In this document: positions 1 through 64,000 of the stretch, one piece after another
Numbering within the stretch: position 1 is the stretch's first letter
Layout of the letters: every line of letters begins with the position of its first letter
Assembly: GCF_041886205.1 (NCBI RefSeq)
Contig: NZ_CP169029.1
Origin: Escherichia coli
Lineage (GTDB): Bacteria; Pseudomonadota; Gammaproteobacteria; Enterobacterales; Enterobacteriaceae
DNA: 64,000 nt
Reading direction: 5' to 3' (one strand)
Notes under the pieces: generated by a model
Database searches by the model: none
Seen by the model: the letters and a program-made list of their open reading frames with translations, nothing else
What the model was told of the DNA's origin: nothing
Position numbers and translations under genes: made by a program

Positions 1-289
1 TCACATCTCCGGCGCGGCCATACGCCTCACCAAAGTTGCGATTACCCGAAGCAATAACGCCATGCAGCAACGCCCGGTTATGCTCGTCGTTTAAAAAGCG
101 AATTACCTGTCGTGGCACCGCGCCAGCCGTACCGCCGCCGCCGTAAGAGGGCACGATCAGGATGTAAGGCTCGTCTACCTGAATCCGTTCCCGCTCATTG
201 AGCGGGATGCGCACCGCGGGCAGACCTAAACGTTCGATAAAACGCTGCGTATTTTCGGAGCTGCTGGAGAAGTAGACGAGCTGGCTCAT
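1..289 (-). CDS. nrdI: NrdI, class Ib ribonucleotide reductase flavodoxin-like protein; N-terminal part only, gene runs off the left edge
   Basis: Minus-strand ATG at 289-287 overlapping the nrdH stop; translation [36 protein letters not shown] matches NrdI; nrdH-nrdI synteny. Confidence 0.85.
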
Positions 290-531
290 GCACTGGCCGC
301 GTGTGGCGCTGGATGCAGACGGTTAATCATGTCCGGACGGAAACCAGACCAGCTAAGATCGCCAGCAATCACTACCGGCAACTGACGAAAGCCCTGAGCA
401 CGCAACGTTTCTGCCGCTTCAGGAACGCGATCGACATTAATCATTTCAAAATCAAAGCCCCGGTTTTCCATCGCCCGTTTGGTGGCGTGGCACTGAACGC
501 AATCGTTACGAGTGTAAATAGTAATGCGCAT
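286..531 (-). CDS. nrdH: NrdH glutaredoxin-like redoxin
   Basis: 81-aa ORF with CVQC redox motif ([21 protein letters not shown]...) recognised as NrdH; followed by nrdI. Confidence 0.93.
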
Positions 532-723
532 GATTCGTATTTCCGTTTAAAATGAAGATACGGCGCGATGATACGCGTCGGGTTGTCTCTCTGTTGATAC
601 AGAGATACTAGATGTAGTTGAAAAAAGATTCAACCACACAATATATAGCAAATAGTGGTCGAAATTACCCTGGATATGAGCGTGACGGGGTAGGGGGATT
701 TTTGTGATTCACCAAGTAAGAAG

Positions 724-748
724 AAACCCCGAAGACAGGCTTCGGGGT
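724..748 (-). terminator. Hairpin downstream of ygaM, probable intrinsic terminator
   Basis: Inverted repeat accccgaag...cttcggggt just 3' of the ygaM stop. Confidence 0.4.
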
Positions 749-778
749 CAAAGACGCGTATTTATTATCATTTTTGCA

Positions 779-1108
779 CTACGATTTGCGCATGCTTAAC
801 AGTGCGCCGATAAAAATACCTACCGCAGCTGCTGTACCCACGCTACACCAGGGTCTTTCACGAACAAAAGAATCCGCGCAGCCAACGGCATCGCGTGCGG
901 CTTGCTGGACGCGAGTACGACCATGCATTCGCGCCCTGGTTTCTTTCAGCAATGCCTGAGCTTTACTGCGTGCGGCTTCAGCTTCCCCTTTGGCGTCGCT
1001 GCCCCAGGACTTCAATACAGATTCGAGGCTGTCAGCTAATTGATTGACATCATTCTGGATATCCTGCACGCCATCATCAACGTCGTTGCGGTTCGGTCGG
1101 TTAAACAT
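779..1108 (-). CDS. ygaM: YgaM, DUF883 (ElaB/YqjD family) membrane-anchored ribosome-associated protein
   Basis: ORF 779-1120; start trimmed to MFNRPNRNDV...; C-terminal hydrophobic anchor; synteny with ygaC/alaE. Confidence 0.85.
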   Translation of the reverse strand: MFNRPNRNDVDDGVQDIQNDVNQLADSLESVLKSWGSDAKGEAEAARSKAQALLKETRARMHGRTRVQQAARDAVGCADSFVRERPWCSVGTAAAVGIFIGALLSMRKS

Positions 1109-1259
1109 ATGATCCCCCATTAGAATTCGATGTAATTTTCAGTGTAGACCATAATTTTCTTAACTGAGGTTCATCGCGGCTTTATGGACTTTTCTGAAAG
1201 CGTTGTGAATGCGCAATCAGGTAAGGTAGGCCCGCGGTTGATAATAACGAGGATCAAAT

Positions 1260-1604
1260 ATGTATTTACGACCAGACGAGGTGGCGCGCGTACTTGAAAA
1301 AGTCGGTTTTACTGTCGATGTGGTAACCCAGAAAGCTTATGGTTACCGCCGTGGGGAGAATTATGTCTATGTTAATCGCGAAGCGCGAATGGGACGTACC
1401 GCACTGGTAATTCATCCAACATTAAAAGAACGTAGTTCGACACTGGCTGAACCCGCTTCCGATATTAAAACTTGCGATCATTATCAACAATTTCCGCTCT
1501 ATTTAGCGGGTGAACGTCATGAGCATTACGGTATCCCGCATGGCTTTAGTTCGCGTGTTGCGCTTGAACGTTATTTAAATGGTTTATTTGGCGAAGCCAG
1601 TTAA
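1260..1604 (+). CDS. ygaC: YgaC, DUF2002 family protein
   Basis: 114-aa [20 protein letters not shown]...; conserved position between ygaM and alaE. Confidence 0.85.
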
Positions 1605-1607
1605 AGA

Positions 1608-1632
1608 CGCGACTGGCGATGCCAGTCGCGAA
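1608..1632. terminator. Bidirectional hairpin between convergent ygaC and alaE
   Basis: Inverted repeat cgcgactggcg...cgccagtcgcg between the two stops. Confidence 0.45.
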
Positions 1633-1640
1633 AAGAAGAG

Positions 1641-2090
1641 TCAGGCTTTTACCTGCTGGTAACGGCTGACTTTAAACAGTCGGCGGCAATAATCGAGGAA
1701 GTAGCCATAAACCGCCCCCATCAACATCGAAACAACGATGTTTGAACTGACCGCCGCCATAATCTGATGCCAGTCTGCGCCCACCACTAACAAGATCGCC
1801 ACATACACCGGTGACTGGAACGTCACATAAGCCAGGATATCCGCCAGATTTTTTATCCAGCCCGACGGGCTAACTTTGCGTGCCGCGCGCATAAACAGAT
1901 CGCGGTACATACCGTATGGCCATGCAATTAAGATGTTCACCGGAATCGCTACCAATCTGGAATAAAAAGACTGTTCGAAGCTCATTCCGGAGAGGAAAAC
2001 TTCAATACACATGTTCACGACAGAACAGTAAACAACCATCGCGAACGTATCTGCAACTGCATGACGCAAGCGTGACTGCGGTGAGAACAT
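1641..2090 (-). CDS. alaE: AlaE (YgaW), L-alanine exporter
   Basis: 149-aa hydrophobic [24 protein letters not shown]... recognised as AlaE; synteny. Confidence 0.88.
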
Positions 2091-2649
2091 GCTAATGCTC
2101 CTTAATAAAAGCGTAATGGGATGTTAATGGAGATGAAAGCAGTGGATCTCATTGCCATCTGCATTTTCGCATAGCGTATATCGCTGGCTATGACTAATCA
2201 ATTAGTGAAAAATTTTTATTTAATCAGTTTTTGTAGATAAAATATTCCGTAACGGCTCGTTTTTTGTACATTGTGGATTTTTACATGCCGATATGATTTA
2301 TTTTTAATTAAATCAATTAGATATGGGCTTGCCTCTAATTTCACTAATGCAAGTTTGGGGGTGAGGTAACGCTATAAGCGTAGAGAATTCGGTGTATGTA
2401 GTGGCCGGGTCATTTTCAGCATTTTTTATGCCAGACAATGTACATTAACAGCAGAAAGCACCGGTGATGGATGTTTTCTTTTATTCTGTTATATTGCATT
2501 TTTATTCACTTTGGTTTTGTCAGGCTTGCGGAATTAGCGAGCAGAGAGCGCCGTTCTGTTCACCAATAATCTAAATTACTCATCAAAATGGCTAATATAT
2601 AATCTTGAAATTATTCTGAGAGTTTCAGAAAATAACAGCTGAAATAATC

Positions 2650-5600
2650 TCGCGCAGGACTGGCATACTAATTTTGTGACATATAAGGTACGCCACATCG
2701 ACATCACCAATCAAATACATACTCTTTTTTGTTTTGGTGCTCCAGCTGTTCCAGCACCATGTCCAAATGAAGTTCAGAAGCACCTCCACTCTCCTCTTTT
2801 GCCTGGCCACTGTCCGCTCTCAACTCCTCCATCTCACGTTTGTACGCCGAAGAGTTCCAATGTCGTCATCAGAAGTAACTGGAAGAGCAAGAGAGACACA
2901 CACACACACAGCCAACTGCATAAAAATTACGACTGTGAATGTTATAGTTGTTAATTAGCCGCCTTAAAGTTGAGAGCTTGTTGCACACGCCGTAATAATG
3001 AGGTGTTACGGTTGGCCAAATATAAATGTCATCAGTGAGCGTGCCAGCCCCCAGTGTTGTCAGGCCCGGCACCTGGAGAGCAATTTGCTGAGCCTCTGAA
3101 AGGCAGATCTTTGTCACTTCCTATTCAATGACTCAGGCGCGCTGCATGTGGGTCTTGTTGCTCTCGAGCGGTTGTTTATGGCATCTTCATCCAGTTGGTA
3201 TTCACATAAGTTGTTATTGGAAACAGAGCCCTATAAGCAAGTCCCGTCGAAGAAGAAATCCTGCCATTTAATGGTATAACCGAGACAGCACACGTGCTCA
3301 TTAGATTAACTACTGGCACCATTCTGATCTTGCATTAACGGAAGGTTCAGATTTGAATCACCGGGATGATGGGATCCAGTGGTTTTTCAAGGAATTGAAG
3401 TCCCACTTTCAGTTAGCATTTGTGGCATGTTGGCTCAACGTCACGCCACCACGTGGTGTCACCTTGATGCTGGAGACGATGTAATCTTCAGGGAAGATGG
3501 TTTTTTATGCAGAATGAAGTGAAATCGCCTTCAAGTAATGACCGATGAGCAATCATCAAGTGCGACGAAGATCCATTAAATTCTCGCTTGTGGATCAGAA
3601 TTCTGGCATCATGTGAAGTTGTTGAAACCAATGGGTCTCAGGAAGAATACTTGAGGTGGCGAATACCATCATCTACCGGAGCGGCCAAGAATGTGTTGGC
3701 GATCCCGGTCTGGTCCATAGAACTCTTTCCGTTGCACAGGAGCAAGTTGAATGCGAAGGCACCTTATTTGTGCAATGGTGCACCAGCTTTCGTGCTTGTT
3801 GTATGGAGGAGACTACAAGAACCCAACTTGTTAGGCGATTGCTTCAGGAACAGGAGCCACGCTGTGCGCTTTACAGGGCGCTGAGATTGTGAGTTGAGCC
3901 ATCAAAGTCATTTTAAGCGTTAGTTAAAATCAAGAAAACGAAGGAGAGTTAACAGTACCAGTCAGGCACAGTGTAATGAAATAAGTTAGAAGCTGTCAAA
4001 GACCGGCCAGCCGGAATGAGATCAATGCCCAAGTATAGATATTTTTTCAACAAATTAGTTTAGTAGTTCATAAGGGAGTACATGTGTTTCTGAGAATTGT
4101 TATCACCGATTCGTCGTTAGCCGTAAGGGTTTGTCTGTCAATCATCAAAACATTGTTGACTGCTTGATCTCCTTGTTCATTTTAATGTGTTTTGCTGTGT
4201 AGTCTTATTAGTCTGTGCTCATTCCCGTGTGCACCAACGCGTCATTTTTGCCCACATTTTTCGAAGCGATTTGTTAGTCAGAAGCGATGGTTGTTTAATT
4301 TGTTGGAGACAGAGAGTGAGAGAGCTGTATGTGTGTCAAGGTCAGGGACCACAAGGTGCCATCAGGTGAAGAAGGTGGAGGAACATTGGACAAAACCGGT
4401 ATGTCAGGCATGTCGATGAGCAGAAGGCGTTATATTGAAATTGCTGATTGGCAAAAGCGTTACTGGTGACTGACTGCTGAACGATAAGGGGAGCCAGAAA
4501 CCGTTGCTGGCATTTTGCTGCATATCCAGGTCGATGTTCAGGTAATGCCACAATGCCGCTGCTGATGCCAGTTTAAATCCGTCAGTCCTGCATCTTGAAT
4601 GGGGATTTCCAGCAGCAGGCTTCATGGATAACGCCAGTTGCAGAAACAGATAATCTTCAGCGTAAAGGAATTATGACAAAGGCGCAGACGTTGGCGAGCG
4701 TTGGATTTGCTGAAGAGGTGATCAATGGCTATCGCCTGCTGGATGCGGGAATTGTGTCAGGAGCTGCTGGATTATCGACTGACTGCGCGGTGATCTCGTC
4801 AGCATAATCGCCAGTCAGGTTTGGTCGATCCGTTGAACATTTCCAGATGCCGCATAAAACCAGGTCGTCGAGGAGAATTGATGTAACGTTAATGACAGAT
4901 CCAGAATGCTGGATTTGCAGGGAGATGGAGTCATAGCCCGCCACCATTGCCGGATGAAGCCGATGATAGCATCCACTTTACCGCTATCTACTGCGTCAGC
5001 GCCCAGCCTTAAGCCATAATCCTTTGTTAGGTTGTCTCCCATCATCCCCTTAATTGTGCTAGCACACCAATTGTTTACAGGATACATTTGCTTCCATATT
5101 GTGGGTGTCAAAATATAACGAACATAAGTAGTCTTGCCTTCACAGCCACCCTTGTCCTCATCCTTTTAGCTCCACCACCCACTAGGCTGTTCTTAGAGAT
5201 GGAGTTGTTGTGAGAAGAGTTTTCTGTACTGTTAATGCCAAATGCATATAATGCCAGCAACTTATCCAGATTCTTTATCTGTTAAGATTATTGTGCTACA
5301 CATAATTCTTTTGAATGCTAGAGCCATTTTTGAGAAGGTTGAAACTGTTGATGGGTTACTTTCTTATCATTATTGGAGCAGTGGAAGACCATGAACTTGT
5401 TGCATACACAACCGGTTAGTCTTTTCAATGCAGGACAATCCACTGAGAAGATATAATCGTTGATCGCAAGGAGCCAGTGAAATAGACCTCGAATTGTTTG
5501 GCTGACGAATAGGATCCCATTCCATCATCACCAACAGGAGCCAGCAGCTGATGAGATGTTAGCAGAACCAATGGACAAGCCACTGCAATGAGTGAGTTCT

Positions 5601-8600
5601 CGTTCTTCTGCTCTGGAACAAACTGGAATTGCTAACTGGAGATGGAGGCCAATCAGGAGAAGGAAAAGTGCCAACAGTGGCCATATGCGGAAGCTGTTAT
5701 TAAAATTGAAACACCTCTTGAGTGCGGTGTGAAGTAGTCTACCACCACCAAATCTTAGAAGACCTGGTGGAGGAAGAGAAAGCATCTACCTAGTGTCCGA
5801 CGGCGGCGGATTAGTTGATCACCGGGAGGAAGCATCACCCCTACGTGAAGGGAAGAGGAACGCGACGTGAAGAGGGCCGAGTCGAGGCAAAGTCGACGAC
5901 GTAAGCACATCAAGGTCAATGAGTTATTCTACACTGGAATATGTCCGAGTATTTACTTAGTGAAGAACCAATGGCTTGATCTAGGTTGGTTACCCCCGAC
6001 TAACCAATGACTACACAGGAGAAAGAAATATATAAATAAATAATAATGACAAGACCTTAGCGGTGGCGTGGAGGTTTTTGTTGTTCATTGTGATGGACAG
6101 AGTTCTGCTCATAAGAAGTATGGACGTACACTGTGGTTTAGATCAGGATTTAGTCAGGTTTATTGATAACTGTTGAGCATCTAAATGCCTTTAGGTTGCC
6201 TTACTTCAGCAGTTGCTAGCGGTGATTGTCATCACACCAGAAGAACAGAGCCAGCAAAGCCCAGCCAATGCCAGGTCAGCAGAACTCGGTCGAGTCAGGA
6301 GAAACCATGAGCGAGCGAGGTACTAGTTAGCAATGATGGAATGCCTGGACCAGAATGAGGAGATCATAGTGGTGAGTGTGCTTTCAGTGACAAAACCAGA
6401 GCCAAAACCAACAGCAACTAGCTGATGGCAGAGCCAGCTGAATTGCCTTTGCCGAGTGAAAAAATGGATGGGTGAAACACCCATCCTCAGCATCAAAACC
6501 AGAACTGATGTGTTCTGTGACAGGTTGGAAGATTGGCGTGTAGCTGGTGATGCTGCTGAGGAAGACAAAGAGCTGCCACAGCAATGGCAGAGAGGATGGC
6601 TGCTGGCCACTTTCAGTGGCTTGCTAAACCAGGTGGTTGATCACCGGACCCGGAAGTGGTGCACCAGCGAGATGCCCCACATTTCGCGTCGGGTTAGTGG
6701 TTTAATTTGTTATTTTTTTGCGGAGTGGCTGCAGATTGTTAGGTTGATTCCTGTTGATGAGATTCCACTAGGTGGGTGCAAGCTCATCCAGTCTACCTCA
6801 TCTCGTAGCTGTAGAGTGAGGGATTGTTTTACACCAGTGTGGTGAGCACTTGCTTTGCCTCAGCAGAAACATGGTGATGGATTTCCAGAGACTGATGAAT
6901 TGATGTTGTCCAGGATGCTGAGTGGAGGATGTGAGAGCAGGTTGGAGAAGACGGTCAGAGGAAGAAAGAAATTACTTTATTGTGGTGCAGGCATGGCTAG
7001 CTGGCTTAGTCGTCTGCCATCCTCGATCCATGGACATTGTCCAGCGGCAACGTCATTGCTGTTGCATGCCAGAGGACTCGGTTCTTCAGCTTTGTCCAGA
7101 TTGTCGTCTTCCGCAGACACTTGCTGAGACCTCAACATTTCAGCTAGCCACCCAGAATCGGGTTACGCAGGTGCCCCCCCCCCCCCACATCTTGAGCCAT
7201 GAGAGATCCAGATCATTTTTGCTAGTTGTGATCTAGTGGAGGGGGCGGTTGGCCTCCATCGAAGGCGTGAGATCGGGTGCTAGGCCCCATTGAGTTGCTC
7301 GATGAAGTAGTTGTATGCCGGGCGCCTTGACGTCGCACGTACGGACAATGTCGCCTTGCCGTCACAGTGCCCAGAGCCTTGCGTGTTGTGTAGACGCGCC
7401 TCCGGCGAGCTGCTTGATGATGCATGGGACATCTTTGTGGTGTAGGGCGATCGAAGGGTTTGTGAGTGGCTGCACAACCTGCACCACCGATTGTTGCTGC
7501 AGTGGGTAAGGAGTAGTGGTGGAGAAACCTGGAGGTCAGTGATAGACGATTGAAGGCCAGGTGCACCGACCTTGTCAGGGCGATGGTGCAGGGAGGTGGC
7601 GCTGCTATGTGTGGAAGTGATGGTCGGCGTGTGTTGTGGTGGTGTGGTAATTCTTCAGTCTTACTGCTTCATAAAGTTGTTGTTACCAAGAGCTGTTGTT
7701 TGGTTAATCTGCAATCTTTGAATTTCATAGTTGCATCATAGTTTGTAAGCGATACTCGGCCTGAGCAGGTGTAGCCTTCAATTGTCTGCATGGCCAACCA
7801 CTTTGGATCAAGGTGCCGAATCAAGCACGGTCGCCCGAACGAGACGATGGCCTTGAATCGACGGCACCGGGAGTCTTGGTCAGCAAGTTTGGTTAACCGC
7901 TTCACCAACGAAGGAGACCCTCTCCAACCACGCCGCCACCCAGAGTTCATTGTCTTCTCCACGGCGATTTTTAGTTAATCTATGCATATTTATTTTAGTA
8001 GTTTTCACGAGACCGAACCTTCTCCATGTACCAGTGGAGCCTTTCCAACTAAGTTGCTCACCCATTGAAAAAGAACCCATCGTTGGTACCGATGCCACTT
8101 GTACTCGATGCTTTGCCTTATGCCAGCGGCATATTTATGGTGAGAAATAGTGGAAAACCAAGTTTGGCTGCTGGCACGACACGGCTTCAACGTCAAGCCG
8201 AACAAGTGGGGTGAGGCTGAATGTTTCTTCGACACTTGGCGTTGGCGAACGACGAACCTGCTGGCTGAATGTTTATTTGGCTCACTGCAAAAGCAGCTCT
8301 CTCCCAGGCCACCTGGAGCAGCAGGCCTTCACTCTTTGTCACCTCTCCCAAGCTGGATGGTGAGTGATTCAGCTCACCAACTCATGAGGAATTTTTGCAG
8401 CACAAAAGGTGTGACAGCTGCCGCGACCAATAAGCTGCTGCAGAGACGAAAACTTGTGCAGAAATTGAATTCAGATGAGCTTCCATGCTCTGTTGATTGC
8501 ATTAATCAAGTAACTAAGAAGATGTGTTGCCTCCAGTTTGAGCCGAGTAGTTTGATGGTTTTTACTATACTGTTCAGAACTGGTCAACTTGGTTGTAGCT

Positions 8601-11150
8601 GTAAAGATGAGTTGAGATGCTGCCTTTACCTTTGCACTCATGCTGGTGCGAGCTGTGACCAGGAGACGACGGAAGGCCGTGGAATTGCCAGCCTCACCAG
8701 CTCAGCCAGAAGCTGTGTCTGACGCCTGCTCAGGCCACTGTGGGCTGCCAATGCTAGTTGCTTTCAGACATTGCGCCAGGAATCGATGGCATAATGGTGT
8801 TGCTGGCTCCAGAACAATTAGGTGTATCTCTTCCTCCATGTAACTGTTGCAGAATGTGTTTGCCCTCCAGGAAGACGCTACCCAGACCAGAAGGAAGGGG
8901 TTACTTATTACTCTTGCTTCAGCTGGTACCTGTCCACTTTAGTGTAGACTGATGTCATCAACGAGCAATGAAATGGGTGGCGGAGGCCAGCCAATGAGTG
9001 GGCAAATGCGTTGTGTGTCATAGTGGTTTATCAGCACCATGCACCGAACGTGACCAGCTTGTTGTGGTTTTTGCTATGTTGTGAGGCCGATCACGGCTCA
9101 TCCCCGTCATGCTGTGAAGAAGGACTGTGCTGAAGTTTATTACTTATTTGTCCGAAGGTTATTAATTAGGGTACATGTTCACTTATGTTGTAGACGTGCT
9201 AGGTCGACGAGGACAAAGGAGATGGAGCTGATTGCCAGGCGGACGGTGGAGGAAAACGGACGAGCCCATTGTGATGGCTGGTCACTGTGAGTGAGTGAGG
9301 AAGATTGTGAGGAAAGTGGATGGAGCAGAGAGAGAGAGAGTCCAGTGAGCCCCCAAGACGGTTTGACCTCAACCACTCAGTGGTGCAACTGTTGATCTGC
9401 ACGCACCGAATGAGACAAGACCAGGTGGTTAGGAAATGCTGCACAGAAGTGGTGCGTCAGGATGCATGTTGTGATGCTGCCTCCACCAGTGTGGCCATCA
9501 AACCATGGTGGTGTCAAGTGGTGTTGTAATGGCGCCAGACACGAAAGTGAGGACAAACTGGCTGTTTATTGTTGCAGCACCGCACTCAGCGTGAGCATTA
9601 GGCCAGGAAGAGAGCAGTTACGAGTTATCCATGTTGCCTGTGCACCACCACTCGTCCAGCTGACTGCTTCTGCGTCAGACTATGCCCTTGCCGTAACCGT
9701 TGCCATTGCCGCGACGGAGCCAACGCCACGGAGCCAGCGTCTGCACATTTGTTGTCAACTCCATGTCAAGCGACCCCTCGGAACGGTTGTGACATTTATA
9801 TGCGGTGGCAGTTTGCCGCCGTTCCATTTCAGAGTTCAGGTGTGCGGGCGACAGAGCGACTCCTGATGAGTTGGTCATCAGAGCCATGCTCCCAAAAGCC
9901 ATGCTTTGAGCTGTCACGGGGACACAAATCCTAGGATCAGGCCTCGCCCTGTGTCTTCAGCAGGAATGTCATTTTACAGTACAACTGCAGTCCACCTCAC
10001 CAAAAAAAAATCAGACGCCCATCTGTGACTCATGAATGTTTGTAGTGGTTAGGTTAGGAGAGGCAGCCACCTAGATCATGTGCCAACATCCTTGCTAGTA
10101 AGTGGTTATGTGTGAGACCAGAAGAGGTTGTTAATTCAGAGTCAACTGCTGTAAGCGGTACAGGTAGCAGCTTACTGTTTCTATGTGTTCAAAGTGACTC
10201 ACCGACTAGTTGCTCTTTCTTTCAAATTTTTGCCAACTAACTTTATATACAACCACTCACCATCAGATCAATGATGAAATATTTTGCCGACTTGTGCAGG
10301 CACATCCATGCTATGTGTGGTGGAAGAGTGAATTTAGACAGCAGAAGTCATTGGAGGTCAAATAATCCTCCACGGTACCCTTTACCACTTTATTTTCACA
10401 CCCACAAATTGATGTCACCGGACAGGCCGTCCAATCACTAGGCCAACAAGCCGTTGAAATGTTCTGCCAGCAGAAGAAAATGTAAATATGCCGCCATTGC
10501 ATCGAATTTTAGTGACTGAGTGACCACCGCCTCACCCTAGCTTCACCATTCCTACCGCCTACATCTACAACCACTCAATTCATTAAACAGCCCTTCAGGC
10601 TCAGGAAGTCTTGCAGAATGTGTTGTAATTATCTAATACAATTGTCAAAGACTTGGTGACCAAAATGAAGTGATCCATCAGTTGCCCAGGTATGCATTGT
10701 AGTCAAGTGCCCTGTTTGTGATGTTATATATATATCTGATGAATGTAATAGGTTACACAGCAGAGTTGTGAATCACAGGTTGTTTTTTCAGTGGACGATG
10801 CATTCATGTAGCCATTCTTTTTACTAGATGAGGAAGGGAGCCATCATCATTTGAAGCTAATTTAAAACATCCAAAAATGTACCAGCTACAATTGTTTTTC
10901 ATCGAAAATAGAGGAGTTGAACATTTACAGTAGCCAGAATAAAGTGAGAGGAAAAATGAAATGCAGAAAGACAGGTTAGGCCAAGATACGGTCAAAGAAC
11001 TCAATAACTAGAGGAAACGACACACACCCGCCCTGTTTTAGGGTAATAAAACATGAGATGACAAACAACTGTGTGGCTGCTTCCGGAAATAAGATGCAGG
11101 CCCGAGCCAAGCATACAATTAGATATGTCACAAACGCCTCAACTAGTAGA
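2650..11150. other. About 8.5 kb block with no credible coding potential and atypical composition (approximate boundaries)
   Basis: Only short overlapping ORFs on both strands with low-complexity, Cys/Trp-rich translations; frequent CTAG; simple runs (CA)n at 2896-2910, C13 at 7174-7186, (GA)n at 9326-9340, (TA)n at 10725-10737; no RBS-led genes. Confidence 0.6.
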
Positions 11151-11155
11151 TATGA

Positions 11156-13285
11156 TCAATCAGTTGTGGAGAATCTTGAGGAACGAGAAACATGATCACT
11201 CCCTGAATGATTGATCTCTCTGATGTTGCTAGGTGAGAGGCAACCTCTCAACCTTCTTTTATTTATTATAACTAGTCCATCATGAGGAGAGTGATTAATG
11301 TTCACAGAATCCCCACGACTAAAGGCCAGAACGTTTTTAGTTGCAAATACACCCTCAAATGCGCTCCATATTCCTGCTTTATCTATATATAATGCGTGGA
11401 ATTCATTGTAGAGCTGCTGATAGGTAGAGCAACCTTTATTAAGCCACGCCTCACCGCCGACACGCGTCGACCCATCATCATTTTTAATTTCAGTCGTTGA
11501 TTTTAATACTTGGCCATCCCAGTAAACTAAAGGCCTGCTGAACGGGAGAGCGGCCATATATGCCATTGCTAATTGTTCATCTTGTTGATGGTTAAATAGA
11601 AAGTCATTGAAAAGATTGCCATTGTTAGGAAAATCGTGGTTAATGTTAATCAATATCCGTCTTTTTGATGGGATGCTTGAGATTGTTGAACCCGGTTTTG
11701 ATGCAAGGGTTTGGAGATCGCCACCAAATGAAAAAGCTTTTATCGTCTTCATGAGCAATGAAAAATCAATGGCGCTTAAATCATCTCTTTCATAAAGCAG
11801 CGATGACATTTGTTGTTCATCCAACTGACTAGTTACCAGATATTCCATGTAATTCATAACGGCTTTTTCATGATATTTTGGGTTAAATAAGTTAGTATTG
11901 TGTAATCGCTCATTATAATTTTTAAGCGGTGGGGTTATTGATCTTTCTATTTGTTCATGTTTTGAGTGTTTTGCTGCATCGTAACGTAAACCTCGTACGC
12001 CATATTTTCGCATTTCACGAACGTATTGATTTTGCAGCATAATAACCTGGTCACTTTTGGGGGTTGTTTTAGGCATTCCATTTAAACGCTTTTCTTTTAA
12101 TGCATAGAGGTTTTCCCATTCATCCTTAGAAATATTATCTTTACTTGCTTCGAAGTCTTTTGCAGTGAGATGTATATCTTCTGGATGGATTTGTTTACGT
12201 TCTTTTGTTACTGGATCTATAGTAAATGGAATCAAAACCTGACCTTGCCAATAGCCAGGGATACCACTTTCTATATCTTTACTGATCTTCGCTCGTATAT
12301 CAGTAGAGGGATAATCCAGGTCATTTTTACCACTACCCCCGATTCCCATAAAGTTAAAGGTATAATCAGGAATGATATCGATACCAAATTTTTTAGCATC
12401 TTTAACCAATGCGATAAAATCCTGCAAATCTCCCATTGGATTATGGATGGTACAAAGATCTTCGGGTTGATAAGCGTGAAACCAGTAACCTTTTTCTTCT
12501 TCGGGAGTTTCTGGTCCGTCGGCGCGGAAAGTTGTCACTGGAGGGATTTGTATATACCCATAATGGCAACGTGCAAACTCAGACATATTTTCCCTGATTT
12601 GCTGGTAGGTGGCATTAAAAGCATGAAGAATCGCTTCGCCAGGTTTTTTAGGGGTGATGATTTCACATTGTGATTTCTGAACAGCAGTAAGAGATTTACG
12701 CTCAAGTGTTTGCCGTAGATGTTCTGGATTGATTAATATTTTAAATGTTTCTTGCTGTCCGGAAGGTGACGTCACGTTAATATTATATACATCGGCTGCC
12801 AGCTCATAGTCAGGGATGTTAATAGCATATGCAACATATTTATCTTTTGGGGAGGGTTTTTCAGATATAATGTGGGTGAAATATTCAGCAGGACCATACT
12901 GGTGAACCCCCTTGTTATCTTCTCTTTCATTCATTGTATCTCTTTGATAAATCCATGTTTTTCCTTCTCCTATCCTGTCTGGCGCTGTAATGCTACGCTG
13001 TGCAGCTTTATTCAGTTCACGGTAAGTTGTATCTGGAAAAAGGGAAATTTTATAATCGTTTTTTAACAGATCATTAATGATTTTTTCTGCGTGAAAAGTT
13101 GATATAATTTCTCTGTCTTTTAAATCCTGAGGATAAACTCCACAAGCATTAATAATATTTGTTACACAGTTTAGATATTCTAATGTATTTAATTTGGAAT
13201 TTAGATCCCCGTCAGTAATGTTCCATGATAACAATGTGGGGGTGTCGATAGGTAAATTTCTTGGTCCTGGTTTTATAGAAAACAT
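11156..13285 (-). CDS. ygaQ: Glycoside hydrolase family 13 (alpha-amylase-like) protein, YgaQ-like
   Basis: 709-aa ORF; GVRGLRYDAAKH resembles GH13 conserved region II; lies beside ileY as ygaQ does in K-12; AT-rich; the C-terminal end may be affected by the junction with the anomalous block. Confidence 0.55.
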   Translation of the reverse strand: MFSIKPGPRNLPIDTPTLLSWNITDGDLNSKLNTLEYLNCVTNIINACGVYPQDLKDREIISTFHAEKIINDLLKNDYKISLFPDTTYRELNKAAQRSITAPDRIGEGKTWIYQRDTMNEREDNKGVHQYGPAEYFTHIISEKPSPKDKYVAYAINIPDYELAADVYNINVTSPSGQQETFKILINPEHLRQTLERKSLTAVQKSQCEIITPKKPGEAILHAFNATYQQIRENMSEFARCHYGYIQIPPVTTFRADGPETPEEEKGYWFHAYQPEDLCTIHNPMGDLQDFIALVKDAKKFGIDIIPDYTFNFMGIGGSGKNDLDYPSTDIRAKISKDIESGIPGYWQGQVLIPFTIDPVTKERKQIHPEDIHLTAKDFEASKDNISKDEWENLYALKEKRLNGMPKTTPKSDQVIMLQNQYVREMRKYGVRGLRYDAAKHSKHEQIERSITPPLKNYNERLHNTNLFNPKYHEKAVMNYMEYLVTSQLDEQQMSSLLYERDDLSAIDFSLLMKTIKAFSFGGDLQTLASKPGSTISSIPSKRRILININHDFPNNGNLFNDFLFNHQQDEQLAMAYMAALPFSRPLVYWDGQVLKSTTEIKNDDGSTRVGGEAWLNKGCSTYQQLYNEFHALYIDKAGIWSAFEGVFATKNVLAFSRGDSVNINHSPHDGLVIINKRRLRGCLSPSNIREINHSGSDHVSRSSRFSTTD

Positions 13286-13844
13286 AATAACGTTCCTCTA
13301 ATGGTAGAGTAATATGATGTATACGGAAACATAAAAATGTTTAATTGTTATGAAAGTAATTGCAAACAGATGTCCTATTTTTATCCAATATTTATATGGA
13401 AAAGGATAATGCTTAAATCTGTTTTTTTAATTATCGATGTGGTCTGGAGAGGCAACTGTCAAAAATCGCTCATACGAAACTAATTATTAGCAGAATAAGT
13501 TCTATAAAAGAATATATTGCTATATGAAGTTTATTTTTATGGAGTGAAAAGTAACAGATATCATAATGATGCGAAAACTCTTCAGTTAATGTAATAAACT
13601 TATATTATTAGATACAAAATCATTACAAAGTATCATTGAATCAATGATAACTATAGATAGTGTTAATTATTAACATTTGCTTGTTGACTGCGAGTATCGA
13701 CTTTGCGAATGGAGGCGATGTCGGGTTTTATGTCGCATGTATTGACGACCCAAGGTGAATGGGAACGCATAAAAATCTGTTATTTACATCATAAGATCAT
13801 CATGTTTATTGCGTGGTTTATAAGTATTGTTATTGCATACTTAA

Positions 13845-13920
13845 GGCCCTTTAGCTCAGTGGTTAGAGCAGGCGACTCATAATCGCTTGGTCGCTGGTTC
13901 AAGTCCAGCAGGGGCCACCA
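13845..13920 (+). tRNA. ileY: tRNA-Ile2 (anticodon CAT, lysidine-modified), ileY-type
   Basis: 76-nt cloverleaf ggccctttagctcagtggttagagcaggcgactCATaatcgc...ggggccacca with 7-bp acceptor stem and CCA end. Confidence 0.93.
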
Positions 13921-13928
13921 AATAAAAC

Positions 13929-13970
13929 AAGGACTTAGACAGGAAGCTGGCTAAGTCCTTTTTGTTTTGT
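13929..13970 (+). terminator. Intrinsic terminator after ileY
   Basis: Hairpin ggacttag...ctaagtcc followed by tttttgtttt. Confidence 0.6.
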
Positions 13971-13976
13971 TTCAAT

Positions 13977-14001
13977 CTGGGTGACGTAATGGGTGACGTA
14001 A
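13977..14001 (+). repeat. Tandem GGGTGACGTAA motifs at the tRNA-proximal island end; possible integrase arm-type or AlpA binding sites
   Basis: tgggtgacgtaatgggtgacgtaa; the same motif recurs at 33759-33804 next to the integrase start. Confidence 0.45.
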
Positions 14002-14036
14002 CTCAACTATAGGTGCCGTAGTCAGGGAGATTTAGC

Positions 14037-14831
14037 ATGAGCTTTAAGGATAAAGTTGAAGAGAAAAAAATGCGCCGTATGGCCCGTCCCCCTGAGTTAA
14101 CGGTAAAGGACTGGATTAGCCTTTATGATCTTCTTCGTTCAGCCAAAGCTCAAGACTCAGAAGCCATGTACGAAGACTTCGCCTCTGTGCTGTTAACTAC
14201 CCTGTCGGTTGAGCATCATCCGGAACTATACCGCCTGGACGGAAACAAACTAAACGCTGTTGCCGATGACCATTTTGCCTGGGACCTACTATCCGCCCCA
14301 ATGAAAGGGAAAATGTCCCCTGAAGAATTGGCGAAGCGCCCGAAGACCCTTTCCCAACTTCTTTGTATCTACGATGAAGATATCAGTAACGACGAGTCAC
14401 TTCGTACACATGGCTTCTTGCGTGACGCTATTGCCCCTATCCTCGATTTCGAGCTTCTGGATAGCATCGAAGATGAGCCTGACTACAAAGAAAAATATTT
14501 CGAGTTGCTAGCAGCGCAAAAGCACTCGACTCCCCCGCCACTAAGAGGGGAAAGTTATGCTATCAAACGAGAAGAGTTGCTGATCACAGCCCTTGCGGTT
14601 ATCTCTCAAAATCAAAGAGACGCTAATAAAAAGGTCGTCCCAACAGTTACTGAACTTCTGAATCAGATAGAAAAACATGCCTCTGCGTTCTGGCCTCACA
14701 GTAAACAACTTCCGATGTCTCGTGAGAATGCTTCTAAAGAGCTAGGCTTCGCCTTACATCTTTTAGAACAACCAAATCAGAATATTGAATTTCTTCGGGA
14801 AGCCAAAAAAGCAAAAAGAAAAAGTGCATAA
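14037..14831 (+). CDS. Hypothetical protein (264 aa), island-encoded
   Basis: Clean ORF with acidic helical composition and a lysine-rich C-terminus; no motif recognised. Confidence 0.5.
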   Translation: MSFKDKVEEKKMRRMARPPELTVKDWISLYDLLRSAKAQDSEAMYEDFASVLLTTLSVEHHPELYRLDGNKLNAVADDHFAWDLLSAPMKGKMSPEELAKRPKTLSQLLCIYDEDISNDESLRTHGFLRDAIAPILDFELLDSIEDEPDYKEKYFELLAAQKHSTPPPLRGESYAIKREELLITALAVISQNQRDANKKVVPTVTELLNQIEKHASAFWPHSKQLPMSRENASKELGFALHLLEQPNQNIEFLREAKKAKRKSA

Positions 14832-14963
14832 AAAGAAATAGTTACAAAAGGTACCCAGTAATCTTCAGGAAGGTACACGAGAAATATACCGTTCAGTTTG
14901 ATTAACTCCGTTCAGTTTCAGCTTTCACCACCAGGAGTTATTCAATTGAAAAATAAACCAACC

Positions 14964-15167
14964 ATGTCTGATAAGGTTGTCGCCCTTCATCAGCCCCAAC
15001 GTCTGATTCGCATTGATACAATGCTTCAGCTCCTCGATTGCAGTCGCACCACCCTCTACCGCTGGGTTAAAGCTGGCATTTTCCCACAGCCGATAATGCA
15101 TGAGGGCCGAACCGTAGGATGGCCAGCCAATACGTATCAATGCTGGCTTGAGCAAAATAACAAGTAA
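14964..15167 (+). CDS. AlpA-family phage transcriptional regulator (Prophage CP4-57 regulatory protein-like HTH)
   Basis: LIRIDTMLQLLDCSRTTLYRWVKAGIFPQPI matches the AlpA/MerR-like HTH pattern; start trimmed from ORF 14898 to MSDKVVAL. Confidence 0.65.
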   Translation: MSDKVVALHQPQRLIRIDTMLQLLDCSRTTLYRWVKAGIFPQPIMHEGRTVGWPANTYQCWLEQNNK

Positions 15168-15272
15168 TTCTGTTTGTTAAAGGGCTGAAATATTCAGCCC
15201 TTTCTTCATCTGACAATGAAACAAACTGGAACAAAAACGATTATTTTCACCTATTCTGCGACATGCTAAAAC

Positions 15273-16589
15273 ATGAGTAACTCTCTGATTAATCAAGTAA
15301 CAAAGCCCTCACCTGGTCAGGAACTCACCTCGGTATTTAATACTATTACGCCCGATAAGCCTGGCAACCTTGTTGAATATCAGCCAAAGGGAACGTTTGT
15401 TTTCAAAGAAGTGATGTGGTCTGTGCTGCCAGAGAAACGCAACCAGGACACGAAGATCATGAAAAGAATCTTCGGGGCAGTTGACAAGGTATCAGCGATG
15501 TCTCGCTTTCTTGCGGTCAGATATGATTTTCGGCTCCCGACCTACAGTGCGGATAATCGCATAATGGATGATTTCCATAATTTACTTTTCCGCCAGTTAA
15601 GTAAGAACTACCCAAAATCGTTTATCAGCTATCTTTGGGTAAGAGAGCAGGGCTCAGGGGAAGCACAGCATTATCACTATTTGTTGATGCTGGATGGCAA
15701 CTATATCCGTTATCCAAATAAGCTGAATACGATTGTCCGACATTGCTGGGAACAGGTTGCTGGTGGTTCGGTATGGTTCCCGGAAAACGGTTATTACTTT
15801 GTGAGCGAAAATGATCTCAAGACCTATACCGAATTGATGCTGAGAGTTAGCTATCTGGGTAAGCGCCGTACTAAAGAGTCAATTGATAAAGGTATCAAAC
15901 TTTTTGGCTCAGGCATGCGCAAACCGAAACCTGTCGCGCCTTCACGCCAAAAGTCTGCAATAACACCCTGCAAGCCAATCAACCAAAAAGCGGAGACGAA
16001 AACCAACGATCAGGATATGACGTTGAAATCCACCTACTCAGGAATGTTGGACAAATATTTTCTGGGCAAAGCCCGATTACCCGCCGTTCTGCGTAAACGT
16101 TCATCCTATGAACTTTATGACGAAAATAAATGGTGGTGTAATTCACCACGTTGGTCCGGCCATCGTCATAACTACGTGTTAGAGGCTCTGATTACTGGGA
16201 TCAGCCTTTCTGATTACGCACGCAAGTACAAGTTGAATCCAGTACGGGTATATGCAAACTGTCGCCGTGTTGGGGGGCAAAGCCTTAAAATTATTCACTG
16301 GGCATGGCATCGCTATTGCTTCCAGAAAAGCAAATCCACACAGGATGACTACATTAACAATCACCGGCTGAATCATAAAACAGCTAAAAAGCAGTTACGG
16401 CGTAAACCAATGAGCTCTCACTGGAGCCAGCACTTTGATCGATATTATCAAAAGTACTGGCCGAAAGGCTGGACTGTGGCCGACTACTGCCGTGAACACA
16501 ATCTGGTCGCCAGCACTGCCAGACGTTATATAGTCGATTTTCCATTTATAGGCCTGATAGACCCGTTCTTGTTGAAACCATGGTTATAG
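15273..16589 (+). CDS. YfjJ/YagK-family protein (inovirus Gp2-like), probable HUH-type replication initiator
   Basis: 438-aa ORF with HUH-like motif QHYHYLLML; AlpA-adjacent position as in CP4-57 yfjJ. Confidence 0.5.
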   Translation: MSNSLINQVTKPSPGQELTSVFNTITPDKPGNLVEYQPKGTFVFKEVMWSVLPEKRNQDTKIMKRIFGAVDKVSAMSRFLAVRYDFRLPTYSADNRIMDDFHNLLFRQLSKNYPKSFISYLWVREQGSGEAQHYHYLLMLDGNYIRYPNKLNTIVRHCWEQVAGGSVWFPENGYYFVSENDLKTYTELMLRVSYLGKRRTKESIDKGIKLFGSGMRKPKPVAPSRQKSAITPCKPINQKAETKTNDQDMTLKSTYSGMLDKYFLGKARLPAVLRKRSSYELYDENKWWCNSPRWSGHRHNYVLEALITGISLSDYARKYKLNPVRVYANCRRVGGQSLKIIHWAWHRYCFQKSKSTQDDYINNHRLNHKTAKKQLRRKPMSSHWSQHFDRYYQKYWPKGWTVADYCREHNLVASTARRYIVDFPFIGLIDPFLLKPWL

Positions 16590-17176
16590 AGATGAAAACA
16601 CCATAACAGTGTCACCTGGTATACTTACTGAGCGCGGCGTAACTTAAATATAAACACTTAGCCGCCATCAGTAAGCAGAGCCTTATCAACACTACCAGGG
16701 AATTATTGTGCAGCATGATAGCTGAGGTACCTCTCAATTCTTGACGGACATTAACGCACAGACAACGCTGATTACCTCCTGTAAGCCAATTTATATCTGC
16801 TTGCTGCCACATATCCGCTGGGACTAATCCCCTTTAAACACCTTTTACTTCAAAAAAATGTTTTCCTTCTGATTTATCCCATACGCGAAATAATGAAGAT
16901 TTTATTTTAATTACTAATACTTTCAATGAGATAAGATGCATACATTCTTACACTCATATGATCACTTTTATTTTTCTTTTAATATCAACACGTTATGAAT
17001 TGATCAGCACAAAAGTCACTGCAGGGGGTTAGCTGATTGAACGTTTCAGTTCGTTTCTAATGGCCACATATAGATTCACATCAAGAACTAGTGATCACTG
17101 TAGGGTAACGGTATGCCCAGATCAGCCTGCAGGGTATTCGCTGCGGATGACATGAAAAACAAAGACAGGGGATTGC

Positions 17177-17824
17177 TTACGGGTCAACAAACACACTGAT
17201 GGGGAGGTTAAACCGGCGCGCAAGTGCTCGCTTGTGATCCAGTGTTAATGTGCAATCCCCTTTCAGGATGCGACTCACCAGAGATTTATTACCAATCTCT
17301 TCTTCAAAATCGCTCTGAGTCAGTTTGTGCTGATCCATCAGTACGCGCAGTAAGGCAACACCCGTTGGGACCGCTGCAATACGGCTATTAAATTCAGCAA
17401 ACTCCGGCGCTTCATCTTCATACTGACCGATTTTCGCAACCAGAATATCCACCAGCGGATGGTCCGGCTCGTGTTCAATCAGATACTCGACCAGAGCCAG
17501 TGCATCTTCACTGTGGAAGCGTACGACTGATGTATAGGTAACATTTTGTTCAGTAATATATTTCATGGCTGCCAGTAAGTAGGAAGCTTTGAAAGTCACG
17601 TCCTGATAGTCCTTAGCTAACAAACTCCCATTCTCTTCAAACCGTTCAACAAATGCTGCAACTTCTTTTGGATCGATACGGCTGGTTTTATCTTTTCCGT
17701 TTCGAACAAACAGCTTTTGTTCTTCAGTATATAGCGTAAAAGGTACCTTCCTTGCCCCAGTAGACAGTTCAACTGGTTGGGAAAAAGACTCCAACATTAA
17801 ATGATAGAAATCTTTATAAGTCAT
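17177..17824 (-). CDS. Protein with C-terminal XRE-type helix-turn-helix and uncharacterised N-terminal domain
   Basis: C-terminal LTQSDFEEEIGNKSLVSRILKGDCTLTLDHKRALARRFNLPISVF resembles HigA/XRE HTH; immediately downstream of the McrC-like gene. Confidence 0.55.
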   Translation of the reverse strand: MTYKDFYHLMLESFSQPVELSTGARKVPFTLYTEEQKLFVRNGKDKTSRIDPKEVAAFVERFEENGSLLAKDYQDVTFKASYLLAAMKYITEQNVTYTSVVRFHSEDALALVEYLIEHEPDHPLVDILVAKIGQYEDEAPEFAEFNSRIAAVPTGVALLRVLMDQHKLTQSDFEEEIGNKSLVSRILKGDCTLTLDHKRALARRFNLPISVFVDP

Positions 17825-17913
17825 GATTACTACTCCCTCATCATTTTAGCACTCAAGAAAATACATGATGTGGTTGATTATCCGGTTGATAATTATGAAT
17901 CGTCATCGTCTCA

Positions 17914-19215
17914 TTACGGGGAAAACAGGGGGAAGGACGATTGCCACTCACCTTCCACTAATGCCCCTGATTCAAGCTCGAAGGGCACACACCAGAGCGA
18001 TAAATGTTTATCAAAATGGAACACTGGCAACGGAGTATCAAAAAACTGATGACGTGGATATATCAGCATCATATTCCCCTTCCCTTGCAGATATTTTTGC
18101 CCATAAGCGAACATCTGATACAGATCAGCCTGGTTAATTTCATACTTTCTCAGGCTGTTATCAGCTCGGCTGTCTAACAGCTTCCATTTGGCATCCAGTA
18201 CCATTACCTGCTCACCTGTGATGAGAAAGTCAGGTTTAAGCATGAACCATTGTTGAGGAGCCCTTTCGCCAGCAGGTACATGATCTAACAAATAATGACG
18301 TTTTGCCTGCTCAATAAGCTGATAATCCCTCAGCAAAGATAAAGCCAAACTGCGCCCCACCCAGCATTCATATAATTTTTCCATCGGGAACAACAGCGAG
18401 ATCCCCTGATGCAACCCATGCTGAAAATCTGGATTCAGTTTTTCCAGAATAAGTTGGCACCATGGCTTGATGGCACGATAAGCATAGAGATATTTACCGT
18501 TGCTCCATTGCGCCAGAGGCTGCGTTGTACTGCCACAAATTGGCTCTATACCGTCCAGTTGGTGGCTCAACGTGTTCGCCTGTCGCCAGCTCTGCCCCTC
18601 TTTGGTCATTTTAAGCACCCAATTCAGGGCCGTACGTAACAGACGGTTTTCAACTCGCTGAGGTGAAAACTCCGCATAACGCACATGAAAGCGAGCATCT
18701 CTACCAGGAGGCTGTCTCATTTGTGCCGTGATGTTCAACTGACCACGGATAAAAGCGCTGTGCTCATCCTCAACAAGGTGGTAGTCGAACCGCAACCCTT
18801 TGTGTACCAGTTCGGTAAGATGCCGCAAGAACTCGCTGAAAATCCACTCATGCATCGGCTGGTTGCTCCGCTGCAATGCAGCCTGATTAACTTCTCGGGG
18901 TGTAATCCCCAATGAAGCGCTGAGCATTCGACGTAAAAGCTGACGCAGGGGGATTATCTCAGTTGGCGCTTCAAATGTGGTTTTGGGCAGAATTTCAATT
19001 GACTCGCCATTCGGGGATTGTAGATAACCGACATAGCTTCCCAAACGCAAAAACCGCTTCCCTTCTCGGCTGAGAATTTGAGAGGTACCACTCCACTTTT
19101 GTTGCAATTGCTCAAGCCAGGAAAAGGTTGCCTCAGAGACAATTCCCAAATCCATACTGGCTGTTTGAGAACTATCACAAGTCAGCAGAGCATATTCCCG
19201 GACCTGGATCATCAT
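17914..19215 (-). CDS. McrC-like PD-(D/E)xK nuclease subunit
   Basis: 433 aa; C-terminal PDF...VLDAKWK catalytic-type motif; start overlaps the stop of the upstream McrB-like gene. Confidence 0.7.
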   Translation of the reverse strand: MMIQVREYALLTCDSSQTASMDLGIVSEATFSWLEQLQQKWSGTSQILSREGKRFLRLGSYVGYLQSPNGESIEILPKTTFEAPTEIIPLRQLLRRMLSASLGITPREVNQAALQRSNQPMHEWIFSEFLRHLTELVHKGLRFDYHLVEDEHSAFIRGQLNITAQMRQPPGRDARFHVRYAEFSPQRVENRLLRTALNWVLKMTKEGQSWRQANTLSHQLDGIEPICGSTTQPLAQWSNGKYLYAYRAIKPWCQLILEKLNPDFQHGLHQGISLLFPMEKLYECWVGRSLALSLLRDYQLIEQAKRHYLLDHVPAGERAPQQWFMLKPDFLITGEQVMVLDAKWKLLDSRADNSLRKYEINQADLYQMFAYGQKYLQGKGNMMLIYPRHQFFDTPLPVFHFDKHLSLWCVPFELESGALVEGEWQSSFPLFSP

Positions 19216-21194
19216 GTGACAATACCCTGATAAGCTTCTACCGACGCGAAAGCACGTTCATTGATGCGAAAACGCCTGTCAGACAAGCTATCCGCAATAT
19301 CTTTCGGGAATAGTTCAGAGAATGACGGTAATTGTGCTGACTGTTGCAACAGGATAAAACGGTTTTCTTTCGCTTTTACCGAATCATTAAGCACCCAACC
19401 AATGCGCTCATAATCATCAAAGAAATACTCTCTCAGTAATGGAATGATTTTGTTCTGGAAGATGCTGGCCAGACAGGCTTCGCGGTCGGCATTATTTTCT
19501 AATTTTTTTAGTGGCATAAAGTAAGCATGGCCAATCATATGTTCACTATCCAGCAGCGCTTCGATCCGCTGATTAATACGCGTTAACAACGTTTCGACAT
19601 CAACACCGAACGCAGTGACCCCAGCTAACAGCTCCGGTCGTGCGGGCATTTCGGTAAAGCTAAAGCGTCGTCTTAGCGCCAAGTCCATTTGGATGAGTGA
19701 TTTATCCGCAGTATTCATCGTCCCAATGACATAAACATTTTGCGGTACTGAGAATGCTTGCTTTGAATAAGGGAGCATCAGCGACCGCTCATCATCGGCC
19801 CCTTGACGTTTGTCCGGCTCAAGAAGAGTAATAAGCTCACCAAAGATACGTGCTATATTACCGCGGTTGATTTCATCTATTATCAGTACATGTGGTAGAT
19901 CCTGACTATCGGCATTCTCAACAGGAGCCAGCAACTGAGTTAATTTTTCACGATCAATCGTCGTATCCTGCAACTCATATAGGGTCATCTGAGATAGTGA
20001 CTTGATGAAAATTTGCTCTTTAGGAAGGCTTGGGGTGTATGTTCTTAACCATTTAACTGAACGCATTTGATGGTAATACTCACGTTCATCATTGGGTAAA
20101 TAACTATACTCACCTGTAATCTCAGCTATTGCACGGAACTTATGATTTCCATCAGAGACGACGACTAAATCGCCATTCTTAATAATATTTTTAAAGGTAT
20201 TCACGGCAACAGCCATATAATTACTGGTGCCTTCCAATGACTGTTTTTCTGATGCAATCCGAGCTTTGACTGACTCATAGGTAGAGCAGTTACTAAAATC
20301 GATATCTTCTCCCCAACCTAGCAGGACATAATTGTTTGCCAGGCAGTCCTCATACACATCCTCTTCTCCGCCCATGGTATTACCCAGAGACATCTTCCAG
20401 ATCCGCCGACCTTTGAGTGAGATAGATTGTGTTGCACTCCCCTGAACTTTAACCCTGGCATTCAGGCACAGCTGTTTAAAAATACCATCCACAACTTCGT
20501 AGCGAAGCGCGCCCGATTTTTCATCAGTAGTTGCGCGAATCCCTTCGATAAAATCTTCATAGGAGAAGCTCTGATGGAAGGTGGTAAACATAATGCGCTG
20601 CTTTTCTACCAACGCCTTATAGCGTTCATTTACCAACTCCCGTAAGTCATTGCCATGATGTTCGAGCGTAGCCTGTTGGTACCACGTATTATCGGCAATT
20701 TTGACCGCCATTTCGGTGGTACTGTAGGTTTTACCCGTGCCGGGTGGTCCAAAGAGAATTTGGTTTAAGGGATACATTAACGATTGTTCCTTATTTTCGT
20801 TGTCTCTTTTTAGTCTGGGTTGGGTAGTTATAGATGGTTTACCACCCAGCAAAGCCACCAGCGTCTGCAACGCTTCAACGGATTCAACATCAGCCGCGAA
20901 ACCATATTGGGATGTACCGTTATCTTTCGGATAACGGCGGTAGCTGGTGCTTTTTACTTTTTCCCAAAGGCAGTGGATACCCGAAATGCGATCAATTTCC
21001 GCTTTTACGGCAAGGGTTTCAGGTGCAAGAACCAATGGACTCTTTTTAACCACGCCGTCCCGGCTGCGTTTGACATACAGATACTTTCCATTCCCGAGCG
21101 CATGTTCGGATGCATAGCTTGGCTCGAATTTTCCCGCCTCAAGCCGGTAACCCAATTCATTCAACGCCTGGTATATCTCGAAAGAATTCAGCAT
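19212..21194 (-). CDS. McrB-like AAA+ GTPase subunit with an unusually long insertion inside the AAA+ module
   Basis: Walker A ILFGPPGTGKTY, McrB-signature LIIDEINRGN and RRRF; about 285 aa between Walker A and Walker B; AAGGAG RBS before the ATG. Confidence 0.75.
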   Translation of the reverse strand: MLNSFEIYQALNELGYRLEAGKFEPSYASEHALGNGKYLYVKRSRDGVVKKSPLVLAPETLAVKAEIDRISGIHCLWEKVKSTSYRRYPKDNGTSQYGFAADVESVEALQTLVALLGGKPSITTQPRLKRDNENKEQSLMYPLNQILFGPPGTGKTYSTTEMAVKIADNTWYQQATLEHHGNDLRELVNERYKALVEKQRIMFTTFHQSFSYEDFIEGIRATTDEKSGALRYEVVDGIFKQLCLNARVKVQGSATQSISLKGRRIWKMSLGNTMGGEEDVYEDCLANNYVLLGWGEDIDFSNCSTYESVKARIASEKQSLEGTSNYMAVAVNTFKNIIKNGDLVVVSDGNHKFRAIAEITGEYSYLPNDEREYYHQMRSVKWLRTYTPSLPKEQIFIKSLSQMTLYELQDTTIDREKLTQLLAPVENADSQDLPHVLIIDEINRGNIARIFGELITLLEPDKRQGADDERSLMLPYSKQAFSVPQNVYVIGTMNTADKSLIQMDLALRRRFSFTEMPARPELLAGVTAFGVDVETLLTRINQRIEALLDSEHMIGHAYFMPLKKLENNADREACLASIFQNKIIPLLREYFFDDYERIGWVLNDSVKAKENRFILLQQSAQLPSFSELFPKDIADSLSDRRFRINERAFASVEAYQGIVT

Positions 21195-21223
21195 TTCCTA
21201 CACCACTCCTTGATGAAAAAGCG

Positions 21224-24200
21224 TTAAGCCCCTTTCAACATATCAAACACCACGCGGGCAAAGCCCTTCGCCAGTTCAGGATTAGAGAGGTATTGCACCA
21301 TCATCTCCTGCTGGGCGTCGTTGCTGTCCATCACGGCATCATCAATGGCTTTCGGGAAATCGCCCAGCATCGCCTGCTCACGCGTATTGTTCGCAATCTG
21401 GGTCATCACCGCCTGGTTTTCTGACAGCTTGTCGCGCACCGCGAAGGCATAATTGATCATGTCTTTATCGGTCAGATTATCGGTGACGAACAGCTCGTTC
21501 AGGCGCGCCAGGATATTCGACAGAAACTCTTCTTTCTTGTCTTTCGGCTTCGCCGTACCGACATCATTCCCCGGTGTGATTTTGTATTCTGCCGCATCTT
21601 CCTGCAGCTTCAGATGCTGTTCGTGGAGTTTCGACAGGCGATAATGGCTCATCTCCACGTTGCTTAAATCAATCTCATCTTCTTCGATACGCTGTTCATG
21701 CAGTAACGGGCGCAGGTGGCGGGCAAATAGGCTCAGTTTTTCCAGGTTCTTGTCGTCGTAATCGACGATTTGCGACATAAACTCGTAAAAGCGGACAAAG
21801 CTGCCGAGGTCTTTCTTGAAGATATCCAGCTTACTTTTTTCTTTCTCGCACTCTTTGAAGCTGTTTTCCGCATTGGTGATCAGCACAACATCGCCGGTCT
21901 TCTTAGTACGTTCGAAGATCGCTTTGGCCTTTACATACTCGTCAATCGCCGAGGTGTAACGCTGTTTCCAGCGCTGCACCGCTGGTTTGCAGATATTACT
22001 AATGGCCGCGTTGGATTTGTTTTTGCTGAAGAACGCTTCGCAGAACTGCTCCACTTCGTTCCACAGGAAAATACCGCTGGTACGCAGCTTTTCAAAGAGC
22101 TCAAAGACCTGTTGCGGGTCGCTGACATCCGTCAGTTCTGCTGTCTGGTAGTACGGCTGGAAAGCCCCCAAAATCTCGTCGGGCTCGTTGTAGAAATCGA
22201 GCACAAAGGTGCCTGACTGCGCCTTCCCCGGATAGGTACGGTTCAGGCGTGACAGCGTCTGTACACACTCCACGCCGCCAAGCTTTTTATCCACATACAT
22301 GGCACACAGCTTGGGTTGGTCAAAACCGGTCTGGAATTTGTTGGCCACCAGCATCACCTGGTAGTCGTCGGTATCAAACGCTTTGCGCATATCCCGGCCT
22401 TTCAGGCCTGGGTTCATATTGATTTCGGTGAACTTCTGGTTAAGCAATGCAAGGCTATTGTGGTCATCTTCATGGAACTCAACTTCACCGGAGAACGCCA
22501 CCATTGCGCTGATCTTGTCGTATTTTTGCTCGGCGATGTATTTATCGAATGCCAGCTTATAGCGCACCGCTGCTTTACGCGAACTGGTCACCACCATCGC
22601 TTTCGCCTGACCAGCCAGTAAGTGCATCACATGCTTGCGGAAGTGCTCAACAATCACCTTCACTTTCTGCGACACGTTATGATCGTGCAGCGATACCCAC
22701 TGGTTGAGTTTGATCTTGGCTTTCTTGCTGTCTACTTCCCGGTCAGGATCGTCCAGCTTTTGCAGCAGCTTGTACGCCACCTTGTAGTTGGTGTAGTTCT
22801 TCAGCACATCAAGTATGAAGCCTTCTTCGATGGCCTGACGCATTGAGTAAACGTGAAACGCTTCCGGTTTGTTCGTTTTCGACGCCGGTTCCTGCGGATT
22901 AGGACGACGGCCAAACAGCTCCAGCGTTTTGGCTTTCGGCGTGGCGGTAAAGGCGTAATAGTTGAGATTGTTGCTGCCTTTACGTGCGGCGACGGTGGCA
23001 TCCAGAATATCTTCTGAAGACATCTCCACATCGTCATCCGCTTCTTCGGTCATAAGCACTTCTTTCAGCTGACGCGCCGTAGAACCACTCTGCGAGGAGT
23101 GCGCTTCATCGGCAATCACCGCGTATTTGCGCTGCTTGAGGCTGACGCTGTTTTCAATCGCCTTCAGGACAAACGGGAACGTCTGGATAGTGACGATAAT
23201 GATCGGCTGCGAGTTTTCCAGCGCGCTGGCCAGCTTCTCCGATTTAGAACCGTCGCCTTCTTTGTTATTGATCCGCCCGACCACGCCATCCTGATGCTCA
23301 AACTGATAGATGGTGTCCTGCAGCTGATCGTCAAGCACGGTGCGGTCCGTCACCACAATCACCGAATGGAACTGCTTCTCGCCATTTTCATCATACAGGC
23401 GGGAAAGCTGATGGGCCGTCCAGGCGATAGAGTTAGATTTGCCCGACCCGGCACTGTGCTGAATCAGGTATTTATTGCCGGTGCCTTCCACTGTGGCGGC
23501 GGTGATCAGTTTATTCACCACATCCCACTGGTGATAGCGTGGGAAAATCAGGCTCTCACTTTTGTACTTCAGGCCAATGGCATCTTCTTTTTCTACGATT
23601 TGCAGATGCACGAAGCTCGCGAGAATTTTCAGCAGATTGTCCGGCAGTAGCACCTCATTCCACAGGTAGCTGGTGGCGTAGTCGTTGGCATCTTCCGGGA
23701 TATCGTTCCCCGCACCGCCGTCATGGGTGCCTTTGTTAAACGGCAGGAAGAAGGTTTTATCGCCCTCGAGTTTGGTCGCCATAAACACTTCGTACTGGCT
23801 GACGGCAAAGTGCACCAGCGCGCCGCGTTTAAAGGTCAGCAGCGGCTCGGGTTTATTAGTGCCTGGGTCCTTTGGCAAACGCGTTTTCTTATATTGCGTA
23901 ATGGCGTTTTGCACCGTCTGCTTAAATTCAGACTTCAGTTCCAGGGTCGCTATCGGCAGGCCATTAACGAACAATACCAGGTCGATACGCCATTTCTTCG
24001 CTTTTATACCGGTATCTTCAAATGCGGCGTTCGATGCATGCGGGCTGTAAACCAGCTCCGGCACGATGCGGCAGATATTCTGTTTATAACGAGCCAGTGT
24101 TTCCGGATTGAGGTTATGTTCCGGCTTAAACTGGCACAGAGAAAAACGCGCGTTATGGCTTTTGATACCATGTCGCAGCACGCCTAAAGTGCCATAGGTG

Positions 24201-24472
24201 CGCGAAAGCATATCAGTAGCGTTGATGTCCGCTTTTTTCAGCTGCGCCACCAGCGCATCGAGGAAATGACGTTCGGTATCGGTAGGGTAAATTTTGGCAA
24301 ACTTCTCCCACTCCTGCGGCTGTGTGGTCTGCACAAAGGTCAGCACATCCTGGGAATACAGCGCACGTTCGCGATCATAGCCGTCAGTTTTGCCACAAAT
24401 CCAGCCTTTTGCTTTCATCTGAGCAATCATTTCGTTCTGGAAGATAAGCTCTTTGGTGCTGTCCATGCTCAT
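21224..24472 (-). CDS. hsdR: Type I restriction enzyme R subunit (HsdR)
   Basis: 1082 aa; N-terminal PD-(D/E)xK (IDLVLFVNGLPIATLELKSE), helicase motif I HSAGSGKSNS, DEAH box VIADEAHSSQ. Confidence 0.88.
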   Translation of the reverse strand: MSMDSTKELIFQNEMIAQMKAKGWICGKTDGYDRERALYSQDVLTFVQTTQPQEWEKFAKIYPTDTERHFLDALVAQLKKADINATDMLSRTYGTLGVLRHGIKSHNARFSLCQFKPEHNLNPETLARYKQNICRIVPELVYSPHASNAAFEDTGIKAKKWRIDLVLFVNGLPIATLELKSEFKQTVQNAITQYKKTRLPKDPGTNKPEPLLTFKRGALVHFAVSQYEVFMATKLEGDKTFFLPFNKGTHDGGAGNDIPEDANDYATSYLWNEVLLPDNLLKILASFVHLQIVEKEDAIGLKYKSESLIFPRYHQWDVVNKLITAATVEGTGNKYLIQHSAGSGKSNSIAWTAHQLSRLYDENGEKQFHSVIVVTDRTVLDDQLQDTIYQFEHQDGVVGRINNKEGDGSKSEKLASALENSQPIIIVTIQTFPFVLKAIENSVSLKQRKYAVIADEAHSSQSGSTARQLKEVLMTEEADDDVEMSSEDILDATVAARKGSNNLNYYAFTATPKAKTLELFGRRPNPQEPASKTNKPEAFHVYSMRQAIEEGFILDVLKNYTNYKVAYKLLQKLDDPDREVDSKKAKIKLNQWVSLHDHNVSQKVKVIVEHFRKHVMHLLAGQAKAMVVTSSRKAAVRYKLAFDKYIAEQKYDKISAMVAFSGEVEFHEDDHNSLALLNQKFTEINMNPGLKGRDMRKAFDTDDYQVMLVANKFQTGFDQPKLCAMYVDKKLGGVECVQTLSRLNRTYPGKAQSGTFVLDFYNEPDEILGAFQPYYQTAELTDVSDPQQVFELFEKLRTSGIFLWNEVEQFCEAFFSKNKSNAAISNICKPAVQRWKQRYTSAIDEYVKAKAIFERTKKTGDVVLITNAENSFKECEKEKSKLDIFKKDLGSFVRFYEFMSQIVDYDDKNLEKLSLFARHLRPLLHEQRIEEDEIDLSNVEMSHYRLSKLHEQHLKLQEDAAEYKITPGNDVGTAKPKDKKEEFLSNILARLNELFVTDNLTDKDMINYAFAVRDKLSENQAVMTQIANNTREQAMLGDFPKAIDDAVMDSNDAQQEMMVQYLSNPELAKGFARVVFDMLKGA

Positions 24473-25791
24473 GCGGTGGCCTCCTGTGGCTCCTCAGCGT
24501 CCTGCGTGTCAGGTGCTACCCAATCACGGACGTCGATTTTTCCGGTGACGGCAGCGGAGATCAGGGCGGTACGGCGTTCCTGGAGAATTTGAATAGTCTG
24601 CTCGACCATTTCTTGAGTTATTTGTATTTTGTCTATCTTTTCCAGTACTTTTTTTGCCAGATAAACCTGATCATCAAAAGGAATATCTCTCACGTAAAAA
24701 TTACTAATTTGCTCTGGACTAATATGCGGCACACTAACACCAGTCAAGTCTATTTCAGCATATTCTCTGAATTCATTGCTACTAAGACATAATTTAATAA
24801 ATGGTTGATATGATTTTATATTTGACCTTATCCTTGCAACTCGCTGCAATAAGAGGCAAGGTAAATCCTGCTCTTTAATTTCTGAAACCCTTGCTCCAGA
24901 ACTAATCCATGGTCTATCCATACCAAAAACAATATCGCCAGCCGCTAATAAATAATCACTGAGCCTATCGAGTGTTCTAACATCCCAATATACAACGTCA
25001 TCCCATTTTATGCTGTCAACACCGACATTAACCCCTCGTAAAAGAGGAATACTATTATCAGGTGAAAATTTAAATTTTGTACTTGAAAATGGATAGCCAG
25101 TTTGAATACTAACTAAGTTTTTTAGCTTAGTTTTCCTCTCATTACTACGTATACTGGCGACACTTGAGATCACGGCCTGACGCTTTTCTTTAAGTAGTTC
25201 AATTAGTTGCTGTTGCTTCTCGATCAGGTTATCGATTTTTGCAGTTTCGTGATCGAGGAAACTGTATATTTTTTCCTGCTCAGTCTTGTCTGGAAGCAGC
25301 AGCTCAATATTTCTAAATTCATCAGGATCCAGATCCCATTGATTGACTCGTATCCCCTTGGAGCGGCTCAGATATTGAGTAACGTAAATCGGGTTGCGAA
25401 GTAAATAATGCACATACCTTGGATGTGCCAGTTCAAAAAGGACATTGTTGGGTTTATAGACAAAATATGCCGGACTAACTATCCCTTCATACTCTGAAAT
25501 TGCGATTGAACCTTGCCAGGCTTTCATCTTATTCATAACCAAATCATTTGGCTCAACCAATTGATAGGGGGACAAATCCTCTGAAGGCTTATTATTGTTA
25601 TCATCTCTGCTTGATTTTGGTATAACACCATAGTCCCGATATACGGAAAGCAATTCTTTCTCTGTATATCCGGTCCGCTTGATCCTGGAAAACAATCTGG
25701 ATATGGATACGGTTTTCCAGTGATTCGGAATCTCCCCCAACCACTCAACCCCAGAATCCTTATACTCCGGATACATCTTATACTTCGCCAT
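24469..25791 (-). CDS. hsdS: Type I restriction-modification specificity subunit (HsdS)
   Basis: 440 aa with two target-recognition-domain-like halves separated by a coiled-coil-like spacer; overlaps hsdM stop and hsdR start. Confidence 0.8.
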   Translation of the reverse strand: MAKYKMYPEYKDSGVEWLGEIPNHWKTVSISRLFSRIKRTGYTEKELLSVYRDYGVIPKSSRDDNNNKPSEDLSPYQLVEPNDLVMNKMKAWQGSIAISEYEGIVSPAYFVYKPNNVLFELAHPRYVHYLLRNPIYVTQYLSRSKGIRVNQWDLDPDEFRNIELLLPDKTEQEKIYSFLDHETAKIDNLIEKQQQLIELLKEKRQAVISSVASIRSNERKTKLKNLVSIQTGYPFSSTKFKFSPDNSIPLLRGVNVGVDSIKWDDVVYWDVRTLDRLSDYLLAAGDIVFGMDRPWISSGARVSEIKEQDLPCLLLQRVARIRSNIKSYQPFIKLCLSSNEFREYAEIDLTGVSVPHISPEQISNFYVRDIPFDDQVYLAKKVLEKIDKIQITQEMVEQTIQILQERRTALISAAVTGKIDVRDWVAPDTQDAEEPQEATA

Positions 25792-28175
25792 CAGGAATGT
25801 ACCTCCCGCAGCAGCTTCATAATCTCGGTACTGACTGCATCCAGATCGGCATCAATCTCTTCCAGTGGGCGCGGCGGCTGATAGACGTAGAAATGGCGGT
25901 TAAACGGAATCTCATAACCGACAATTCCCACCTCACCATCTTTCGCATCACGCTTATCGGCGTTGATCCACGCATCATTTACATGCGGCAGCACTTCTGC
26001 TTTGAAGTAGTTTTCGATCAGGTCGCTGGTCGACATTGCCGGGTTCAGCGGCACGTTTTCGTTATCGCGCAGCTCGCCGTCCTGTTCGAACTCAACAACC
26101 TTGCCTTTGTACTCAAACGCACCGTACAGCGGCTGAGCGGCTTCTTTCAGCACCTTCTTCACCACCGGCTCGGCATCCGGGTTTTTCGTGGTAATGGCAT
26201 CGATAAACTGCTTGTTCTCTTTCGCATCCAGCTTCACGCCAGCCGTTTTGATGGCCCCTTTCAGGGTCAGTTGGAACTGATTGAAGTCATTGCTCACCCG
26301 CGTTTTGCCACCCGCCTGCGCACCCAATACCACCTGAATCTGCTGTGCTTTTTCCATGAACTCGCGCTGTGCCAGCCACAATTTGCTGTCGAGCAGGTCT
26401 TTAATCTGCTTCTCTTTCAGCTCTGCAAATTCGGCTTTGATGATGGCGCGCGCTTCGGCTTCCAGTTCGGAGAAATCACCATAGCTGTCCTCCCTCCACT
26501 GGGATGCGAACTCTTCATACAGGCGTTCCATTGGCGCGTTAAACGGCTTCGGCGCAAAGCGCAGAGTCGCAATCGCTTCATCAGTCACCTGTGCAGATAA
26601 CCGCAGCGGGCGCTCAATGGTCAGGCGGCGATAGCCAAAGTCGGTGCTGTTAAAGATTTTGCTGGCGAAGGTTTTCGGAGCTTCGGTTTTGGCCATGGCA
26701 GGCTGACGGCCACGGTTGGATTTTTGCTCGGCGGCTTTTTCCAGACCCAGTTCTTCCAGGGCTGTGACATCCACCACCTGAAAATCACCGAAGGTCTGCG
26801 TGATCAGTTTGATATCGTCTTCGCCCATCAGGTTGCGCTTGGAACCCAGCGATTTACGCATTTTGCCGCACAGGTTAGTGCCATCAATCAGCTGTACTTT
26901 TCCTTTACGCTCAGGCGCTTTCTTGTTGGAGAGGATCCAGACGTAGGTGGCAATACCGGTGTTGTAGAACATATCTGTTGGCAGCGCGACGATGCCTTCC
27001 AGCAAATCGGCTTCCAGAATGTAGCGACGGATTTCGCTCTCACCGCTGCCCGCACCACCAGTAAACAGTGGAGAGCCGTTAAGGATAATCCCGATACGTC
27101 CGCCGTTGCTCACGGTGCCATCCACATTGTGGTTGTCGCGCATTTTGCTGATCAGGTGCATCAGGAACAGCAGCGAGCCGTCGGAAACACGCGGCAGGCC
27201 CGGGCCAAAGCGACCGTTAAAGCCCTTTTGCGTATGTTCGTCGTTAATCTCGCCCTCAATCTTCTTCCAGTCCACGCCAAACGGTGGGTTAGACAGCATG
27301 TAGTCGAATTGATCCAGCGGTAACTGGTCGTTAGAGAGGGTGTTACCCAGCTTAATGCGGCTGACGTCCTGACCTTTGATCAGCATGTCGGCTTTACAGA
27401 TAGCGTAGGATTCCGGATTCAGCTCCTGACCAAAAGCGCGCATCACCGCGTTAGGGTTCAGCTCGTGCACATATTCCATGCCCGAAGAGAGGAAACCACC
27501 CGTCCCGGCCGTCGGGTCATAAATGGTGCGGATGATACCAGGCTGCGTCAGGGCTTCATCATCTTCCATAAACACCAGTGAAGTGGTCAGACGCACGATA
27601 TCGCGTGGGGTGAAGTGCTCACCGGCGGTCTCGTTAGATCTTTCCGCGAAACGACGGATAAGTTCTTCAAACACCAGGCCCATCTCATAGTTGGAAATCG
27701 CTTTCGGGCTGAGATCGGTGGTGGCGAATTTCTTCACTACTTTGAACAGCAAGTTGGCGTCTTCCAGCAGGCCGACGAACTCACTGAATTTAAAATGCTC
27801 GAAGATTTCACGCGCATCGGGCGAGAACGACTGGACGTAATTCTCCAGGTTGGCTTTGATGTCGTTCTGCCCCATCTTGCCAAGATCCATCTTCGAGGTG
27901 TTGAAGAAGGAAAGCTCGCTGGCGCGCAGCAGAAACTTCTCTTTGGCATCTTCCGGCAGCGTGCTGGTTTTTAATTCATCATATTTCGCCACCACCGCAT
28001 CTTTGGTCTCCGCCAACACACACTCAAGACGGCGCAGCAGCGTAAAGGGCAGGATCACGCGCCCGTACTGAGACTGTTTGAAATCACCGCGCAGTAGATC
28101 GGCCACCGACCATATAAACGCAGCCGTTTGAGAAAAGTTAGTGTTAGTCATAAGCGACACCCAAAAAAATGGCAT
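25791..28175 (-). CDS. hsdM: Type I restriction-modification methyltransferase subunit (HsdM), long form; alternative start at 28151
   Basis: N-terminal HsdM_N-like region ([37 protein letters not shown]), NPPF catalytic motif, about 250-aa C-terminal extension. Confidence 0.82.
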
Positions 28176-28358
28176 AAAAAAGTGGCAAGATTATACCCCA
28201 TCAGGCATAAGATGCTTTGACTTATAACGCATCAGTTTGAAACACAATGGTGATGGGGGTCACAGGGGCTGACATGTACTTTTAAGATTAAAAAGCATTA
28301 ACATCTACTTTTGAAGAAAACAGAAAAAAACAATCACAAACCTTTAAAAACAAAAACT

Positions 28359-31300
28359 ATGCCAATTATTAATAAAAAGTATCAAGAGCTTCAGTTAACA
28401 GATGAGTACATTACCGATCCACTGCTCATGGCCCTAGCCTGGAAGAAAAGCCATCACTACATACGTACCACAAATTGGTATGCTGACAACTTTGAACTAG
28501 ACCTGTCGGCTTTGGACCTAATGCAGCACTGTAAAGATTGGGTCAAGAGAATGCAGGACAAAAAAGAATTTAAATTTTCAGAGCTACAACTTGTTCCTGT
28601 ACCAAAAGCCTGTAAATGGGAGTTTAAGACTGTCGAAAATAAGGTTCTATGGCAACCTTGTGATGAAAAAGAACTTACCCTACGCCCCCTTGCCCATATA
28701 CCCATAGCTGAACAAACCATCATGACATTAGTCATGATGTGCCTAGCCAATACAATAGAAACCAAGCAAGGAAACCCAGACACCAGCTATGACATCGTCC
28801 ACCAGAAAGGTATCGTCAATTACGGAAATAGACTTTATTGTCAGTATATTGACGATAAAGCAGAGCACAGCTTCGGTGCAACAGTGACATATAGTAAATA
28901 CTTCACTGATTATCGGAAATTTTTAAATAGGCCTTATCATTTTGCGTCAAAAGCGCAAGGTGAAATTTCGCCGGACGAAGCCGTTTACATCATAGAACTA
29001 GATCTTGCGAAGTTTTTCGATTTAGTAAACAGGAAGACTCTAATTCAAAAGATAAAAAACCATATCAGTGAGTCAATAAACAATAAAGAAAACCCACTCG
29101 CCAATCATTTATTTAAATGTTTTGCAAACTGGGACTGGACTGCATCTAGCATAAAAAATTATGACATATGCAAGTCAGACGAAGTAACAGAAATACCAAA
29201 AGGCATCCCTCAAGGATTGGTTGCAGCAGGGTTTCTATCAAATATTTACTTACTTGAATTAGATCAATTCTTGCATAATAAAATTAACACAGACATAACT
29301 GATGACATTAAATTTGTTGATTACTGTCGATATGTCGATGACATGCGATTTGTGGTTAAGGTTAAAAAATCAAAAAATAATAATACCGCATTCATAAATG
29401 ATGTAATAACCAATCTTCTTAAAAATGAGATAGATAATCTTGGACTGATAATTAATCCTAAAAAAACAAAAGTAGAAATTTTTAGAGGCAAATCCGCAGG
29501 CATCTCGCGTAGCTTGGAAAACATCCAGACCAGATTAAGCGGCCCAATATCAATGGATAGCGCCAACGAACAACTTGGGCATCTTGAGTCATTATTAAGT
29601 CTGACAAAAACCGATTTTGAACCACCGAAAAATGGTAAATCAAATAGATTAGCTGAGATTGAAAAAGACCGTTTCGATGTCAGGGAGGACACTCTTAAGC
29701 GCTTTTCTGCCAATAAAATCAGTAAGATACTAAAAGAGTTAAGACATTTCATCTCGCAGGATATAGATACTGATGGGGAGGTTATTGCCGGGGAATGGGA
29801 TTATCTGCAAGAACGTTTGGCACGGCGTTTTATTGTCTGTTGGAGCCATGACCCGTCACTGGCACTGCTACTCAAGAAAGGGCTGGAACTTTTCCCTGAT
29901 CCTAAGCTATTAGACCCTATACTTGAACAGCTTTGCTCACTCATTGAAAGCGATAATGAAAAACAAAGTGCAGTAGCTACTTATTGCCTTGCTGAAATAT
30001 TTCGACATTCAGCAATGACTATTCATAAAAAAGACACCTATGCATTCCCTGCACAAGCCAATGTGGATGGGTACTTTGAAAAAATACAACATTGCGCCGC
30101 GACATTCATTAATAAGCGCAGCGCCTCTGACAACGAAACTTGGAACCTGTTAATTAATCAGGCTAGTTTTCTGTTGCTTGTGCGTTTAGATAATACATTA
30201 GAAAAAAATGGCACTGATGCCAGGCATGATCTTATCTTAAAACTGGCATCAGGCTTTAGAACAATTACACTTCCCACTAAAATGGATAGCAAGACTATAG
30301 CCTCATGTATTTTGTTGGCTAGTCAATTAGTTAAAGATAACAAACCATTTATTCGCTCCTGCGCTTCTTTGTGCGAAAGAATTTATGACAAAGAACACGT
30401 CATAAAATTGAAGAAAATAGTTAGCATAATATCACATCAAAACTTATCATTGTTTAAATCCTTAGTTTATCATTCACGACCTTTACAACAGAAGTGGCTA
30501 AACTCAGACTCCGTGAAAATAATAATTAATGAATGCCATATAGATATACAACCTTTGGCGACTTCTTTAGGCATGATAAAAAGTAGTCACTCATTACTTA
30601 GAATCATATCAAGACCTGATAACCCATTTGCCAATGAGATAATGGCATTAAAACTGATGCAAGCCCTTTTATTGGACAGGATTGTTTGCCTGGATAATAA
30701 AAAAGATTATCAAATAAGTGTAGCAAACACCAAAGTGACGTTTCATAACTACTCCAACCCTCCAACATCGAATGTCTTCGATGCAGGAATGGATATGGAT
30801 GCAAAATTATTCAAATCATCGGGATGGGTCGATTCTATTTTCACGGATGATGCAGACACTCAAATATTGTATAGAGTTGCCATGTGCATCCGTTCAGTAC
30901 TACTCGGCAAACAAGACTGGACAGATTTTGGTCAAGCAATTTCCCCCAAACAGGGTTATCGGGGTATTAAAACTAGTAGAGACAAACGTCAATTGGGGAT
31001 GATGACAACACCTGAGTCCATTGCCGGTGAGAACTCTCAGGTTTCTGGTTGGCTTACCACACTCTTATCCAAGTTGCTTGCCTGGCCGGGAATTTCAGTG
31101 GGTGATAATGGATATCAATGGCCAGCAATTTTTACAGTAGATGCTGTCAGAAAACTAGTTGATGCTCGGCTGAGTAAACTTAAGCAGGATTACTGCAAAC
31201 TATCAGGAACTCCGGGACTTACAGAAAAAATACAGTTCAACTGGTCTGACTCGAAAAAAGCCCTAACAGTTGCTATGGTCCAGTCAAAACTGCCTGCAAC

Positions 31301-32135
31301 GAAAGATTTTGTCAGCCATGGACTTCTTTTAAACTCCGCAAAGTATAGAGTGATTCATCGCAGACATGTTGCTGAAGTGGCTGATTTAGTTGTAAAACAC
31401 ACGCTTGCACAAAAAACAACTCAACGAACTCATGGTGAAAAAATAGAGAACATTGATTTAATAGTATGGCCTGAGCTCGCTGTACATAGTGACGATTTGG
31501 ATGTACTCATCGCCTTATCTAGAAAAACGAATGCAATCATATACTCGGGCCTGACATTTATTGAGCAACCTGGAATCAAAGGACCAAATAATTGTGCCGT
31601 TTGGATTGTCCCACCTAAAAGCAATAGCAGCCAGAAAGAAATGATAAGACTTCAAGGCAAGCATAATATGATGGAAGATGAGAAAGGCCGGGTTGAACCC
31701 TGGAGACCATACCAATTGATGCTTGAACTTGTTCACCCCCAATTTACTGATAAAAAAGGATTTGTTCTCACAGGCTCCATTTGTTATGACGCAACCGACA
31801 TCGCGCTAAGTGCAGATCTCAGGGATAAATCAAATGCTTATCTTGTAGCAGCATTAAACAGGGATGTTAATACATTCGATTCCATGGTTGAAGCACTGCA
31901 TTATCATATGTACCAGCATGTTGTGCTCGTTAACTCAGGGGAATTCGGAGGATCTTACGCTAAAGCACCTTACAAGGAGCCGTTTAATCGTTTGATTGCT
32001 CATGTTCATGGCAATGATCAGGTAGCTATAAGTACGTTTGAAATGAACATGTTTGATTTCCGTCGTGATAATATAGGAAAAAGTATGCAATCCGGGTTAG
32101 ATAAAAAAACTGCTCCTGCAGGAATCATAATGTAA
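28359..32135 (+). CDS. Reverse transcriptase-nitrilase fusion, defence-associated RT type 1 (UG1)-like
   Basis: RT motifs GIPQGLVAAGFLSNIYLLELD and YCRYVDDMRFVV (YVDD); C-terminal carbon-nitrogen hydrolase motifs IVWPELAV and LTGSICYDATD; start trimmed from the TTG-initiated ORF 28311 to ATG at 28359. Confidence 0.75.
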   Translation: MPIINKKYQELQLTDEYITDPLLMALAWKKSHHYIRTTNWYADNFELDLSALDLMQHCKDWVKRMQDKKEFKFSELQLVPVPKACKWEFKTVENKVLWQPCDEKELTLRPLAHIPIAEQTIMTLVMMCLANTIETKQGNPDTSYDIVHQKGIVNYGNRLYCQYIDDKAEHSFGATVTYSKYFTDYRKFLNRPYHFASKAQGEISPDEAVYIIELDLAKFFDLVNRKTLIQKIKNHISESINNKENPLANHLFKCFANWDWTASSIKNYDICKSDEVTEIPKGIPQGLVAAGFLSNIYLLELDQFLHNKINTDITDDIKFVDYCRYVDDMRFVVKVKKSKNNNTAFINDVITNLLKNEIDNLGLIINPKKTKVEIFRGKSAGISRSLENIQTRLSGPISMDSANEQLGHLESLLSLTKTDFEPPKNGKSNRLAEIEKDRFDVREDTLKRFSANKISKILKELRHFISQDIDTDGEVIAGEWDYLQERLARRFIVCWSHDPSLALLLKKGLELFPDPKLLDPILEQLCSLIESDNEKQSAVATYCLAEIFRHSAMTIHKKDTYAFPAQANVDGYFEKIQHCAATFINKRSASDNETWNLLINQASFLLLVRLDNTLEKNGTDARHDLILKLASGFRTITLPTKMDSKTIASCILLASQLVKDNKPFIRSCASLCERIYDKEHVIKLKKIVSIISHQNLSLFKSLVYHSRPLQQKWLNSDSVKIIINECHIDIQPLATSLGMIKSSHSLLRIISRPDNPFANEIMALKLMQALLLDRIVCLDNKKDYQISVANTKVTFHNYSNPPTSNVFDAGMDMDAKLFKSSGWVDSIFTDDADTQILYRVAMCIRSVLLGKQDWTDFGQAISPKQGYRGIKTSRDKRQLGMMTTPESIAGENSQVSGWLTTLLSKLLAWPGISVGDNGYQWPAIFTVDAVRKLVDARLSKLKQDYCKLSGTPGLTEKIQFNWSDSKKALTVAMVQSKLPATKDFVSHGLLLNSAKYRVIHRRHVAEVADLVVKHTLAQKTTQRTHGEKIENIDLIVWPELAVHSDDLDVLIALSRKTNAIIYSGLTFIEQPGIKGPNNCAVWIVPPKSNSSQKEMIRLQGKHNMMEDEKGRVEPWRPYQLMLELVHPQFTDKKGFVLTGSICYDATDIALSADLRDKSNAYLVAALNRDVNTFDSMVEALHYHMYQHVVLVNSGEFGGSYAKAPYKEPFNRLIAHVHGNDQVAISTFEMNMFDFRRDNIGKSMQSGLDKKTAPAGIIM

Positions 32136-32155
32136 TAAATATTAGATATTTTTAT

Positions 32156-32194
32156 ATTAGAGGTGAGGAGATGGCGTCACCTCTAATATTTTCG
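32156..32194 (+). terminator. Intrinsic terminator after the RT-nitrilase gene
   Basis: Perfect 10-bp inverted repeat ttagaggtga/tcacctctaa followed by tatttt. Confidence 0.6.
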
Positions 32195-32428
32195 CTGATT
32201 GTATTTAGCATCAAATAATAAAGGTACAATTAATTTAAGTGACTATCATGAAAAAATTAGTTCCGCCATATCAAGTAACCCCGGCACAAATCTATCGTTC
32301 CGTTGCCAGTTCTACAGCCATTGAAACCGGAAAACCCGTGCAAGAAATTGAGCGACAGCTCAAACGTAACCGAACGCTGGCGAAGAACGTCGGCCTCGCC
32401 AGCAAATCCAGAGATCCGATTTAAGCCT

Positions 32429-33736
32429 CTATCTCTGCCCAAACAGGTTAACGACATTGTTTTCCTGCTGTTGCTGGTGGTTATTCACCCGAGACTCCCA
32501 GATCTCGAGAGCCTTACGCTTTTCAACCAGGTAATCGTAACGATCGTAGTGTTTAGAACTCACATCCTGTAGAGCATGGTTCTGAATGCGGTCACGCAGG
32601 TCTTTAGCAATACCCGCTTCGCCCATCAGGGTCTTACAGGTACGACGAATATCACGCGCAATAAAAGATGGGCTCAACGCAAAGTGTTGCCGGTAATAAA
32701 TGATGGCTTGTGCAAAGCTGTCTGTGCGTAGATGCTGTTCCGGTTTAATACGCTGCGGGAAGATGTAAGGACTCTGACTATGATTCTCAGCTTTCAACTT
32801 TTCGAGTATCTCAATGGCTGACTCAGTCAAAGGCACCAGATGATCCCTTTTATTTTTCGACACATCCGCCACTATCAATAACGTTTTTTCTTCCCAGTTA
32901 ACGGCATCCCAACGGCTGGAAACCAGTTCATGAGGCCGCTGGCCACCCGTATAGACACACAAGTTAAGCAATTGGCTGATTAACGGGCCGACCTTTGGTG
33001 CTTTAGGGAAATCCCCCATCAGTTGCTGCAACTCATCCAGCTTCAGCCAGTTTGTCCCTGCCTTCTCCGCTGCAGATTGTTTGGGTATGACACTCACTGG
33101 GTTCATTTGAAGCCCAAACATCACGTTCTGCTGGTGGTTTGCCGGATCGTTGTCAGCCTTCAACCCATAATTGAATGCTGCCATCAGATAAGAGCGAACA
33201 CGATTTGCTTCAACTGATGCGCCACGTTTAATAATGGTGGCCAGAATTTGTTTGATATGAGCGGGGATAACGTCACGCGCTTTCGTCGCTTTAGGTATAA
33301 ATGGATAGGTTTCTTTTTCCAGCCGGTACAAAACCTGTTGCCAGGTGCGTTTACCGTCTTCACGCATTTTGGTGGTGTAACCCAAAATGAGTTGCTCAAT
33401 GCTGCCTTTGAGCTGGTCTTCACGTTGTTGTTGTTCGGCAGAGAAAAGCTGCTCTGCGATTTCAGCTTTGGGGTCTTTCCCTTCTTTAAGAAGACCCGCA
33501 TGTTCTTTACATTGCTGTCTTGCCTGCGCGAGTGACAACTCTGGGAAACGGCCAAGCAGAATGAATTGCCGTTTTCCTTGCCAAAAATAACGATAGTAAA
33601 ATACTCGCTGACCCGATGGCTCAACTTTCACCCCTAATCGCCCTGCCCCACGCTCACCACTTTTATCCCATTCATAATAAGCAGTAGTCTTCGGCTTCAA
33701 GCCACTAATCATTGAGACAGTTAAATTATCAGCCAT
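32429..33736 (-). CDS. P4-type tyrosine integrase of the ileY island
   Basis: N-terminal arm-binding-like domain (MADNLTVSMISGLKPKTTAYYEWDKSG...RVFYYRYFWQGKRQ); start trimmed from ORF 33838 to ATG at 33736; adjacent to attR. Confidence 0.82.
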   Translation of the reverse strand: MADNLTVSMISGLKPKTTAYYEWDKSGERGAGRLGVKVEPSGQRVFYYRYFWQGKRQFILLGRFPELSLAQARQQCKEHAGLLKEGKDPKAEIAEQLFSAEQQQREDQLKGSIEQLILGYTTKMREDGKRTWQQVLYRLEKETYPFIPKATKARDVIPAHIKQILATIIKRGASVEANRVRSYLMAAFNYGLKADNDPANHQQNVMFGLQMNPVSVIPKQSAAEKAGTNWLKLDELQQLMGDFPKAPKVGPLISQLLNLCVYTGGQRPHELVSSRWDAVNWEEKTLLIVADVSKNKRDHLVPLTESAIEILEKLKAENHSQSPYIFPQRIKPEQHLRTDSFAQAIIYYRQHFALSPSFIARDIRRTCKTLMGEAGIAKDLRDRIQNHALQDVSSKHYDRYDYLVEKRKALEIWESRVNNHQQQQENNVVNLFGQR

Positions 33737-33758
33737 AGTATTTTTCAGTCCTTTGTTC

Positions 33759-33804
33759 GTTACGTCACCCAGTCTGATTCTGGGTGACGTAGTGGGTGAC
33801 GTAA
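33759..33804. repeat. Three GGGTGACGTA motifs (one inverted, two direct) upstream of the island integrase
   Basis: gttacgtcaccc ... tgggtgacgtagtgggtgacgtaa; same motif as 13977-14001. Confidence 0.45.
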
Positions 33805-33929
33805 GGATGATACTGAAGGTAAAAACGCAGAACAACATGAAACAACAACCAGCAAATAACCTACTGTTATTTATTAAATTTAATCTAACGTGAAAAAAGA
33901 TGCAAAATCATGAAACATGGATTTCATAT

Positions 33930-33976
33930 GACTCATAATCGCTTGGTCGCTGGTTCAAGTCCAGCAGGGGCCACCA
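33930..33976 (+). repeat. 47-bp direct repeat of the ileY 3' end (attR of the island)
   Basis: Identical to tRNA positions 13874-13920. Confidence 0.85.
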
Positions 33977-34731
33977 AATCATCATTCATGTATCAGGAAG
34001 AGTTAAGGGTACAAGGGGTACTCGATGGCGGTCTATATTTCACGATTAACGCCATTTCAAGGAAGAAGTGCGGTGGGTGGTTTCGAATGAGGGCTGGTGT
34101 TTTGGTACGTGGCATGCCACTGCAATGTATTTATCCATCAGTACTCATTCAAAAGTACCTGGAAAAAATGCCCGCTATGCCAAGCGGGCAAATTGCTTAC
34201 ATGTGGAATTAAGTAATTAACGATAAAGCCAGAGTATTATCATTTATCATGCCTCTTCATTTAATCAGGTTAATTACTCAAATCACTGAACTATTCTCTG
34301 TTCGCTTACTGATGATAAGTGAAGTGTCACAACCACGATTTGTATGTGGACCAATGCCGTAGAGTAAGGATGAAATGTCTCTGCCACGCATTAAACATCT
34401 ACTACTGACCAGAACACCCGCCGCAGGCAGATGAGTCTTGTGAGTATTACAGAAGCATGGCTATGCTCATTAACCAACTCTAATAGATATAAATTCCTAA
34501 CACTCGAAAAACGAATTTCACTAATAAGTCATAACGGGTGATTTTTATCATACAGCGAAATAACCTTTTGTTTATTAAATTTAACATTCTTGTGCTTATT
34601 TAATTAAAAATTCCATGCGTAGCATGTGAAACAGTTAATGTCAGCAAATGTCTCAAATGAGCGATTTTTTATAGTGACAAACAGTAATAACGTTAAAAAT
34701 AGCCATGAAGACATTAACTGAGGAATAGACA

Positions 34732-36081
34732 ATGTTAGTTAGTAAAAGCAACGAATTTAACACTAGCGCAGTTTTGGCTAGCAGGAATTATAATGAAAAC
34801 AATTCTTCCAACCCCATGGGGCTACTAGCTTATAGTATTTTAAATTTAATTTGTAAGGAAGCTGCCTCAGGGACGTACAACGGTGCTATTGAAATTTTAC
34901 AAAAAATGATGTCTGAATGTAAATATCAAGAAGGCAACGCCTTTGTCATTATGGGATCTGGAGAACAATTAAAACGTATTAAATATGATGTTGATGAAAA
35001 TAACTTAAAAGTATTCAACGTACACTTTAATAATAATGAAGAGTTAGTTACTGATGGTGAGCCTGACGTAGTATGTTTAAGCAAGCAGGAGTGGGAAAAT
35101 CTTCTCATTAAATTAAAACCGGAGATTAAAGAAAATGTGTTTTCTGAAAATAACAAATCATCGAGAGAAAATAATGTTGATCAGTATGTTCAATCCGCTA
35201 AAAGAAATGAACAGGCCCTTTTCGATAATATAATAAAAAGTGATTTTCATGTTGCTTCACTTCAGCCAGGTAGTACGCGTAGTGTTATTTCAGAAACGCC
35301 ACGAAATGTCTGTATGGAACCACGTAATTCCTATGAAACCAAAATAGATGAGATTTCATCTTTGTCAGAGTCAAAGGAACACTCCATAGATATTCAAGAA
35401 AAAACAGATGCGTTTGTGAATGAGTTCAAGGGGATATTATTTGATAAAAATGGAACGTCTTCAGAGTTTCTACTTAATTTTTATGAATGTTGCTATGAGT
35501 TTTTACCAAGAGCGCAGCCTCAGGATAAAATCGATAGCTATAATTCAGCACTGCAAGCTTTTTCCATCTTTTGTTCATCTACGTTGACACATAATAATAT
35601 AGGCTTTGATTTCAAATTATTTCCAGAAGTCAAGCTGTCTAGAGAACATCTTGAAACGGTATTCAAATACAAAAATGGCGATGATGTCCGGGAGATAGCC
35701 AAAATTAACATTACTCTCCAAAAAGAAGAGGGTGGTTTATATAATTTACGTGGATTAGATTTTAAGGGATGCTTCTTTTCTGGACAGAACTTCAGTAACT
35801 ATGATATTCAATATGTGAACTGGGGAACGTCATTGTTTGATCTTGATACTCCATGTATTTTTAATGCGCCTGCTTACAACAAGAGTAATGAAAAATCATT
35901 AGAACGCGTCAGCGAAAACGGTTTAAGTGGAGTCTTGTCTGATCGTAATAAAAAAATAAAACTCATCACGGGCGTGGCACCATTCGATGATATTTTATTT
36001 ATGGATGACGACTTTGATGATAGTTCCTCTGAGGATGATCCCGTTGAGAATAGTCCTGTTGTGACTAGTCCCCTTGTATAA
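34732..36081 (+). CDS. Hypothetical AT-rich protein (449 aa), possibly YpjC-like; acidic Ser/Asp-rich C-terminus
   Basis: Long clean ORF, low GC, Asn/Lys-rich; position equivalent to ypjC next to the ancestral ileY junction. Confidence 0.45.
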   Translation: MLVSKSNEFNTSAVLASRNYNENNSSNPMGLLAYSILNLICKEAASGTYNGAIEILQKMMSECKYQEGNAFVIMGSGEQLKRIKYDVDENNLKVFNVHFNNNEELVTDGEPDVVCLSKQEWENLLIKLKPEIKENVFSENNKSSRENNVDQYVQSAKRNEQALFDNIIKSDFHVASLQPGSTRSVISETPRNVCMEPRNSYETKIDEISSLSESKEHSIDIQEKTDAFVNEFKGILFDKNGTSSEFLLNFYECCYEFLPRAQPQDKIDSYNSALQAFSIFCSSTLTHNNIGFDFKLFPEVKLSREHLETVFKYKNGDDVREIAKINITLQKEEGGLYNLRGLDFKGCFFSGQNFSNYDIQYVNWGTSLFDLDTPCIFNAPAYNKSNEKSLERVSENGLSGVLSDRNKKIKLITGVAPFDDILFMDDDFDDSSSEDDPVENSPVVTSPLV

Positions 36082-36485
36082 AGTTCTAAAAGCAGTTTTC
36101 AATGATAAATAAATGGCTATTTTTACGAAGAGATAATAACGTAGATTGAAACAATATGTATTATTGATTGAGTAAACGGGATTATTATTCACACTACATC
36201 CATTTTAGTGTCACTACCAAAGAAAAAGGGGCTACGTTTTCATGTAACCCCTTGATTTATTTGGTGGGCTGGCAGTGACTGAATTGGTGCTGTAATTGGT
36301 TGAAATATTTCATCTAATGTCTGGTTTAACTTTCCTTAGCTGCCTGAAAGTTTTTTGATCTCACCCAGCAATAACAGCGTTACGGTGCACCACGACTGAC
36401 TGAAGAACTGCGTGCTCAGGGTTACCACTTCAACGTAAAACCGTGGCAGGAGGTCCGGACTGAAAAAACTGCTCAGGACATTATC

Positions 36486-36612
36486 GGCAGGGTACGCACT
36501 GGTAGTCTGTAAACTGAACCGACTGGGGCGCAGTATGTGGCATCTTGTCGTGCTGTTGGAGGAGCTGTGCGAACGTGGTATTAACTTTCGTGCTCTGGCC
36601 CAATCTATATTT
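36486..36612 (+). pseudogene. pinH: Serine recombinase (Pin/Gin invertase family) fragment, pinH-like
   Basis: Translation ...[37 protein letters not shown] matches the resolvase catalytic-domain motif; no intact N- or C-terminus. Confidence 0.6.
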
Positions 36613-37007
36613 GCCCAACAATGGGGGGACGGAAGCTGTAAAAGTAAAACAATCTGCGATCTCAGAGTTATTGTGTGATTTTTATGTGAGCAGAAGATAT
36701 TCATCAGAAACGATTATGTAAATCATTTTATTTTGCCGACTGCCTGATTGTCGAAAGAAAAGAATACGCCCGGGTTTCCTGAATAGATTGACTTTTTTAT
36801 CCAACCACACTTCAGCGCACTGCGTTTAAAAAATGCCTCATTCTTATGCGGAATATCATCATTTCATCATGATGTCTTTGATGAGCGGTGAACACAATAC
36901 ACTTGCGCTGTCTCTTCAGGATGAATCCCCTGGTCTGGTGCCTGTGGGCTGATGTTGCAGCAAAGCTAAGGTCGCTTAAACGCTACTCAGTATTCACTTT
37001 TCAGAGG

Positions 37008-40000
37008 ATGAAATTTATGAACAGGACCAGTCCCTATTATTTTCGCCGCTCAGTACTTTCCTTATTGATATCTGCCCTGATATATGCTCCGCCCGGGATG
37101 GCGGCCTTTACTACTAATGTTATTGGTGTGGTAAATGATGAGACTGTAGATGGCAACCAACGAGTAGATGAACGAGGTACAACAAATAACACTCATATTA
37201 TCAACCATGGCCAGCAGAGTGTTTATGGCGGAGTATCTAATGGAAGTATTATTGAATCGGGTGGATATCAAGATGTTGGAAGGAATAACAATTATATGGG
37301 GCAGTCTAATAATACAACCATTAACGGAGGAAGACAGACAATTCATGACGGGGGCATTTCCACCGGTACGATAATCGACAGTGGCAATCAGGACGTTTAT
37401 ACAGGTGGTATCAGCAATGGAACGACAATTAAGGGTGGTAATTCACACATAAGTGGGGGGACTGCGAATGGAACAATCATTGATGGTGGCAGCCAACGAG
37501 TAACAACGCAGGGGCATGTTGACAGTACAACGATAAATAAGTCTGGCTCTCAGGACATCACGCAAGGAAGTCTGGCGACGAACACAATCATAAATGGTGG
37601 ACGACAGTATGTTGAACAGAGCACAGTAGGAACAACCACCATTAAAAATGGCGGTGAGCAAAGAGTATATGAAAGCCATGCGCTGGACACGACGATTGAA
37701 GGTGGAACTCAGTCTCTGAATAATAAGTCAACGGCAAAAAATACTCAGATCTATTCTGGTGGTACGCAAATTGTTGATAACACCAGCACCTCGGATGTTA
37801 TTGAAGTTTATTCCGGTGGCGTGCTTGATGTTAGTGGTGGTACGGCAACAAATGTTACCCAGCACGATGGTGCAATTTTAAAAACAAACACTAACGGTAC
37901 GACGGTGAACGGTACGAATAGTGAAGGTGCATTCTCCATCCACAATCACGTGGCAGACAATGTGTTGCTGGAAAACGGTGGTCATTTAGACATAAACGCA
38001 TATGGTTCGGCAAACAAGACTATTATCAAAGATAAAGGAACAATGTCAGTTTTAACCAATGCTAAAGCTGATGCGACCCGAATAGATAACGGCGGGGTAA
38101 TGGATGTTGCCGGAAACGCGACCAATACCATAATTAATGGTGGCACACAGAATATTAATAATTATGGCATAGCCACGGGAACCAATATCAACAGCGGAAC
38201 GCAAAATATCAAGAGCGGCGGGAAAGCTGACACGACAATTATATCCTCCGGGAGCCGGCAGGTTGTTGAGAAAGATGGTACGGCAACTGGCAGCAATATT
38301 AGCGCCGGAGGCTCGCTGATTGTCTATACCGGCGGTATTGCACATGGGGTTAACCAGGAGACGGGCAGTGCTTTAGTTGCCAACACGGGTGCAGGGACTG
38401 ATATCGAAGGATACAACAAGCTCTCTCACTTCACTATTACCGGAGGGGAGGCTAATTATGTTGTGCTGGAAAATACCGGCGAACTGACGGTAGTGGCTAA
38501 AACCTCGGCGAAAAATACTACCATTGATACTGGCGGTAAGCTGATTGTCCAGAAGGAGGCTAAAACAGATAGCACCAGACTTAATAATGGCGGCGTTCTG
38601 GAGGTTCAGGACGGTGGTGAGGCTAAGCATGTTGAGCAACAATCCGGCGGCGCATTAATTGCTTCCACGACCTCCGGAACACTTATCGAAGGAACCAACA
38701 GTTATGGTGATGCTTTCTACATCAGGAATTCAGAAGCTAAAAATGTAGTGCTGGAAAACGCTGGCTCATTAACAGTCGTCACTGGTTCCCGGGCAGTTGA
38801 TACGATTATTAATGCCAATGGCAAAATGGATGTTTATGGAAAAGATGTTGGCACTGTACTTAATAGTGCTGGCACCCAAACAATATATGCCAGTGCCACT
38901 TCTGATAAAGCAAATATCAAAGGTGGCAAGCAAACGGTATATGGTTTAGCCACTGAAGCAAATATCGAAAGTGGTGAACAAATTGTTGATGGTGGGTCAA
39001 CAGAGAAAACACACATCAATGGTGGCACGCAAATCGTTCAGAATTATGGTAAGGCAATCAATACCGATATCGTCTCTGGCCTACAACAAATTATGGCAAA
39101 CGGGACAGCGGAAGGTTCCATTATTAATGGGGGTTCACAGGTAGTTAATGAGGGCGGTCTGGCTGAAAACTCGGTGCTTAATGACGGCGGCACACTCGAT
39201 GTGCGGGAGAAAGGCAGCGCAACGGGGATACAGCAGAGTAGCCAGGGCGCTTTGGTTGCAACCACCAGGGCGACGCGGGTCACAGGAACACGCGCGGATG
39301 GCGTCGCGTTCAGCATCGAGCAGGGTGCGGCGAACAATATCCTGCTGGCAAATGGCGGCGTGTTAACCGTGGAGTCAGACACCTCTTCTGACAAAACACA
39401 GGTCAATATGGGCGGACGGGAGATCGTCAAAACAAAAGCCACTGCGACAGGCACGACGCTCACCGGCGGTGAACAAATTGTCGAGGGTGTGGCGAATGAG
39501 ACAACAATTAACGACGGCGGAATACAAACAGTTTCAGCTAACGGAGAGGCAATAAAAACAAAGATCAATGAAGGCGGTACGCTGACAGTCAACGATAATG
39601 GCAAAGCGACAGATATCGTCCAGAACAGCGGTGCCGCTCTCCAGACGAGCACGGCTAACGGTATTGAAATCAGCGGTACTCACCAGTACGGTACTTTTTC
39701 CATTTCCGGCAATTTAGCGACCAATATGTTGCTGGAAAATGGCGGTAATTTATTGGTATTAGCAGGTACCGAAGCTCGCGACTCCACGGTTGGCAAGGGT
39801 GGGGCAATGCAAAACCTGGGTCAGGACTCCGCCACAAAGGTTAACTCTGGCGGGCAATATACCCTTGGGCGGTCAAAAGATGAGTTTCAGGCTCTGGCCC
39901 GGGCAGAAGATCTCCAGGTCGCTGGCGGTACGGCAATCGTCTACGCAGGTACGCTGGCGGATGCATCGGTCAGTGGCGCGACAGGAAGCCTGTCGTTAAT

Positions 40001-41597
40001 GACGCCACGGGATAATGTTACGCCAGTTAAACTCGAAGGGGCGGTCCGGATTACCGATAGCGCGACATTGACTCTGGGAAATGGCGTCGATACCACGCTT
40101 GCCGACCTGACGGCTGCCAGCCGGGGCAGTGTCTGGCTTAACAGCAATAATTCCTGTGCAGGTACCAGCAACTGCGAATATAGAGTAAACAGTTTGCTAC
40201 TCAACGACGGTGATGTTTATTTGTCAGCACAAACAGCAGCGCCTGCCACAACTAACGGTATCTACAATACGCTGACAACCAATGAACTTTCCGGTAGCGG
40301 TAATTTCTACCTGCATACCAACGTTGCAGGCTCCCGGGGCGATCAACTGGTCGTCAACAACAACGCCACTGGTAATTTTAAAATCTTTGTTCAGGATACC
40401 GGCGTCAGCCCACAGTCTGACGACGCGATGACGCTGGTGAAAACAGGGGGAGGGGATGCTTCGTTTACGCTGGGCAATACCGGCGGTTTCGTTGATCTTG
40501 GGACCTATGAGTATGTCCTGAAAAGTGACGGCAACAGCAACTGGAACCTGACCAATGATGTCAAACCCAACCCGGACCCCATCCCAAATCCAAAGCCAGA
40601 CCCAAAACCCGATCCAAAGCCAGACCCAAATCCAAAACCAGACCCTACTCCCGATCCAACGCCGACACCCGTTCCGGAGAAACGCATTACGCCTTCTACG
40701 GCAGCCGTACTCAATATGGCAGCAACATTACCGTTGGTATTTGATGCTGAGCTAAACAGTATTCGCGAGCGGTTGAACATAATGAAAGCGAGTCCACACA
40801 ACAATAATGTCTGGGGGGCGACGTATAACACCCGTAATAATGTCACCACCGATGCGGGTGCCGGGTTTGAGCAGACGCTGACCGGAATGACAGTGGGGAT
40901 CGACAGCCGTAATGATATTCCTGAAGGAATTACCACGCTAGGCGCTTTTATGGGCTATTCCCATTCACATATCGGTTTTGATCGCGGAGGACATGGCAGT
41001 GTGGGCAGTTATTCTCTGGGCGGCTATGCCAGTTGGGAACATGAAAGTGGTTTCTATCTGGACGGTGTCGTGAAGCTGAACCGTTTTAAAAGTAACGTAG
41101 CAGGTAAAATGAGCAGCGGTGGAGCCGCCAATGGCAGTTACCACAGCAACGGGCTGGGCGGTCACATTGAAACCGGGATGCGATTTACCGATGGTAACTG
41201 GAACCTGACGCCGTATGCATCGTTAACGGGGTTCACCGCTGATAACCCCGAATATCATTTATCCAATGGCATGGAATCGAAATCAGTCGATACCCGCAGT
41301 ATATATCGTGAACTGGGTGCAACGCTGAGTTACAACATGCGTCTGGGGAACGGTATGGAAGTTGAGCCGTGGCTGAAGGCGGCTGTGCGCAAAGAATTTG
41401 TCGATGATAACCGGGTGAAGGTGAATAATGACGGTAATTTCGTCAATGATTTGTCGGGCAGACGTGGAATATACCAGGCAGGTATTAAAGCCTCATTCAG
41501 TAGTACGTTAAGCGGGCATCTCGGGGTGGGGTATAGCCATGGTGCCGGTGTGGAATCACCGTGGAACGCGGTGGCTGGTGTGAACTGGTCGTTCTGA
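37008..41597 (+). CDS. ypjA: AIDA-I-type autotransporter adhesin, YpjA-like
   Basis: Signal peptide (MKFMNRTSPYYFRRSVLSLLISALIYAPPGMAAF), long repetitive GG-x-Q/T beta-helix passenger, Pro-rich linker, C-terminal beta-barrel ending ...AGVNWSF; start trimmed from ORF 36888. Confidence 0.85.
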   Translation: MKFMNRTSPYYFRRSVLSLLISALIYAPPGMAAFTTNVIGVVNDETVDGNQRVDERGTTNNTHIINHGQQSVYGGVSNGSIIESGGYQDVGRNNNYMGQSNNTTINGGRQTIHDGGISTGTIIDSGNQDVYTGGISNGTTIKGGNSHISGGTANGTIIDGGSQRVTTQGHVDSTTINKSGSQDITQGSLATNTIINGGRQYVEQSTVGTTTIKNGGEQRVYESHALDTTIEGGTQSLNNKSTAKNTQIYSGGTQIVDNTSTSDVIEVYSGGVLDVSGGTATNVTQHDGAILKTNTNGTTVNGTNSEGAFSIHNHVADNVLLENGGHLDINAYGSANKTIIKDKGTMSVLTNAKADATRIDNGGVMDVAGNATNTIINGGTQNINNYGIATGTNINSGTQNIKSGGKADTTIISSGSRQVVEKDGTATGSNISAGGSLIVYTGGIAHGVNQETGSALVANTGAGTDIEGYNKLSHFTITGGEANYVVLENTGELTVVAKTSAKNTTIDTGGKLIVQKEAKTDSTRLNNGGVLEVQDGGEAKHVEQQSGGALIASTTSGTLIEGTNSYGDAFYIRNSEAKNVVLENAGSLTVVTGSRAVDTIINANGKMDVYGKDVGTVLNSAGTQTIYASATSDKANIKGGKQTVYGLATEANIESGEQIVDGGSTEKTHINGGTQIVQNYGKAINTDIVSGLQQIMANGTAEGSIINGGSQVVNEGGLAENSVLNDGGTLDVREKGSATGIQQSSQGALVATTRATRVTGTRADGVAFSIEQGAANNILLANGGVLTVESDTSSDKTQVNMGGREIVKTKATATGTTLTGGEQIVEGVANETTINDGGIQTVSANGEAIKTKINEGGTLTVNDNGKATDIVQNSGAALQTSTANGIEISGTHQYGTFSISGNLATNMLLENGGNLLVLAGTEARDSTVGKGGAMQNLGQDSATKVNSGGQYTLGRSKDEFQALARAEDLQVAGGTAIVYAGTLADASVSGATGSLSLMTPRDNVTPVKLEGAVRITDSATLTLGNGVDTTLADLTAASRGSVWLNSNNSCAGTSNCEYRVNSLLLNDGDVYLSAQTAAPATTNGIYNTLTTNELSGSGNFYLHTNVAGSRGDQLVVNNNATGNFKIFVQDTGVSPQSDDAMTLVKTGGGDASFTLGNTGGFVDLGTYEYVLKSDGNSNWNLTNDVKPNPDPIPNPKPDPKPDPKPDPNPKPDPTPDPTPTPVPEKRITPSTAAVLNMAATLPLVFDAELNSIRERLNIMKASPHNNNVWGATYNTRNNVTTDAGAGFEQTLTGMTVGIDSRNDIPEGITTLGAFMGYSHSHIGFDRGGHGSVGSYSLGGYASWEHESGFYLDGVVKLNRFKSNVAGKMSSGGAANGSYHSNGLGGHIETGMRFTDGNWNLTPYASLTGFTADNPEYHLSNGMESKSVDTRSIYRELGATLSYNMRLGNGMEVEPWLKAAVRKEFVDDNRVKVNNDGNFVNDLSGRRGIYQAGIKASFSSTLSGHLGVGYSHGAGVESPWNAVAGVNWSF
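40561..40672 (+). repeat. Tandem short repeats encoding the (P-D/N/K-P) linker inside ypjA
   Basis: cccaaatccaaagccagacccaaaacccgatccaaagccagacccaaatccaaaaccagaccc, encoding PNPDPIPNPKPDPKPDPKPDPNPKPDPTPDPTPTP. Confidence 0.7.
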
Positions 41598-41609
41598 CCA
41601 TCAACGAAA

Positions 41610-41640
41610 AAGCCCACATCTGTGGGCTTTCATGTTACCA
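41610..41640 (+). terminator. Intrinsic terminator after ypjA
   Basis: Hairpin aaagcccacatctgtgggcttt immediately after the stop. Confidence 0.55.
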
Positions 41641-41825
41641 GGAGCCGCGGCTCTTTTGCGTATCCTGTTTTGTCTCCTCACCGTCTGGTCGGTGTCCTGC
41701 TGAGGCTGCTAACTTCCTGTTTTTGTTGGTGTTGTCCTTACACCGTCCAATCATGATTGGGCTGGCGGAGTCTGAATAACATTTGCAACATAATGTTTTT
41801 ATTGTTTATTTTCCAATTCAACTTT

Positions 41826-41854
41826 CATTGGTATACCTAAGCGTATACCAATGG
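41826..41854. repeat. Palindromic GGTATAC-containing repeat at the left end of the P4-like element
   Basis: cattggtatacctaagcgtataccaatgg; close copy of cgtatacctaaacgtataccaat at 53200-53222. Confidence 0.5.
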
Positions 41855-41932
41855 CGATTTGTTGCAATGATTCCTGTGGTTAAGCGAACTTGTTGTTGAA
41901 TAGCTCACATCAAGAAAAAAACTTTTTTTACG

Positions 41933-42034
41933 GAAAACTGTTCACACTGTTCACTCGCCATTATTTGTCTTTAATTTCAATGTGATATACGGTGAATAGT
42001 CCGTGAACAGTGAACACTTTACTGTTCACTTTCC
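41933..42034. promoter_or_regulatory. Cluster of TGTTCAC/GTGAACA octamer iterons downstream of the primase gene, P4 ori-like
   Basis: ctgttcacactgttcac ... ggtgaatagtccgtgaacagtgaacactttactgttcac; resembles P4 type I iterons bound by alpha. Confidence 0.5.
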
Positions 42035-42079
42035 GGGATTTCAGGTAAAAAAAGACCGGCTGATGCCGGTCCGGGTAGG

Positions 42080-44413
42080 TTATGTCGCGGTGGTTTCGTC
42101 GCACCGGGGCAGCCAGTCGGCGTTGCTTTCCTCCCTGAGCGCAAGGTTCGTCTGCATCCCCTGATTTGTTCGCCGCCTGGCGTAATTCAGCCCGTACTCT
42201 TTCAGCATCGATGACAGCCCTTTGCCGAACATGGTCAGGCTGAGGGTGTTCTTGTAGCCGTGCGCCTCCATGTAAACCAGATAGGCGTGATACAGGTACA
42301 GGCGCGGCTGTCGCGGGATGATATTCGCATTCCCCATGTACATACCGTCAGGCTCGGGCAGCGCCTCCAGATAGCCACAAAAATCGAATGTCGGGTCAGC
42401 GTCGCGCTTGATGCTGAGTGCCTCGTCGGAGTTCTGCTGCGACTGGAGCAGTGTGCGCGCGGTCATCGGGTCGCTGAACGTCTGCATAAGCTGACGCACG
42501 ATGACGGCCAGCTCGCGGGCAATTTTATCTTTCAGCTTCGGGTCACGCTCCTCCGGGGCAATCTGTTCCGGGAAGTGCATTATCACCCGGCGACGCGACA
42601 CGCCGCCGCTGCGGTCGGTGAAGCGCATCGGATTGTTGTTTACGGCCAGTATCACCGCCGGAATATGGGTGGAGTACGCATCGCGGTATTTCGGGTCAAC
42701 CGAGACCGCATCCCCGCCGGTGATGGCCTTGAGTCCTGCCCCGTCACCGCTCCATTTCTCCTGGTCAGGCAGACGTATCAGCGAGAAGCCAATCAGCGCC
42801 GCGCGCTCGCGGGGGGATTCCAGCGTTTCGATAGTCGCTGACGTGGCGTTATCTTCCCCGGCGAGCATGGTCGCTATTTCGGCCAGAATACTTTTCCCGC
42901 TGCCACCGGGACCGGTCACTTCGAGGAAGAGCTGCCAGTCGTAGCGGTTCGCCAGCACCATAAACAGCGCGGCGAGTATCACGTCACGTTTATCGGCACG
43001 CGAACCGGCGGCGCGGTCGAGCCAGCGCCAGAAATTCGGCGCGTGCGTCTCCAGCGTTTCCCCCTCCACCGGCGGGGTGAAATCCACGTCGCACAGGGTG
43101 CGCAGCCAGTGCGTTTTGCTGTGCGGGCTGAATATACCGGTACTGGTATCAAGCACGCCGTTGCGAAAGCCAATCAGCCGCCGTGGCGGGGCATCCTGCT
43201 GCGGAATAATCAGTTTCAGGGTGTCCACCACCGAGGCAATTTTCCCCGACGAAAACGGGGCGCGCAGACGCTGGAACAGCCCGGCCACGTCGCGCGCAAA
43301 GTCTGACGGCGGAATGATTTTCCATATACCGGCTTCATAGCGGGACAGGAGCTGCCCGTTCGCATCCACCGCCAGCGCTTCGCCGTAATGCTCATGCACC
43401 CGCATGGCTTTCTCACTGGTGCTCATGGCGGTAAATTCCGCCTCGCTCATGGTAGAGAAAGGGCTTTCAGCCGGTGGCCGGATGGCGTCATACATGGCTT
43501 TACGCGTGGCCTCCCCACCGTGCTGTGTATACGCATCATTCCAGTCACCGAACACCGGCGGCAGGGCGACCACGCCCTCACAGGACTCTGCGGCCGCAGA
43601 CGCTTTGGTCTGGCCGTCGCCGTTAAGGTCACGGTCGGCGGCAATGACAATCCGGCAGGCCGGGTATTTGTGACGGGCAAGGCTCGCCAGAGAAAGGAGG
43701 TTCACCGACGACAGCGCCACCATGACGGTTTCGCCGGTCAGGTGATGCACGGTGAGCGCGGTCGCGTAGCCCTCCGCTATCCACAGCCGTTTTCCCGCCT
43801 CTTTTTTCCCGTCGAGAATATGACATGTCCCTTTTACCTGCCCCCCTTTCAGGGTGCGCTTGAGACCGTCCGCGTTAATGAGCTGGACGTTAACCAGTGC
43901 GCCGCTATCGTCATACAGCGGGACAACCACATCCCCGGCACGGTACGTCACACCGCCGGTTTTGTGCATGGCCGTCAGTACCTGACATTCCCGGCCGGGA
44001 AAGCCCTTGCGGGTGAGGTAGGCGTTGCCGGTGGCCGGTTGGGTTTTCTCCATCAGTCTGGCGGCCAGCGCGGCCGCCGCTTTGCGGTCGGCCTCCGTTT
44101 CAGCGTCTGCGGCCGCAGTCACCGCCGGGGATACCGGAGGCAGGTTGCCGGTCACGGCGTTCACCTTCCCGGCCGCCTCTGACGGGGTCACGCCGAACAC
44201 TTTCTCAACCAGTTTCAGACCGTCCCCCGCGCCGCACTGGTTACAGAACCACGTCCCGCGTCCCTCCTTATCGTCAAAGCGAAAGCGGTCGGAGCCGCCA
44301 CACACCGGACAGGCCTGATGACGGTTTTTGATGACCGTTACCCCCAGCGCCGGGAGAATGCGCGGCCAGTGGCCGCACGCCTGTTTCACGGTGTCCGTTA
44401 CGTTCATTTTCAT
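42080..44413 (-). CDS. P4 alpha-type primase-helicase
   Basis: 777 aa; N-terminal zinc-binding primase region CPVCGGSDRFRFDDKEGRGTWFCNQCG; Walker A-like GPGGSGKS. Confidence 0.85.
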   Translation of the reverse strand: MKMNVTDTVKQACGHWPRILPALGVTVIKNRHQACPVCGGSDRFRFDDKEGRGTWFCNQCGAGDGLKLVEKVFGVTPSEAAGKVNAVTGNLPPVSPAVTAAADAETEADRKAAAALAARLMEKTQPATGNAYLTRKGFPGRECQVLTAMHKTGGVTYRAGDVVVPLYDDSGALVNVQLINADGLKRTLKGGQVKGTCHILDGKKEAGKRLWIAEGYATALTVHHLTGETVMVALSSVNLLSLASLARHKYPACRIVIAADRDLNGDGQTKASAAAESCEGVVALPPVFGDWNDAYTQHGGEATRKAMYDAIRPPAESPFSTMSEAEFTAMSTSEKAMRVHEHYGEALAVDANGQLLSRYEAGIWKIIPPSDFARDVAGLFQRLRAPFSSGKIASVVDTLKLIIPQQDAPPRRLIGFRNGVLDTSTGIFSPHSKTHWLRTLCDVDFTPPVEGETLETHAPNFWRWLDRAAGSRADKRDVILAALFMVLANRYDWQLFLEVTGPGGSGKSILAEIATMLAGEDNATSATIETLESPRERAALIGFSLIRLPDQEKWSGDGAGLKAITGGDAVSVDPKYRDAYSTHIPAVILAVNNNPMRFTDRSGGVSRRRVIMHFPEQIAPEERDPKLKDKIARELAVIVRQLMQTFSDPMTARTLLQSQQNSDEALSIKRDADPTFDFCGYLEALPEPDGMYMGNANIIPRQPRLYLYHAYLVYMEAHGYKNTLSLTMFGKGLSSMLKEYGLNYARRRTNQGMQTNLALREESNADWLPRCDETTAT

Positions 44414-44424
44414 GGTGTTCTCCC

Positions 44425-44745
44425 TCAGTGCAGCGCCGGTGCGGTGATATGACGGGCGCAGAGTTCATCCATCACGGCCAGCCCGAGAAAGGACAGCGAC
44501 GGCGCGGCCTTGAGTGGTCCGGCTTCCATTAAATCTTCGAGCAGGGCACAGGCAATCTGACGGCCTTTTTCCTCGCCATGCTGGCGCAGGTAGAAGCCCT
44601 CCAGCTCGGTCGCAATGGCGCTTTCCAGCGTACTGAGCGTGAGCTGCGGGTAGCGGTGCTGACGTTCGCACAGGGTCAGCCATGCACAGGCCACGGCGCG
44701 GCGATAGAGCGCGGCGCGTAAGACGGGCGTTAATGGCTTTTTCAT
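44425..44745 (-). CDS. Hypothetical protein, 106 aa (same size and position as P4 orf106)
   Basis: ORF immediately upstream of the primase, start overlapping the upstream ORF stop. Confidence 0.45.
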
Positions 44746-45047
44746 ACGTTGCGCTCCCCGGCCAGCCAGCGCTGATTGCAGCGTTCGACCACACCTTCAA
44801 GCCGGGCGGTCATGAGGTAAATCACCGAGGTGAGCTGTAGCTGCTGCGCCGGATTGTGGCGCAAAGAGGTGCAGTCCTGCACCTGCATCAGTTCGCCGAC
44901 GAGCTGGCCGACGTTGCGAAGATGTTCGAGGCATTCGAGGTCTGCCCGGCTGATGGTGGGCTGGTTTATATTCTGCGACCGTTCCGTACTGTTAACAGGC
45001 ATTATTTCGTCTCCTGAGGACGTGCGTATCCCTGCGCAGATACGCAC
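44742..45047 (-). CDS. Hypothetical P4-like small protein, 101 aa
   Basis: Translationally coupled to neighbouring ORFs in the primase-upstream cluster. Confidence 0.45.
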
Positions 45048-45073
45048 ATTTTATTTTGGGGTGTCGTTTTTAA

Positions 45074-45523
45074 TTACAGATAACGGCGGTAGCTGTTATC
45101 CGGTTTTATTTCCGTTTCCAGCCTGAAATTATTCCGCCATTTATGCGCCACCGGCGCCGGGCGTTTAACCGGGGGAATATCATCAGGATAGTTATCGATA
45201 TTCCGCGCCCGGTATTGCTGTAATGCCGGGTCGGCCGCTATTTCGCGTAATACGGCGTGGCGGTTTTCAGGGTTGCGCTTAAATACATCGGGATGCTCAC
45301 AGGTAAAGTCCCGCAAAAAACGACTGAGCGGAATTTCTGCCATACGGCCACCGGCAATAATACGAATGAGGATGGTGTAGGTGCGCCGGTAAGGGTTCCA
45401 GACCAGCCCCGGACAGCGGTACGGCATATCCCACGGAATACCGTCGGCCAGCACGCCCGACACCACCACATCAGGAAATCCTGTACAGCGATATGTTTCG
45501 CCCGGCTGAGGGAAATCAAACAT
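45074..45523 (-). CDS. Hypothetical P4-like protein, about 149 aa
   Basis: ORF 45074-45565 trimmed to ATG at 45523, which overlaps the stop of the upstream small gene. Confidence 0.4.
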   Translation of the reverse strand: MFDFPQPGETYRCTGFPDVVVSGVLADGIPWDMPYRCPGLVWNPYRRTYTILIRIIAGGRMAEIPLSRFLRDFTCEHPDVFKRNPENRHAVLREIAADPALQQYRARNIDNYPDDIPPVKRPAPVAHKWRNNFRLETEIKPDNSYRRYL

Positions 45524-45815
45524 GGTGCTCCCCTCCGTTTCCCGACGTCGTGGCGAGAAAGTCACGGCACAGGCCTTTGGCTTTCAGCTCTTCCAGGACG
45601 TAGCTGACGTCCTCATGGATATAACTAAAAATCTGCGGCAGGTATAGCTGGTGTAAACCGTTCAGCTCACGGCGCAGCAAATCTCCACCGATGAACTGCG
45701 AGACGGCGCTGGCGCGATTGAGTTTATGGTACGCCTCAATGCTGAGGTGTTCCTGCATGGGGTTAAGGTCATCACGACGCGCTGAGATGGTCTGAGGGGT
45801 GTTTTTATTATGCAT
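45516..45815 (-). CDS. Hypothetical small protein, 99 aa
   Basis: ATG at 45815 preceded by a GGAGG RBS; the N-terminal part of the longer listed ORF is low-complexity and probably not translated. Confidence 0.4.
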
Positions 45816-46403
45816 GTGACACCTCCACAACCGGCAGACGGGCGGCAAGGGAAAGCACGTATTCCCGGACAAGGGTGCGGCGGGCGGCCAGCTCGTCACC
45901 GGCCACGGTGCGGAGCATACAGATACGGGGTTTACGGTCTGCACGACGGACGGCGGCAAACACAAAGACAAACTGAGGGTGTGACGGGGTGAGGGTCGTA
46001 GCCATAAGGCAACCTCCTTCGAGTAGCAAATTATTGCTATCGCCGGAGTTCTCACGCTCAGTGGCGATAGCCCAGACGGGGGTGAGAATACCGGCCTCGA
46101 AGAATACCGGCCAGCCCGAGGGCTGCCCCGCCTGAGCTACCATTGACATGACAGCATGATATGCGATTGCGGACAGGAGACACAAAGTGACGTCTGCACG
46201 ACGATCCGCACACCACGCCATTATCTGGCGCTCTGTGGCGTTAGTTGCGACACAAAAAAAGACGCATGGCGCGTCTGGTGTCGCCTTCGAGTTACTCGGG
46301 TTCTCACGCCCGGTTACCGATTTTGCGGCAACAGCAAAACTGTACCAGGAAACACACAACGGATGCAAGCCAGAAAAAGGGGCTTTGTGAAATCGGCTCT
46401 GAT

Positions 46404-46622
46404 TCATGCGTCGTATTTCCGGTTGCGGTGCGCGACACGTTCTTCCATCCATGCCGTGATTTCAGACTGTAGCCAGGCGACATTTTTACCCCCGAGGGAA
46501 ACCTGCGCCGGGAAAGCGTTACGGGCGATTAAATCGTAGAGCGTGGAGCGGGACAGGCCGCACTGATGAATGACTTCCGGGAGACGTAAAAAACGTTCCT
46601 GAGTCGGGGCTGAAACCGGCAT
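46404..46622 (-). CDS. alpA: AlpA-family transcriptional regulator of the P4-like element
   Basis: [49 protein letters not shown] matches the AlpA HTH family; start trimmed to MPVSAP. Confidence 0.7.
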
Positions 46623-46944
46623 CGGGTGCGCGGCAGTGGGGGACGGTGGTGCTGATGAAACTGTGTGCATAACGCTACCTCGTTAATATCCGCAGAGATC
46701 CGGACGTATCCGTCCGGTATCAGGTAGCGCTCTATTTTGTGAATATTTTTCTTCAATGCAACAGAGGCATGTTGTGTCGTGGAGCAGTTTTGTCTGTTAT
46801 TTAAGCAGCGACCTGAAAATATGAAAAATAATTGGCACATGACGCGCTGAGACGTTCATAAATCACAGTCAATTGATATCGCCTATCAATAGATAAAAAT
46901 ATAATTATTAAAACAATGACTCTCTAAAAGGAGCTTGCCGAAAC

Positions 46945-47050
46945 CAGTGAACAGTAGTGAACAGTTGGTGAACACTTTTCTCTCAACTGTTCACTCTTTA
47001 ATTTATTGTTTTATTTATATTTTTATACTGAGTGAACAGTAGTGAATAGT
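46945..47050. promoter_or_regulatory. Second TGAACAGT iteron cluster, P4 crr-like
   Basis: cagtgaacagtagtgaacagttggtgaacac ... caactgttcac ... gagtgaacagtagtgaatagt, about 5 kb from the ori-like cluster. Confidence 0.5.
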
Positions 47051-47218
47051 TATATGTAAAAAAACAAATAGAGTGAGGGGTTTTCCTGCGACCTTTCTCT
47101 GGCCAGCCGGGTTTTTAAGTCCTGTTTGTGCCATGTCTGCGACAACGGCAATGAATCGAGTTGTTGTCTGAGGGACGGCAGAATGGCGTCAGGTTGAAAA
47201 CACAGAGAGAACCCGACG

Positions 47219-48022
47219 ATGAAACCAGATTTGTTTACCGCAGTAATGAAAACCATCGGCAGCACGCAGGATGAGAACATCCGCACGGCCATTGACAGCG
47301 CACTGGATACCCTTAACGAGAAAGCAAACCAGAACGCAGAGGCCACGATAAATAATGCGCTTGAGGCATTCAGCAAGGCCAAATCCGCGCACACGGAAAA
47401 TATGCTGAAACTGAATGATATTGATGCGGCCATTACCCGCAGTGAGAAAGAGCGTCAGAACGCCCTGAATGAAAGTGCCGAAGCGGAACAGAACTGGCGT
47501 ACCCGTTTTCGCGAACTGCGCGGCATGATGACCCCGGAACTGAAAGCCGAACACAGTCAGCGAGTGGCCGGTCGGGAGCTGGCGGAGGAATTCACCGCCC
47601 TGATTGATGAGCTCAACGATGATAAAGCCAGTACCATGCTGGCCGCCTGTACATCAGGAGATAAGTACGTCGGCACGCATTTTACGGTGTTCTCTGCCTA
47701 CTCCCGGAATGAGTGGGCGACCGTGATGAAAGACATCCCTCCCTCACTGGTGCGCGCATTTGCGTTACGTCTGCGTGAACTCGAAATGAAAGGAGAAGAA
47801 CACCCTCACAACGTTCTCATTCAGGAACTGGGGGAGAATGTACTGGCGCAAAGCAGGTACTACACATTCAACATGGCGCAGGAGCCGGTAATTTCAAAAA
47901 TTGGGCTTCACCGTCCGGCACTCACCGGCGTGGATATGAAACTCTATAAAAGCCCGGTTCTCAGAATGGCGCGGGCTAAAGAGCTGGCACAGAAGAAAAA
48001 ATCGCGGGGGGTTAAGCCATGA
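47219..48022 (+). CDS. Possible Sid-like capsid size determination protein
   Basis: 267-aa alpha-helical protein immediately upstream of the Delta and Psu homologs, in the P4 sid-delta-psu order. Confidence 0.4.
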   Translation: MKPDLFTAVMKTIGSTQDENIRTAIDSALDTLNEKANQNAEATINNALEAFSKAKSAHTENMLKLNDIDAAITRSEKERQNALNESAEAEQNWRTRFRELRGMMTPELKAEHSQRVAGRELAEEFTALIDELNDDKASTMLAACTSGDKYVGTHFTVFSAYSRNEWATVMKDIPPSLVRAFALRLRELEMKGEEHPHNVLIQELGENVLAQSRYYTFNMAQEPVISKIGLHRPALTGVDMKLYKSPVLRMARAKELAQKKKSRGVKP

Positions 48023-48261
48023 TGCGCTGTCCGTACTGCAAACAGGCTGCCCATGTCCGTACCAGCCGTTACCTGTCGGATAACGTCAAACAGAGCTACC
48101 TCCAGTGCGTGAATGTCTTTTGCTCCGCAACCTTTCGCACCACCGAGTCTATCGACGAGGTAATACGGCCACCGGCAGAAGAAAAGCCCGAACCGCCGCA
48201 GACAGTACCAGAAACACCGCCCCGAATTCTGGACTGCGCCCGGTCATCGCTGCGCCACTGA
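48019..48261 (+). CDS. Ogr/Delta-family zinc-finger late transcription activator
   Basis: CPYCKQAAHVRTSRYLSDNVKQSYLQCVNVFCSATF matches the Ogr/Delta C-x2-C...C-x4-C pattern. Confidence 0.8.
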   Translation: MMRCPYCKQAAHVRTSRYLSDNVKQSYLQCVNVFCSATFRTTESIDEVIRPPAEEKPEPPQTVPETPPRILDCARSSLRH

Positions 48262-48277
48262 TTCAGGAGAAAAGACA

Positions 48278-48853
48278 ATGGCACGAGCACTACTGGAACA
48301 GGCCTTTGAAACCTGTCAGAAGAATAAATCGGACTGGGTGAGCAGCAAGTCAGCACTGGCGCGGGCTGAAATGGCGCTGAAAGAGCTGGAGCTGACCTGC
48401 ACCCGTTATGAACCGGAGGCCGCACAGGCGCTGCGGGATGATATTGACCTGAAAAAATGGGCGGTAAATCAGTCGGCCGGGCAGTACATCCGGTCACATG
48501 AGGCCGTGCAGCGTATCAGTATCCGGCGTCAGCTCCACGCCTTTATGCAGGTAAGCGGCGACGCGCTGGCCGCCGCACTGGCACCGGAATTAATGCATCT
48601 CTGCGAACAACCTGACATTGTCAGAGAACGGGCTCTCGACCGGGCGGCCGCCAGTGTTCGCGAAGCGCTGTCCGTTTATGTAACCCGCGGAGGAAATATT
48701 GATTACGCAGAGGATGATCGCGACATTCTGACAACCATCGGTTTCCGGCCTGACAGAGCATCGAGAGACGACAACCGGGCAAAATATACGCCTGAACAGA
48801 GTCAGATTTTCATGCGCCGACAGGCCGCGCAGACCCGCAAAAAATCCGCATAA
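48278..48853 (+). CDS. Psu-like polarity suppression protein
   Basis: 191 aa; remembered Psu-like motifs (KKWAVNQSAGQYIRSHEAVQ, AAALAPELM, DILTTIGFRPD); position after delta. Confidence 0.6.
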   Translation: MARALLEQAFETCQKNKSDWVSSKSALARAEMALKELELTCTRYEPEAAQALRDDIDLKKWAVNQSAGQYIRSHEAVQRISIRRQLHAFMQVSGDALAAALAPELMHLCEQPDIVRERALDRAAASVREALSVYVTRGGNIDYAEDDRDILTTIGFRPDRASRDDNRAKYTPEQSQIFMRRQAAQTRKKSA

Positions 48854-49113
48854 AACGCCCCGAAAATACCCGTCTTTTTAATAAAAATAGCCATGCATGC
48901 CTACGCTGCATGGCTTTGCATGCAAAAACCTGAATTTTCCACACCCCGCCGCACCAGCACTGGCGCGGCCTGAGTCCCTTCATGCGCCTGCATTAAAAGT
49001 GCCCCACGAAGCGGGCAGGCGTGGCGGGGAGAGCATTGCGCGCCAAGCGATATATAATTAATTAATGAAGAAGGATAGAATTAACCATATAGCCATAAAA
49101 AAGGATGCGGGTG

Positions 49114-50685
49114 ATGAAGGCGAGTGATATGCAGCACTTATGTAATATAGCCAGAGAGCTTGTTTCTGATGGCAAGTTTGAAAAGGCGTATGAGTTCACG
49201 TTGCAGATTTATAAATCCCTTGACGAAAATATCTTTGGGGATAATTACTATATACTTCTTTATAATATGGCTGCGAATTTTGTTGATATAGGAGGAATGC
49301 AACCGAATAAAGAGGCTTCTCTGCTAGGCTATAACTTAATGAATGAGCACTTTGACTCTTTTTCTAAAATTATGGATGAATCTACGCTCTATTATAACCT
49401 AGCAAACGCAAAGTCAAACTTGGTTGAAAAAGGCAGTGTTTTTAAACAAACGTTTACAACAATTGAGGATATGGTGGATGTAAAAAATTTATACTGGAAG
49501 GCATTTAAATTACTCGGTGATGATAATACTATATATAGCAAAGAACTGAAGGTCAATTTAGCAAACTCACTCAAGCAACAGTTTAGAGTTGTAGAGTCTA
49601 TTTCATATTATGATGATGTTATTTCCTCGGGGGAAGATATACCGCAAGCATGGATTAACAGGTCTGAAGCCTTAATGCTATTGCTGCAACTCTCTGGTTC
49701 TCATACTATAAAGCATATAAGAGAGATTAGACTTGGATATATGAAAGCAATTGAATCAACAGAGATGCCACCGCCATGGAAACCACACTTTCAATCACGT
49801 GCTGAAAAACTCACGGAAGATATAATCGAAATGTCGGGAAAACCATTTTTTGAAAAAGAAGATGAGCTTGATGAAAAACAGACGCTAGAAGAATATAGCA
49901 AACTTAATAATTATCAAAAATTCGTTTTAGATAACCACTTTGTTCTTTCTGAGCATGGGGTGTATTGTCCTTGCGTAGTTGGGGCTAAAGATAACCTAAC
50001 AATATTACCAACACATAATGATGTTTCTGGTGATTTTATTATTCCCATGGAAATGGTTTTGAATAGGCTAAAGTCTGAATATGCTTTGGCAAGGCGCTCG
50101 TTATTCGAGTATGAGTACATGGAGGAAGTTGATGATGTGGCCTGTTATTCAGAGTTGTATAACGATGAAGTTTTAAATGTTGGTGTTGAGAAGATAAGAA
50201 ATGCATTTCGTATATGTTTTGGTGTGTTAGATAAAATAGCTATTGCAATATGTGAGTTATACGATGTTTATCCAGCCAATAAAATAGTGTACTTTGAAAA
50301 TTTTTGGCAATTAAACCAAAATGGGCGAAGGGATAAGTTTGAAGAAATAAAAACTCCAGCTTTACTGGCTTTATATAGTCTAGCTACTGACCTAAATGAT
50401 AGAAAGAATGGTGAATTATCCTTTTATAAGGATTGGAGAAATGATTTGGAACATAATATAGTGATCGTTCATAAAGATTGCGAGCCTTTAGATATATATA
50501 ATTCCTACGGTTACATGAAGAATATTAGGTTGATATCGGAGTCTGATTTTACTAGACATTTTAAAGTGTTATTGCAAATAGTACGCTCAGCAATTTTTCT
50601 TTTTACCTTTATGGTAAGAGAAGAGGGGGGTAAAAGTAACAAGGATTCATTTTTGATATCAAACTCACTAGATTGGAAAATATGA
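49114..50685 (+). CDS. Hotspot cargo: TPR-like N-terminus plus C-terminal HEPN-like domain, candidate abortive-infection protein
   Basis: AT-rich 523-aa ORF; TPR-like helical repeats; R-x4-H motif in WRNDLEHNIV; start trimmed from ORF 49105 for RBS spacing. Confidence 0.55.
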   Translation: MKASDMQHLCNIARELVSDGKFEKAYEFTLQIYKSLDENIFGDNYYILLYNMAANFVDIGGMQPNKEASLLGYNLMNEHFDSFSKIMDESTLYYNLANAKSNLVEKGSVFKQTFTTIEDMVDVKNLYWKAFKLLGDDNTIYSKELKVNLANSLKQQFRVVESISYYDDVISSGEDIPQAWINRSEALMLLLQLSGSHTIKHIREIRLGYMKAIESTEMPPPWKPHFQSRAEKLTEDIIEMSGKPFFEKEDELDEKQTLEEYSKLNNYQKFVLDNHFVLSEHGVYCPCVVGAKDNLTILPTHNDVSGDFIIPMEMVLNRLKSEYALARRSLFEYEYMEEVDDVACYSELYNDEVLNVGVEKIRNAFRICFGVLDKIAIAICELYDVYPANKIVYFENFWQLNQNGRRDKFEEIKTPALLALYSLATDLNDRKNGELSFYKDWRNDLEHNIVIVHKDCEPLDIYNSYGYMKNIRLISESDFTRHFKVLLQIVRSAIFLFTFMVREEGGKSNKDSFLISNSLDWKI

Positions 50686-50814
50686 AAACATTACGTTGCA
50701 AGTATATCTTGTATTCGTTCAACTTTGACCTGACACACCTCTGGCACAAAGCCCCAATCTCATAGGCGGTTCTATGCCAGGGGCTGAAAGTCTGTCTCTG
50801 GTAACATACACTTA

Positions 50815-51801
50815 TTATGTTATATTGAGGAAATCTGGGATATTAGCTGGTTCAAGGTCAAAAATATATTTAATGATTCCGGCTTTTAGGTTCTCCTCAA
50901 TTCCTTTCCTGAAATCTAGAATACTTGAGATTGTTGCATCATGTTGTAAATGATGTCGCCAGTGAACATCTTTTTCTCGACTATGAAAAGATAACAATCG
51001 GGTTAGAGCCATATGTGCGAACATTCCTGATTGTTCATCGATTGTATAATGGGCAACCACGTGGGAATCAGAATATGATTCTTTCGTAGAAAGATCCCAA
51101 GAATGAAATAATTGCTGAGCAATTGGTGATAGATCCCTTATTTGTTCATTTCTTCCGTTAGTGAAGTAAACATCATCTATGACGGTATGCCAGTTTTCTT
51201 GTGTCCCTTCATCTGTTTCAATGGTTTCAATAATATTTTCTTTCTTGAAACTTATATGAACACCTGAATTAACTTGTGGAGTGTAGGTGAAGTCACCTAA
51301 AACTTTACTCATTAAGCTATTACGCATTGCATCATTGAAATTAAGATTGAAATTTGTTTTTGCCTTTGTAAATAAATCTAGATCTACCAGGCTCCAAATT
51401 CCATGTCTTCTCCAGGCAATTAAAACGGGCAGCCCTAATAATTGGCCGTAAGCTCTTAATCTGGACACGTAATCTGGACGAAAAGACAAAACATTTCCCA
51501 TGTAAGATTTAACTTCAATCAAAACAGTAGTCTTGCCTGCGCCACGCACATTAAAATTTGCTAGTAAATCTGGAACCTGAAAAGTCTTGTTAGAAGTAGT
51601 TGGATACTGCTGTTGATCCAATTTATGGACTAGGTTGCATTGACCTAGCCAACCACAGATAATCGAAAACTCGTCTTCTAACGGGAGGCCAATATTAAGT
51701 CTATTTACACGTTCAGCGATAGCCTTAGCGTCAGCCTCCCAACCCAGTTGCTCTAGAGATTCATGTATAAGTCTCTCTAAATCTGTCGGCTTATCTTTCA
51801 A
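50815..51801 (-). CDS. Hotspot cargo: putative PD-(D/E)xK-fold nuclease-like protein (328 aa)
   Basis: AT-rich ORF convergent with the HEPN-like gene; N-terminal motif FQVPDLL...VLIEVKS. Confidence 0.55.
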   Translation of the reverse strand: MKDKPTDLERLIHESLEQLGWEADAKAIAERVNRLNIGLPLEDEFSIICGWLGQCNLVHKLDQQQYPTTSNKTFQVPDLLANFNVRGAGKTTVLIEVKSYMGNVLSFRPDYVSRLRAYGQLLGLPVLIAWRRHGIWSLVDLDLFTKAKTNFNLNFNDAMRNSLMSKVLGDFTYTPQVNSGVHISFKKENIIETIETDEGTQENWHTVIDDVYFTNGRNEQIRDLSPIAQQLFHSWDLSTKESYSDSHVVAHYTIDEQSGMFAHMALTRLLSFHSREKDVHWRHHLQHDATISSILDFRKGIEENLKAGIIKYIFDLEPANIPDFLNIT

Positions 51802-51960
51802 GGTAGCTCCCTATAGGTTTAGTTCGAACTCAATAAGTTATATGTCATTAACATATTACAAAGTTATGCCATTATCGCTTAAAGCCGATCATCATGTAAG
51901 AATACATTATATCCGTGGCAACGGTTAGTGCTAATTCACAGATATACTGAGCAAAAATTT

Positions 51961-53148
51961 TTAATGATTTACTTTATCTCCCCACCAATCCATCAACTCA
52001 ACTCTTTGAAGTAAATAAGTTGAACGGTTGTAAGCTTTTCGAACTTCATTTTTGTCTGAGTGTGCTAATGCTGCTTCAATAACATCAGAATTAAATCCGG
52101 CTTCATTGAGTGCAGTACTTGCGATGGACCGTAACCCGTGAGCAACTAATTTCCCACCATAACCAATACGCTTAAGTGCGGCATTAGCAGTCTGACTATT
52201 CATTGGTTGCTTAGGGTTATTTCTGCTGGGAAAAACATGTTCACGGTGAGCGCTGATTGGTTTCATCACTTCCAGAATATCTAACGCCTGAGGAGATAGT
52301 GGGACTATGTGCTCACGCTTAGCTTTCATCCGTTCGGCAGGAATTGTCCAGAGCTTTGCATCAAGATCGATCTCTGCCCACCGGGTACTGGAAGCCTCAG
52401 AAGGGCGCACAAGGGTCAGGAGTTGCCATTCGATTAGACAGCGAGTCGGAACAGACAGATTTGACATGACTAAAGAACGCATCAGCTTCGGCAATTCTTC
52501 TGGCCGCAACGTCGGCATGTTTTGCTTTTTGGGCTTCTCAAAGGCCATGCCAACACCGGATGCTGGATTGGCATCAATCAGACCAGTGTTTACGGCATAA
52601 ATCATGATTTCGTTAATGCGCTGCACCAGTCGACGTACAGTCTCAAGCGCCCCACGTGCTTTTATTGGCTCAAGGGCTTCAACCAAAGTTCGGGCTTTGA
52701 TTTGCTGAACGGGGATCTCACCGATGGCAGGGAATACATCTTTCTCCAGTGAACGCCAAATGTCTTTTGCGTAATCAGGGGTAACGCTTTTGCTTTTGAG
52801 ATGGAACCAGTTAGCGGCGACCGTTGAAAAAATACTGTCCAGAGCGATTTGCTGCTGTTCCTCTGCAACTTCGGCCTGAATTTGCGGGTCAATTCCGTTG
52901 GCTAACAAGGCAAGGTAATCCGCTCTTAACCCTCGGGCGTCAGCAAGTGAGAGGGCGGGGAAAGCACCTAGCCCCATCATTGTCCGCTGTTTTGTCGCCG
53001 GACGTTGATAACGGAAACGCCAGAGCTTTTTCCCGCTGGTTTTCACTATCAGGAAAAGGCCATCGCCATCATGCAGCGTTAGATCCTTCTCTAACGCTTT
53101 AGCGCGCAGAACTTCGGTGTTGGTCAGGGGGCGTGTTGTCCGTGCCAC
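51961..53148 (-). CDS. intA: P4-type tyrosine integrase, IntA (CP4-57)-like
   Basis: MARTTRPLTNTEVLRAKALEKDLTLHDGDGLFLIVKTSGKKLWRFRYQRP... resembles the IntA N-terminus; located immediately 3' of ssrA. Confidence 0.88.
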   Translation of the reverse strand: MARTTRPLTNTEVLRAKALEKDLTLHDGDGLFLIVKTSGKKLWRFRYQRPATKQRTMMGLGAFPALSLADARGLRADYLALLANGIDPQIQAEVAEEQQQIALDSIFSTVAANWFHLKSKSVTPDYAKDIWRSLEKDVFPAIGEIPVQQIKARTLVEALEPIKARGALETVRRLVQRINEIMIYAVNTGLIDANPASGVGMAFEKPKKQNMPTLRPEELPKLMRSLVMSNLSVPTRCLIEWQLLTLVRPSEASSTRWAEIDLDAKLWTIPAERMKAKREHIVPLSPQALDILEVMKPISAHREHVFPSRNNPKQPMNSQTANAALKRIGYGGKLVAHGLRSIASTALNEAGFNSDVIEAALAHSDKNEVRKAYNRSTYLLQRVELMDWWGDKVNH

Positions 53149-53166
53149 TGTGGCCGCTCCTTCATG

Positions 53167-53226
53167 AATTGGTATACGCTTTTAGGTATACATCCTACCG
53201 TATACCTAAACGTATACCAATAATCA
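53167..53226. repeat. GGTATAC-rich repeats between the integrase start and ssrA, probable integrase binding or attachment region
   Basis: aattggtatacgcttttaggtatacatcctaccgtatacctaaacgtataccaataatc; matches the repeat at 41826-41854. Confidence 0.5.
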
Positions 53227-53332
53227 CCGGATTTAGCCGGATGTTCTCGGACAACTACAGACACAAAAAAGCCCGCAGAGCTTGTGCTATACGGGCTTTC
53301 TGTACTTCACCGGACGTATCCGGATCATCATT

Positions 53333-53695
53333 TGGTGGAGCTGGCGGGAGTTGAACCCGCGTCCGAAATTCCTACGTCCTCGGTACTACATGCTTAGTCA
53401 GTCTTTACATTCGCTTGCCAGCTGCGGACGGACACGCCACTAACAAACTAGCCTGATTAAGTTTTAACGCTTCAACCCCAGGCAGGGCTTCCACGCGATC
53501 TCTTTTGGGTTTGACCTCTCTTGATCCCCGTCCTAAGAGCGGAGGCTAGGGAGAGAGGGCTCTAAGCAGGTTATTAAGCTGCTAAAGCGTAGTTTTCGTC
53601 GTTTGCGACTATTTTTTGCGGCTTTTTACGAGGCCAACCGCCCCTCGGCATGCACCTTGGGTTTCGCAAATCCCGTCGAATCCAGAATCAGCCCC
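53333..53695 (-). ncRNA. ssrA: tmRNA (SsrA)
   Basis: Reverse complement reads GGGGCTGATTCTGGATTCGACGGGATTTGCGAAACCC ... GGTTCAACTCCCGCCAGCTCCACCA, matching E. coli ssrA over its length. Confidence 0.95.
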
Positions 53696-53909
53696 AATGT
53701 GTAACGATAAGTATACCAGATTTATGAGCGCCATGACCAGCCTCAATGGCGTTATCGTTAAAGATTTAGCACCCATGTAGCCTGATTTTTATTCGATTAA
53801 GCAATGGGATGGCAACATTTTCGTCGGATGTGATAGCCAATAAGATGTTCATTCGCGCCGCCGGAGAGGGAGGCGCGGTGAGGAACTGGTCAATAATTGG
53901 AGTGCAGGT

Positions 53910-54392
53910 TTAACGGTGGGCGTTTTTCATGATACGCGCTTTATCCACCTGCCATTCGCGCTCTTTGATATCTGAACGTTTATCGTGCTGTTTCTTACCT
54001 TTGGCGACGCCGATTTTCACTTTGCACCAGGCATTTTTCCAGTACAGGGAGAGCGCCACTACGGTATAGCCTTCTCGATTGACGCGACCGTACAATGAGT
54101 CCAGTTCGCGCTGGTTGAGAAGTAACTTGCGGGTACGGGTAGGATCGCACACCACATGCGTGGAGGCCACTGCCATTGGCGTGATGTTTGCGCCAAACAG
54201 GAACGCTTCTCCGTCACGCAGAAGGACATAGCTGTCGCTGATATTGGCTTTTCCTGCGCGCAGGGATTTAACTTCCCAGCCTTGCAGGGCAAGTCCCGCT
54301 TCGAACTCTTCTTCGATAAAGTATTCGTGACGGGCGCGCTTGTTAAGCGCGATGGTCGCTGAACCAGGTTTATGTGCTTTTTTCTTCGTCAT
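53910..54392 (-). CDS. smpB: SsrA-binding protein SmpB
   Basis: 160-aa [36 protein letters not shown]... recognised as SmpB; adjacent to ssrA. Confidence 0.95.
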
Positions 54393-54523
54393 AAGCGTCG
54401 TGAATCATCGGTAATCTGAAATCGAAAACACCCCATATCAATCCTGCGGGGGACAAGGCTCTATCTTAGCATGAACCCGATGTTACCCAGCGCCGGGATA
54501 GCGTTTTTTTTACAGCAGGATAA

Positions 54524-55000
54524 ATGATATTATTTGTTGGATTTTTGTTGATGGAAATTGTTATGCCTCAGATTAGCCGGACCGCACTGGTACCCTACAG
54601 CGCGGAGCAAATGTATCAGTTAGTGAATGACGTTCAGTCTTATCCTCAGTTTTTGCCGGGTTGTACCGGAAGTCGGATTCTGGAGTCCACTCCTGGGCAG
54701 ATGACTGCGGCGGTAGATGTCTCTAAGGCTGGGATCAGCAAAACGTTTACTACCCGCAACCAGTTGACCAGTAACCAAAGTATTCTTATGAATCTGGTGG
54801 ATGGGCCGTTTAAGAAATTGATCGGCGGCTGGACGTTTACGCCGCTGAGCCAGGAGGCGTGTCGTATCGAGTTTCATCTCGACTTTGAGTTTACCAATAA
54901 GTTGATTGAACTCGCCTTTGGTCGCGTGTTTAAAGAGCTGGCGGCTAATATGGTCCAGGCTTTTACGGTTCGTGCGAAAGAGGTTTACAGTGCCAGGTAA
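54524..55000 (+). CDS. ratA: RatA (YfjG), ribosome association toxin, SRPBCC family
   Basis: 158-aa ORF recognised as RatA; synteny smpB-ratA-ratB. Confidence 0.88.
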
Positions 55001-55280
55001 AATTGCCGTTGAGGTGGCTTATGCGCTACCTGAGAAGCAGTACATGCAGCGTGTGACGCTGCAGGAGGGTGCGACGGTTGAAGAAGCTATTCGCGCCAGT
55101 GGCTTGCTGGAATTGCGTACCGATATCGATTTAACTAAAAACAAAGTCGGCATTTACAGCCGTCCGGCAAAACTAAGCGATAGTGTGCATGATGGCGATC
55201 GGGTGGAGATTTATCGCCCTCTCATTGCCGATCCGAAAGAGCTGCGCAGGCAACGAGCAGAAAAATCAGCAAATAAATAA
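54990..55280 (+). CDS. ratB: RatB (YfjF)
   Basis: GTG start at 54990 overlapping the ratA stop; product [27 protein letters not shown]... about 96 aa. Confidence 0.8.
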
Positions 55281-55289
55281 CAGACAGGA

Positions 55290-55317
55290 AAAAGGTGCTC
55301 ATTGAGCACCTTTTTTA
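55290..55317. terminator. Bidirectional terminator between ratB and bamE
   Basis: Hairpin aaaaggtgctcattgagcaccttttt. Confidence 0.6.
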
Positions 55318-55341
55318 ACGTTTTTGAGAGCAACTTTATTA

Positions 55342-55683
55342 TTAATTACCACTCAGCGCAGGTTTGTTATCAATGTTGGTCAACACACCGCTACTGTTAA
55401 AGGTCAGCGTCAGCGTTTGCTGCGTTACACCTTCATGACCTGGTTGCTGGCGGAAGACATAGAACCAGGTATTCGTACCAAATGGATCGGACATCAGCGG
55501 TGTACCCAATGCGTACGCAACTTGTTGTTGCGTCATGCCAACACGTATTTTGGATACGTCGTTAGCGGTCAGATAGTTCCCCTGGTTGATGTCAGGACGG
55601 TAAACCACTCGCTCCAGAGTGGAACAGCCTGCGGTCAACATCAATAGTACTGCTGCTGCAGCAGTCAGCGTTTTACAGCGCAT
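55342..55683 (-). CDS. bamE: BamE (SmpA) outer membrane protein assembly lipoprotein
   Basis: 113-aa ORF with lipobox LTAGCS; recognised as BamE. Confidence 0.9.
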
Positions 55684-55831
55684 AGTGATTTGATTCCTTT
55701 TCGGGCCCGAGCAGTACGTGGCTCATCTGTAATATGCCGATGATAATAGACCTTTCATCACTTTAAAACCTTTTGCTTTCCGGTCTTACGGCGTTTTGCT
55801 GTTTACTCTGACCGTGAAGCAGGAAAAAAGT

Positions 55832-57493
55832 TTACGCCGCAAGCAGTTCTTTCGCATTCGCCAGTGTGTTACGTGTGACTTCGCTGCCACCAAGCAGGCG
55901 CGCCAGCTCTTGTAACCGCGCTTTTTTATCCAGGGATTGCATATGCGTTTCTGTCATCGCACCATCGGTTTCTTTGCTGACAAAATAGTGTTGATGACCA
56001 CATCCCGCGACTTGTGGCAGGTGGGTAACACACATTACCTGAGTTGATTCGCCGAGTTGACGCAGCAGTTTGCCGACAACTGCCGCTGTTGGACCGCTAA
56101 TCCCTACATCCACTTCATCAAAAATCAGTGCCGGGGTTTCCATTTTACGCGCGGTAATGACCTGGATTGCCAGTGCGATGCGGGACAATTCACCACCGGA
56201 TGCGACTTTGGCAATAGGCTGCATTGGCTGACCAGGGTTGGTGGTTACCCGAAATTCAATACGATCGGCACCGTCAGCGCCCAGGTGATGCTCGTCAAAT
56301 TTAACATCGATCGTAAACTGCCCATGCGGCATTGAGAGCGCATGCATACTGTCGGTGATCAGCTGTGCAAGTTCTTCTGCATATTGCTGGCGTTGTTGGT
56401 GTAATGCGCGCGCGGTTTCCAGTGCCTGCTGATGATGTTTCGTTACCGCCAGCGCGAGCGTTTCTTGTGAGTCGGCCTGATCGTCCAGTTGCTGCTGTTC
56501 TTCCAGTAGCGACTGGTAATACTGTGGTAATGCCTCAGGGCTGACGTGATGTTTACGTGCCAGCGAAATCTGTTTTGAGAGGCGCTGTTCAAGTTCAAAC
56601 AGTCGGTTGGGATCGAGATCCAGATGATCGCAGTAGTGGCGAAGTTCATCGCTGGCTTCAGCAATCTGGATGGTAGCTTCTTCCAGCATATCAAGTACGC
56701 CGGACAGTTTGCTGTCCATGCCAATCAATTCGCTCACCAGTTGTTTAGCCGTGTAAAGCTGACTTTGCAGGTTTGCGTCTTCACCGTCGGCCATTAATGC
56801 CAATGCATTCTGGCTGGTAGTCAGCAATTGACCGCTGTTCGCCAGACGTTTGTACTCTTCGTCGATTTGCTCAAACTCTCCGGGCTGCGGATTAAATTCG
56901 TTAAGTTCTTTCAATTGGTATTGCAGTAGTTCCGCACGGGCGGCGCGTTCCTGACTTAACTGTTGATGATGCGCGAGGTCGCGGCAGCTTTGATGCCACA
57001 ACTGATAACGTGCGGTCATTTCCTGAAGCAGAGAGGTTTCATTGGCATAGCCATCAAGCAGGAATTTTTGGTGCTCGGGTTTGGTGAGTAACTGATGAGC
57101 GTGCTGACCATGGATCTGAATCAGCAACTGACCCAGTTCGCGCAGTTGTGACAGAGGAACAGCTGTACCGTTGATGAAACCACGGGAGCGACCATCGCTG
57201 CTGATTACGCGACGAAGCAAACATTCATGCCCGTCTTCAAGCTGGTTTTCTTCCAGCCAGCGCAGGGCCGCTGGCGTATCTTTCAGAGAAAAACGGGCGC
57301 ACAGGTCAGCGCGAGCAGCGCCATTACGCACCATGTCGGCTTCAGCTCGACCACCGAGACAAAGGCCGAGGGCATCTATCGCAATAGATTTACCCGCGCC
57401 GGTTTCACCGGTTATTACGGTCATGCCGCTGTGAAAATCAATCTCAAGCTCACGAACGATAGCAAAGTTGCTGATGGTCAGTTGTGCCAACAT
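55832..57493 (-). CDS. recN: DNA repair protein RecN
   Basis: 553 aa; Walker A GETGAGKS; SMC-like coiled coil; recognised as RecN. Confidence 0.95.
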
Positions 57494-57578
57494 AGTCGTT
57501 TTCCTGTATGAAAAACCATTACTGTTATTGTGTACAGTATAAACTGGTTTTATATACAGTAAAGAGGCTGGCGTAAAA

Positions 57579-58457
57579 TTAGAATAATTTTTTTGACCAG
57601 CCGAGCTTTGTGCTTAATGTATTGAAATAACTGTAATCTTTAGGATGAATCAGATTCAGATGGTAATCACAGCGACGAATCAAGACATCTTCACCTTCCT
57701 GAATAGGTAGTGCTATCTGGCTGTCGCAACTGATTTCCAGGTCGTTACGGCGATGCGAAAAACGCAGACGGATCGTGCTGCTGCTGTTTATGACCAGTGG
57801 TCTTGCTGACAACGTATGCGGGAACATGGGCACCAGGGTAATCGCATCCAGAGAGGGGGTCAGAATAGGACCGCCTGCAGAGAGGGAATAAGCGGTGGAG
57901 CCTGTTGGTGTCGAAATAATCAGGCCATCAGATCGCTGAGAAAACGCAAAGATCTCGTCGATATACACTTCGAACTCAATCATATGCGCCACTTTACCAG
58001 GATGAAGTACCACTTCATTTATCGCGGTGCTGATGCGCTTTTGGCAATCTTGCTGACAGACTTGCGCTTCCAGCAAAAAACGTTTCTCGCTGATGTAGTG
58101 ACCTTCCAGCACATCGGCTAATTGTTGCTGGGCGTTATCGGGGTCAAGATCAGTCAGGAAACCCAGGTTGCCACGGTTGATTCCAATAACTTTTATATCG
58201 TAACGGGCGAGCGTGCGCGCCGCGCCCAGCATATTACCGTCGCCACCAACGACTACCGCGAGATCAGCCAGTTGCCCAATCTCCGCGAGCGTGCCAGTTT
58301 TCACATTCTTCAGTTGCAGTTCGTGAGCGATTTGCTGCTCAACGATGACCTCGTAACCTTTTGTGCACAGCCAGCGGTAGAGCATTTCATGTGTTGTCAG
58401 TGCAGTGGGGTGCCGTGGGTGTCCCACAATGCCAATACACTTGAAATGATTATTCAT
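57579..58457 (-). CDS. nadK: NAD kinase
   Basis: 292 aa; GGDGN motif ([14 protein letters not shown]); recognised as NadK. Confidence 0.95.
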
Positions 58458-58546
58458 TTTTCCGAGGTCCTTGTTGCGAAGATTGATGACAATGTGAGTG
58501 CTTCCCTTGAAACCCTGAAACTGATCCCCATAATAAGCGAAGTTAG

Positions 58547-59173
<627 letters not shown>

Positions 59174-59195
59174 TTTCTGTTTTCGTAATAAATAA

Positions 59196-59229
59196 CGGCC
59201 CAGCATGCGAATGCCGGGCCGTTTTTTTA
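59196..59229. terminator. Bidirectional terminator between grpE and yfjD
   Basis: Hairpin cggcccagcatgcgaatgccgggccg followed by a T-run. Confidence 0.6.
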
Positions 59230-60489
59230 CTCCGCCACACTCTCGCGCAGCGGTTTCACAGGAAAAACTTTTACCTGCTTAATCATATTGTCCTGTACGT
59301 CGAGAATATCGATATCGTACTCGCCAATACGCACGCGGGTGCCAGCGACAGGGATCTCTTCCAGAGCTTCAAGAATGACGCCATTAACCGTGCGGGCATC
59401 GTCTTCAGGTAGATGCCAGTTAAAGGCTTTGTTGATTTCTCGCACGTTGGCGGTGCCATCGATAATCACCGAACCGTCGTTTTGCGGCGTAACCTCTTCG
59501 GCAAGTGTTGGCGACATCGACGTAGTGAAATCGCCGACAATCTCTTCCAGAATATCTTCAACCGTCACCAGCCCCTGAATGTCTCCATACTCGTTGACGA
59601 CCAGGCCGACTTTCTTTTTGTTGCGCTGAAACTTCACCAACTGTGTGCTGAGCGGCGTACCTTCCGGTACAAAATAGATCTCGTCCGCGGCGCGCAGCAT
59701 GGTTTCTTTGGTGAACTCTTTTTTCTCCGACATCAACCGCCAGGCTTCACGTACTCGCAGCATACTGATGGCGTCGTCCAGCGAATCACGGTAGAGCACG
59801 ATGCGCCCGTGAGGTGAGTGGGAGAGTTGGCGCAGAATCGATTTCCAGTCATCGTTGATATCAATACCGATAATTTCACTGCGCGGCACCATGATGTCAT
59901 CAACGGTCATCTTTTCCAGATCGAGCACAGACAGCAGCATATCCTGATTGCGACGGGAAATTTGTGAGCGTGATTCGTGCACGATAGTGCGCAACTCTTC
60001 TTTGCTCAAAGAGCCGCTAACCACGATATCGGTTTTGATACCCATCATGCGCATCAGCATACGGGTGATAGCATTCAGCAACCAGACCAGCGGCATCATC
60101 AAAATTTGCAGCGGAGCCAGCAGAAAACTACTCGGATAAGCGACTTTTTCCGGGTACAGCGCGGCAATGGTTTTCGGCAATACCTCAGCAAAAACCAGTA
60201 CGACAAAAGTCAGCACACCAGTCGCAATTGCCACGCCCGCATCGCCGTACAAACGCATCCCGACAATAGTGCCGAGCGCAGAGGCAAGAATATTGACCAG
60301 GTTATTGCCGATTAACACCAGGCTTATCAGGCGGTCTGGCTTACGCAGCAATTTTTCGACGCGTTTGGCCGAGCGATTACCCTGTTTCGCCATATGTCGA
60401 AGACGATAGCGGTTGAGGGTCATCATTCCGGTTTCGGACCCGGAAAAATAGGCTGAAATGACCACCATGATGATCAGAATAATGATCAA
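59227..60489 (-). CDS. yfjD: YfjD, CNNM/CorC-family inner membrane protein with CBS domains (UPF0053)
   Basis: 420-aa ORF with N-terminal DUF21-type transmembrane region then CBS pair and CorC_HlyC-like C-terminus; synteny. Confidence 0.85.
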   Translation of the reverse strand: MIIILIIMVVISAYFSGSETGMMTLNRYRLRHMAKQGNRSAKRVEKLLRKPDRLISLVLIGNNLVNILASALGTIVGMRLYGDAGVAIATGVLTFVVLVFAEVLPKTIAALYPEKVAYPSSFLLAPLQILMMPLVWLLNAITRMLMRMMGIKTDIVVSGSLSKEELRTIVHESRSQISRRNQDMLLSVLDLEKMTVDDIMVPRSEIIGIDINDDWKSILRQLSHSPHGRIVLYRDSLDDAISMLRVREAWRLMSEKKEFTKETMLRAADEIYFVPEGTPLSTQLVKFQRNKKKVGLVVNEYGDIQGLVTVEDILEEIVGDFTTSMSPTLAEEVTPQNDGSVIIDGTANVREINKAFNWHLPEDDARTVNGVILEALEEIPVAGTRVRIGEYDIDILDVQDNMIKQVKVFPVKPLRESVAE

Positions 60490-60533
60490 CGTAGTAGTAG
60501 AAATGTGTTCCAGGGGAAACTCCTTTTCTGGGT

Positions 60534-61325
60534 TTAGCTGATTAACTGCTGGACAATTCGGCTGCCGAAGTAGGCCAGTGTCAGAATTACCGCGCCCGCA
60601 ACGTTAAACCAGACGACGCGGCGTCCACGCCATCCTTCATGGTAATGTCCCCACAGCAGCACAATATAGACAAACCACGCCACGATAGAGAGCACAGCCT
60701 TGTCGATATTTTCCATGCTAAATAGGTTGTGCATGTAGAACAGGCCAGTGCAAAGCGTGAGCGTTAGCAGCACCACGCCAATCTGCGTGATGTGGAACAT
60801 TTTACGCTCGATACTCATCAATGGCGGCATTTCCTGGTTAAATGCCAGCTTCTTGTTCTTCAGTTGGTAATCAATCCACGCCAGTTGCAGCGCGTACAGG
60901 GCGGCGATAATTAGCGTGGCATAGGAAAAGAGCGATAAGCCAATGTGCACCAGCATCCCAGGCGTTGCTTCCAGATGGGTGATGTATTCATTGGGCATGA
61001 AGGTCGCCAGCGCCAGGTTGATAAGCGCAAAGGCATAGACAATGGGTAGCAGCAACCAGCCACGATTGCGAGAAGCCACAATGGTCATTACCGTACAGAT
61101 CATCAAACTGACCAATGAACCAACGTTCAGCAGGCTGAGGTTTTGTCCGCTATCACCGTCGGGTAGGATGCGGGCTTCCAGAGCGATTGCGTGGCAGACC
61201 AGCGCGATGACCGCAGAAATAATAGCCATGCGCCGCCAGCCGCCGTTTTTTTGCAGCAGACCGGGAACAATCAGCGCAAGACTGACGGAGTAGGCGACAA
61301 GCGCGAGCAGAGCAAAAACGGGCAT
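60534..61325 (-). CDS. ypjD: YpjD, inner membrane protein (cytochrome c assembly family)
   Basis: Hydrophobic ORF 60534-61400; start trimmed to MPVFALLALVAY (263 aa). Confidence 0.8.
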   Translation of the reverse strand: MPVFALLALVAYSVSLALIVPGLLQKNGGWRRMAIISAVIALVCHAIALEARILPDGDSGQNLSLLNVGSLVSLMICTVMTIVASRNRGWLLLPIVYAFALINLALATFMPNEYITHLEATPGMLVHIGLSLFSYATLIIAALYALQLAWIDYQLKNKKLAFNQEMPPLMSIERKMFHITQIGVVLLTLTLCTGLFYMHNLFSMENIDKAVLSIVAWFVYIVLLWGHYHEGWRGRRVVWFNVAGAVILTLAYFGSRIVQQLIS

Positions 61326-61491
61326 AGTAATGTCGACAGTTTGAGCAATAAGAAAGAGAAGCAGTATAGCGTCAGGTGAACGCTGCTCCAACCGTTGCAT
61401 AACAACAAAGACGCCTTCATGTTATACTGCGGCAAAATACTGATGATGTGTCGCGATTGCGGCCAACCGTTTCCACCCCAGGCGAGAGACA

Positions 61492-62853
61492 ATGTTTGAT
61501 AATTTAACCGATCGTTTGTCGCGCACGCTGCGCAATATCAGTGGCCGTGGACGCCTCACTGAAGACAACGTAAAAGATACGCTGCGCGAAGTGCGCATGG
61601 CGCTGCTGGAGGCGGATGTCGCTCTGCCGGTAGTGCGTGAGTTTATCAATCGCGTAAAAGAGAAAGCGGTTGGTCATGAAGTTAATAAGAGCCTGACGCC
61701 GGGGCAGGAGTTCGTCAAAATCGTCCGTAACGAACTGGTTGCGGCGATGGGCGAAGAGAACCAGACCCTGAATCTTGCAGCACAACCGCCTGCGGTCGTG
61801 CTGATGGCAGGCCTGCAAGGTGCTGGTAAAACAACCAGCGTTGGTAAACTTGGTAAGTTCCTGCGCGAGAAGCACAAGAAGAAAGTGCTGGTGGTTTCTG
61901 CCGACGTTTATCGCCCGGCGGCAATCAAACAGCTTGAGACGCTGGCAGAGCAGGTGGGCGTTGATTTCTTCCCTTCTGATGTTGGTCAGAAGCCGGTTGA
62001 TATTGTTAACGCGGCGCTGAAAGAAGCCAAACTGAAATTCTACGACGTGCTGCTGGTGGATACCGCTGGTCGTCTGCACGTTGACGAAGCGATGATGGAC
62101 GAGATCAAACAAGTCCATGCGTCGATTAACCCGGTTGAAACCCTGTTTGTGGTTGACGCCATGACCGGTCAGGATGCGGCCAATACGGCAAAAGCATTCA
62201 ATGAAGCGTTACCGCTTACCGGCGTAGTGTTGACCAAAGTGGACGGCGATGCCCGCGGCGGTGCGGCGCTCTCTATTCGTCACATCACTGGCAAACCGAT
62301 CAAGTTCCTCGGTGTTGGCGAGAAAACAGAGGCGCTGGAGCCGTTCCATCCGGACCGCATCGCGTCGCGTATTCTCGGCATGGGCGACGTACTGTCGCTG
62401 ATCGAAGATATCGAAAGCAAAGTTGACCGCGCGCAGGCAGAGAAATTAGCCAGCAAGCTGAAAAAAGGCGACGGCTTCGATCTCAACGATTTTCTTGAGC
62501 AACTGCGCCAGATGAAAAATATGGGCGGCATGGCTAGCCTGATGGGCAAGCTGCCGGGCATGGGGCAGATCCCGGATAATGTTAAGTCTCAGATGGACGA
62601 TAAAGTGCTGGTGCGTATGGAAGCCATCATCAACTCGATGACGATGAAAGAGCGCGCTAAGCCAGAAATCATCAAAGGTTCGCGTAAGCGTCGTATCGCT
62701 GCCGGTTGCGGTATGCAGGTGCAGGACGTTAACCGCCTTCTGAAGCAGTTCGACGACATGCAGCGCATGATGAAGAAAATGAAGAAAGGCGGAATGGCGA
62801 AGATGATGAGAAGCATGAAAGGGATGATGCCACCGGGATTTCCTGGTCGCTAA
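61492..62853 (+). CDS. ffh: Signal recognition particle protein Ffh
   Basis: 453 aa; GTPase motifs GLQGAGKTT, DTAGR, TKVDGD; Met-rich C-terminal M domain. Confidence 0.95.
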   Translation: MFDNLTDRLSRTLRNISGRGRLTEDNVKDTLREVRMALLEADVALPVVREFINRVKEKAVGHEVNKSLTPGQEFVKIVRNELVAAMGEENQTLNLAAQPPAVVLMAGLQGAGKTTSVGKLGKFLREKHKKKVLVVSADVYRPAAIKQLETLAEQVGVDFFPSDVGQKPVDIVNAALKEAKLKFYDVLLVDTAGRLHVDEAMMDEIKQVHASINPVETLFVVDAMTGQDAANTAKAFNEALPLTGVVLTKVDGDARGGAALSIRHITGKPIKFLGVGEKTEALEPFHPDRIASRILGMGDVLSLIEDIESKVDRAQAEKLASKLKKGDGFDLNDFLEQLRQMKNMGGMASLMGKLPGMGQIPDNVKSQMDDKVLVRMEAIINSMTMKERAKPEIIKGSRKRRIAAGCGMQVQDVNRLLKQFDDMQRMMKKMKKGGMAKMMRSMKGMMPPGFPGR

Positions 62854-62911
62854 ATGACCTTATGCGATAGAGTTATTAACTGCTGATTGCATTTTCTCCA
62901 GAAATCAGTAA

Positions 62912-63238
<327 letters not shown>

Positions 63239-63256
63239 TCTGTCACGGTGGTCATG

Positions 63257-63805
63257 ATGAGCAAACAACTCACTGCGCAAGCACCTGTTGATCCCATCGT
63301 TTTGGGAAAAATGGGTTCGTCTTACGGTATTCGTGGGTGGCTCAGAGTGTTTTCTTCCACCGAAGACGCCGAAAGCATTTTTGACTATCAGCCCTGGTTT
63401 ATCCAGAAGGCGGGTCAGTGGCAGCAAGTCCAGCTGGAAAGCTGGAAGCACCACAATCAGGACATGATCATCAAGCTGAAAGGCGTTGACGATCGTGATG
63501 CGGCGAACCTGCTGACGAATTGTGAAATTGTCGTGGATTCATCGCAACTGCCTCAGCTTGAAGAGGGTGACTACTACTGGAAAGACCTGATGGGCTGCCA
63601 GGTAGTAACCACTGAAGGCTACGATCTCGGTAAAGTCGTCGATATGATGGAAACCGGATCCAATGACGTTCTCGTCATTAAGGCAAACCTGAAAGATGCG
63701 TTTGGTATCAAGGAACGCCTCGTACCGTTCCTCGATGGGCAGGTTATCAAGAAAGTCGATCTCACTACTCGTTCAATCGAAGTAGATTGGGATCCTGGTT
63801 TTTAA
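63257..63805 (+). CDS. rimM: Ribosome maturation factor RimM
   Basis: [32 protein letters not shown]...; rpsP-rimM-trmD operon order. Confidence 0.9.
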
Positions 63806-63835
63806 ACCACCGGATAAACGGTAAAAGACGGCGCT

Positions 63836-64000
63836 ATGTGGATTGGCATAATTAGCCTGTTTCCTGAAATGTTCCGCGCAATTACCGATTACGGGGTAAC
63901 TGGCCGGGCAGTTAAAAATGGCCTGCTGAGCATCCAGAGCTGGAGTCCTCGCGACTTCACGCATGACCGGCACCGTACCGTGGACGATCGTCCTTACGGC
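63836..64000 (+). CDS. trmD: tRNA (guanine-N1)-methyltransferase TrmD, N-terminal part; continues beyond the window
   Basis: ATG at 63836; translation [55 protein letters not shown]. Confidence 0.9.

Follow-up and report, generated by a model that had tools for sequence, protein, structure and literature searches.

An open reading frame that is almost certainly an intact allele of ypjCB, the gene split into ypjC and ypjB in Escherichia coli K-12

The closest described system is the ypjC locus of Escherichia coli K-12. A sigma-70 promoter (TTATCA-18-TTTAAT) has been reported upstream of K-12 ypjC, with H-NS listed as a regulator (PMC3946193), and Hha binds the ileY/ypjC region, with a 9-fold change of ypjC (PMC2408971). 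K-12 ypjC was induced 2-fold in a mixed commensal–pathogen biofilm; its deletion led to more colonisation by EAEC 55989 and to a 3.5-fold rise in the commensal's own biofilm counts, and constitutive expression of ypjC had no effect (PMC3646849). We analysed a 449-residue ORF in a 64,000-nucleotide stretch of E. coli DNA (hereafter the window), for which an initial annotation, made from the letters alone, had suggested that it might be the intact form of the ypjC locus that is a pseudogene in K-12.

Identity, locus and layout of the ypjCB reading frame

The ORF, with an ATG start and a TAA stop, was confirmed from the sequence, and its DNA was identical (100%) to the RefSeq ypjCB gene for WP_000961335.1 of strain wlxctx60. 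The product scored 939.4 bits against the NCBIfam YpjCB family (NF050179; curated whole-protein cutoff of 650 bits), with residues 1–449 on profile positions 1–465, and Pfam placed PF17612 (DUF5507, 264 bits) followed by PF17621 (DUF5508, 561 bits) on one polypeptide (Table 1). The K-12 (DH1) translation aligned end to end with the ORF, with a single stop at codon 161 (TAG in K-12, CAG for Gln in the window), and the two shared 92.7% DNA identity. The ORF is almost certainly an intact allele of ypjCB, the gene that K-12 carries split (Q161*) as ypjC/ypjB. The suggestion of an intact ypjC was therefore right, because in K-12 this gene is interrupted by a nonsense codon 161, which makes ypjC and ypjB of it; more exactly, the ORF corresponds to ypjC plus ypjB. 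For annotation, ypjC and ypjB, and the matching DUF5507 and DUF5508, are two halves of a single gene, and the DUF5507/DUF5508 split largely mirrors the K-12 break rather than demonstrated structural domains.

Table 1. Coordinates of the features at the ypjCB locus, numbered along the window
Feature	Position	Strand	Basis or remark
attR, 50-bp exact direct repeat of the tRNA-Ile ileY 3' end	33930..33979		other copy at 13874-13923
Promoter-like TTATCA-N17-TTTAAT, ~470 nt upstream of ATG	34237..34265	+	pattern match; putative function here
Shine-Dalgarno-like GAGGAA, 7 nt before ATG	34720..34725	+	sequence
ypjCB CDS, 449 codons + TAA	34732..36081	+	DNA identical to the wlxctx60 gene; family matches
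Polar Ser/Asn-rich N-terminus, aa 1-27	34732..34812	+	pN/pS 1.3; no structure in AF2 model
DUF5507 (YpjC part in K-12 annotation), aa 1-160	34732..35211	+	PF17612
Hypervariable linker, aa 131-243	35122..35460	+	pN/pS about 1.0; 54% of sites polymorphic
Codon 161 (CAG here, TAG in K-12), nonsense site splitting the gene into ypjC + ypjB	35212..35214	+	K-12 comparison
DUF5508 (YpjB part in K-12 annotation), aa 195-449	35314..36078	+	PF17621
Site of 105-bp (35-aa) indel in linker	35354/35355	+	TTCA repeat bounds the indel in long alleles
Seven pentapeptide-like units, aa 337-371	35740..35844	+	register: YNLRG LDFKG CFFSG QNFSN YDIQY VNWGT SLFDL
Acidic tail DDILFMDDDFDDSSSEDD, aa 419-436	35986..36039	+	sequence
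GC-rich hairpin ~145 nt past the stop codon	36226..36253		sequence; putative function
Relic of a serine-recombinase gene (pinH-type fragment), limit of the locus towards ypjA	36442..36609	+	comparison

The position of the ORF between attR and the pinH-type fragment was as first described. The tRNA gene ileY lies at 13845-13920, and at attR a 20-kb defence island ends on its right side and the native ileY–ypjCB spacer begins; in strain wlxctx60, which has no such island, 755 bp separate the tRNA from ypjCB downstream. The order ileY–ypjCB–pinH'–ypjA was common to wlxctx60, DH1, ERL04-3476, 500010 and WL297, from which the window locus differed only by the 20-kb island inserted at ileY. Two integration hotspots flank the gene, carrying DRT1, a type I R-M system and McrBC at ileY of the window and a P4-like satellite with a HEPN protein at ssrA, and ypjCB itself stands in fixed backbone between, not within, the two mobile islands, at the same chromosomal site in commensal, laboratory and pathogenic strains. 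The annotation of one strain calls a 39-aa ORF neighbouring ypjCB a frameshifted ATPase gene. The hairpin past the stop codon may be a terminator in both directions, with a run of T residues on the minus strand and a less pronounced T-rich tail, GATTTATTT, on the plus strand. Upstream of the gene, the promoter-like site matches the reported K-12 ypjC sigma-70 promoter and may have that role here; it was conserved in four alleles, as were the Shine-Dalgarno sequence and the ATG, with GAGGAA invariant in the four. Rfam gave no matches on the leader and locus.

The GC content of the ORF was 34.9%, compared with 46.9% for the window and 41–45% for the flanks, bearing out the initial remark on its low GC. 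The product (51 kDa, net charge −25, pI 4.7) contains 10.5% Ser, 9.8% Asn, 8.9% Glu and 7.1% Lys, so that of its first description as Asn/Lys-rich only the Asn part stood; its Lys content is not notable, and Asn/Ser-rich fits better. An acidic Ser/Asp tail had also been described, and is present. Residues 421–449 contain nine D/E and zero K/R, and the tail, in which FDDI (LIR-like) and DDFDDS (W-acidic-like) were considered as possible short motifs of eukaryotic type, is followed by a Pro/Val/Ser-rich end of varying length (449-, 457- and 484-aa allele forms). A simple hydropathy test, which was the whole of the export and membrane check (Kyte–Doolittle, 19-residue windows), detected no signal peptide or transmembrane segment (maximum mean of 1.02 at aa 29–47; polar N-terminus), and YpjCB is predicted to be a soluble, acidic protein with neither. 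Residues 1–27 differ in sequence among alleles while keeping their composition, with no hydrophobic signal peptide, and the best conserved core is aa 244–380, where 18% of sites are polymorphic.

The pentapeptide-repeat-like stretch quoted at the outset, LRGLDFKGCFFSGQNFSNYD, was found in the ORF. Residues 337–371 form seven consecutive pentads with L/F/I/W at the centre and D/N before the centre in five of the seven, a pattern that none of 20000 composition-preserving shuffles reached, and the stretch is nearly invariant among alleles. PF00805 was not reported in the whole-protein Pfam search, and it stayed below its 20.2-bit gathering threshold both with an isolated 62-aa segment (15.0 bits) and with the 158-aa C-terminal segment (12.9 bits); the best weak PDB alignment of the stretch was to an Aeromonas Qnr (3pss, E 0.66). 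AlphaFold models of YpjCB were poor and fold searches returned nothing. An alpha/beta core was predicted at low confidence for aa 28–128 (AF2), and a helical hairpin, a three-stranded beta meander and a short coil for aa 244–380. Papain-like Cys/His catalysis by the invariant C253/C254 on a helix with H287 was considered but not retained, since P0121 has Asn in place of H287 and H306 is variable.

Distribution, divergence and loss of ypjCB

A phmmer search of 1.84 billion representative proteins gave 44 matches, nearly all of at least 60% identity; those inspected were fragments or variants of the YpjCB family, and no relatives beyond it were detected. Neither a word-indexed search of 5.8 billion proteins nor searches of the PDB (single sequence, fragment and profile), Pfam, NCBIfam, PHROGs and PADLOC revealed another family, the signals outside its own being the sub-threshold pentapeptide and Qnr ones. 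Scanning 100,044 species genomes (GTDB) with just two heptapeptide patterns, and so less sensitively than with phmmer, returned only a K-12-like contaminant contig, and tblastn against 50,697 phage records detected no phage copies. Full-length copies labelled as plasmid were rejected, as the records were chromosomes of 4.8–4.9 Mb. As judged from these searches, YpjCB is restricted to E. coli, where the locus was present in 3109 of 5426 complete genomes and missing from 43%.

The alleles were mosaic in a sliding-identity profile, with protein differences of up to about 29%. Overall dN/dS was 0.6–0.8, compared with 0.02–0.09 for glaH and lhgO and ~0.2 for ypjA; by region, it was ~1.0–1.3 in the linker and both termini and 0.5–0.6 in the two folded cores. 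When the observed substitutions were placed at random, 4.5–6.8 premature stops were predicted per allele pair and only 0.03–0.5% of the simulated sequences stayed open, yet several alleles 9–11% apart in DNA were fully open (P 0.0003–0.005). The disrupted alleles had only 1–3 lesions each, indicating that most of the divergence accrued under selection for an open frame. Thus ypjCB behaved as a real protein-coding gene while its alleles diverged, its frame open far above chance, and the constraint on it is weak.

Losses of the gene now recur, through nonsense mutation, frameshifts, insertion of IS1 and deletion. Among the 3109 genomes with the locus, the exact K-12 Q161* 63-mer (TAG) was found in 1232 and a 1-bp deletion allele in 282, so that about half carry one or the other; nine of ten sampled loci had a pseudogene flag, and further lesions comprised other frameshifts, IS1 insertions and an IS1-associated deletion. 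Intact alleles were present in the O157-type strain ERL04-3476 and in isolates from bear faeces, gull cloaca and human urine. The allele group of the window is rare (nine of the 3109 genomes at least 99% identical), and the window is a source of such an intact allele for functional work.

These data bear on whether the ORF is no more than the remnant of an ancient island, without function, decaying and still open in this strain by chance. Such decay would fit the overall dN/dS, with values about 1 in the linker and termini, the lesions in about half or more of the locus-bearing genomes together with its absence from many others, the relics next to it (the pinH fragment and the frameshifted-ATPase ORF) and the lack of a homologue with known function in the phmmer search. 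However, it does not readily account for divergent alleles that stayed open against the predicted number of stops, for so few lesions per broken allele, for a nearly invariant pentapeptide core with a conserved start codon and Shine-Dalgarno sequence, or for a deletion phenotype in K-12 that was measurable, though small (PMC3646849). We therefore regard a mere relic as unlikely. Being found only in E. coli, evolving fast and broken or missing in most strains, ypjCB is a fairly ordinary orphan accessory gene, already catalogued; it also illustrates clearly how an orphan confined to one species can combine deep, mosaic allelic diversity with repeated inactivation in recent times, and is for this reason a reasonable subject for asking how foreign genes silenced by H-NS are retained or discarded in E. 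coli.

Possible roles of YpjCB

Our best reading, to which we give about an even chance, is that YpjCB is a dispensable binding protein of the cytoplasm, foreign in origin and silenced by H-NS/Hha. The low GC content of the gene, and the fact that other species lack it, make horizontal acquisition probable. Since H-NS and Hha bind and regulate the K-12 promoter region, ypjCB is probably silent in laboratory culture, with expression confined to special settings such as a mixed biofilm. No catalytic signature was recognised in YpjCB, which makes binding the likeliest mode of action, and we tentatively infer, with little weight, a binding mechanism. The conserved C-terminal module (the helical hairpin, the beta meander, ~1.75 turns of a pentapeptide-type beta-helix and the acidic tail) would bind a partner that does not change, or imitate a charged surface; the N-terminal half and linker, which change fast, would follow a partner that varies. 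Such a pattern would fit a dispensable accessory protein with a niche- or conflict-related role.

It is conceivable that YpjCB is an intracellular conflict protein, either a single-gene sensor of phages or mobile elements or an acidic DNA or protein mimic acting for or against defence, in which the diversifying N-terminal half recognises invaders and the conserved C-terminal module acts. The fast evolution and mosaicism of the N-terminal half and linker in a frame that was nonetheless preserved are consistent with this, as are the frequent loss, seen also with costly defence genes, the position between two hotspots with defence cargo (ileY and ssrA), and a strongly acidic protein with a pentapeptide-type stretch that aligns weakly with Qnr. 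The pentapeptide proteins Qnr and MfpA are DNA mimics. A DNA-mimicking rod like that of Qnr would, however, need far more than seven repeats; in addition, zero families of PADLOC-DB v2 matched at E up to 10, the gene lies outside both mobile islands, it has no partner gene, Pfam gave no nuclease, NTPase or other effector domain, and no homologue was found in the phage records. We consider the idea improbable. In its boldest form, YpjCB would be an E. coli-specific conflict protein of an undescribed kind, whose hypervariable N-terminal half meets a changing phage, mobile-element or host factor, whose minimal pentapeptide beta-helix and acidic tail serve as a mimic or docking module, and whose widespread Q161* and frameshift alleles arose adaptively, by discarding a function that was costly, and not through simple decay; we consider this equally doubtful. 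If the N-terminal diversification were an arms race, ypjCB would represent a conflict gene of a new kind, and nothing found here shows an arms race.

The architecture had also been likened at first to secreted effectors, an idea that our results did not support. By analogy with PipB2 and EspX, YpjCB might be a non-classically secreted protein exported through a T3SS (LEE, ETT2 or flagellar), with its polar N-terminus directing export and with the pentapeptide stretch and the acidic tail serving as motifs for host interaction. An N-terminus that keeps its Ser/Asn-rich composition though its sequence varies, the lack of a visible Sec signal, a size and layout near those of EspX1 (473 aa), an AT-rich gene under H-NS control like many effector genes, and the presence of an intact gene in the O157-type strain ERL04-3476 against a pseudogene in K-12 could all be accommodated. 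Nevertheless, BLASTP against EspX1 of O157 Sakai showed no similarity (best E 2.7 over 12 residues), Pfam and NCBIfam gave no effector family, and the N-terminal composition, which would suit an export signal but is not diagnostic of one, may just reflect AT-rich coding. We observed no T3SS-linked location (prophage, exchangeable effector locus, island or neighbouring chaperone) at this fixed backbone site, which is shared with commensals and bordered by relics, and no phage copies; intact alleles also came from the bear, gull and urine strains. We consider secretion as an effector very unlikely.

We give just as little credence to a role of YpjCB in modulating biofilm or colonisation resistance, for example via the adjacent YpjA/EhaD autotransporter adhesin or other surface factors: the induction and deletion effects in K-12 (PMC3646849) and the adjoining adhesin-like autotransporter gene ypjA speak for it, but those experiments used an allele already truncated at codon 161, with no effect of constitutive expression (PMC3646849), ypjCB and ypjA are not an operon, being separated by ~900 bp with gene relics and the terminator-like hairpin, and Pfam detected no regulator or DNA-binding domain in YpjCB.

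Comparison with known proteins

Among described families, the pentapeptide-repeat proteins (PF00805; Qnr, MfpA and AlbG) resemble YpjCB in that its seven units fit the A(D/N)(L/F)XX periodicity. However, the YpjCB stretch would make only ~1.75 helical turns, compared with eight or more in the DNA-mimicking members, it sits inside a 449-residue protein otherwise unlike them, and fold searches with the poor AlphaFold models gave no structural match to the family. The EspX family of EHEC shares with YpjCB its size, an AT-rich gene, a polar N-terminus and repeats in the C-terminal half, features that PipB/PipB2 of Salmonella presumably share as well. In contrast, EspX1 and YpjCB have no detectable sequence similarity, and YpjCB lacks a T3SS-linked context. 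The closest counterparts are K-12 ypjC (b2650, a pseudogene) and ypjB (b2649), which are the same gene at the same locus and colinear over the full length; the window allele differs in being uninterrupted at codon 161 and in ending eight codons earlier (449 compared with 457 codons). The current NCBI name for the uninterrupted protein is YpjCB (NF050179), and the family to which the window allele belongs is already catalogued.

Identity of the ORF and its K-12 counterpart

The AT-rich ORF that the initial annotation had set between attR and a pinH fragment was recovered at exactly the position claimed, and both landmarks were present (see the table). Its GC content was 34.9% (30% at third positions) compared with 46.9% for the window and 41–45% for the immediate flanks, confirming the markedly lower GC that had been noticed; because of this low GC, ypjCB is probably of foreign origin. 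The product YpjCB is soluble and acidic (net charge −25, pI 4.7), enriched in Ser (10.5%), Asn (9.8%) and Glu (8.9%), with Lys at 7.1%. The acidic tail and the pentapeptide-like stretch described on first reading were also borne out. The latter comprised seven consecutive units in register at aa 337–371 (YNLRG LDFKG CFFSG QNFSN YDIQY VNWGT SLFDL), with L/F/I/W at the centre and D/N preceding it in five of the seven, a pattern matched by none of 20000 composition-preserving shuffles. Codon use included AUA for eight of 27 Ile residues, 18 UUA Leu codons and four AGA Arg codons. This AUA-containing ORF adjoins ileY, the gene for the AUA-reading tRNA.

NCBIfam model NF050179 ('YpjCB family protein') matched along the full length of the protein with 939 bits (cutoff 650 bits), and Pfam assigned DUF5507 (aa 1–160) followed by DUF5508 (aa 195–449). 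In E. coli strain wlxctx60, a 2-kb region was 100% identical to the window, and the RefSeq gene there is ypjCB (WP_000961335.1). K-12, represented by strain DH1, carries ypjCB at the matching site with a RefSeq pseudogene flag for an internal stop. On translation, a single TAG appeared at codon 161 in place of the window's CAG, and the remainder was colinear. Thus ypjC (160 aa) and ypjB (263 aa) are halves of one gene, and DUF5507 and DUF5508, corresponding to ypjC and ypjB, are likewise, judging from sequence, halves of one gene. The suggestion that the ORF was the intact form of the K-12 ypjC pseudogene was right, and the window allele is an ordinary, though rare, intact ypjCB.

The native order, found in five other strains, was ileY, a 755-bp spacer, ypjCB, the pinH relic, a 39-aa ORF and the autotransporter gene ypjA/ehaD. 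In the window attR lies upstream of ypjCB because an island has inserted at ileY; the identical ypjCB region of wlxctx60 is without it. A search of the ileY–ypjCB spacer against Rfam gave no match; the spacer holds a GC hairpin at 34169–34190 with a minus-strand T-run, as if ending a leftward transcript. Further along the window, a P4-like satellite at ssrA carried two cargo genes between psu and int, for a HEPN_LA2681-domain protein and a 328-aa ORF product that had no Pfam or PADLOC match, which may form a defence pair. A SIR2 gene occupies this cargo slot in wlxctx60.

Features of the ypjCB locus and its neighbours; pN/pS values were computed among five intact ypjCB alleles
Feature	Position	Strand	Details
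ypjCB ORF	34732–36081	+	ATG start, 449 codons
Shine–Dalgarno sequence			GAGGAA, 7 nt upstream of ypjCB ATG
Match to published ypjC promoter	34237–34265		In ileY–ypjCB spacer, ~470 nt upstream of ATG
Acidic tail	aa 419–436		DDILFMDDDFDDSSSEDD
YpjCB N-terminus	aa 1–27		pN/pS 1.3
YpjCB region	aa 28–130		pN/pS 0.53
YpjCB linker	aa 131–243		pN/pS 1.0
YpjCB region	aa 244–380		pN/pS 0.61
YpjCB tail			pN/pS 1.1
attR	33930–33979		50-bp exact repeat of ileY tRNA 3′ end; second copy 13874–13923
pinH fragment	36442–36609		Serine-recombinase relic, 56 codons
ileY island	13874–33979		20,056 bp; flanked by 50-bp exact direct repeats
McrC	17917–19215	−	ileY island cargo
McrB-like AAA protein	19215–21194	−	ileY island cargo
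Type I R-M hsdR/S/M	21227–28175	−	ileY island cargo
Drt1a RT-nitrilase defence protein	28311–32135	+	1274 aa; PADLOC 1396 bits; ileY island cargo
Integrase	32429–33838	−	ileY island cargo
P4-like satellite	42080–53695		At ssrA
Primase	42080–44413		Satellite
psu	48278–48853		Satellite
HEPN_LA2681-domain protein	49105–50685	+	526 aa; satellite cargo
328-aa ORF	50815–51801	−	Satellite cargo
Integrase	51961–53148		Satellite
tmRNA	53333–53695	−	

Distribution and loss of ypjCB

Of 5426 complete E. coli genomes searched by megablast, 3109 carried the locus and 43% lacked it; it was always chromosomal and nearly always single-copy. Phmmer, run exhaustively against 1.84 billion representative proteins, returned 44 matches, nearly all with at least 60% identity, and those inspected were YpjCB fragments or variants. 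In a larger word-indexed search, the 120 best source-named matches were all labelled Escherichia coli except one 'Enterobacteriaceae bacterium'. A scan of one genome per species (100,044 species) gave a single locus; as it used two heptapeptide patterns only, the phmmer result weighs more. The sole match, L008 (DEQI01000374.1), is a 2.8-kb contig of the GTDB MAG 'Planococcaceae bacterium UBA3370' encoding the K-12 allele with its codon-161 stop, and is therefore almost certainly E. coli K-12 contamination. Tblastn found no copy in 50,697 phage records and, among 'plasmids', three records of 4.8–4.9 Mb, together with a fragment carried by a 245-kb plasmid. The full-length plasmid copies (NZ_OL790696.1, NZ_CP134663.1 and NZ_CP141089.1) were rejected as mislabelled chromosomes. 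Taken together, these searches identify ypjCB as an E. coli-restricted orphan.

The gene has been inactivated recurrently. Among 17 loci sampled at even steps along the megablast ranking, three were intact, seven carried the K-12 Q161* allele (99.8–100% identical to K-12), three shared a 1-bp C deletion near codon 203 (GAAAACAAAA to GAAAAAAAA) that creates an A8 run, two had other single-base deletions, one of them just ~8 codons before the 3′ end, and two had IS1 inside ypjCB. A further strain had a deletion that took out ypjCB and the pinH relic together with the 5′ part of ypjA, with IS1 at the junction. IS1 strikes this locus repeatedly, as seen on contig L009 (NZ_CP062851.1) and in the genome matches H8 and H24. 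Exact matches to the K-12 63-mer with TAG occurred in 1232 complete genomes, and to a 90-mer with the 1-bp deletion in 282, together ~49% of locus-bearing genomes. Given also the genomes that lack the locus, no more than ~29% of the complete genomes have an intact ypjCB, in a collection biased by clonal and laboratory strains. In the protein database the intact form remains common, and clusters of full-length sequences were seen on hundreds of contigs.

Allele divergence and protection of the reading frame

For a single E. coli locus, ypjCB shows unusually high allelic divergence: by megablast, most genomes had only 90–95% DNA identity to the window allele, and intact proteins fell to about 71–76% identity by tblastn. 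Length forms of 449, 457 and 484 aa were found, the longest with 35 additional linker residues, which the short forms appear to have lost by deletion between TTCA repeats. Sliding identity revealed mosaic alleles with the lowest values (81–90%) in the ORF 5′ half, compared with ~96% among four divergent alleles for the ileY–ypjCB spacer (window 33980–34731). The dN/dS ratio (Nei–Gojobori) was 0.6–0.8, compared at similar dS with 0.02–0.09 for glaH and lhgO and about 0.2 for ypjA. Among the full-length variants retrieved, 47% of sites were polymorphic in aa 1–243 and 18% in aa 244–380.

The frame has been protected despite this weak, uneven constraint. Random placement of the observed intact-allele substitutions predicted 4.5–6.8 premature stops per pair and left 0.03–0.5% of simulated sequences open (0.6–2% for the N-terminal 250 codons alone), in a simulation biased by the choice of intact alleles. 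Broken alleles had 1–3 lesions each and were open elsewhere, and thus most divergence arose while nonsense mutations were purged. That ypjCB is a functionless relic is contradicted by the frame preserved in intact alleles, and we consider this unlikely.

Regulation and possible function

All of the published experiments cited here concern the K-12 pseudogene allele of ypjC. Hha was bound at the ileY/ypjC region, with a 9-fold ypjC change confirmed (PMC2408971), and a K-12 study linked Hha binding at rare-codon tRNA loci, ileY among them, with the ypjC region. A σ70 promoter upstream of ypjC, TTATCA-18-TTTAAT, is listed with H-NS (PMC3946193), and the window has a matching site. It is therefore probable that H-NS/Hha silences ypjCB in the window strain. 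In mixed commensal–pathogen biofilm ypjC was induced about 2-fold, its deletion modestly increased EAEC 55989 colonization and its constitutive expression had no effect (PMC3646849).

Our literature search found no paper on YpjCB biochemistry. Pfam, NCBIfam, PADLOC, PHROG and PDB sequence searches gave nothing significant beyond the protein's own DUF/YpjCB models and phrog_30093, an uncharacterized PHROG that matches YpjCB itself. We infer that YpjCB may act by binding, not catalysis: a conserved C-terminal module with a short pentapeptide-type coil and an acidic tail would supply the constant element, and the adaptable one would be the N-terminal half with the linker. A role as a conflict or defence protein, or a mimic, agrees with the evolutionary pattern and the neighbouring defence islands, but YpjCB has no defence model match, partner or effector domain, making this improbable. 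A biofilm modulator, as the small K-12 phenotypes might suggest, is very doubtful, since these come from an already truncated allele.

Beyond the binding role that we favour, what our results offer is an annotation tie between ypjCB and K-12 ypjC plus ypjB, and a population picture of an orphan gene long held open and now widely broken. The effector-like reading suggested initially was not supported: N-terminal composition and a loose analogy speak for a secreted effector, but hydropathy gave no signal peptide or membrane segment (highest 19-residue value 1.02) and direct comparison with EspX1 found no sequence similarity, so that such a role would be highly improbable. The isolated pentapeptide segment scored 15.0 bits with PF00805, below its 20.2-bit cutoff, and Aeromonas Qnr aligned at E 0.66. 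With its DUF5507/DUF5508 architecture, YpjCB belongs to a family already known rather than to a new kind of system.

Follow-up and report, generated by a model that had tools for sequence, protein, structure and literature searches.

The attP of P4, in a description reportedly given by Pierson and Kahn in 1987, carries arm sequence repeats that flank a 20-bp core in leuX. The GenBank records of P4 (X51522 / NC_001609) annotate 12-nt “attP arm sequence repeats,” whose heptamers lie at -161, -133, -121, +76, and +88 from the 3′ end of the RNA gene. P4 Int also represses int through DNA binding upstream of the gene (Piazzolla 2006, as cited in PMC2951348). The same article recalls that lambda Int binds two kinds of site, assisted by a recombination directionality factor (RDF) and IHF, and it describes for the IntS/TorI system of KplE1 in E. 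coli an attL in which the arm-type sites overlap the integrase promoter, with negative autoregulation as the outcome (Panis et al., 2010). Two further elements are of direct interest for their insertion site: CP4-57 of E. coli K-12 (IntA/SlpA, AlpA, psaA), and CP4So of Shewanella oneidensis, which has a P4-type integrase and an AlpA excisionase and sits in the 3′ end of ssrA (PMC5148205). In CP4So, the distal att is imperfect and without the U of the G·U pair, and excision leaves tmRNA one base short (Zeng et al., 2016, PMC5148205).

The window analysed here, a stretch of 64,000 nucleotides of E. coli DNA, contains, at the 3′ end of ssrA, an inserted P4-like satellite that is complete and spans 11,579 bp (41769-53347; Table 1). 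Its ends can be fixed at the nucleotide level because empty-site genomes, in which the ypjA flank is joined directly to ssrA, make up 2,528 of 5,426 complete E. coli genomes, or about half; this comparison bears out the extent of about 11.5 kb proposed in the first-pass annotation of the window. The element has the alpha, sid-like, delta, psu, int, and Vis genes of a P4-like satellite as well as a cos-like site, all within ~11.6 kb. Its insertion is that of an ssrA-end island of the CP4-57 type, with an intact ssrA holding the proximal core, a degenerate copy at the distal end, and existing empty sites. A Pfam search of the sid-like ORF gave no match, and its identity comes from its position and from the annotation of relatives. 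The cos-like site differs from the left end of P4, GGCGAGGCGGGGAAAGCAC, by three mismatches, for a chance expectation of 0 matches.

Table 1. Features of the satellite and its flanks (positions in the window; arm-type sites are predictions).
Feature	Position	Strand	Basis or remark
ypjA, autotransporter adhesin gene, chromosomal flank on the distal side	36888..41597	+	Pfam AIDA, Pertactin, Autotransporter; ypjA in the annotation of E. coli relatives
Distal att core remnant, TGG----GCTGGCGG	41758..41768	-	Aligned with empty sites, K-12, and the proximal junction
Element-side core-proximal block, AGTCTGAATAA	41769..41779	.	97% column identity in 8 loci
A/T-rich spacer, core to distal arm sites	41780..41828	.	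62% identity, zero indels in 8 loci
L1+L2, distal arm-type site pair (predicted)	41829..41852	-	Two 12-nt tandem units; 90% conserved
L1 unit, TGGTATACCTAA	41829-41840		
L2 unit, GCGTATACCAAT	41841-41852		
crr-like region, TGTTCAC/GTGAACA repeats (P4 “ori type 1” repeats)	41930..42035	.	Sequence, repeats D3 and I6, P4 crr annotation
alpha primase-helicase	42080..44413	-	Pfam Zn_Ribbon_Prim, Toprim_3, D5_N, Pox_D5; ~79% DNA identity to P4 alpha
Vis/AlpA-type excisionase (recombination directionality factor)	46404..46670	-	Pfam Phage_AlpA; 64% identical to P4 Vis/ORF88
sid-like, delta (Ogr/Delta zinc finger), psu	47219..48853	+	Pfam Ogr_Delta, Psu; gene order as in P4 and relatives
cos-like site, GGCGTGGCGGGGAGAGCAT	49018..49036	+	After psu, as in P4
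Variable cargo	49105..51801	.	Two ORFs
HEPN_LA2681 protein (cargo)	49105-50685	+	
328-aa ORF (cargo)	50815-51801	-	
Tyrosine integrase, N-terminal arm-DNA-binding domain	51961..53148	-	Pfam Arm-DNA-bind_3, Phage_int_M, Phage_integrase
R1, ATTGGTATACG, proximal arm-type site (predicted)	53168-53178	+	96% conserved
R2, TTAGGTATACA, proximal arm-type site (predicted)	53182-53192	+	79% conserved
R3+R4, proximal arm-type site pair (predicted)	53198..53221	-	Two 12-nt tandem units; 94% conserved
R3, CCGTATACCTAA	53198-53209		Opposite orientation to R1/R2
R4, ACGTATACCAAT	53210-53221		Opposite orientation to R1/R2; 12 nt from R3
Element-borne intrinsic terminator downstream of ssrA	53264..53299	-	Terminator scan; kept in relatives and CP4-57, missing from empty sites
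ssrA (tmRNA), tag peptide ANDENYALAA	53333..53695	-	ARAGORN
Proximal att core, last 15 nt of ssrA, TGGTGGAGCTGGCGG on the + strand	53333..53347	-	Identity block

The 15-bp core is the identity block common to the empty site, the proximal junction, the intact distal junction of one relative (L010), and the attP of another (L121). Of these 15 nt, 11 are retained at the distal end. The degenerate ssrA-like stretch that had been pointed out at 41761-41776, gctggcggagtctgaa, is present there, and the left core, at first found only weakly recognisable, aligns as a degenerate ssrA 3′ end: it equals psaA of K-12 with three further bases deleted, so that the distal core is short of 1 nt in K-12 vs. 4 nt in the window. 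The core-proximal block on the element side is kept in all relatives, resembles the T-loop region of tmRNA, and is also found in the contiguous attP of L121.

Inside these ends lies a 23-nt block, GGTATACCTAAGCGTATACCAAT, present at 41830-41852 and again at 53199-53221 with one mismatch between the copies. When the window is searched with the 23-mer pattern, these are the only two matches (with 1 and 0 mismatches, respectively), and matches occur in 0 of 100 shuffles. The shorter word GGTATAC occurs nine times in the window, seven of them inside the two clusters; its mean under shuffling is 3.6, and at least nine copies are reached in 3 of 100 shuffles. The left cluster (41826-41853) reads CATTGGTATAC-CTAAGC-GTATACCAATG, with inverted arms of 11 nt. 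The right cluster (53168-53221) is made of four half-sites, R1-R4, with R1 and R2 inverted relative to R3 and R4, and the series begins 20 nt upstream of the start codon of int. Matching repeats at both ends and additional copies at the right thus lie where the first-pass annotation had placed them; both copies of the sequence that it gave are also present, except that the left one begins with G and not with C. The repeats are 62 bp (distal) and 111 bp (proximal) inside the element ends, which they flag rather than form. Both clusters are missing from the empty-site genomes, so the repeats belong to the DNA of the element and not to the chromosome, which removes the one objection that had been foreseen to the earlier interpretation, namely that they were ordinary chromosomal sequence.

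We put at roughly 0.85 the probability that the GTATACC clusters are the arm-type integrase sites of attP, split between the two prophage ends by integration into ssrA. This reading, which agrees with the earlier suggestion of likely integrase binding sites, draws strong though indirect support from the P4-like geometry, the arm domain of the integrase, the conservation of the repeats at fixed spacing, and their co-variation with the N-terminal domain of Int and not with Vis. As in P4, the order runs from int through arm repeats, core, arm repeats, and crr to alpha, inverted unit(s) lie beside the int start, and each arm has a tandem 12-bp pair. The heptamers of the window, like those of L121, are found at -162, -148, -133, -121, +77, and +89 from the 3′ end of the RNA gene, and the offsets of the tandem pairs agree with those of P4 within 1 nt despite different targets and an Int identity of 36% (as compared with 62% to IntA of K-12). 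Both integrases have the identical set of three Pfam domains, and in that of the window, Arm-DNA-bind_3 (PF13356) covers residues 8-92 with E = 4e-22. The two systems differ in their repeat word (TTGGGGGCA in P4 vs. TWGGTATAC here), in their target (the tRNA-Leu gene leuX vs. ssrA), in the additional inverted unit R2 found here beside the position where P4 has a single inverted repeat, at -161, and in the core, annotated as 20 bp in P4 vs. the identity block of 15 bp here.

CP4-57 shares with the present element its integration site and chromosomal flanks, a degenerate distal core (psaA), a homologous proximal arm with the terminator, and tandem 12-bp repeat pairs at homologous places on both arms. 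However, its repeat word is GGGCC/GGTCC, its proximal arm is longer by 20 bp, and it is a cryptic prophage of 22 kb without alpha, sid, and psu, not a P4-type satellite. The likeness to the lambda sites (P1, P2, P′1-3) lies in non-core repeats on both attP arms that are read by the N-terminal domain, although this domain belongs to another family than Arm-DNA-bind_3, the number and layout of the sites are different, and their sequences are unrelated. KplE1 has an unrelated integrase, another target (argW), and another site layout, while CP4So is a 36-kb prophage from another host genus, for which arm-type sites are undescribed (PMC5148205). The arm-site design is ordinary and long known; it is the repeat sequence that is new.

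In the free circle, int would be followed by R1 and R2 (inverted), R3+R4 (tandem, with a 12-bp period), 111 bp carrying the terminator, and the 15-bp core; past the core would come an A/T-rich spacer of 61 bp, L1+L2 (also tandem, with a 12-bp period), crr, and alpha. L121, a relative's circularly permuted contig of 10,182 bp, carries a contiguous attP as predicted, with R1-R4, the core, and L1-L2. The N-terminal arm-binding domain of the integrase would bind the TWGGTATAC units, its C-terminal domains would bind and cut the core, and the intasome would be built by bending the DNA over spacers of fixed length, with a probable contribution of IHF, as reported for CP4-57. The Vis/AlpA protein would set the directionality for excision. 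Since R1-R4 begin so close to the start codon of int, Int probably also represses its own gene through them, as reported for P4; a scan for a sigma-70-like promoter of int found none among the repeats, so this autoregulation step is proposed by analogy only. Int binding to the repeats, the role of IHF, autoregulation, and a present ability to excise with a shortened distal core are all points that we infer from sequence. The repeats of this copy may in fact be relics of an element no longer able to excise, its distal core being 4 of 15 nt short.

It is improbable that the repeats are only operators for int transcription, bound by Int or by some other repressor without any role in the recombination complex. 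R1-R4 do have the right place for this, just upstream of the int start codon and abutting the ribosome-binding site, and P4 Int is presented in PMC2951348 as an int repressor that binds upstream. But an identical tandem pair recurs at the opposite end of the prophage, 11.4 kb away and far from any int promoter, and in the circle this distal pair takes the P4 arm position across the core (+77/+89), for which a pure operator model has no role. Operator and arm-site functions are not exclusive.

Conservation among relatives also bears on the arm-site reading. In 8 loci, identity reaches 90% in the distal repeats vs. 62% in the spacer and 49% downstream, and indels are absent. The repeat offsets are fixed in 52 of 62 proximal loci and in 53 of 55 distal loci, the distal distance between core and arm sites being 70 nt. 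In two relatives (L007 and L008), all units at both ends read GTGTACC in place of GTATACC, and the integrase of L007 is 68% identical to that of the window in the arm domain vs. 90-91% in the remainder, while Int N-terminal domains judged by eye to be about equally divergent elsewhere still go with GTATACC. Changes in the repeat word thus go with changes in the integrase and affect all copies in concert, within few independent lineages: the GTGTACC case is essentially one lineage (L007, L008, L035, and L116), to which the contrasts with P4 and CP4-57 are added. R2 is degenerate in this lineage and is the least conserved of the proximal units; to judge from its sequence, it may not be a functional site.

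These comparisons also make it very unlikely that the repeats are bound by the excisionase Vis/AlpA and not by Int. The element does encode a Vis homologue, and according to PMC7498355, the typical targets of directionality factors are direct repeats spaced by about one helical turn. Nevertheless, when compared across elements, the repeat sequence shows no co-variation with Vis: L001 and L007 have near-identical Vis proteins but GTATACC and GTGTACC repeats, respectively, and the Vis of L009-L012 is almost identical to that of P4, with repeats GTATACC vs. TGCCCCC. Moreover, the units are present on both arms.

The left palindrome, noticed from the start, could be considered as an RNA or DNA hairpin, for example a terminator against read-through from ypjA, its likeness to the right end then being due to a duplicated structural motif. 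A simple terminator scan does list 41825-41854, with a 12-bp stem. Yet only 4 of the pairs in this stem are G-C, the T tail is poor, and ypjA has its own hairpin at ~41620-41640. The inverted arms are real but the palindrome is incidental: its extension (CATTGG...) is restricted to the lineage of the window and L001, and relatives such as L009-L012 retain GTGCGTATACCTAATCGTATACCAATGG, a tandem pair whose outer arms do not match. What is conserved is the pair of 12-bp tandem units, leaving the hairpin with a very slim chance. Just as slim is that of replication iterons that would extend crr or ori and be bound by the alpha primase-helicase: the left pair is ~80 bp from the crr-like TGTTCAC repeats, but these resemble the annotated alpha-binding “type 1” repeats of P4 and are present here separately, distinct from the GTATACC repeats; the GTATACC word varies among elements with similar alpha and crr; and the second cluster adjoins int and not ori (46.9-47.1 kb). 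Finally, a match due to chance, composition, or ordinary chromosomal sequence, conceivable for a short palindrome such as GTATAC whose extended word GGTATAC is moderately over its shuffle mean, is refuted by the zero expectation of the 23-mer, the lack of both clusters in about 2,500 empty-site genomes, and the constancy of their offsets across more than 50 independent loci.

A side puzzle concerns the imperfect distal core. The G3·U pair of tmRNA is the determinant for alanine charging. In P4-family elements integrated in ssrA, the distal att core is usually without exactly the base encoding the U of this pair, and this base is missing even at the internal junctions of tandem arrays. We tentatively suggest, while holding it for rather doubtful, that the distal imperfection is systematic and that attP could natively carry a 1-nt heterology in the strand-exchange region, as an element-retention device. 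If so, integration would give a functional ssrA in one daughter only, part of the progeny would be left with a tmRNA-null scar after every excision, and the tmRNA of the host would depend on keeping an element, a built-in means of retention. The three further bases missing from the copy in the window might then be a step towards locking it in place. As a separate observation, a possible excision scar is seen in strain WB61.

Two clusters of GTATACC-type units lie near the two ends of the P4-like satellite inserted at the 3′ end of ssrA. The left one (units L1 and L2, 41826-41853) reads CATTGGTATAC-CTAAGC-GTATACCAATG, while the right one, upstream of int (units R1 to R4, 53168-53221), reads ATTGGTATACGcttTTAGGTATACAtcctaCCGTATACCTAAACGTATACCAAT. 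The 23-mer CGTATACCTAARCGTATACCAAT matches the window only at 41830-41852 (one mismatch) and at 53199-53221 (exact), with no match in any of 100 shuffles, and seven of the nine GGTATAC words in the window fall within the two clusters. Sequence and 23-mer thus confirm the matching repeats that a first-pass annotation had pointed out at both ends, and the degenerate ssrA-like stretch that it had placed near the left repeat is found at 41761-41776 (gctggcggagtctgaa). Its interpretation is upheld overall, with three refinements concerning the ends, the palindrome and the left core. Since GTATAC is itself palindromic, unit orientation is read from the flanks (TTGG or TAGG on one side): R1 and R2 share one orientation and lie 14 bp apart, R3 and R4 take the opposite one and lie 12 bp apart, and L1 and L2 form a 12-bp tandem pair oriented as R3/R4. 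In the best-supported reading, drawn from sequence comparison, these units are arm-type sites of the element's own integrase (Int). The N-terminal domain of Int would bind the units while its catalytic domains act on a 15-bp core, fixed-length A/T-rich spacers would permit the bends joining arm and core, and the excisionase Vis would set directionality. For the window copy, we infer Int binding, autoregulation and excision competence.

The ends of the element were set by aligning the empty site of LHM10-1 with both junctions. Empty sites are common, since a chimeric query joining the ypjA flank to ssrA finds an end-to-end match in 2,528 of 5,426 complete E. coli genomes. At the proximal junction, on the int/ssrA side, native ssrA extends up to its 3′ end (TGGTGGAGCTGGCGG..., 53333-53347) and the sequences diverge beyond; at the distal one, on the ypjA side, the native downstream flank (...CCAATCATGATT) is retained, followed by GG----GCTGGCGG-AGTCTGAATAAC. 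In the same place, the K-12 cryptic prophage CP4-57 has an annotated 14-bp pseudogene, psaA, which is the same core remnant with one base missing, whereas the window's distal core lacks three further bases. The left att core, which had been called weak, is therefore the psaA remnant with an extra deletion, as junction alignment makes clear. The distal core of AF40 is intact (GATTGGTGGAGCTGGCGG|AGTTTGAATAA), and from it the identity block can be set at 15 bp, matching the final 15 nt of ssrA. The element occupies 41769-53347, that is 11,579 bp, compared with 11,624 bp for P4; the earlier estimate of about 11.5 kb stands, but it is the core, and not the repeats, that forms the ends. From the ssrA terminator (53264-53299) as far as int, all of the DNA belongs to the element. 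Over 53264-53332, both that terminator and the initial ~70 nt beyond the mature tmRNA come from the element rather than from the chromosome, and this segment is homologous in CP4-57 and relatives.

A complete P4-like satellite fills the span from ypjA to ssrA; its features are collected in the table.

Features of the P4-like satellite and its flanks, with offsets of the repeat heptamers counted from the first base at the RNA gene's 3′ end
Feature	Position	Remarks
ypjA	36888-41597	flank of element
alpha primase-helicase	42080-44413	in element
DUF5375/ORF106		in element
Vis/AlpA excisionase	46404-46670	64% identical to P4 Vis
sid-like ORF, delta, psu		in element
cos-like site GGCGTGGCGGGGAGAGCAT	49018-49036	3 mismatches to P4 left end; directly after psu, as in P4
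two cargo genes	49105-51801	between cos-like site and int
tyrosine integrase	51961-53148	domains Arm-DNA-bind_3, Phage_int_M, Phage_integrase
ssrA	53333-53695	minus strand; ARAGORN
attP predicted for window element		…CATCATTTGGTGG[A]GCTGGCGGAGTCTGAATAAC…
heptamers, P4	-161, -133, -121, +76, +88	offsets
heptamers, window and relative L121	-162, -148, -133, -121, +77, +89	offsets
heptamers, CP4-57	-183, -153, -141, +78, +90	offsets

The cargo is AT-rich (35.7% GC versus 55.8% in the remaining element) and comprises a gene for a 526-aa protein with a HEPN_LA2681 domain and, convergent to it, a 328-aa ORF, whose only match, sub-threshold in NCBIfam, is to an Hjc-like nuclease. The cargo proteins have no match in PADLOC, and the cargo DNA has none by megablast in 5,426 complete E. 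coli genomes; nor does the cargo match anything among 114 fetched P4-like loci. Because the same slot in relatives holds SIR2+ATPase, AAA+DUF4435 and similar pairs, the two genes are a candidate uncharacterised defence pair. The cargo that satellites of this family carry beside int is variable and probably defensive.

The geometry of the units is that of a known system. In the GenBank records of P4, six 12-nt units are annotated as “attP arm sequence repeats”: one inverted unit lies over the int start with a tandem pair beside it, another tandem pair is found on the crr side of a 20-bp core located at the 3′ end of the tRNA, and the sixth unit lies within int. As the heptamer offsets show, the arm architecture agrees down to the nucleotide, despite different target genes and integrases only 36% identical (the window Int is 62% identical to IntA of CP4-57). 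The repeat words differ, being TTGGGGGCA in P4, TWGGTATAC in the window, and TTGGGCC or TTGGTCC in CP4-57. Arm-type repeats in the attP of the P4 family have been annotated for decades, and in themselves arm sites are to be expected from an integrase family that is already known. The novelty lies in the repeat word of the ssrA-specific Int subfamily, TWGGTATAC, and in a natural variant changing in concert.

Comparison with related ssrA-site P4-like elements, proposed in the first pass, finds both repeat clusters conserved at fixed spacing in fetched relatives and IMG/VR loci. Of 5,426 complete E. coli genomes, 424 have a match to the arm region between int and ssrA (53149-53332). When the window is aligned with seven fetched relatives, distal arm identity is 97% in the core block, 62% in the spacer, 90% in the repeat pair and 49% over the next 50 nt, with zero indels from core to repeats in these eight loci; in the proximal arm, R1, R3 and R4 reach 94-96%, R2 79%, and the inter-unit gaps about 63%. 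An exact-pattern scan of IMG/VR, yielding 114 additional loci, shows a distance of 133 nt between the proximal pair and the ssrA end for 52 of 62 loci, and of 70 nt between the distal pair and GCTGGCGG for 53 of 55. This fixed spacing extends to hosts with a different ssrA end (…GCTGGGGGG…), and the word TWGGTATAC and its offsets lend themselves to the automatic delimiting of such elements and their tandem arrays. The ~50 bp that separate the distal core from L1 (41780-41828) differ strongly in sequence even between elements that are otherwise 92-98% identical (the window and relative L001), while the length of this spacer is constant and a TTCAAC-like block is retained. The spacer may reflect mosaic exchange, or a bend site with free sequence and fixed length. 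Excision of CP4-57 reportedly depends on IHF, a result attributed to Kirby et al. in 1994; an IHF consensus, sought by eye in the conserved TTCAAC block of the distal spacer, gave an unconvincing match.

If the repeats were purely operators of int, the distal pair L1/L2 would be left unaccounted for. The R1-R4 cluster begins 20 nt ahead of the int start codon, so Int binding to it would probably also repress int, by analogy with P4, whose Int is reported to repress int via direct DNA binding (Piazzolla 2006, cited in PMC2951348). No sigma-70-type int promoter was found among R1-R4 or at the left end, so int autoregulation is argued by analogy only. The left palindrome, present in the sequence as first described, was flagged by a terminator scan; reading it as a terminator or hairpin fails, because the outer stem arms are missing in four relatives (L009-L012) that retain the tandem pair, and the palindrome is incidental.

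Co-variation also speaks to which protein reads the repeats. In relatives L007 and L008, GTGTACC replaces GTATACC in every unit at both ends, and L007 Int is 68% identical to the window Int in the arm domain versus 90-91% in the remainder. As some GTATACC-type integrases have N-domains apparently as divergent as that of L007, the GTGTACC change goes with particular substitutions (T4I, T11N, V13I, A18P, L19R and L23F/V) and not with general drift. Vis does not follow the repeat word: the Vis of L009-L012 is nearly identical to P4 Vis while the repeats differ, and the Vis proteins of L001 and L007 are nearly identical with GTATACC in one and GTGTACC in the other. This lack of co-variation excludes the repeats as Vis sites. 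With GTATACC and GTGTACC, nature provides a specificity swap through which DNA recognition by the P4-type arm-binding domain could be studied. An identity with the alpha iterons is rejected, these being TGTTCAC repeats separate from the GTATACC units, and a chance match is excluded by the shuffles, the chimeric empty-site result and the fixed offsets across IMG/VR loci.

A joined attP is found in a relative. L121 (IMGVR_UViG_2600255186_000010) is a 10,182-bp IMG/VR contig whose source is an isolate genome bin. It represents, in circularly permuted form, a P4-like element 87-89% identical to that of the window, the contig's first base aligning to position 44286 and its last to 44284, within alpha. 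Its joined attP runs from R1-R4 through the terminator to AAGTGGTGGAGCTGGCGG|AGTCTGAATAAC and then CATTGGTATACCTAAGCGTATACCAATGG, which is the junction predicted from the two window ends. Circular permutation with an intact joined attP suggests that L121 was an episomal or excised form in its source isolate. L121 is thus the in-silico counterpart of the circle PCR suggested in the first pass, for a relative and not for the window copy. Searched against plasmid and phage collections, the reconstructed attP gave partial matches at its int-proximal part only and no further joined attP. Nucleotide-exact ends and a predicted attP are now given for a widespread P4-like satellite family.

Among 78 classified distal sites, 42 are missing precisely the A (+ strand) that encodes the U in the G3·U pair of tmRNA; in 33 the loss is larger or unrelated sequence abuts GCTGGCGG directly, and only three are intact (AF40, L100 and the circle L121). 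The U-less core occurs in many flank contexts, including internal junctions of tandem arrays (L035, L062, L065 and L116), where the proximal arm of another element forms the flank; the same single-U loss is documented after excision of CP4So of Shewanella (PMC5148205). A 1-nt heterology in the overlap region, together with selection for the daughter with a functional ssrA, would explain such cores. Crossovers confined to GCTGGCGG or to TGGTGG each conflict with part of the distal-core, L121 and empty-site data. In the empty site of WB61 (NZ_CP020025.1, 495-505), the ssrA 3′ end lacks 5 nt (GATTG-----GCTGGCGGG), the annotated gene is 359 nt long versus 363 nt, and L001, L007 and L012 have the same allele as their distal core; judging from these sequences, it looks like a natural excision scar damaging tmRNA. 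This truncated empty site is rare, WB61 being the sole 100% identical one among evenly spaced matches listed from 5,429 records. Three further loci together show tandem traffic at the ssrA site: L008 (10284-16991) is a decayed element with an internal stop in int and a truncated alpha that retains both repeat clusters, in L009 (17248-34174) a lambdoid prophage separates the P4-like element from ssrA, and L011 (1-5601) carries another integrase island distal to the P4-like element.

Follow-up and report, generated by a model that had tools for sequence, protein, structure and literature searches.

Likely counterparts of the P4 origin and crr in a satellite prophage inserted at ssrA of Escherichia coli

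Two clusters of short repeats, situated ~4.9 kb apart in a 64,000-nt stretch of Escherichia coli DNA (the window), are very probably the crr and the ori1 of a P4-like satellite prophage, intact and integrated at ssrA (Table 1). By sequence and position, the cluster near alpha is the counterpart of crr and the cluster near sid is that of the replication origin. Direct evidence comes from sequence and positional orthology with P4, from conservation of the repeat cores in ~80 relatives and from the intact state of the whole element, alpha and cnr included. As a feature, the two clusters are ordinary and well understood, apart from a slight twist in the repeat sequence that is specific to the lineage.

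Two regions aligned with P4 ori and crr

One repeat type is found at both places. The full unit is 10 nt in length, ACTGTTCACY, and contains both ACTGTTCA and the octamer annotated in P4, TGTTCACC. An earlier note on this DNA had described the octamer ACTGTTCA, which is indeed part of the 10-nt unit but is offset by two bases from the P4-annotated one. The two clusters, each ~95 nt long, have ten exact copies of TGTTCAC between them and one further copy each with a single mismatch. In cluster 1, the exact heptamers start at 41939 and 41948 (+), 42003 and 42010 (-), and 42023 (+), and the mismatched copy is GGTGAATA at 41991-41998. The exact copies in cluster 2 begin at 46947, 46957 and 46968 (-), 46988 (+), and 47032 (-), and the mismatched copy is GTGAATAG at 47042-47049. 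The degenerate iteron (TATTCAC) thus occurs once per cluster, and equal degenerate forms are found in P4 and in relatives.

In the annotation of P4 (X51522), six type-1 repeats in the order - - - + - - lie upstream of sid and are labelled rep_origin. The six iterons of the window's ori1 orthologue have the same order as these type-1 repeats (TGTTCACC/GGTGAACA), and spacings of 10/11/21/43/10 nt, compared with 10/11/22/43/10 nt in P4, i.e. within 1 nt. Also shared are the site between the ORF88/alpA side (-) and sid (+), the TGTTCAC core, an A+T-rich spacer between iterons 4 and 5, and a conserved A7-CAAA tract past the last iteron. The spacer, A+T-rich in the homologous P4 stretch too, is likely to be the unwinding region. 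The exact heptamer is present in five of the six ori iterons; iteron 6 has one core mismatch relative to P4, and its GTGAATAG form is frequent among relatives. Further differences from P4 are an eighth base T for C in five of the six repeats, a left flank that cannot be aligned for ~130 nt, and the lack of the three P4 type-2 decamers (CCACTTAAAG x3, ~110-140 nt leftward). No tandem decamers were found in the 260 nt left of the window's ori iterons. Such decamers are present in relatives, where their sequence varies from element to element, and therefore they are not a conserved, defining part of the origin.

The P4 crr (X51522 4291-4590; also X05623) is annotated as two 120-bp repeats directly after the alpha terminator, each consisting of five type-1 repeats in the order + + - - + (X51522). 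In the window, the alpha stop at 42080 is followed by the terminator (42053-42072), the crr iterons (41937-42030) and the att-side arm repeat (41831-41852). The unit similarly opens with an A/T-tract palindrome, here A7/T7 (41914-41930) at the outer edge, and repeat order (+ + - - +) and offsets (0/9/52/70/84 nt) are identical to those of the P4 unit. The P4 annotation likewise lists the degenerate GGTGAATA of iteron 3 among its type-1 repeats. The orthologue holds six alpha-type iterons, one of them an additional full iteron (sharing 3 nt with the iteron that follows) where P4 has a degenerate form, and three repeats have T as the eighth base. P4 has two direct copies of the 120-bp unit, 60 bp apart, whereas only one unit, and no second copy, was found in the window. 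Flensburg and Calendar are said to have reported in 1987 that one crr unit is enough in P4.

The earlier note had proposed a resemblance to P4 ori and crr but assigned neither name to a particular cluster. Alignment with X51522 strengthens the proposal: in both position and sequence, the clusters are orthologous to the two alpha-binding regions of P4, and the motifs are related to the P4 type I iterons. Iteron-type origins of plasmids and phages likewise have multiple ~10-bp initiator-binding repeats at helical-turn spacing beside an A+T-rich stretch. They differ in that the P4-type initiator is itself primase and helicase, and in that its repeats are in both orientations. In P4, unlike general iteron origins, a second and distant iteron cluster, crr, is needed in cis.

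Table 1. Features of the satellite element and its replication regions (positions in the window)
Feature	Position	Strand	Remarks
crr orthologue, single ~120-bp unit	41913..42035		aligned to each of the two 120-bp repeats of P4 crr, with every annotated type-1 repeat in register
crr iteron 1, ACTGTTCACA	41937..41946	+	
crr iteron 2, ACTGTTCACT (P4: ACTGTTCACC)	41946..41955	+	
crr iteron 3, degenerate, + strand GGTGAATAGT	41991..42000	-	
crr extra full iteron, + strand CGTGAACAGT	42002..42011	-	P4 there: only degenerate GGTGAAGG
crr iteron 4, + strand AGTGAACACT (P4: GGTGAACAGT)	42009..42018	-	
crr iteron 5, ACTGTTCACT (P4: ATTGTTCACC)	42021..42030	+	
alpha intrinsic terminator (t-alpha homologue), GGACCGGCATCAGCCGGTCT then T-run	42053..42072	-	aligns to annotated P4 t-alpha
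alpha, primase + SF3 helicase + origin-binding protein, 777 aa	42080..44413	-	84% identity to P4 alpha, 775 aa, no gaps
cnr (ORF106, DUF5375)	44425..44745	-	89% identity to P4 ORF106; Pfam DUF5375
CI immunity RNA (Rfam C4 antisense RNA)	46060..46147	-	74.4 bits vs gathering score 45
AlpA/Vis-type regulator (P4 ORF88 counterpart), left flank of ori	46404..46670	-	Pfam Phage_AlpA
ori1 orthologue, six iterons round A+T-rich spacer	46946..47050		aligned to P4 rep_origin type-1 repeats 9310-9413
ori iteron 1, + strand AGTGAACAGT (P4: GGTGAACAGT)	46946..46955	-	
ori iteron 2, AGTGAACAGT (P4: GGTGAACAGA)	46956..46965	-	
ori iteron 3, GGTGAACACT (P4: GGTGAACAGT)	46967..46976	-	
ori iteron 4, ACTGTTCACT (P4: ATTGTTCACC)	46986..46995	+	
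ori A+T-rich spacer	46996..47030		89% A+T vs 53% window average
ori iteron 5, AGTGAACAGT (P4: GGTGAACAGA)	47031..47040	-	
ori iteron 6, one mismatch, AGTGAATAGT (P4: GGTGAACAGT)	47041..47050	-	
sid-like capsid size determination gene, right flank of ori	47219..48022	+	28% identity to P4 Sid, E = 1e-23
delta, single Ogr/Delta zinc-finger domain, 80 aa	48019..48261	+	Pfam Ogr_Delta
psu	48278..48853	+	Pfam Psu, E = 3e-69
cos site, GGCGTGGCGGGGAGAGCAT (P4: GGCGAGGCGGGGAAAGCAC)	49018..49036		
tyrosine integrase beside ssrA, not P4 int type	51961..53148	-	Pfam Phage_integrase, Phage_int_M, Arm-DNA-bind_3
ssrA (tmRNA), integration target	53333..53695	-	

The satellite element and its alpha protein

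The element is a P4-like satellite of ~11.6 kb that extends from roughly 41772 to 53332. The left junction is approximate; the 3′ end of ssrA recurs in degenerate form at ~41754-41771. Arm-type repeats are present at both sides, that on the right at 53200-53221. All seven core components defined for P4-like satellites (int, psu, delta, sid, alpA, epsilon and alpha; PMC8628076) are found in canonical order, together with the CI RNA and cos, and the replication and hijacking genes are each full length and uninterrupted. Core set, order, length and a cargo hotspot between cos/psu and int are shared with the Enterobacterales P4-like satellites surveyed by Moura de Sousa and Rocha (PMC8628076), a survey that makes no mention of iterons or crr. 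Differences are an ssrA-specific integrase, compared with the tRNA-Leu type of P4, a Sid protein of low identity to that of P4, and a single-domain delta.

Alpha carries a Zn-ribbon and Toprim primase, an SF3 helicase and a C-terminal winged-helix origin-binding domain within one polypeptide (Pfam Zn_Ribbon_Prim, Toprim_3, D5_N, DUF5906 and Pox_D5); the domain layout of P4 alpha has been described (PMC2777425). Residues 671-770 match PDB 1KA8, the solved C-terminal origin-binding domain of the P4 protein (E = 1.7e-44). With orthologous ori and crr, a full-length alpha and cnr, the in-silico requirements for P4-type autonomous replication are all present, and we infer that the element would replicate autonomously in an alpha-dependent manner. 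In P4, Cnr regulates copy number through its action on alpha.

The steps of binding, looping, unwinding and initiation are proposed by homology, from what is known of P4 and from GenBank feature annotation. After excision, the winged-helix domain of alpha would bind the ~10-nt iterons of ori and crr, and alpha would bring the two regions together. It would open the spacer within ori and, serving as helicase and primase itself, initiate theta replication in both directions. Cnr would modulate the binding of alpha and therefore the copy number.

Conservation among relatives and other readings of the repeats

The comparison set consists of 80 IMG/VR loci with alpha relatives, and both iteron clusters recur in these at equal relative positions. 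The crr orthologue is conserved in 60 unique related sequences and the ori1 orthologue in 74. Column entropy in ori is 0.08 bits for the iteron cores, compared with 0.52 bits for the intervening spacers; the values for crr are 0.13 and 0.84 bits (core versus spacer, Mann-Whitney p ~1e-8). The far lower entropy of the cores indicates purifying selection on the repeats themselves. The number of crr units is one in 28 loci and two in 32; the single-unit form is found in all 11 intact crr sequences of the window's class and in 17 of 49 of the P4 class.

Perhaps the clusters are true P4 ori and crr orthologues that survive as conserved relics in a domesticated or defective prophage, autonomous replication having been lost, although this appears unlikely. 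Decay is common among P4-like prophages: among 70 related loci with sufficient sequence downstream, 10 have lost crr and retained alpha, and an IS100 insertion is present in close E. coli relatives. The single crr unit and the lack of type-2 repeats in the window's element also fit such a history. However, none of its replication and hijacking genes is truncated or interrupted, cos and both att-side arm repeats are in place, the iteron cores remain intact, with purifying selection acting on them family-wide, and one crr unit is what this lineage normally has.

The repeats might instead be chiefly transcriptional operators, for divergent late promoters at ori or for alpha read-through at crr, with alpha or another protein as the regulator. 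Cluster 2 is intergenic, with transcription units diverging from it on the alpA/vis side and the sid side, and cluster 1 is directly 3′ of the alpha terminator. Nevertheless, this role in place of replication is very improbable. The orthologous P4 regions are annotated as a replication origin and a cis-required replication region, and a repeat at two distant places, with an A+T-rich spacer in one of these, is typical of iteron-origin architecture. In addition, the repeats are tracked by the alpha DNA-binding domain and by no separate regulator gene.

Counting both strands, the window has 23 copies of TGTTCAC. Dinucleotide shuffles average 9.1 copies with 15 at most, and none of 100 attains the observed count. 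The octamer ACTGTTCA has nine copies (2.35 expected), eight of which are inside the two clusters. At a Poisson rate set to the shuffled background, the probability of five or more heptamers per 100-nt span is ~5e-12, or ~6e-9 after correction for all positions. The other 13 heptamers are scattered and have no conserved AC 5′ flank, and are therefore regarded as background. The earlier note placed the clusters correctly at 41933-42034 and 46945-47050, and the gene context it gave, downstream of a primase gene and upstream of a sid-like gene, is correct. A chance or compositional origin of the clustering, which the short motif and its background copies might suggest, is refuted by the shuffles, the Poisson estimate, the base-by-base P4 alignments and the recurrence in ~80 relatives.

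The eighth iteron base and the alpha DNA-binding domain

Comparison with P4 reveals a change of C to T at the eighth base in 8 of 11 orthologous iterons. Among P4-class loci (n=56), 11 of the 12 iteron slots in ori and crr have C here; the first crr slot has mostly A, in the P4 class and in the window's class alike. Loci of the window's class (n=23) have T in six slots, divided equally between ori and crr (three each), which lie ~5 kb apart, and the window's own sub-lineage has T in eight. What defines the window's class is a group of eleven fixed substitutions within the origin-binding domain of alpha: Q687D/E, T688A/P, N/S689D/E, K/N705L/Q, N718H, V723A/T, K727T, L731K, I/M/V735A/S/T, H748R and K750N. 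Several of these fall at the predicted recognition helix and wing tip. The C-to-T shift tracks this separate form of the DNA-binding domain of alpha, which may mark a specificity subgroup. A tentative and somewhat doubtful suggestion is that the element falls in a separate replicon-specificity subgroup of P4-like satellites, in which initiator and sites seemingly changed together. With eight of the 11 iterons altered at this base, P4 alpha might be less able to recognize them.

The ssrA-inserted island is a complete and probably replication-competent P4-like satellite. This assists annotation of the island and predicts its mobilization, together with the cargo genes, by a P2-like helper. As a whole, the analysis is an incremental refinement of a well-understood system. 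Seemingly new, as far as could be found, are the conservation of iteron cores in ~80 elements, the one- and two-unit forms of crr, and the C-to-T shift that tracks a variant DNA-binding domain of alpha. The shift provides a simple and testable handle on replicon specificity and on possible incompatibility between co-resident satellites. If the shift reflects an altered base preference, P4-like satellites would comprise at least two alpha/iteron groups that are wholly or partly orthogonal, and several satellites could share one genome without replication cross-talk.

Two repeat clusters and their counterparts in P4

The 64-kb window contains 23 copies of the heptamer TGTTCAC; shuffled sequences give an expectation of 9.1 copies and a maximum of 15. 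The sequence ACTGTTCA is found in nine copies against 2.35 expected, and eight of the nine are inside two clusters. Sequence reading and a scan for the 10-nt unit ACTGTTCACY locate six repeats of this unit in each cluster; at the background rate, at least five exact heptamers per 100 nt have a probability of ∼5e-12. Thus, the two iteron clusters that an earlier note had placed near the primase and Sid-like genes are borne out, at the coordinates given there, by shuffle counts, reading and scan alike. The TGTTCAC copies outside both clusters are dispersed through the window without the AC flank, and those considered as a third cluster (e.g. three at 1934-2563) are background-like.

In the GenBank annotation of P4, the cis replication region (crr) at 4291-4590 consists of two 120-bp direct repeats just past the terminator of alpha, the primase/helicase/origin-binding protein gene. 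Each unit has five type-1 repeats in the order + + - - +. Cluster 1 aligns to both P4 units with all annotated repeats in register, and repeat offsets of 0, 9, 52, 70 and 84 nt are common to the two. The annotated P4 origin has six type-1 repeats (- - - + - -) at 9310-9413, upstream of sid. Cluster 2 has the same orientation pattern, with spacings of 10/11/21/43/10 nt versus 10/11/22/43/10 in P4, and its spacer at 46996-47030 is 89% A+T. Because of these alignments, cluster 1 is considered the orthologue of crr and cluster 2 that of ori1; they are ∼4.9 kb apart, as in P4. The same alignments rule out the swapped assignment, with cluster 1 as ori and cluster 2 as crr. The likeness to P4 ori and crr proposed in the earlier note is therefore supported in register, orientation and spacing. 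The crr of the window is a single unit, in contrast to the two of P4. On its outer side, every crr unit is bordered by a conserved A(5-7)/T(7) palindrome, AAAAAAACTTTTTTT, at 41914-41930 in the window and also in P4 and most relatives.

The satellite element and its surroundings

By blastn against phage records, P4 (X51522/NC_001609) matches 69% of window 41000-48000 at 78% identity. The element occupies the ssrA site over ∼11.6 kb. With all seven core components that define the P4-like family (PMC8628076), it is a complete P4-like satellite. Its delta gene encodes one 80-aa Ogr-type domain versus 166 aa in P4. Divergence from P4 is uneven between modules: in the sid-delta stretch 47219-48261, Sid is only 28% identical, versus 84-89% for alpha and cnr, the copy-number regulator. 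The isrK match adjoins the CI/C4 RNA, within the immunity region.

Features of the window, with one P4 site for comparison
Feature	Coordinates	Strand	Remarks
McrBC	17914-21194		defence-type island
Type I restriction-modification hsdR/S/M	21224-28175		defence-type island
1274-aa protein with reverse-transcriptase domain	28311-32135		defence-type island
Tyrosine integrase	32429-33838		defence-type island
Cluster 1 repeat	41937-46	+	
Cluster 1 repeat	41946-55	+	
Cluster 1 repeat	41991-42000	-	
Cluster 1 repeat	42002-11	-	
Cluster 1 repeat	42009-18	-	
Cluster 1 repeat	42021-30	+	
t-alpha hairpin	42053-42072		after cluster 1
alpha	42080-44413	-	777 aa; 84% identical to P4 alpha, gap-free; all primase, helicase and D5-type domains
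cnr/ORF106	44425-44745	-	89% identity with P4 gene
Epsilon-type derepression protein and Ash-family region			in satellite
CI immunity RNA	46060-46147		Rfam C4 match
isrK, Hfq-binding sRNA	46255-46332	-	Rfam match, 68 bits
AlpA/Vis regulator	46404-46670		
Cluster 2 repeat	46946-55	-	
Cluster 2 repeat	46956-65	-	
Cluster 2 repeat	46967-76	-	
Cluster 2 repeat	46986-95	+	
Cluster 2 repeat	47031-40	-	
Cluster 2 repeat	47041-50	-	
sid-like gene	47219-48022		28% identity to P4 Sid
delta (single-domain), then psu			after sid-like gene
cos site	49018-49036		16/19 bases match P4 cos
Cargo gene, cos-to-int hotspot	49105-50685	+	526 aa, C-terminal HEPN_LA2681 domain
Cargo gene, cos-to-int hotspot	50815-51801	-	328 aa, no Pfam or PADLOC match
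Tyrosine integrase	51961-53148		adjoins ssrA
ssrA	53333-53695		
P4 type-2 repeats, CACTTAAAG	P4 (L001) 9176-9205		

In P4, the type-1 repeats at both ori and crr are binding sites for alpha, and crr is required in cis for replication, which starts at ori1 and is bidirectional. Cnr acts on alpha and so limits P4 copy number. Statements here on alpha binding, looping and the role of Cnr draw on the established biology of P4 and on GenBank feature tables. Because all components of this mechanism are intact in the element, it would be expected, once excised, to replicate by the P4 route.

A PADLOC scan of both cargo genes gave no matches; they are possibly an uncharacterised defence pair. One relative that occupies the same ssrA site encodes a SIR2 protein plus an ATP-binding protein in place of this cargo. 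A separate defence-type island spans 17914-33838.

The flanking chromosome is that of E. coli at 99.9% identity (smpB, grpE, recN and others), with the ypjA/ehaD autotransporter gene on the other flank of the satellite. Between ypjA and the satellite left end, 41608-41769 has 84-86% identity to lambdoid phage regions, one of which carries the annotation 'tmRNA pseudogene', and at ∼41754-41771 the 3′-end of ssrA recurs in degenerate form. The stretch is probably left over from earlier integrations at ssrA. A 22-nt repeat, GTATACCTAARCGTATACCAAT, is near both element ends (41831-41852 and 53200-53221), and part of it recurs in inverted orientation close to int, at 53170-53190; these are probably arm-type binding sites of the integrase.

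Conservation of the repeats in related elements

A scan with the alpha protein provided 80 IMG/VR loci with relatives that are 83-98% identical; individual loci are given by L-numbers, and L001 stands for P4 itself. Nearly all loci extending far enough have one cluster 50-140 nt past the stop codon of alpha and a second one upstream of the gene. The latter is 1.6-1.75 kb from alpha in most loci; in P4, the window and a few more with extra genes, the distance is 2.3-2.6 kb. When 74 unique ori and 60 unique crr sequences are aligned, mean entropy of the iteron core columns is 0.08 (ori) and 0.13 bits (crr), versus 0.52 and 0.84 bits for the spacer columns between them (Mann-Whitney p ∼1e-8). As judged from these alignments, selection is preserving the repeats themselves.

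The loci are of two classes, split by the variant of the alpha origin-binding domain. Among relatives with enough downstream sequence, crr has two units in 32, one in 17 and is lost in five of the P4 class; in the window's class 11 have one unit, none has two and five have lost it. Given these one-unit counts, a single crr unit is a normal natural state. Ten elements have a full-length alpha but a lost or badly degraded crr (L007, L021, L040, L042, L043, L061, L062, L069, L076 and L078), with unrelated sequence directly after the terminator; from their sequences, these may be replication-defective. The crr together with the alpha 3′-end finds a match in 1482 of 5426 complete E. coli genomes, of which only 53 reach an identity of at least 80%, and therefore the window's type is uncommon.

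P4 has three type-2 decamers left of ori, and these or an equivalent were looked for in the window and are absent. In many relatives (L003-L082), some three decamers stand in tandem ∼110-140 nt from the ori iterons, on their alpha side, with a sequence that varies by element: CACTTAAAG in P4, and TGGCAAACR, TTGGCCNTTA, GCACATCCTC or GGTGTCGAAT elsewhere. Window 46700-46945 shows a small palindrome instead, TCAATTGATA/TATCAATAGA at 46869-46893. The decamer position might serve another element-specific protein as a hypervariable binding site. That the P4 decamer or the TCAATTGATA palindrome is a Vis-binding signal was unsupported by a test of recurrence near att sites.

The eighth iteron base and the alpha DNA-binding domain

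In P4 and the 56 loci that make up its class, all iteron slots but one (11 of 12) carry TGTTCACC; at crr slot 1, both classes mostly have A as the eighth base. The window's class (23 loci) has T at slots 2, 5 and 6 of both ori and crr, and its own sub-lineage has further T residues at ori slots 1 and 4. From P4 to the window, C-to-T at the eighth base separates eight of 11 orthologous repeats.

What defines the two classes is a set of 11 fixed differences within the origin-binding domain of alpha (687-689, 705, 718, 723, 727, 731, 735, 748 and 750). Winged helices usually contact DNA through the last helix and the hairpin tip. An alignment of 12 sequences was used for an AlphaFold2 model of the alpha C-terminal domain, whose confidence is low (mean pLDDT 46.5) and whose helix and strand placement is only rough; at that level, the last helix takes in residues 731-739, and 748/750 are at the tip of the hairpin after it. 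P4 alpha comprises a primase, an SF3 helicase and a C-terminal winged-helix DNA-binding domain (PMC2777425), the last available as PDB 1KA8.

The iteron differences and the two domain classes suggest that initiator and iteron sites may co-vary. The window's class is a single clade, and this therefore represents one evolutionary event. Two loci, L012 and L020, are apparent recombinants: their alpha DNA-binding domain is window-type and their crr T-type, but the ori is P4-type (C-type). Thus, if those elements are functional, position 8 is no absolute discriminator. A lineage-specific variant of iteron and DNA-binding domain, the sole mildly novel aspect here, is offered as a tentative and rather doubtful hypothesis.

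Follow-up and report, generated by a model that had tools for sequence, protein, structure and literature searches.

P4-like satellites have been defined by the co-localization of int, psu, delta and sid, along with alpA, epsilon and alpha (de Sousa and Rocha, PMC8628076). The left operon of P4 itself (NC_001609, 4636-9030) carries orf88/vis, eta/kil, the cI RNA, epsilon, orf151, orf106/cnr and alpha, and the function of epsilon is to bind the repressor of the helper (P2 C-type) and inactivate it (PMC8628076). In the same survey, the family at the orf106 position is named cnr, and the interval between epsilon and alpha was found to hold cnr in 90% of P4-like elements and a protein of about 75 aa, missing from P4, in 61%. 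The kil gene of P4 has been modelled as nested within eta, as set out in PMC10111431 from the work of Forti et al. (1999) and Sabbattini et al. (1995). The immI region of phages P1 and P7 (c4, icd, ant) also has an RNA of the C4 family, which derives from the leader of the repressed operon and has its targets upstream of and at the ribosome-binding site of the Icd-like first gene, with the antirepressor Ant encoded downstream. In the isrK-orf45-anrP locus of Salmonella Gifsy-1 (PMC4825925), the IsrK RNA activates the translation of orf45/anrP, and a small upstream ORF is coupled to the next gene by AUGA.

We analysed a window of 64,000 nucleotides from an Escherichia coli contig (NZ_CP169029.1), the whole stretch of DNA considered here, in which a chain of short genes precedes an alpha-type primase-helicase (Table 1). 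This region very probably forms the central part of the left (early/replication) operon in a P4-type satellite integrated beside the tmRNA gene. All seven core components of P4-like elements were present at full length and in the common order. P4-like satellites depend on a P2-type helper for their particles and have a cos site; the window contained no helper genome. The left operon shared with that of P4 its genes, their order and strand, the 8-nt kil/epsilon and epsilon/orf151 overlaps, the ATGA coupling of alpA to eta, and the fold of the immunity RNA together with its two targets, and the protein identities were 64-89%. The initial annotation had proposed a P4-like early/regulatory operon (epsilon, orf151, orf106) upstream of the primase, to be checked by alignment with P4; the alignment returned the same gene order and the same 8-nt overlaps, and P4 homology, order and family models agreed with one another. 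Differences from P4 were the integration of the element beside ssrA, which adjoins it, and the Delta protein, an Ogr/Delta protein of 80 aa in the window as against 166 aa in P4. Compared with the P4-like family as a whole (PMC8628076), nothing essential differed, the interval between epsilon and alpha holding both of the families that are frequent there. The arrangement is ordinary and has been described previously, and our analysis refines a known system and adds no new one. Its new details are minor, namely that the coupling into cnr is kept whatever ORF precedes it, and that the immunity allele is unlike that of P4.

Table 1. Features of the P4-type element, by position in the window.
Feature	Position	Strand	Basis
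alpha-type primase-helicase, 777 aa, last operon gene	42080-44413	-	homology and domains
cnr (ORF106) homologue, 106 aa, DUF5375	44425-44745	-	homology, dN/dS, Shine-Dalgarno
86-aa gene, no P4 counterpart	44742-45002	-	PHROG, dN/dS, Shine-Dalgarno
untranslated spacer, 71 nt, with hairpin at 45022-45047	45003-45073	-	conservation
ORF151 homologue, 149 aa	45074-45523	-	PHROG, P4 identity, dN/dS
epsilon homologue, 99 aa	45516-45815	-	PF25738, P4 identity, dN/dS
kil homologue, 65 aa, Icd-like, nested in eta	45808-46005	-	NF033153, P4 identity
eta homologue, 199 aa, long same-frame form of kil	45808-46407	-	tblastn, open frame
seqC-like target CUCGAAG (46017-46023) fused to kil Shine-Dalgarno GGAGG	46012-46023	-	exact loop complement
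cI / C4-type immunity RNA, seqB-like loop CUUCGAG at 46096-46102	46060-46147	-	Rfam RF01695
inner (PLE-type) transcript leader	46255-46332	-	Rfam isrK
candidate PLE-type promoter inside eta, TTGCAT-18 nt-TACAGT	46339-46368	-	block conserved with P4
alpA (ORF88) homologue, 88 aa	46404-46670	-	PF05930, P4 identity
sid	47219-48022		P4 Sid, 28% identical (E 1e-23)
delta	48019-48261		PF04606
psu	48278-48853		PF07455, 3e-69
int	51961-53148		PF00589

At least four short head-to-tail ORFs had been claimed upstream of the primase, and we found five, of 65, 99, 149, 86 and 106 aa. The three stop/start overlaps that had been claimed between them were all read from the sequence exactly where they had been placed. 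On the minus strand, ATGCATAA at 45808-45815 (ttatgcat on the plus strand) combines the stop of the 65-aa gene with the start of the 99-aa gene, ATGTTTGA at 45516-45523 (tcaaacat) the stop of the 99-aa gene with the start of the 149-aa gene, and ATGA at 44742-44745 (tcat) the stop of the 86-aa gene with the start of the 106-aa gene. Upstream, the chain goes on with another ATGA, at 46404-46407, in which the stop of alpA overlaps the start of eta. The junctions were compared across 62 distinct related operons, drawn from P4, one E. coli chromosome and IMG/VR contigs. The order kil-epsilon-orf151-orf106/cnr-alpha on one strand was syntenic in all 63 related loci. Of the 60 operons scored for it, 57 had a kil/epsilon overlap of 8 nt and 3 had one of 11 nt, the epsilon/orf151 overlap was kept as ATGTTTGA in 59 of 61, and the ATGA into cnr was kept in 14 of the 15 elements with the 86-aa gene. 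The overlap pattern exceeds chance, the junctions being found again in almost all of these 62 operons.

Protein comparison showed alpha to be 84% identical to P4 alpha, and it matched phrog_2249 (DNA primase, 8e-235) and the Pfam domains Zn_Ribbon_Prim, Toprim_3, D5_N and Pox_D5. Beyond alpha, the window contained foreign cargo, comprising an AIDA-type autotransporter and low-GC genes. The cnr gene lies directly upstream of alpha, 11 nt before the alpha start, and its product matched PF17345 (DUF5375; 1e-63, 212 bits, residues 1-106 on profile positions 1-106) and was 89% identical to P4 ORF106 over 106 aa. The cnr frame was open in 38 of 38 distinct sequences with a dN/dS of 0.12, and its start follows a Shine-Dalgarno GGGGAG (-7.3 kcal/mol). 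In P4, ORF106 (Cnr) is a negative regulator of plasmid copy number. The epsilon protein matched PF25738 ('Derepression'; 1.7e-47, 159.5 bits against a gathering threshold of 27, residues 1-99 on profile positions 1-95) and was 67% identical to P4 epsilon over its full length, and a search for solved structures related to it by sequence returned none. Its gene has 8-nt overlaps on both sides and a Shine-Dalgarno GGAGGTG (-10.6 kcal/mol), was open in 32 of 32 sequences (dN/dS 0.32), and starts with ATG, whereas P4 epsilon starts with GTG. By analogy with P4, this homologue would be the helper-prophage derepression protein.

The product of kil, the first translated gene past the immunity RNA, matched NF033153 (phage_ICD_like, 5e-20) and had 89% identity with the last 65 aa of the former P4 'cI ORF'. 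The gene had an ATG start in 61 of 61 sequences, a dN/dS of 0.18 and a Shine-Dalgarno AGGAGG of -12.4 kcal/mol. Eta, the longer ORF that shares the frame of kil, is itself a genuine gene, and this nesting is known from P4; tblastn aligned the region to P4 at 71% identity over 215 aa, and PGAP likewise calls this 199-aa gene in the E. coli locus closest to the window. The frame runs across the candidate inner promoter, the leader and the immunity RNA, and contained no stops, whereas the other two frames had 4.2 and 6.0 on average (probability of an open frame on shuffling, 0.007). In 56 of 59 operons, eta starts in frame at an ATGA or GTGA overlap with alpA and stays open. The start of eta had a weak Shine-Dalgarno (-3.5 kcal/mol), as a coupled start would be expected to have. 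The dN/dS of the eta-specific part was about 0.8 in all three frames, although RNA-level constraints overlap these codons and could mask weak selection on the protein. A frame that is open without constraint on its amino acids fits the notion that translation, and not the product, is what matters. The AlpA protein matched PF05930 (Phage_AlpA, 6e-19) and was 64% identical to P4 ORF88, with a dN/dS of 0.28, and alpA would, as in P4, be the first gene of the long (late) transcript.

The immunity RNA matched the full-length RF01695 model at 74.4 bits against a gathering threshold of 45 (E 3.5e-13). The leader upstream of it carries a seqA-like target CUCGAAG at 46285-46291 and, at 46260-46276, a hairpin with a U-run that is terminator-like on the minus strand. 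It scored 68.1 bits against the isrK model RF01394 (gathering threshold 50), and its score against c4-a1b1, 43.6 bits, was under the threshold of 46.7. Comparison of the whole cI RNA with the leader by RNAduplex produced over-extended, meaningless duplexes, and we used heptamer matches and their covariation instead. The heptamers of the loop, seqA and seqC covaried in four different alleles (this element, P4, L011/L009 and L064). In the window the loop and targets read CUUCGAG and CUCGAAG, as against CUGUGAA and UUCACAG in P4, a difference that predicts a different immunity specificity. A candidate promoter lies 7 nt upstream of the first base of the leader; it was missed by a consensus promoter scan, and the P4 equivalent is TTGCCT...TATAGT. 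By that correspondence it is probably the PLE-type inner promoter.

The RNA family, its predicted origin in the leader of the repressed operon and the position of its targets are common to the window and the immI region of P1 and P7. Downstream, the window has epsilon, orf151, cnr and alpha in place of Ant, and the nested eta and its coupling to alpA are P4 features, unlike those of immI. The match to the isrK model and the AUGA coupling of a small upstream ORF to the next gene likewise recall the Gifsy-1 locus, but the leader in the window is followed by a cI-type RNA and kil, and none of the genes downstream is related to anrP.

The 86-aa protein matched phrog_10110 (3e-39) and had 374 homologues of 75-87 aa, all labelled 'hypothetical', in Citrobacter, Enterobacter, Klebsiella, Salmonella, Kluyvera and Hafnia, whereas searches of Pfam, NCBIfam and PADLOC gave no match. 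The gene matches the family of about 75 aa that is lacking in P4 and has already been reported (PMC8628076), although the protein in the window is N-terminally longer, like its homologues in Citrobacter and Enterobacter. Its N-terminus was variable and its core conserved with three Cys; the dN/dS was 0.33 overall and 0.26 in the core, and the Shine-Dalgarno was AGGAG (-7.4 kcal/mol). A low-confidence AlphaFold2 model (pLDDT 64; helices at 19-45 and 51-85) predicts a two-helix hairpin. A tblastn search for a remnant of the protein in P4 gave no match, but DNA alignment showed that P4 retains just both ends of the gene, as a relic ORF of 21 codons between orf151 and cnr. Among relatives, the gene had acquired a premature stop in L009, and its ATG had become ATA in L036.

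The 71-nt spacer between orf151 and the 86-aa gene is the sole sizeable untranslated gap in the chain, and its length was 71-73 nt in 15 of 15 elements with the 86-aa gene. It folds with a centroid energy of -17.9 kcal/mol, and the sequence of its hairpin, with a stem of 9 bp, was conserved in 30 of 31 distinct spacers, including that of P4, where record X02534 annotates it as a 'region of dyad symmetry'. The hairpin scanned as a terminator on the plus strand only, the terminator scan detecting no U-run on the operon strand. The gap is a likely end for some transcripts, which would split a short epsilon/orf151 message from the full-length one, but this role is uncertain because the T-run lies on the opposite strand. 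P4 makes transcripts of 1.3 and 1.7 kb that would stop at this position. Past the hairpin, 28 of 31 distinct sequences had a coupled ORF, 21-87 codons long, in the slot before cnr, which is filled by the 86-aa protein here, by relics of 21 or 24 codons in P4-type elements and by an in-frame fusion in one element. One possible reading, offered tentatively and with some doubt, is that the slot is kept chiefly as a conduit for translational coupling, whatever its ORF. Under such coupling, cnr (and perhaps alpha) would be translated only by ribosomes that initiate at the conserved Shine-Dalgarno and ATG past the hairpin and terminate in the ATGA at the start of cnr. The 86-aa protein, which is found in most P4-like elements, could additionally be an unrecognised partner of Cnr or alpha.

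A mechanism for the operon can be proposed, all of its steps being transferred from P4 (PMC10111431, PMC8628076). The inner promoter inside eta would be constitutive, and its leader would be processed into the cI RNA, whose loop would pair with both targets on nascent transcripts, blocking the translation of kil and causing premature termination. In the lysogen, kil, epsilon, orf151, the 86-aa gene, cnr and alpha would thereby be silent. Once the outer late promoter is on, ribosomes would pass from alpA to eta through the ATGA and translate across the region of the RNA and terminator, and this translation of eta would suppress Rho-dependent termination (timm, within kil) and open the chain as a whole. 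Through tight overlaps (ATGA, 8 nt), ribosomes would then be handed from gene to gene, shielding the mRNA from Rho and fixing protein ratios. Epsilon would inactivate the repressor of the helper prophage, alpha would replicate the element and Cnr would restrain alpha.

The decaying cryptic remnant CP4-57 of E. coli K-12 illustrates another fate for such an element, and the small genes in the window might be intact merely by recency, the satellite switch being dead. The foreign cargo beyond alpha and the decay of the 86-aa gene in some relatives would fit this reading, as would the result that no direct repeat (att) of the tmRNA 3' end of at least 14 nt was found within the window. We nevertheless consider it unlikely that the element is a remnant: all thirteen parts from alpha to alpA are intact in the window, their start codons, Shine-Dalgarno sites and overlaps are preserved, the RNA loop still matches both targets, and none of the seven core genes is shortened.

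The satellite operon, on the reading that we prefer, includes orf151 among its regular members. The product of orf151 matched phrog_10748 (3e-73, profile length 151) and was 64% identical to P4 ORF151 over its full length, and the PHROG profile lengths of 106, 151 and 95 equal the lengths of the P4 proteins. The frame was open in 55 of 55 sequences with a dN/dS of 0.25, and the Shine-Dalgarno was GGAGGGGAG (-10.0 kcal/mol). The family comprises just 29 cluster representatives out of 1.84 billion proteins; an exhaustive profile search of these proteins recovered that small family only, with no link to another. A moderate-confidence AlphaFold2 model (pLDDT 67) had a beta-barrel at residues 10-65, helices at 66-107 and a disordered tail; a Foldseek search of the PDB with this model gave nothing under E 0.05, just generic SH3/Tudor-like barrels (SAWADEE, CarD, PWWP). 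A sequence search of the PDB gave matches to eL21 that were marginal (E 0.02), and no function was assigned. Both orf151 and the 86-aa gene encode real proteins under selection.

The kil gene is toxic in P4, and the proteins of orf151 and the 86-aa gene are both small, so that the chain, or at least these two genes, might be regarded as an accessory anti-phage or toxin-antitoxin cassette with no part in life-cycle control. P4-type satellites are known to carry defence genes (PMC9122126). This explanation is improbable. PADLOC had no match for orf151 either, and the two genes sit in the conserved core operon, outside the variable hotspot between psu and int. Moreover, in all 63 loci that were retrieved with orf151, the gene occupied the same coupled position.

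The initial annotation had considered the starts uncertain, given longer ORFs that overlap in other frames, and had ended the chain at 46055. That uncertainty is settled for the short genes with ATG starts, and the longer ORFs are spurious, save for eta; position 46055 is merely the GTG of a mechanical ORF of 179 aa. It is hardly credible that the mechanical ORFs (179 aa from GTG 46055, 163 aa from GTG 45565 and 101 aa from GTG 45047) are true and the short chain an artefact of internal ATGs. They do exist in the sequence, the 179-aa frame was open across kil in 37 of 42 sequences, and GTG 45047 was conserved in 13 of 13. Scoring of the candidate starts, which had been suggested as a check, separated the two sets: every called ATG of the five short genes had a Shine-Dalgarno (-7.3 to -12.4 kcal/mol), whereas the GTGs at 46055, 45565 and 45047 had none (+0.4, -3.2 and -2.4 kcal/mol, against -7.4 to -10.6 at the corresponding ATGs). 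The conserved GTG 45047 belongs to the stem of the spacer hairpin, GTG 45565 was present and open in just 9 of 36 distinct sequences and GTG 46055 in 26 of 55, and alignments to the family profiles (95, 151 and 75 positions) begin at residue 1 of the short forms. Conservation had been named beforehand as the analysis on which the arrangement would stand or fall, and it upheld the arrangement, with purifying selection in the called frames (dN/dS 0.12-0.33) and values above 1, with stops, in alternative frames, including 2.1 in the extension frame over kil. Plus-strand ORFs at 44830-45126 (98 aa) and 45257-45607 (116 aa) were rejected as antisense frames with stops in relatives or a dN/dS of about 1 or more; the sole antisense frame whose dN/dS is low has wobble positions in common with the true frame and was never open.

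Finally, the module can scarcely be an ordinary temperate phage or plasmid-prophage with immunity of the P1/N15 type (c4 RNA, icd, antirepressor) and no satellite: such phages do share a C4 RNA (Rfam C4 family) and an Icd-like gene, and a 110-nt stretch of icd matches Klebsiella phages, PY54 and phiKO2 at 75-82%, but these roughly 110 nt alone are common with those phages, whereas P4 aligns over 88% of 2.5 kb, the P4 set is found in the window, namely epsilon, orf151, cnr and alpha as well as psu, delta and sid, and the interval between the integrase and the primase lacks capsid, tail and lysis genes.

The value of these results for annotation is small, in that starts are fixed for five small genes that automatic ORF lists over-extend. 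They also provide a worked example from a GC-rich region, where real overlapping genes and mechanical ORFs were cleanly told apart by conservation, Shine-Dalgarno scores and the statistics of junctions. The coupling into cnr, the open eta frame and the covarying heptamers could guide experiments on the levels of satellite replication and immunity. If the slot before cnr is indeed kept for coupling, it would be an unstudied control point for satellite copy number and, taken with the open frame of eta, would point to a general design rule for this operon in which translation itself is the signal.

Reading of 44425-46055 on both strands placed all meaningful ORFs on the minus strand and upstream of the 777-aa primase gene (42080-44413), and showed that they form a chain of five genes when ATG starts are used. 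The initial annotation had described a chain of at least four short ORFs here; the chain was real and its count was five, while its upper limit of 46055 proved to be merely the GTG of a mechanical (longest-frame) 179-aa ORF. The three stop/start overlaps listed in that annotation were exact on direct reading, with the minus-strand sequences ATGA (44742-44745), ATGTTTGA (45516-45523) and ATGCATAA (45808-45815).

Features of the satellite and its surroundings, with dN/dS in the called frame and protein identity to phage P4
Feature	Coordinates	Strand	Description	dN/dS	Identity to P4
DUF5507/DUF5508 protein	34732-36081	plus	beyond primase		
Autotransporter adhesin, 1569 aa	36888-41597	plus	AIDA/pertactin-type; beyond primase		
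alpha (primase), 777 aa	42080-44413				84%
cnr/ORF106, 106 aa	44425-44745	minus	ATG start; PF17345	0.12	89%
86-aa gene	44742-45002	minus	ATG start; PHROG family (phrog_10110)	0.33 (conserved core 0.26)	
orf151, 149 aa	45074-45523	minus	ATG start; PHROG family	0.25	64%
epsilon, 99 aa	45516-45815	minus	ATG start; PF25738	0.32	67%
kil, 65 aa	45808-46005	minus	ATG start; NF033153 Icd-like	0.18	89% (kil part)
eta, 199 aa	45808-46407	minus	alpA-coupled long form of kil		
Target CUCGAAG	46017-46023	minus	fused directly to kil Shine-Dalgarno site; exact complement of loop		
C4 antisense RNA	46060-46147	minus	family of P1 c4 and P4 cI; Rfam, 74.4 bits, threshold 45		
Loop heptamer CUUCGAG	46096-46102	minus	apical loop of C4 RNA		
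isrK-type leader	46255-46332	minus	Rfam, 68.1 bits, threshold 50		
Target CUCGAAG	46285-46291	minus	in leader; exact complement of loop		
AlpA (ORF88)	46404-46670	minus		0.28	64%
Sid homologue	47219-48022		E 1e-23		28%
Ogr/Delta zinc finger	48019-48261				
Psu	48278-48853				
Cargo gene, 526 aa	49105-50685	plus	C-terminal LA2681-like HEPN domain, 1.5e-35		
Cargo gene, 328 aa	50815-51801	minus	no Pfam match		
Tyrosine integrase	51961-53148		adjoins tmRNA gene		
tmRNA gene	53333-53695				

Family searches identified the 106-aa protein as DUF5375 over its full length (PF17345, 1e-63) and matched the 99-aa protein to the 'Derepression' family (PF25738, 2e-47) and the 65-aa protein to 'host cell division inhibitor Icd-like' (NF033153, 5e-20). 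The 149-aa and 86-aa proteins matched PHROG families of unknown function. PHROG profiles with 106, 151 and 95 positions have the lengths of P4 ORF106, ORF151 and epsilon. In a distant DNA search of a phage collection, only P4 matched over the full length, with 88% of 2.5 kb aligned at 77% identity. Its annotated genes follow the order seen here, from alpha through ORF106, ORF151, epsilon and the old 'cI ORF' to ORF88. Alignment with P4 gave protein identities of 64-89%; the 86-aa gene had no P4 match in the protein comparison. Family matches, identities and gene order thus agree with the initial reading of a P4-like early operon, and the region is the central part of the left operon of a P4-type satellite. 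A related stretch was present in 1084 of 5426 E. coli complete genomes (best 94.5% identical); at the best locus PGAP makes precisely the same five short gene calls and adds an Icd-like gene of 199 aa. The nearest homologues of the 86-aa protein were from Citrobacter (92%), which makes a Citrobacter-like enterobacterium the probable source of the window.

The true starts had been considered uncertain, as longer ORFs overlap in other frames. We compared 63 related loci from IMG/VR, retrieved with the 149-aa protein as query, together with P4 and the best E. coli locus; with all genes placed by tblastn, the chain was syntenic in every one. In codon alignments of distinct sequences, the called frames were open in 100% of sequences for every gene and had low dN/dS, and the remaining frames had dN/dS of 1.0-4.0 and contained stops. 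The lone antisense frame with low dN/dS has its wobble positions in common with the true frame and was not open in any sequence. Across kil, 37 of 42 sequences kept the 179-aa mechanical ORF open, yet the dN/dS of this frame was 2.1, and it is open through composition rather than selection. Anti-Shine-Dalgarno duplex energies were strong at the five called ATGs (-7.3 to -12.4 kcal/mol), and the GTGs 45047, 45565 and 46055 had no Shine-Dalgarno site (+0.4, -3.2 and -2.4 kcal/mol). GTGs 45565 and 46055 were inconsistently present in relatives; GTG 45047 was consistently present and belongs to a conserved hairpin stem. Together, the dN/dS values, open frames, duplex energies and presence of starts in relatives favour the called arrangement, and settle the starts for the short ATG genes. 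The conservation analysis that the initial annotation had named as its refutation test thus came out for the called genes.

The junctions were conserved across 62 distinct operons. The kil/epsilon overlap was 8 nt in 57 operons and 11 nt in three, epsilon/orf151 was ATGTTTGA in 59 of 61, the gap from orf151 to the 86-aa gene was 71-73 nt, the 86-aa gene met cnr by ATGA in 14 of 15, and the cnr-to-alpha spacing was 10-14 nt. Mosaicism between adjacent operon genes was observed in loci L004 and L009-L014 relative to the window: in L004 epsilon was 77% identical and orf151 and cnr were 98-100%, and in L009 alpA was 65% and epsilon 97% identical. Such mosaicism indicates that modules recombine frequently.

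Two families are frequent between epsilon and alpha in P4-like elements: cnr, in 90% of elements, and a small protein of 75 aa whose function is unknown, in 61% and absent from P4 (PMC8628076). The 86-aa gene is this second family, given the 75 positions of phrog_10110 and homologue lengths of 75-87 aa. In its place P4 keeps, by DNA alignment, the 71-nt spacer and hairpin, a Shine-Dalgarno site and ATG-CCT start at the upstream end, and the cnr Shine-Dalgarno site and ATGA overlap with ORF106 at the downstream end; a 21-codon relic ORF, MPYQLMQPARNAVICHREKSK (P4 locus L001, 3450-3584), fills the slot. In 28 of 31 distinct spacers an ORF of 21, 24, 52 or 85-87 codons ran from the conserved start to the ATGA on cnr, the 52 codons being left by an internal in-frame deletion in L060. 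One spacer each had the upstream start fused in frame to cnr (L015), a premature stop (L009) or ATG changed to ATA (L036). These counts argue that coupling into cnr is conserved whatever the ORF content, with the 86-aa protein under selection where present.

The spacer hairpin (45022-45047), between orf151 and the 86-aa gene, is conserved across relatives including P4, where the 1980s record annotates it as a dyad symmetry. It scans as an intrinsic terminator on the opposite (plus) strand only. A second hairpin (45079-45100), at the 3' end of orf151, likewise has a plus-strand T-run, which is antisense to the operon. The spacer hairpin may mark the end of a transcript, stabilise RNA or act as an antisense terminator. 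It lies ~1.3 kb from the presumed start site, which would fit a 1.3-kb early P4 transcript.

At the other end of the chain, 56 of 59 operons had alpA joined to the long form of kil through ATGA or GTGA, with the frame kept and uninterrupted; this junction represents P4 eta. In its account of P4 Eta, PMC10111431 describes the full-length protein as translated solely from the upstream late promoter (summarising Forti et al.) and as translationally coupled to the alpA homologue, its translation preventing termination. The 134 eta-specific codons (46006-46407) had zero stops in 45 of 45 distinct sequences, against means of 4.2 and 6.0 in the other two frames, and were open in 0.7% of shuffles. However, dN/dS was ~0.8 in all three frames and codon-position bias was absent. 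An open frame with these values would be expected if translation itself were selected, and suggests selection for the act of translation across the RNA/terminator region rather than for the eta peptide, although RNA-level constraints overlap these codons.

The C4 RNA and the leader both exceeded their Rfam thresholds, and the c4-a1b1 target element matched below threshold. Heptamers were aligned from the window, P4 and loci L009, L011 and L064. Target and loop were CUCGAAG and CUUCGAG in the window, UUCACAG and CUGUGAA in P4, CUUAUUG and CAAUAAG in L011 and L009, and AACUAUG and CAUAGUU in L064. The loop and its two targets thus covary as a triplet with four different alleles, which gives direct comparative support to the putative loop-target pairing. 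As the window allele differs from that of P4, the element is predicted to be heteroimmune to P4, with a distinct immunity specificity. A conserved TTGCAT-18 nt-TACAGT block (46339-46368), missed by a simple promoter scan, lies 7 nt upstream of the first base of the leader and is likely the inner promoter.

The orf151 family was very narrow, with 29 representatives among 1.84 billion proteins and no link to an outside family in that search. Throughout one representative, P0134, R was systematically replaced by C/W and P by F/L. Reads that are damaged or have undergone C-to-T conversion would give this pattern, so P0134 is probably an artefact of the data and no true variant. The orf151 model (pLDDT 67) was a small beta-barrel with a helical subdomain and disordered tail. 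It had no significant structural neighbour in Foldseek (best E 0.05, generic SH3/Tudor-like barrels), and sequence matches to eL21 were only marginal. The 86-aa protein was modelled, at low confidence, as a two-helix hairpin. Neither protein matched defence-system models.

P4-like satellites have been defined by seven core components (PMC8628076), and with the satellite genes tabulated here all seven are present in the window. The two cargo genes (GC 34-37%) had no match among PADLOC models. The psu-integrase interval that holds them is known as a hotspot for defence genes in P4-like satellites. The DUF5507/DUF5508 and autotransporter genes have a GC content below that of the satellite core. 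The tmRNA 3' end had no direct repeat of at least 14 nt elsewhere in the window.

Everything essential in this operon, its predicted control by a cI/C4-type RNA and eta translation and the joining of its genes by conserved stop/start overlaps, has already been described for P4 and the P4-like family. Side observations refine this known system: a possible conduit that couples translation into cnr, an eta frame held open without peptide constraint, and an immunity allele unlike that of P4.
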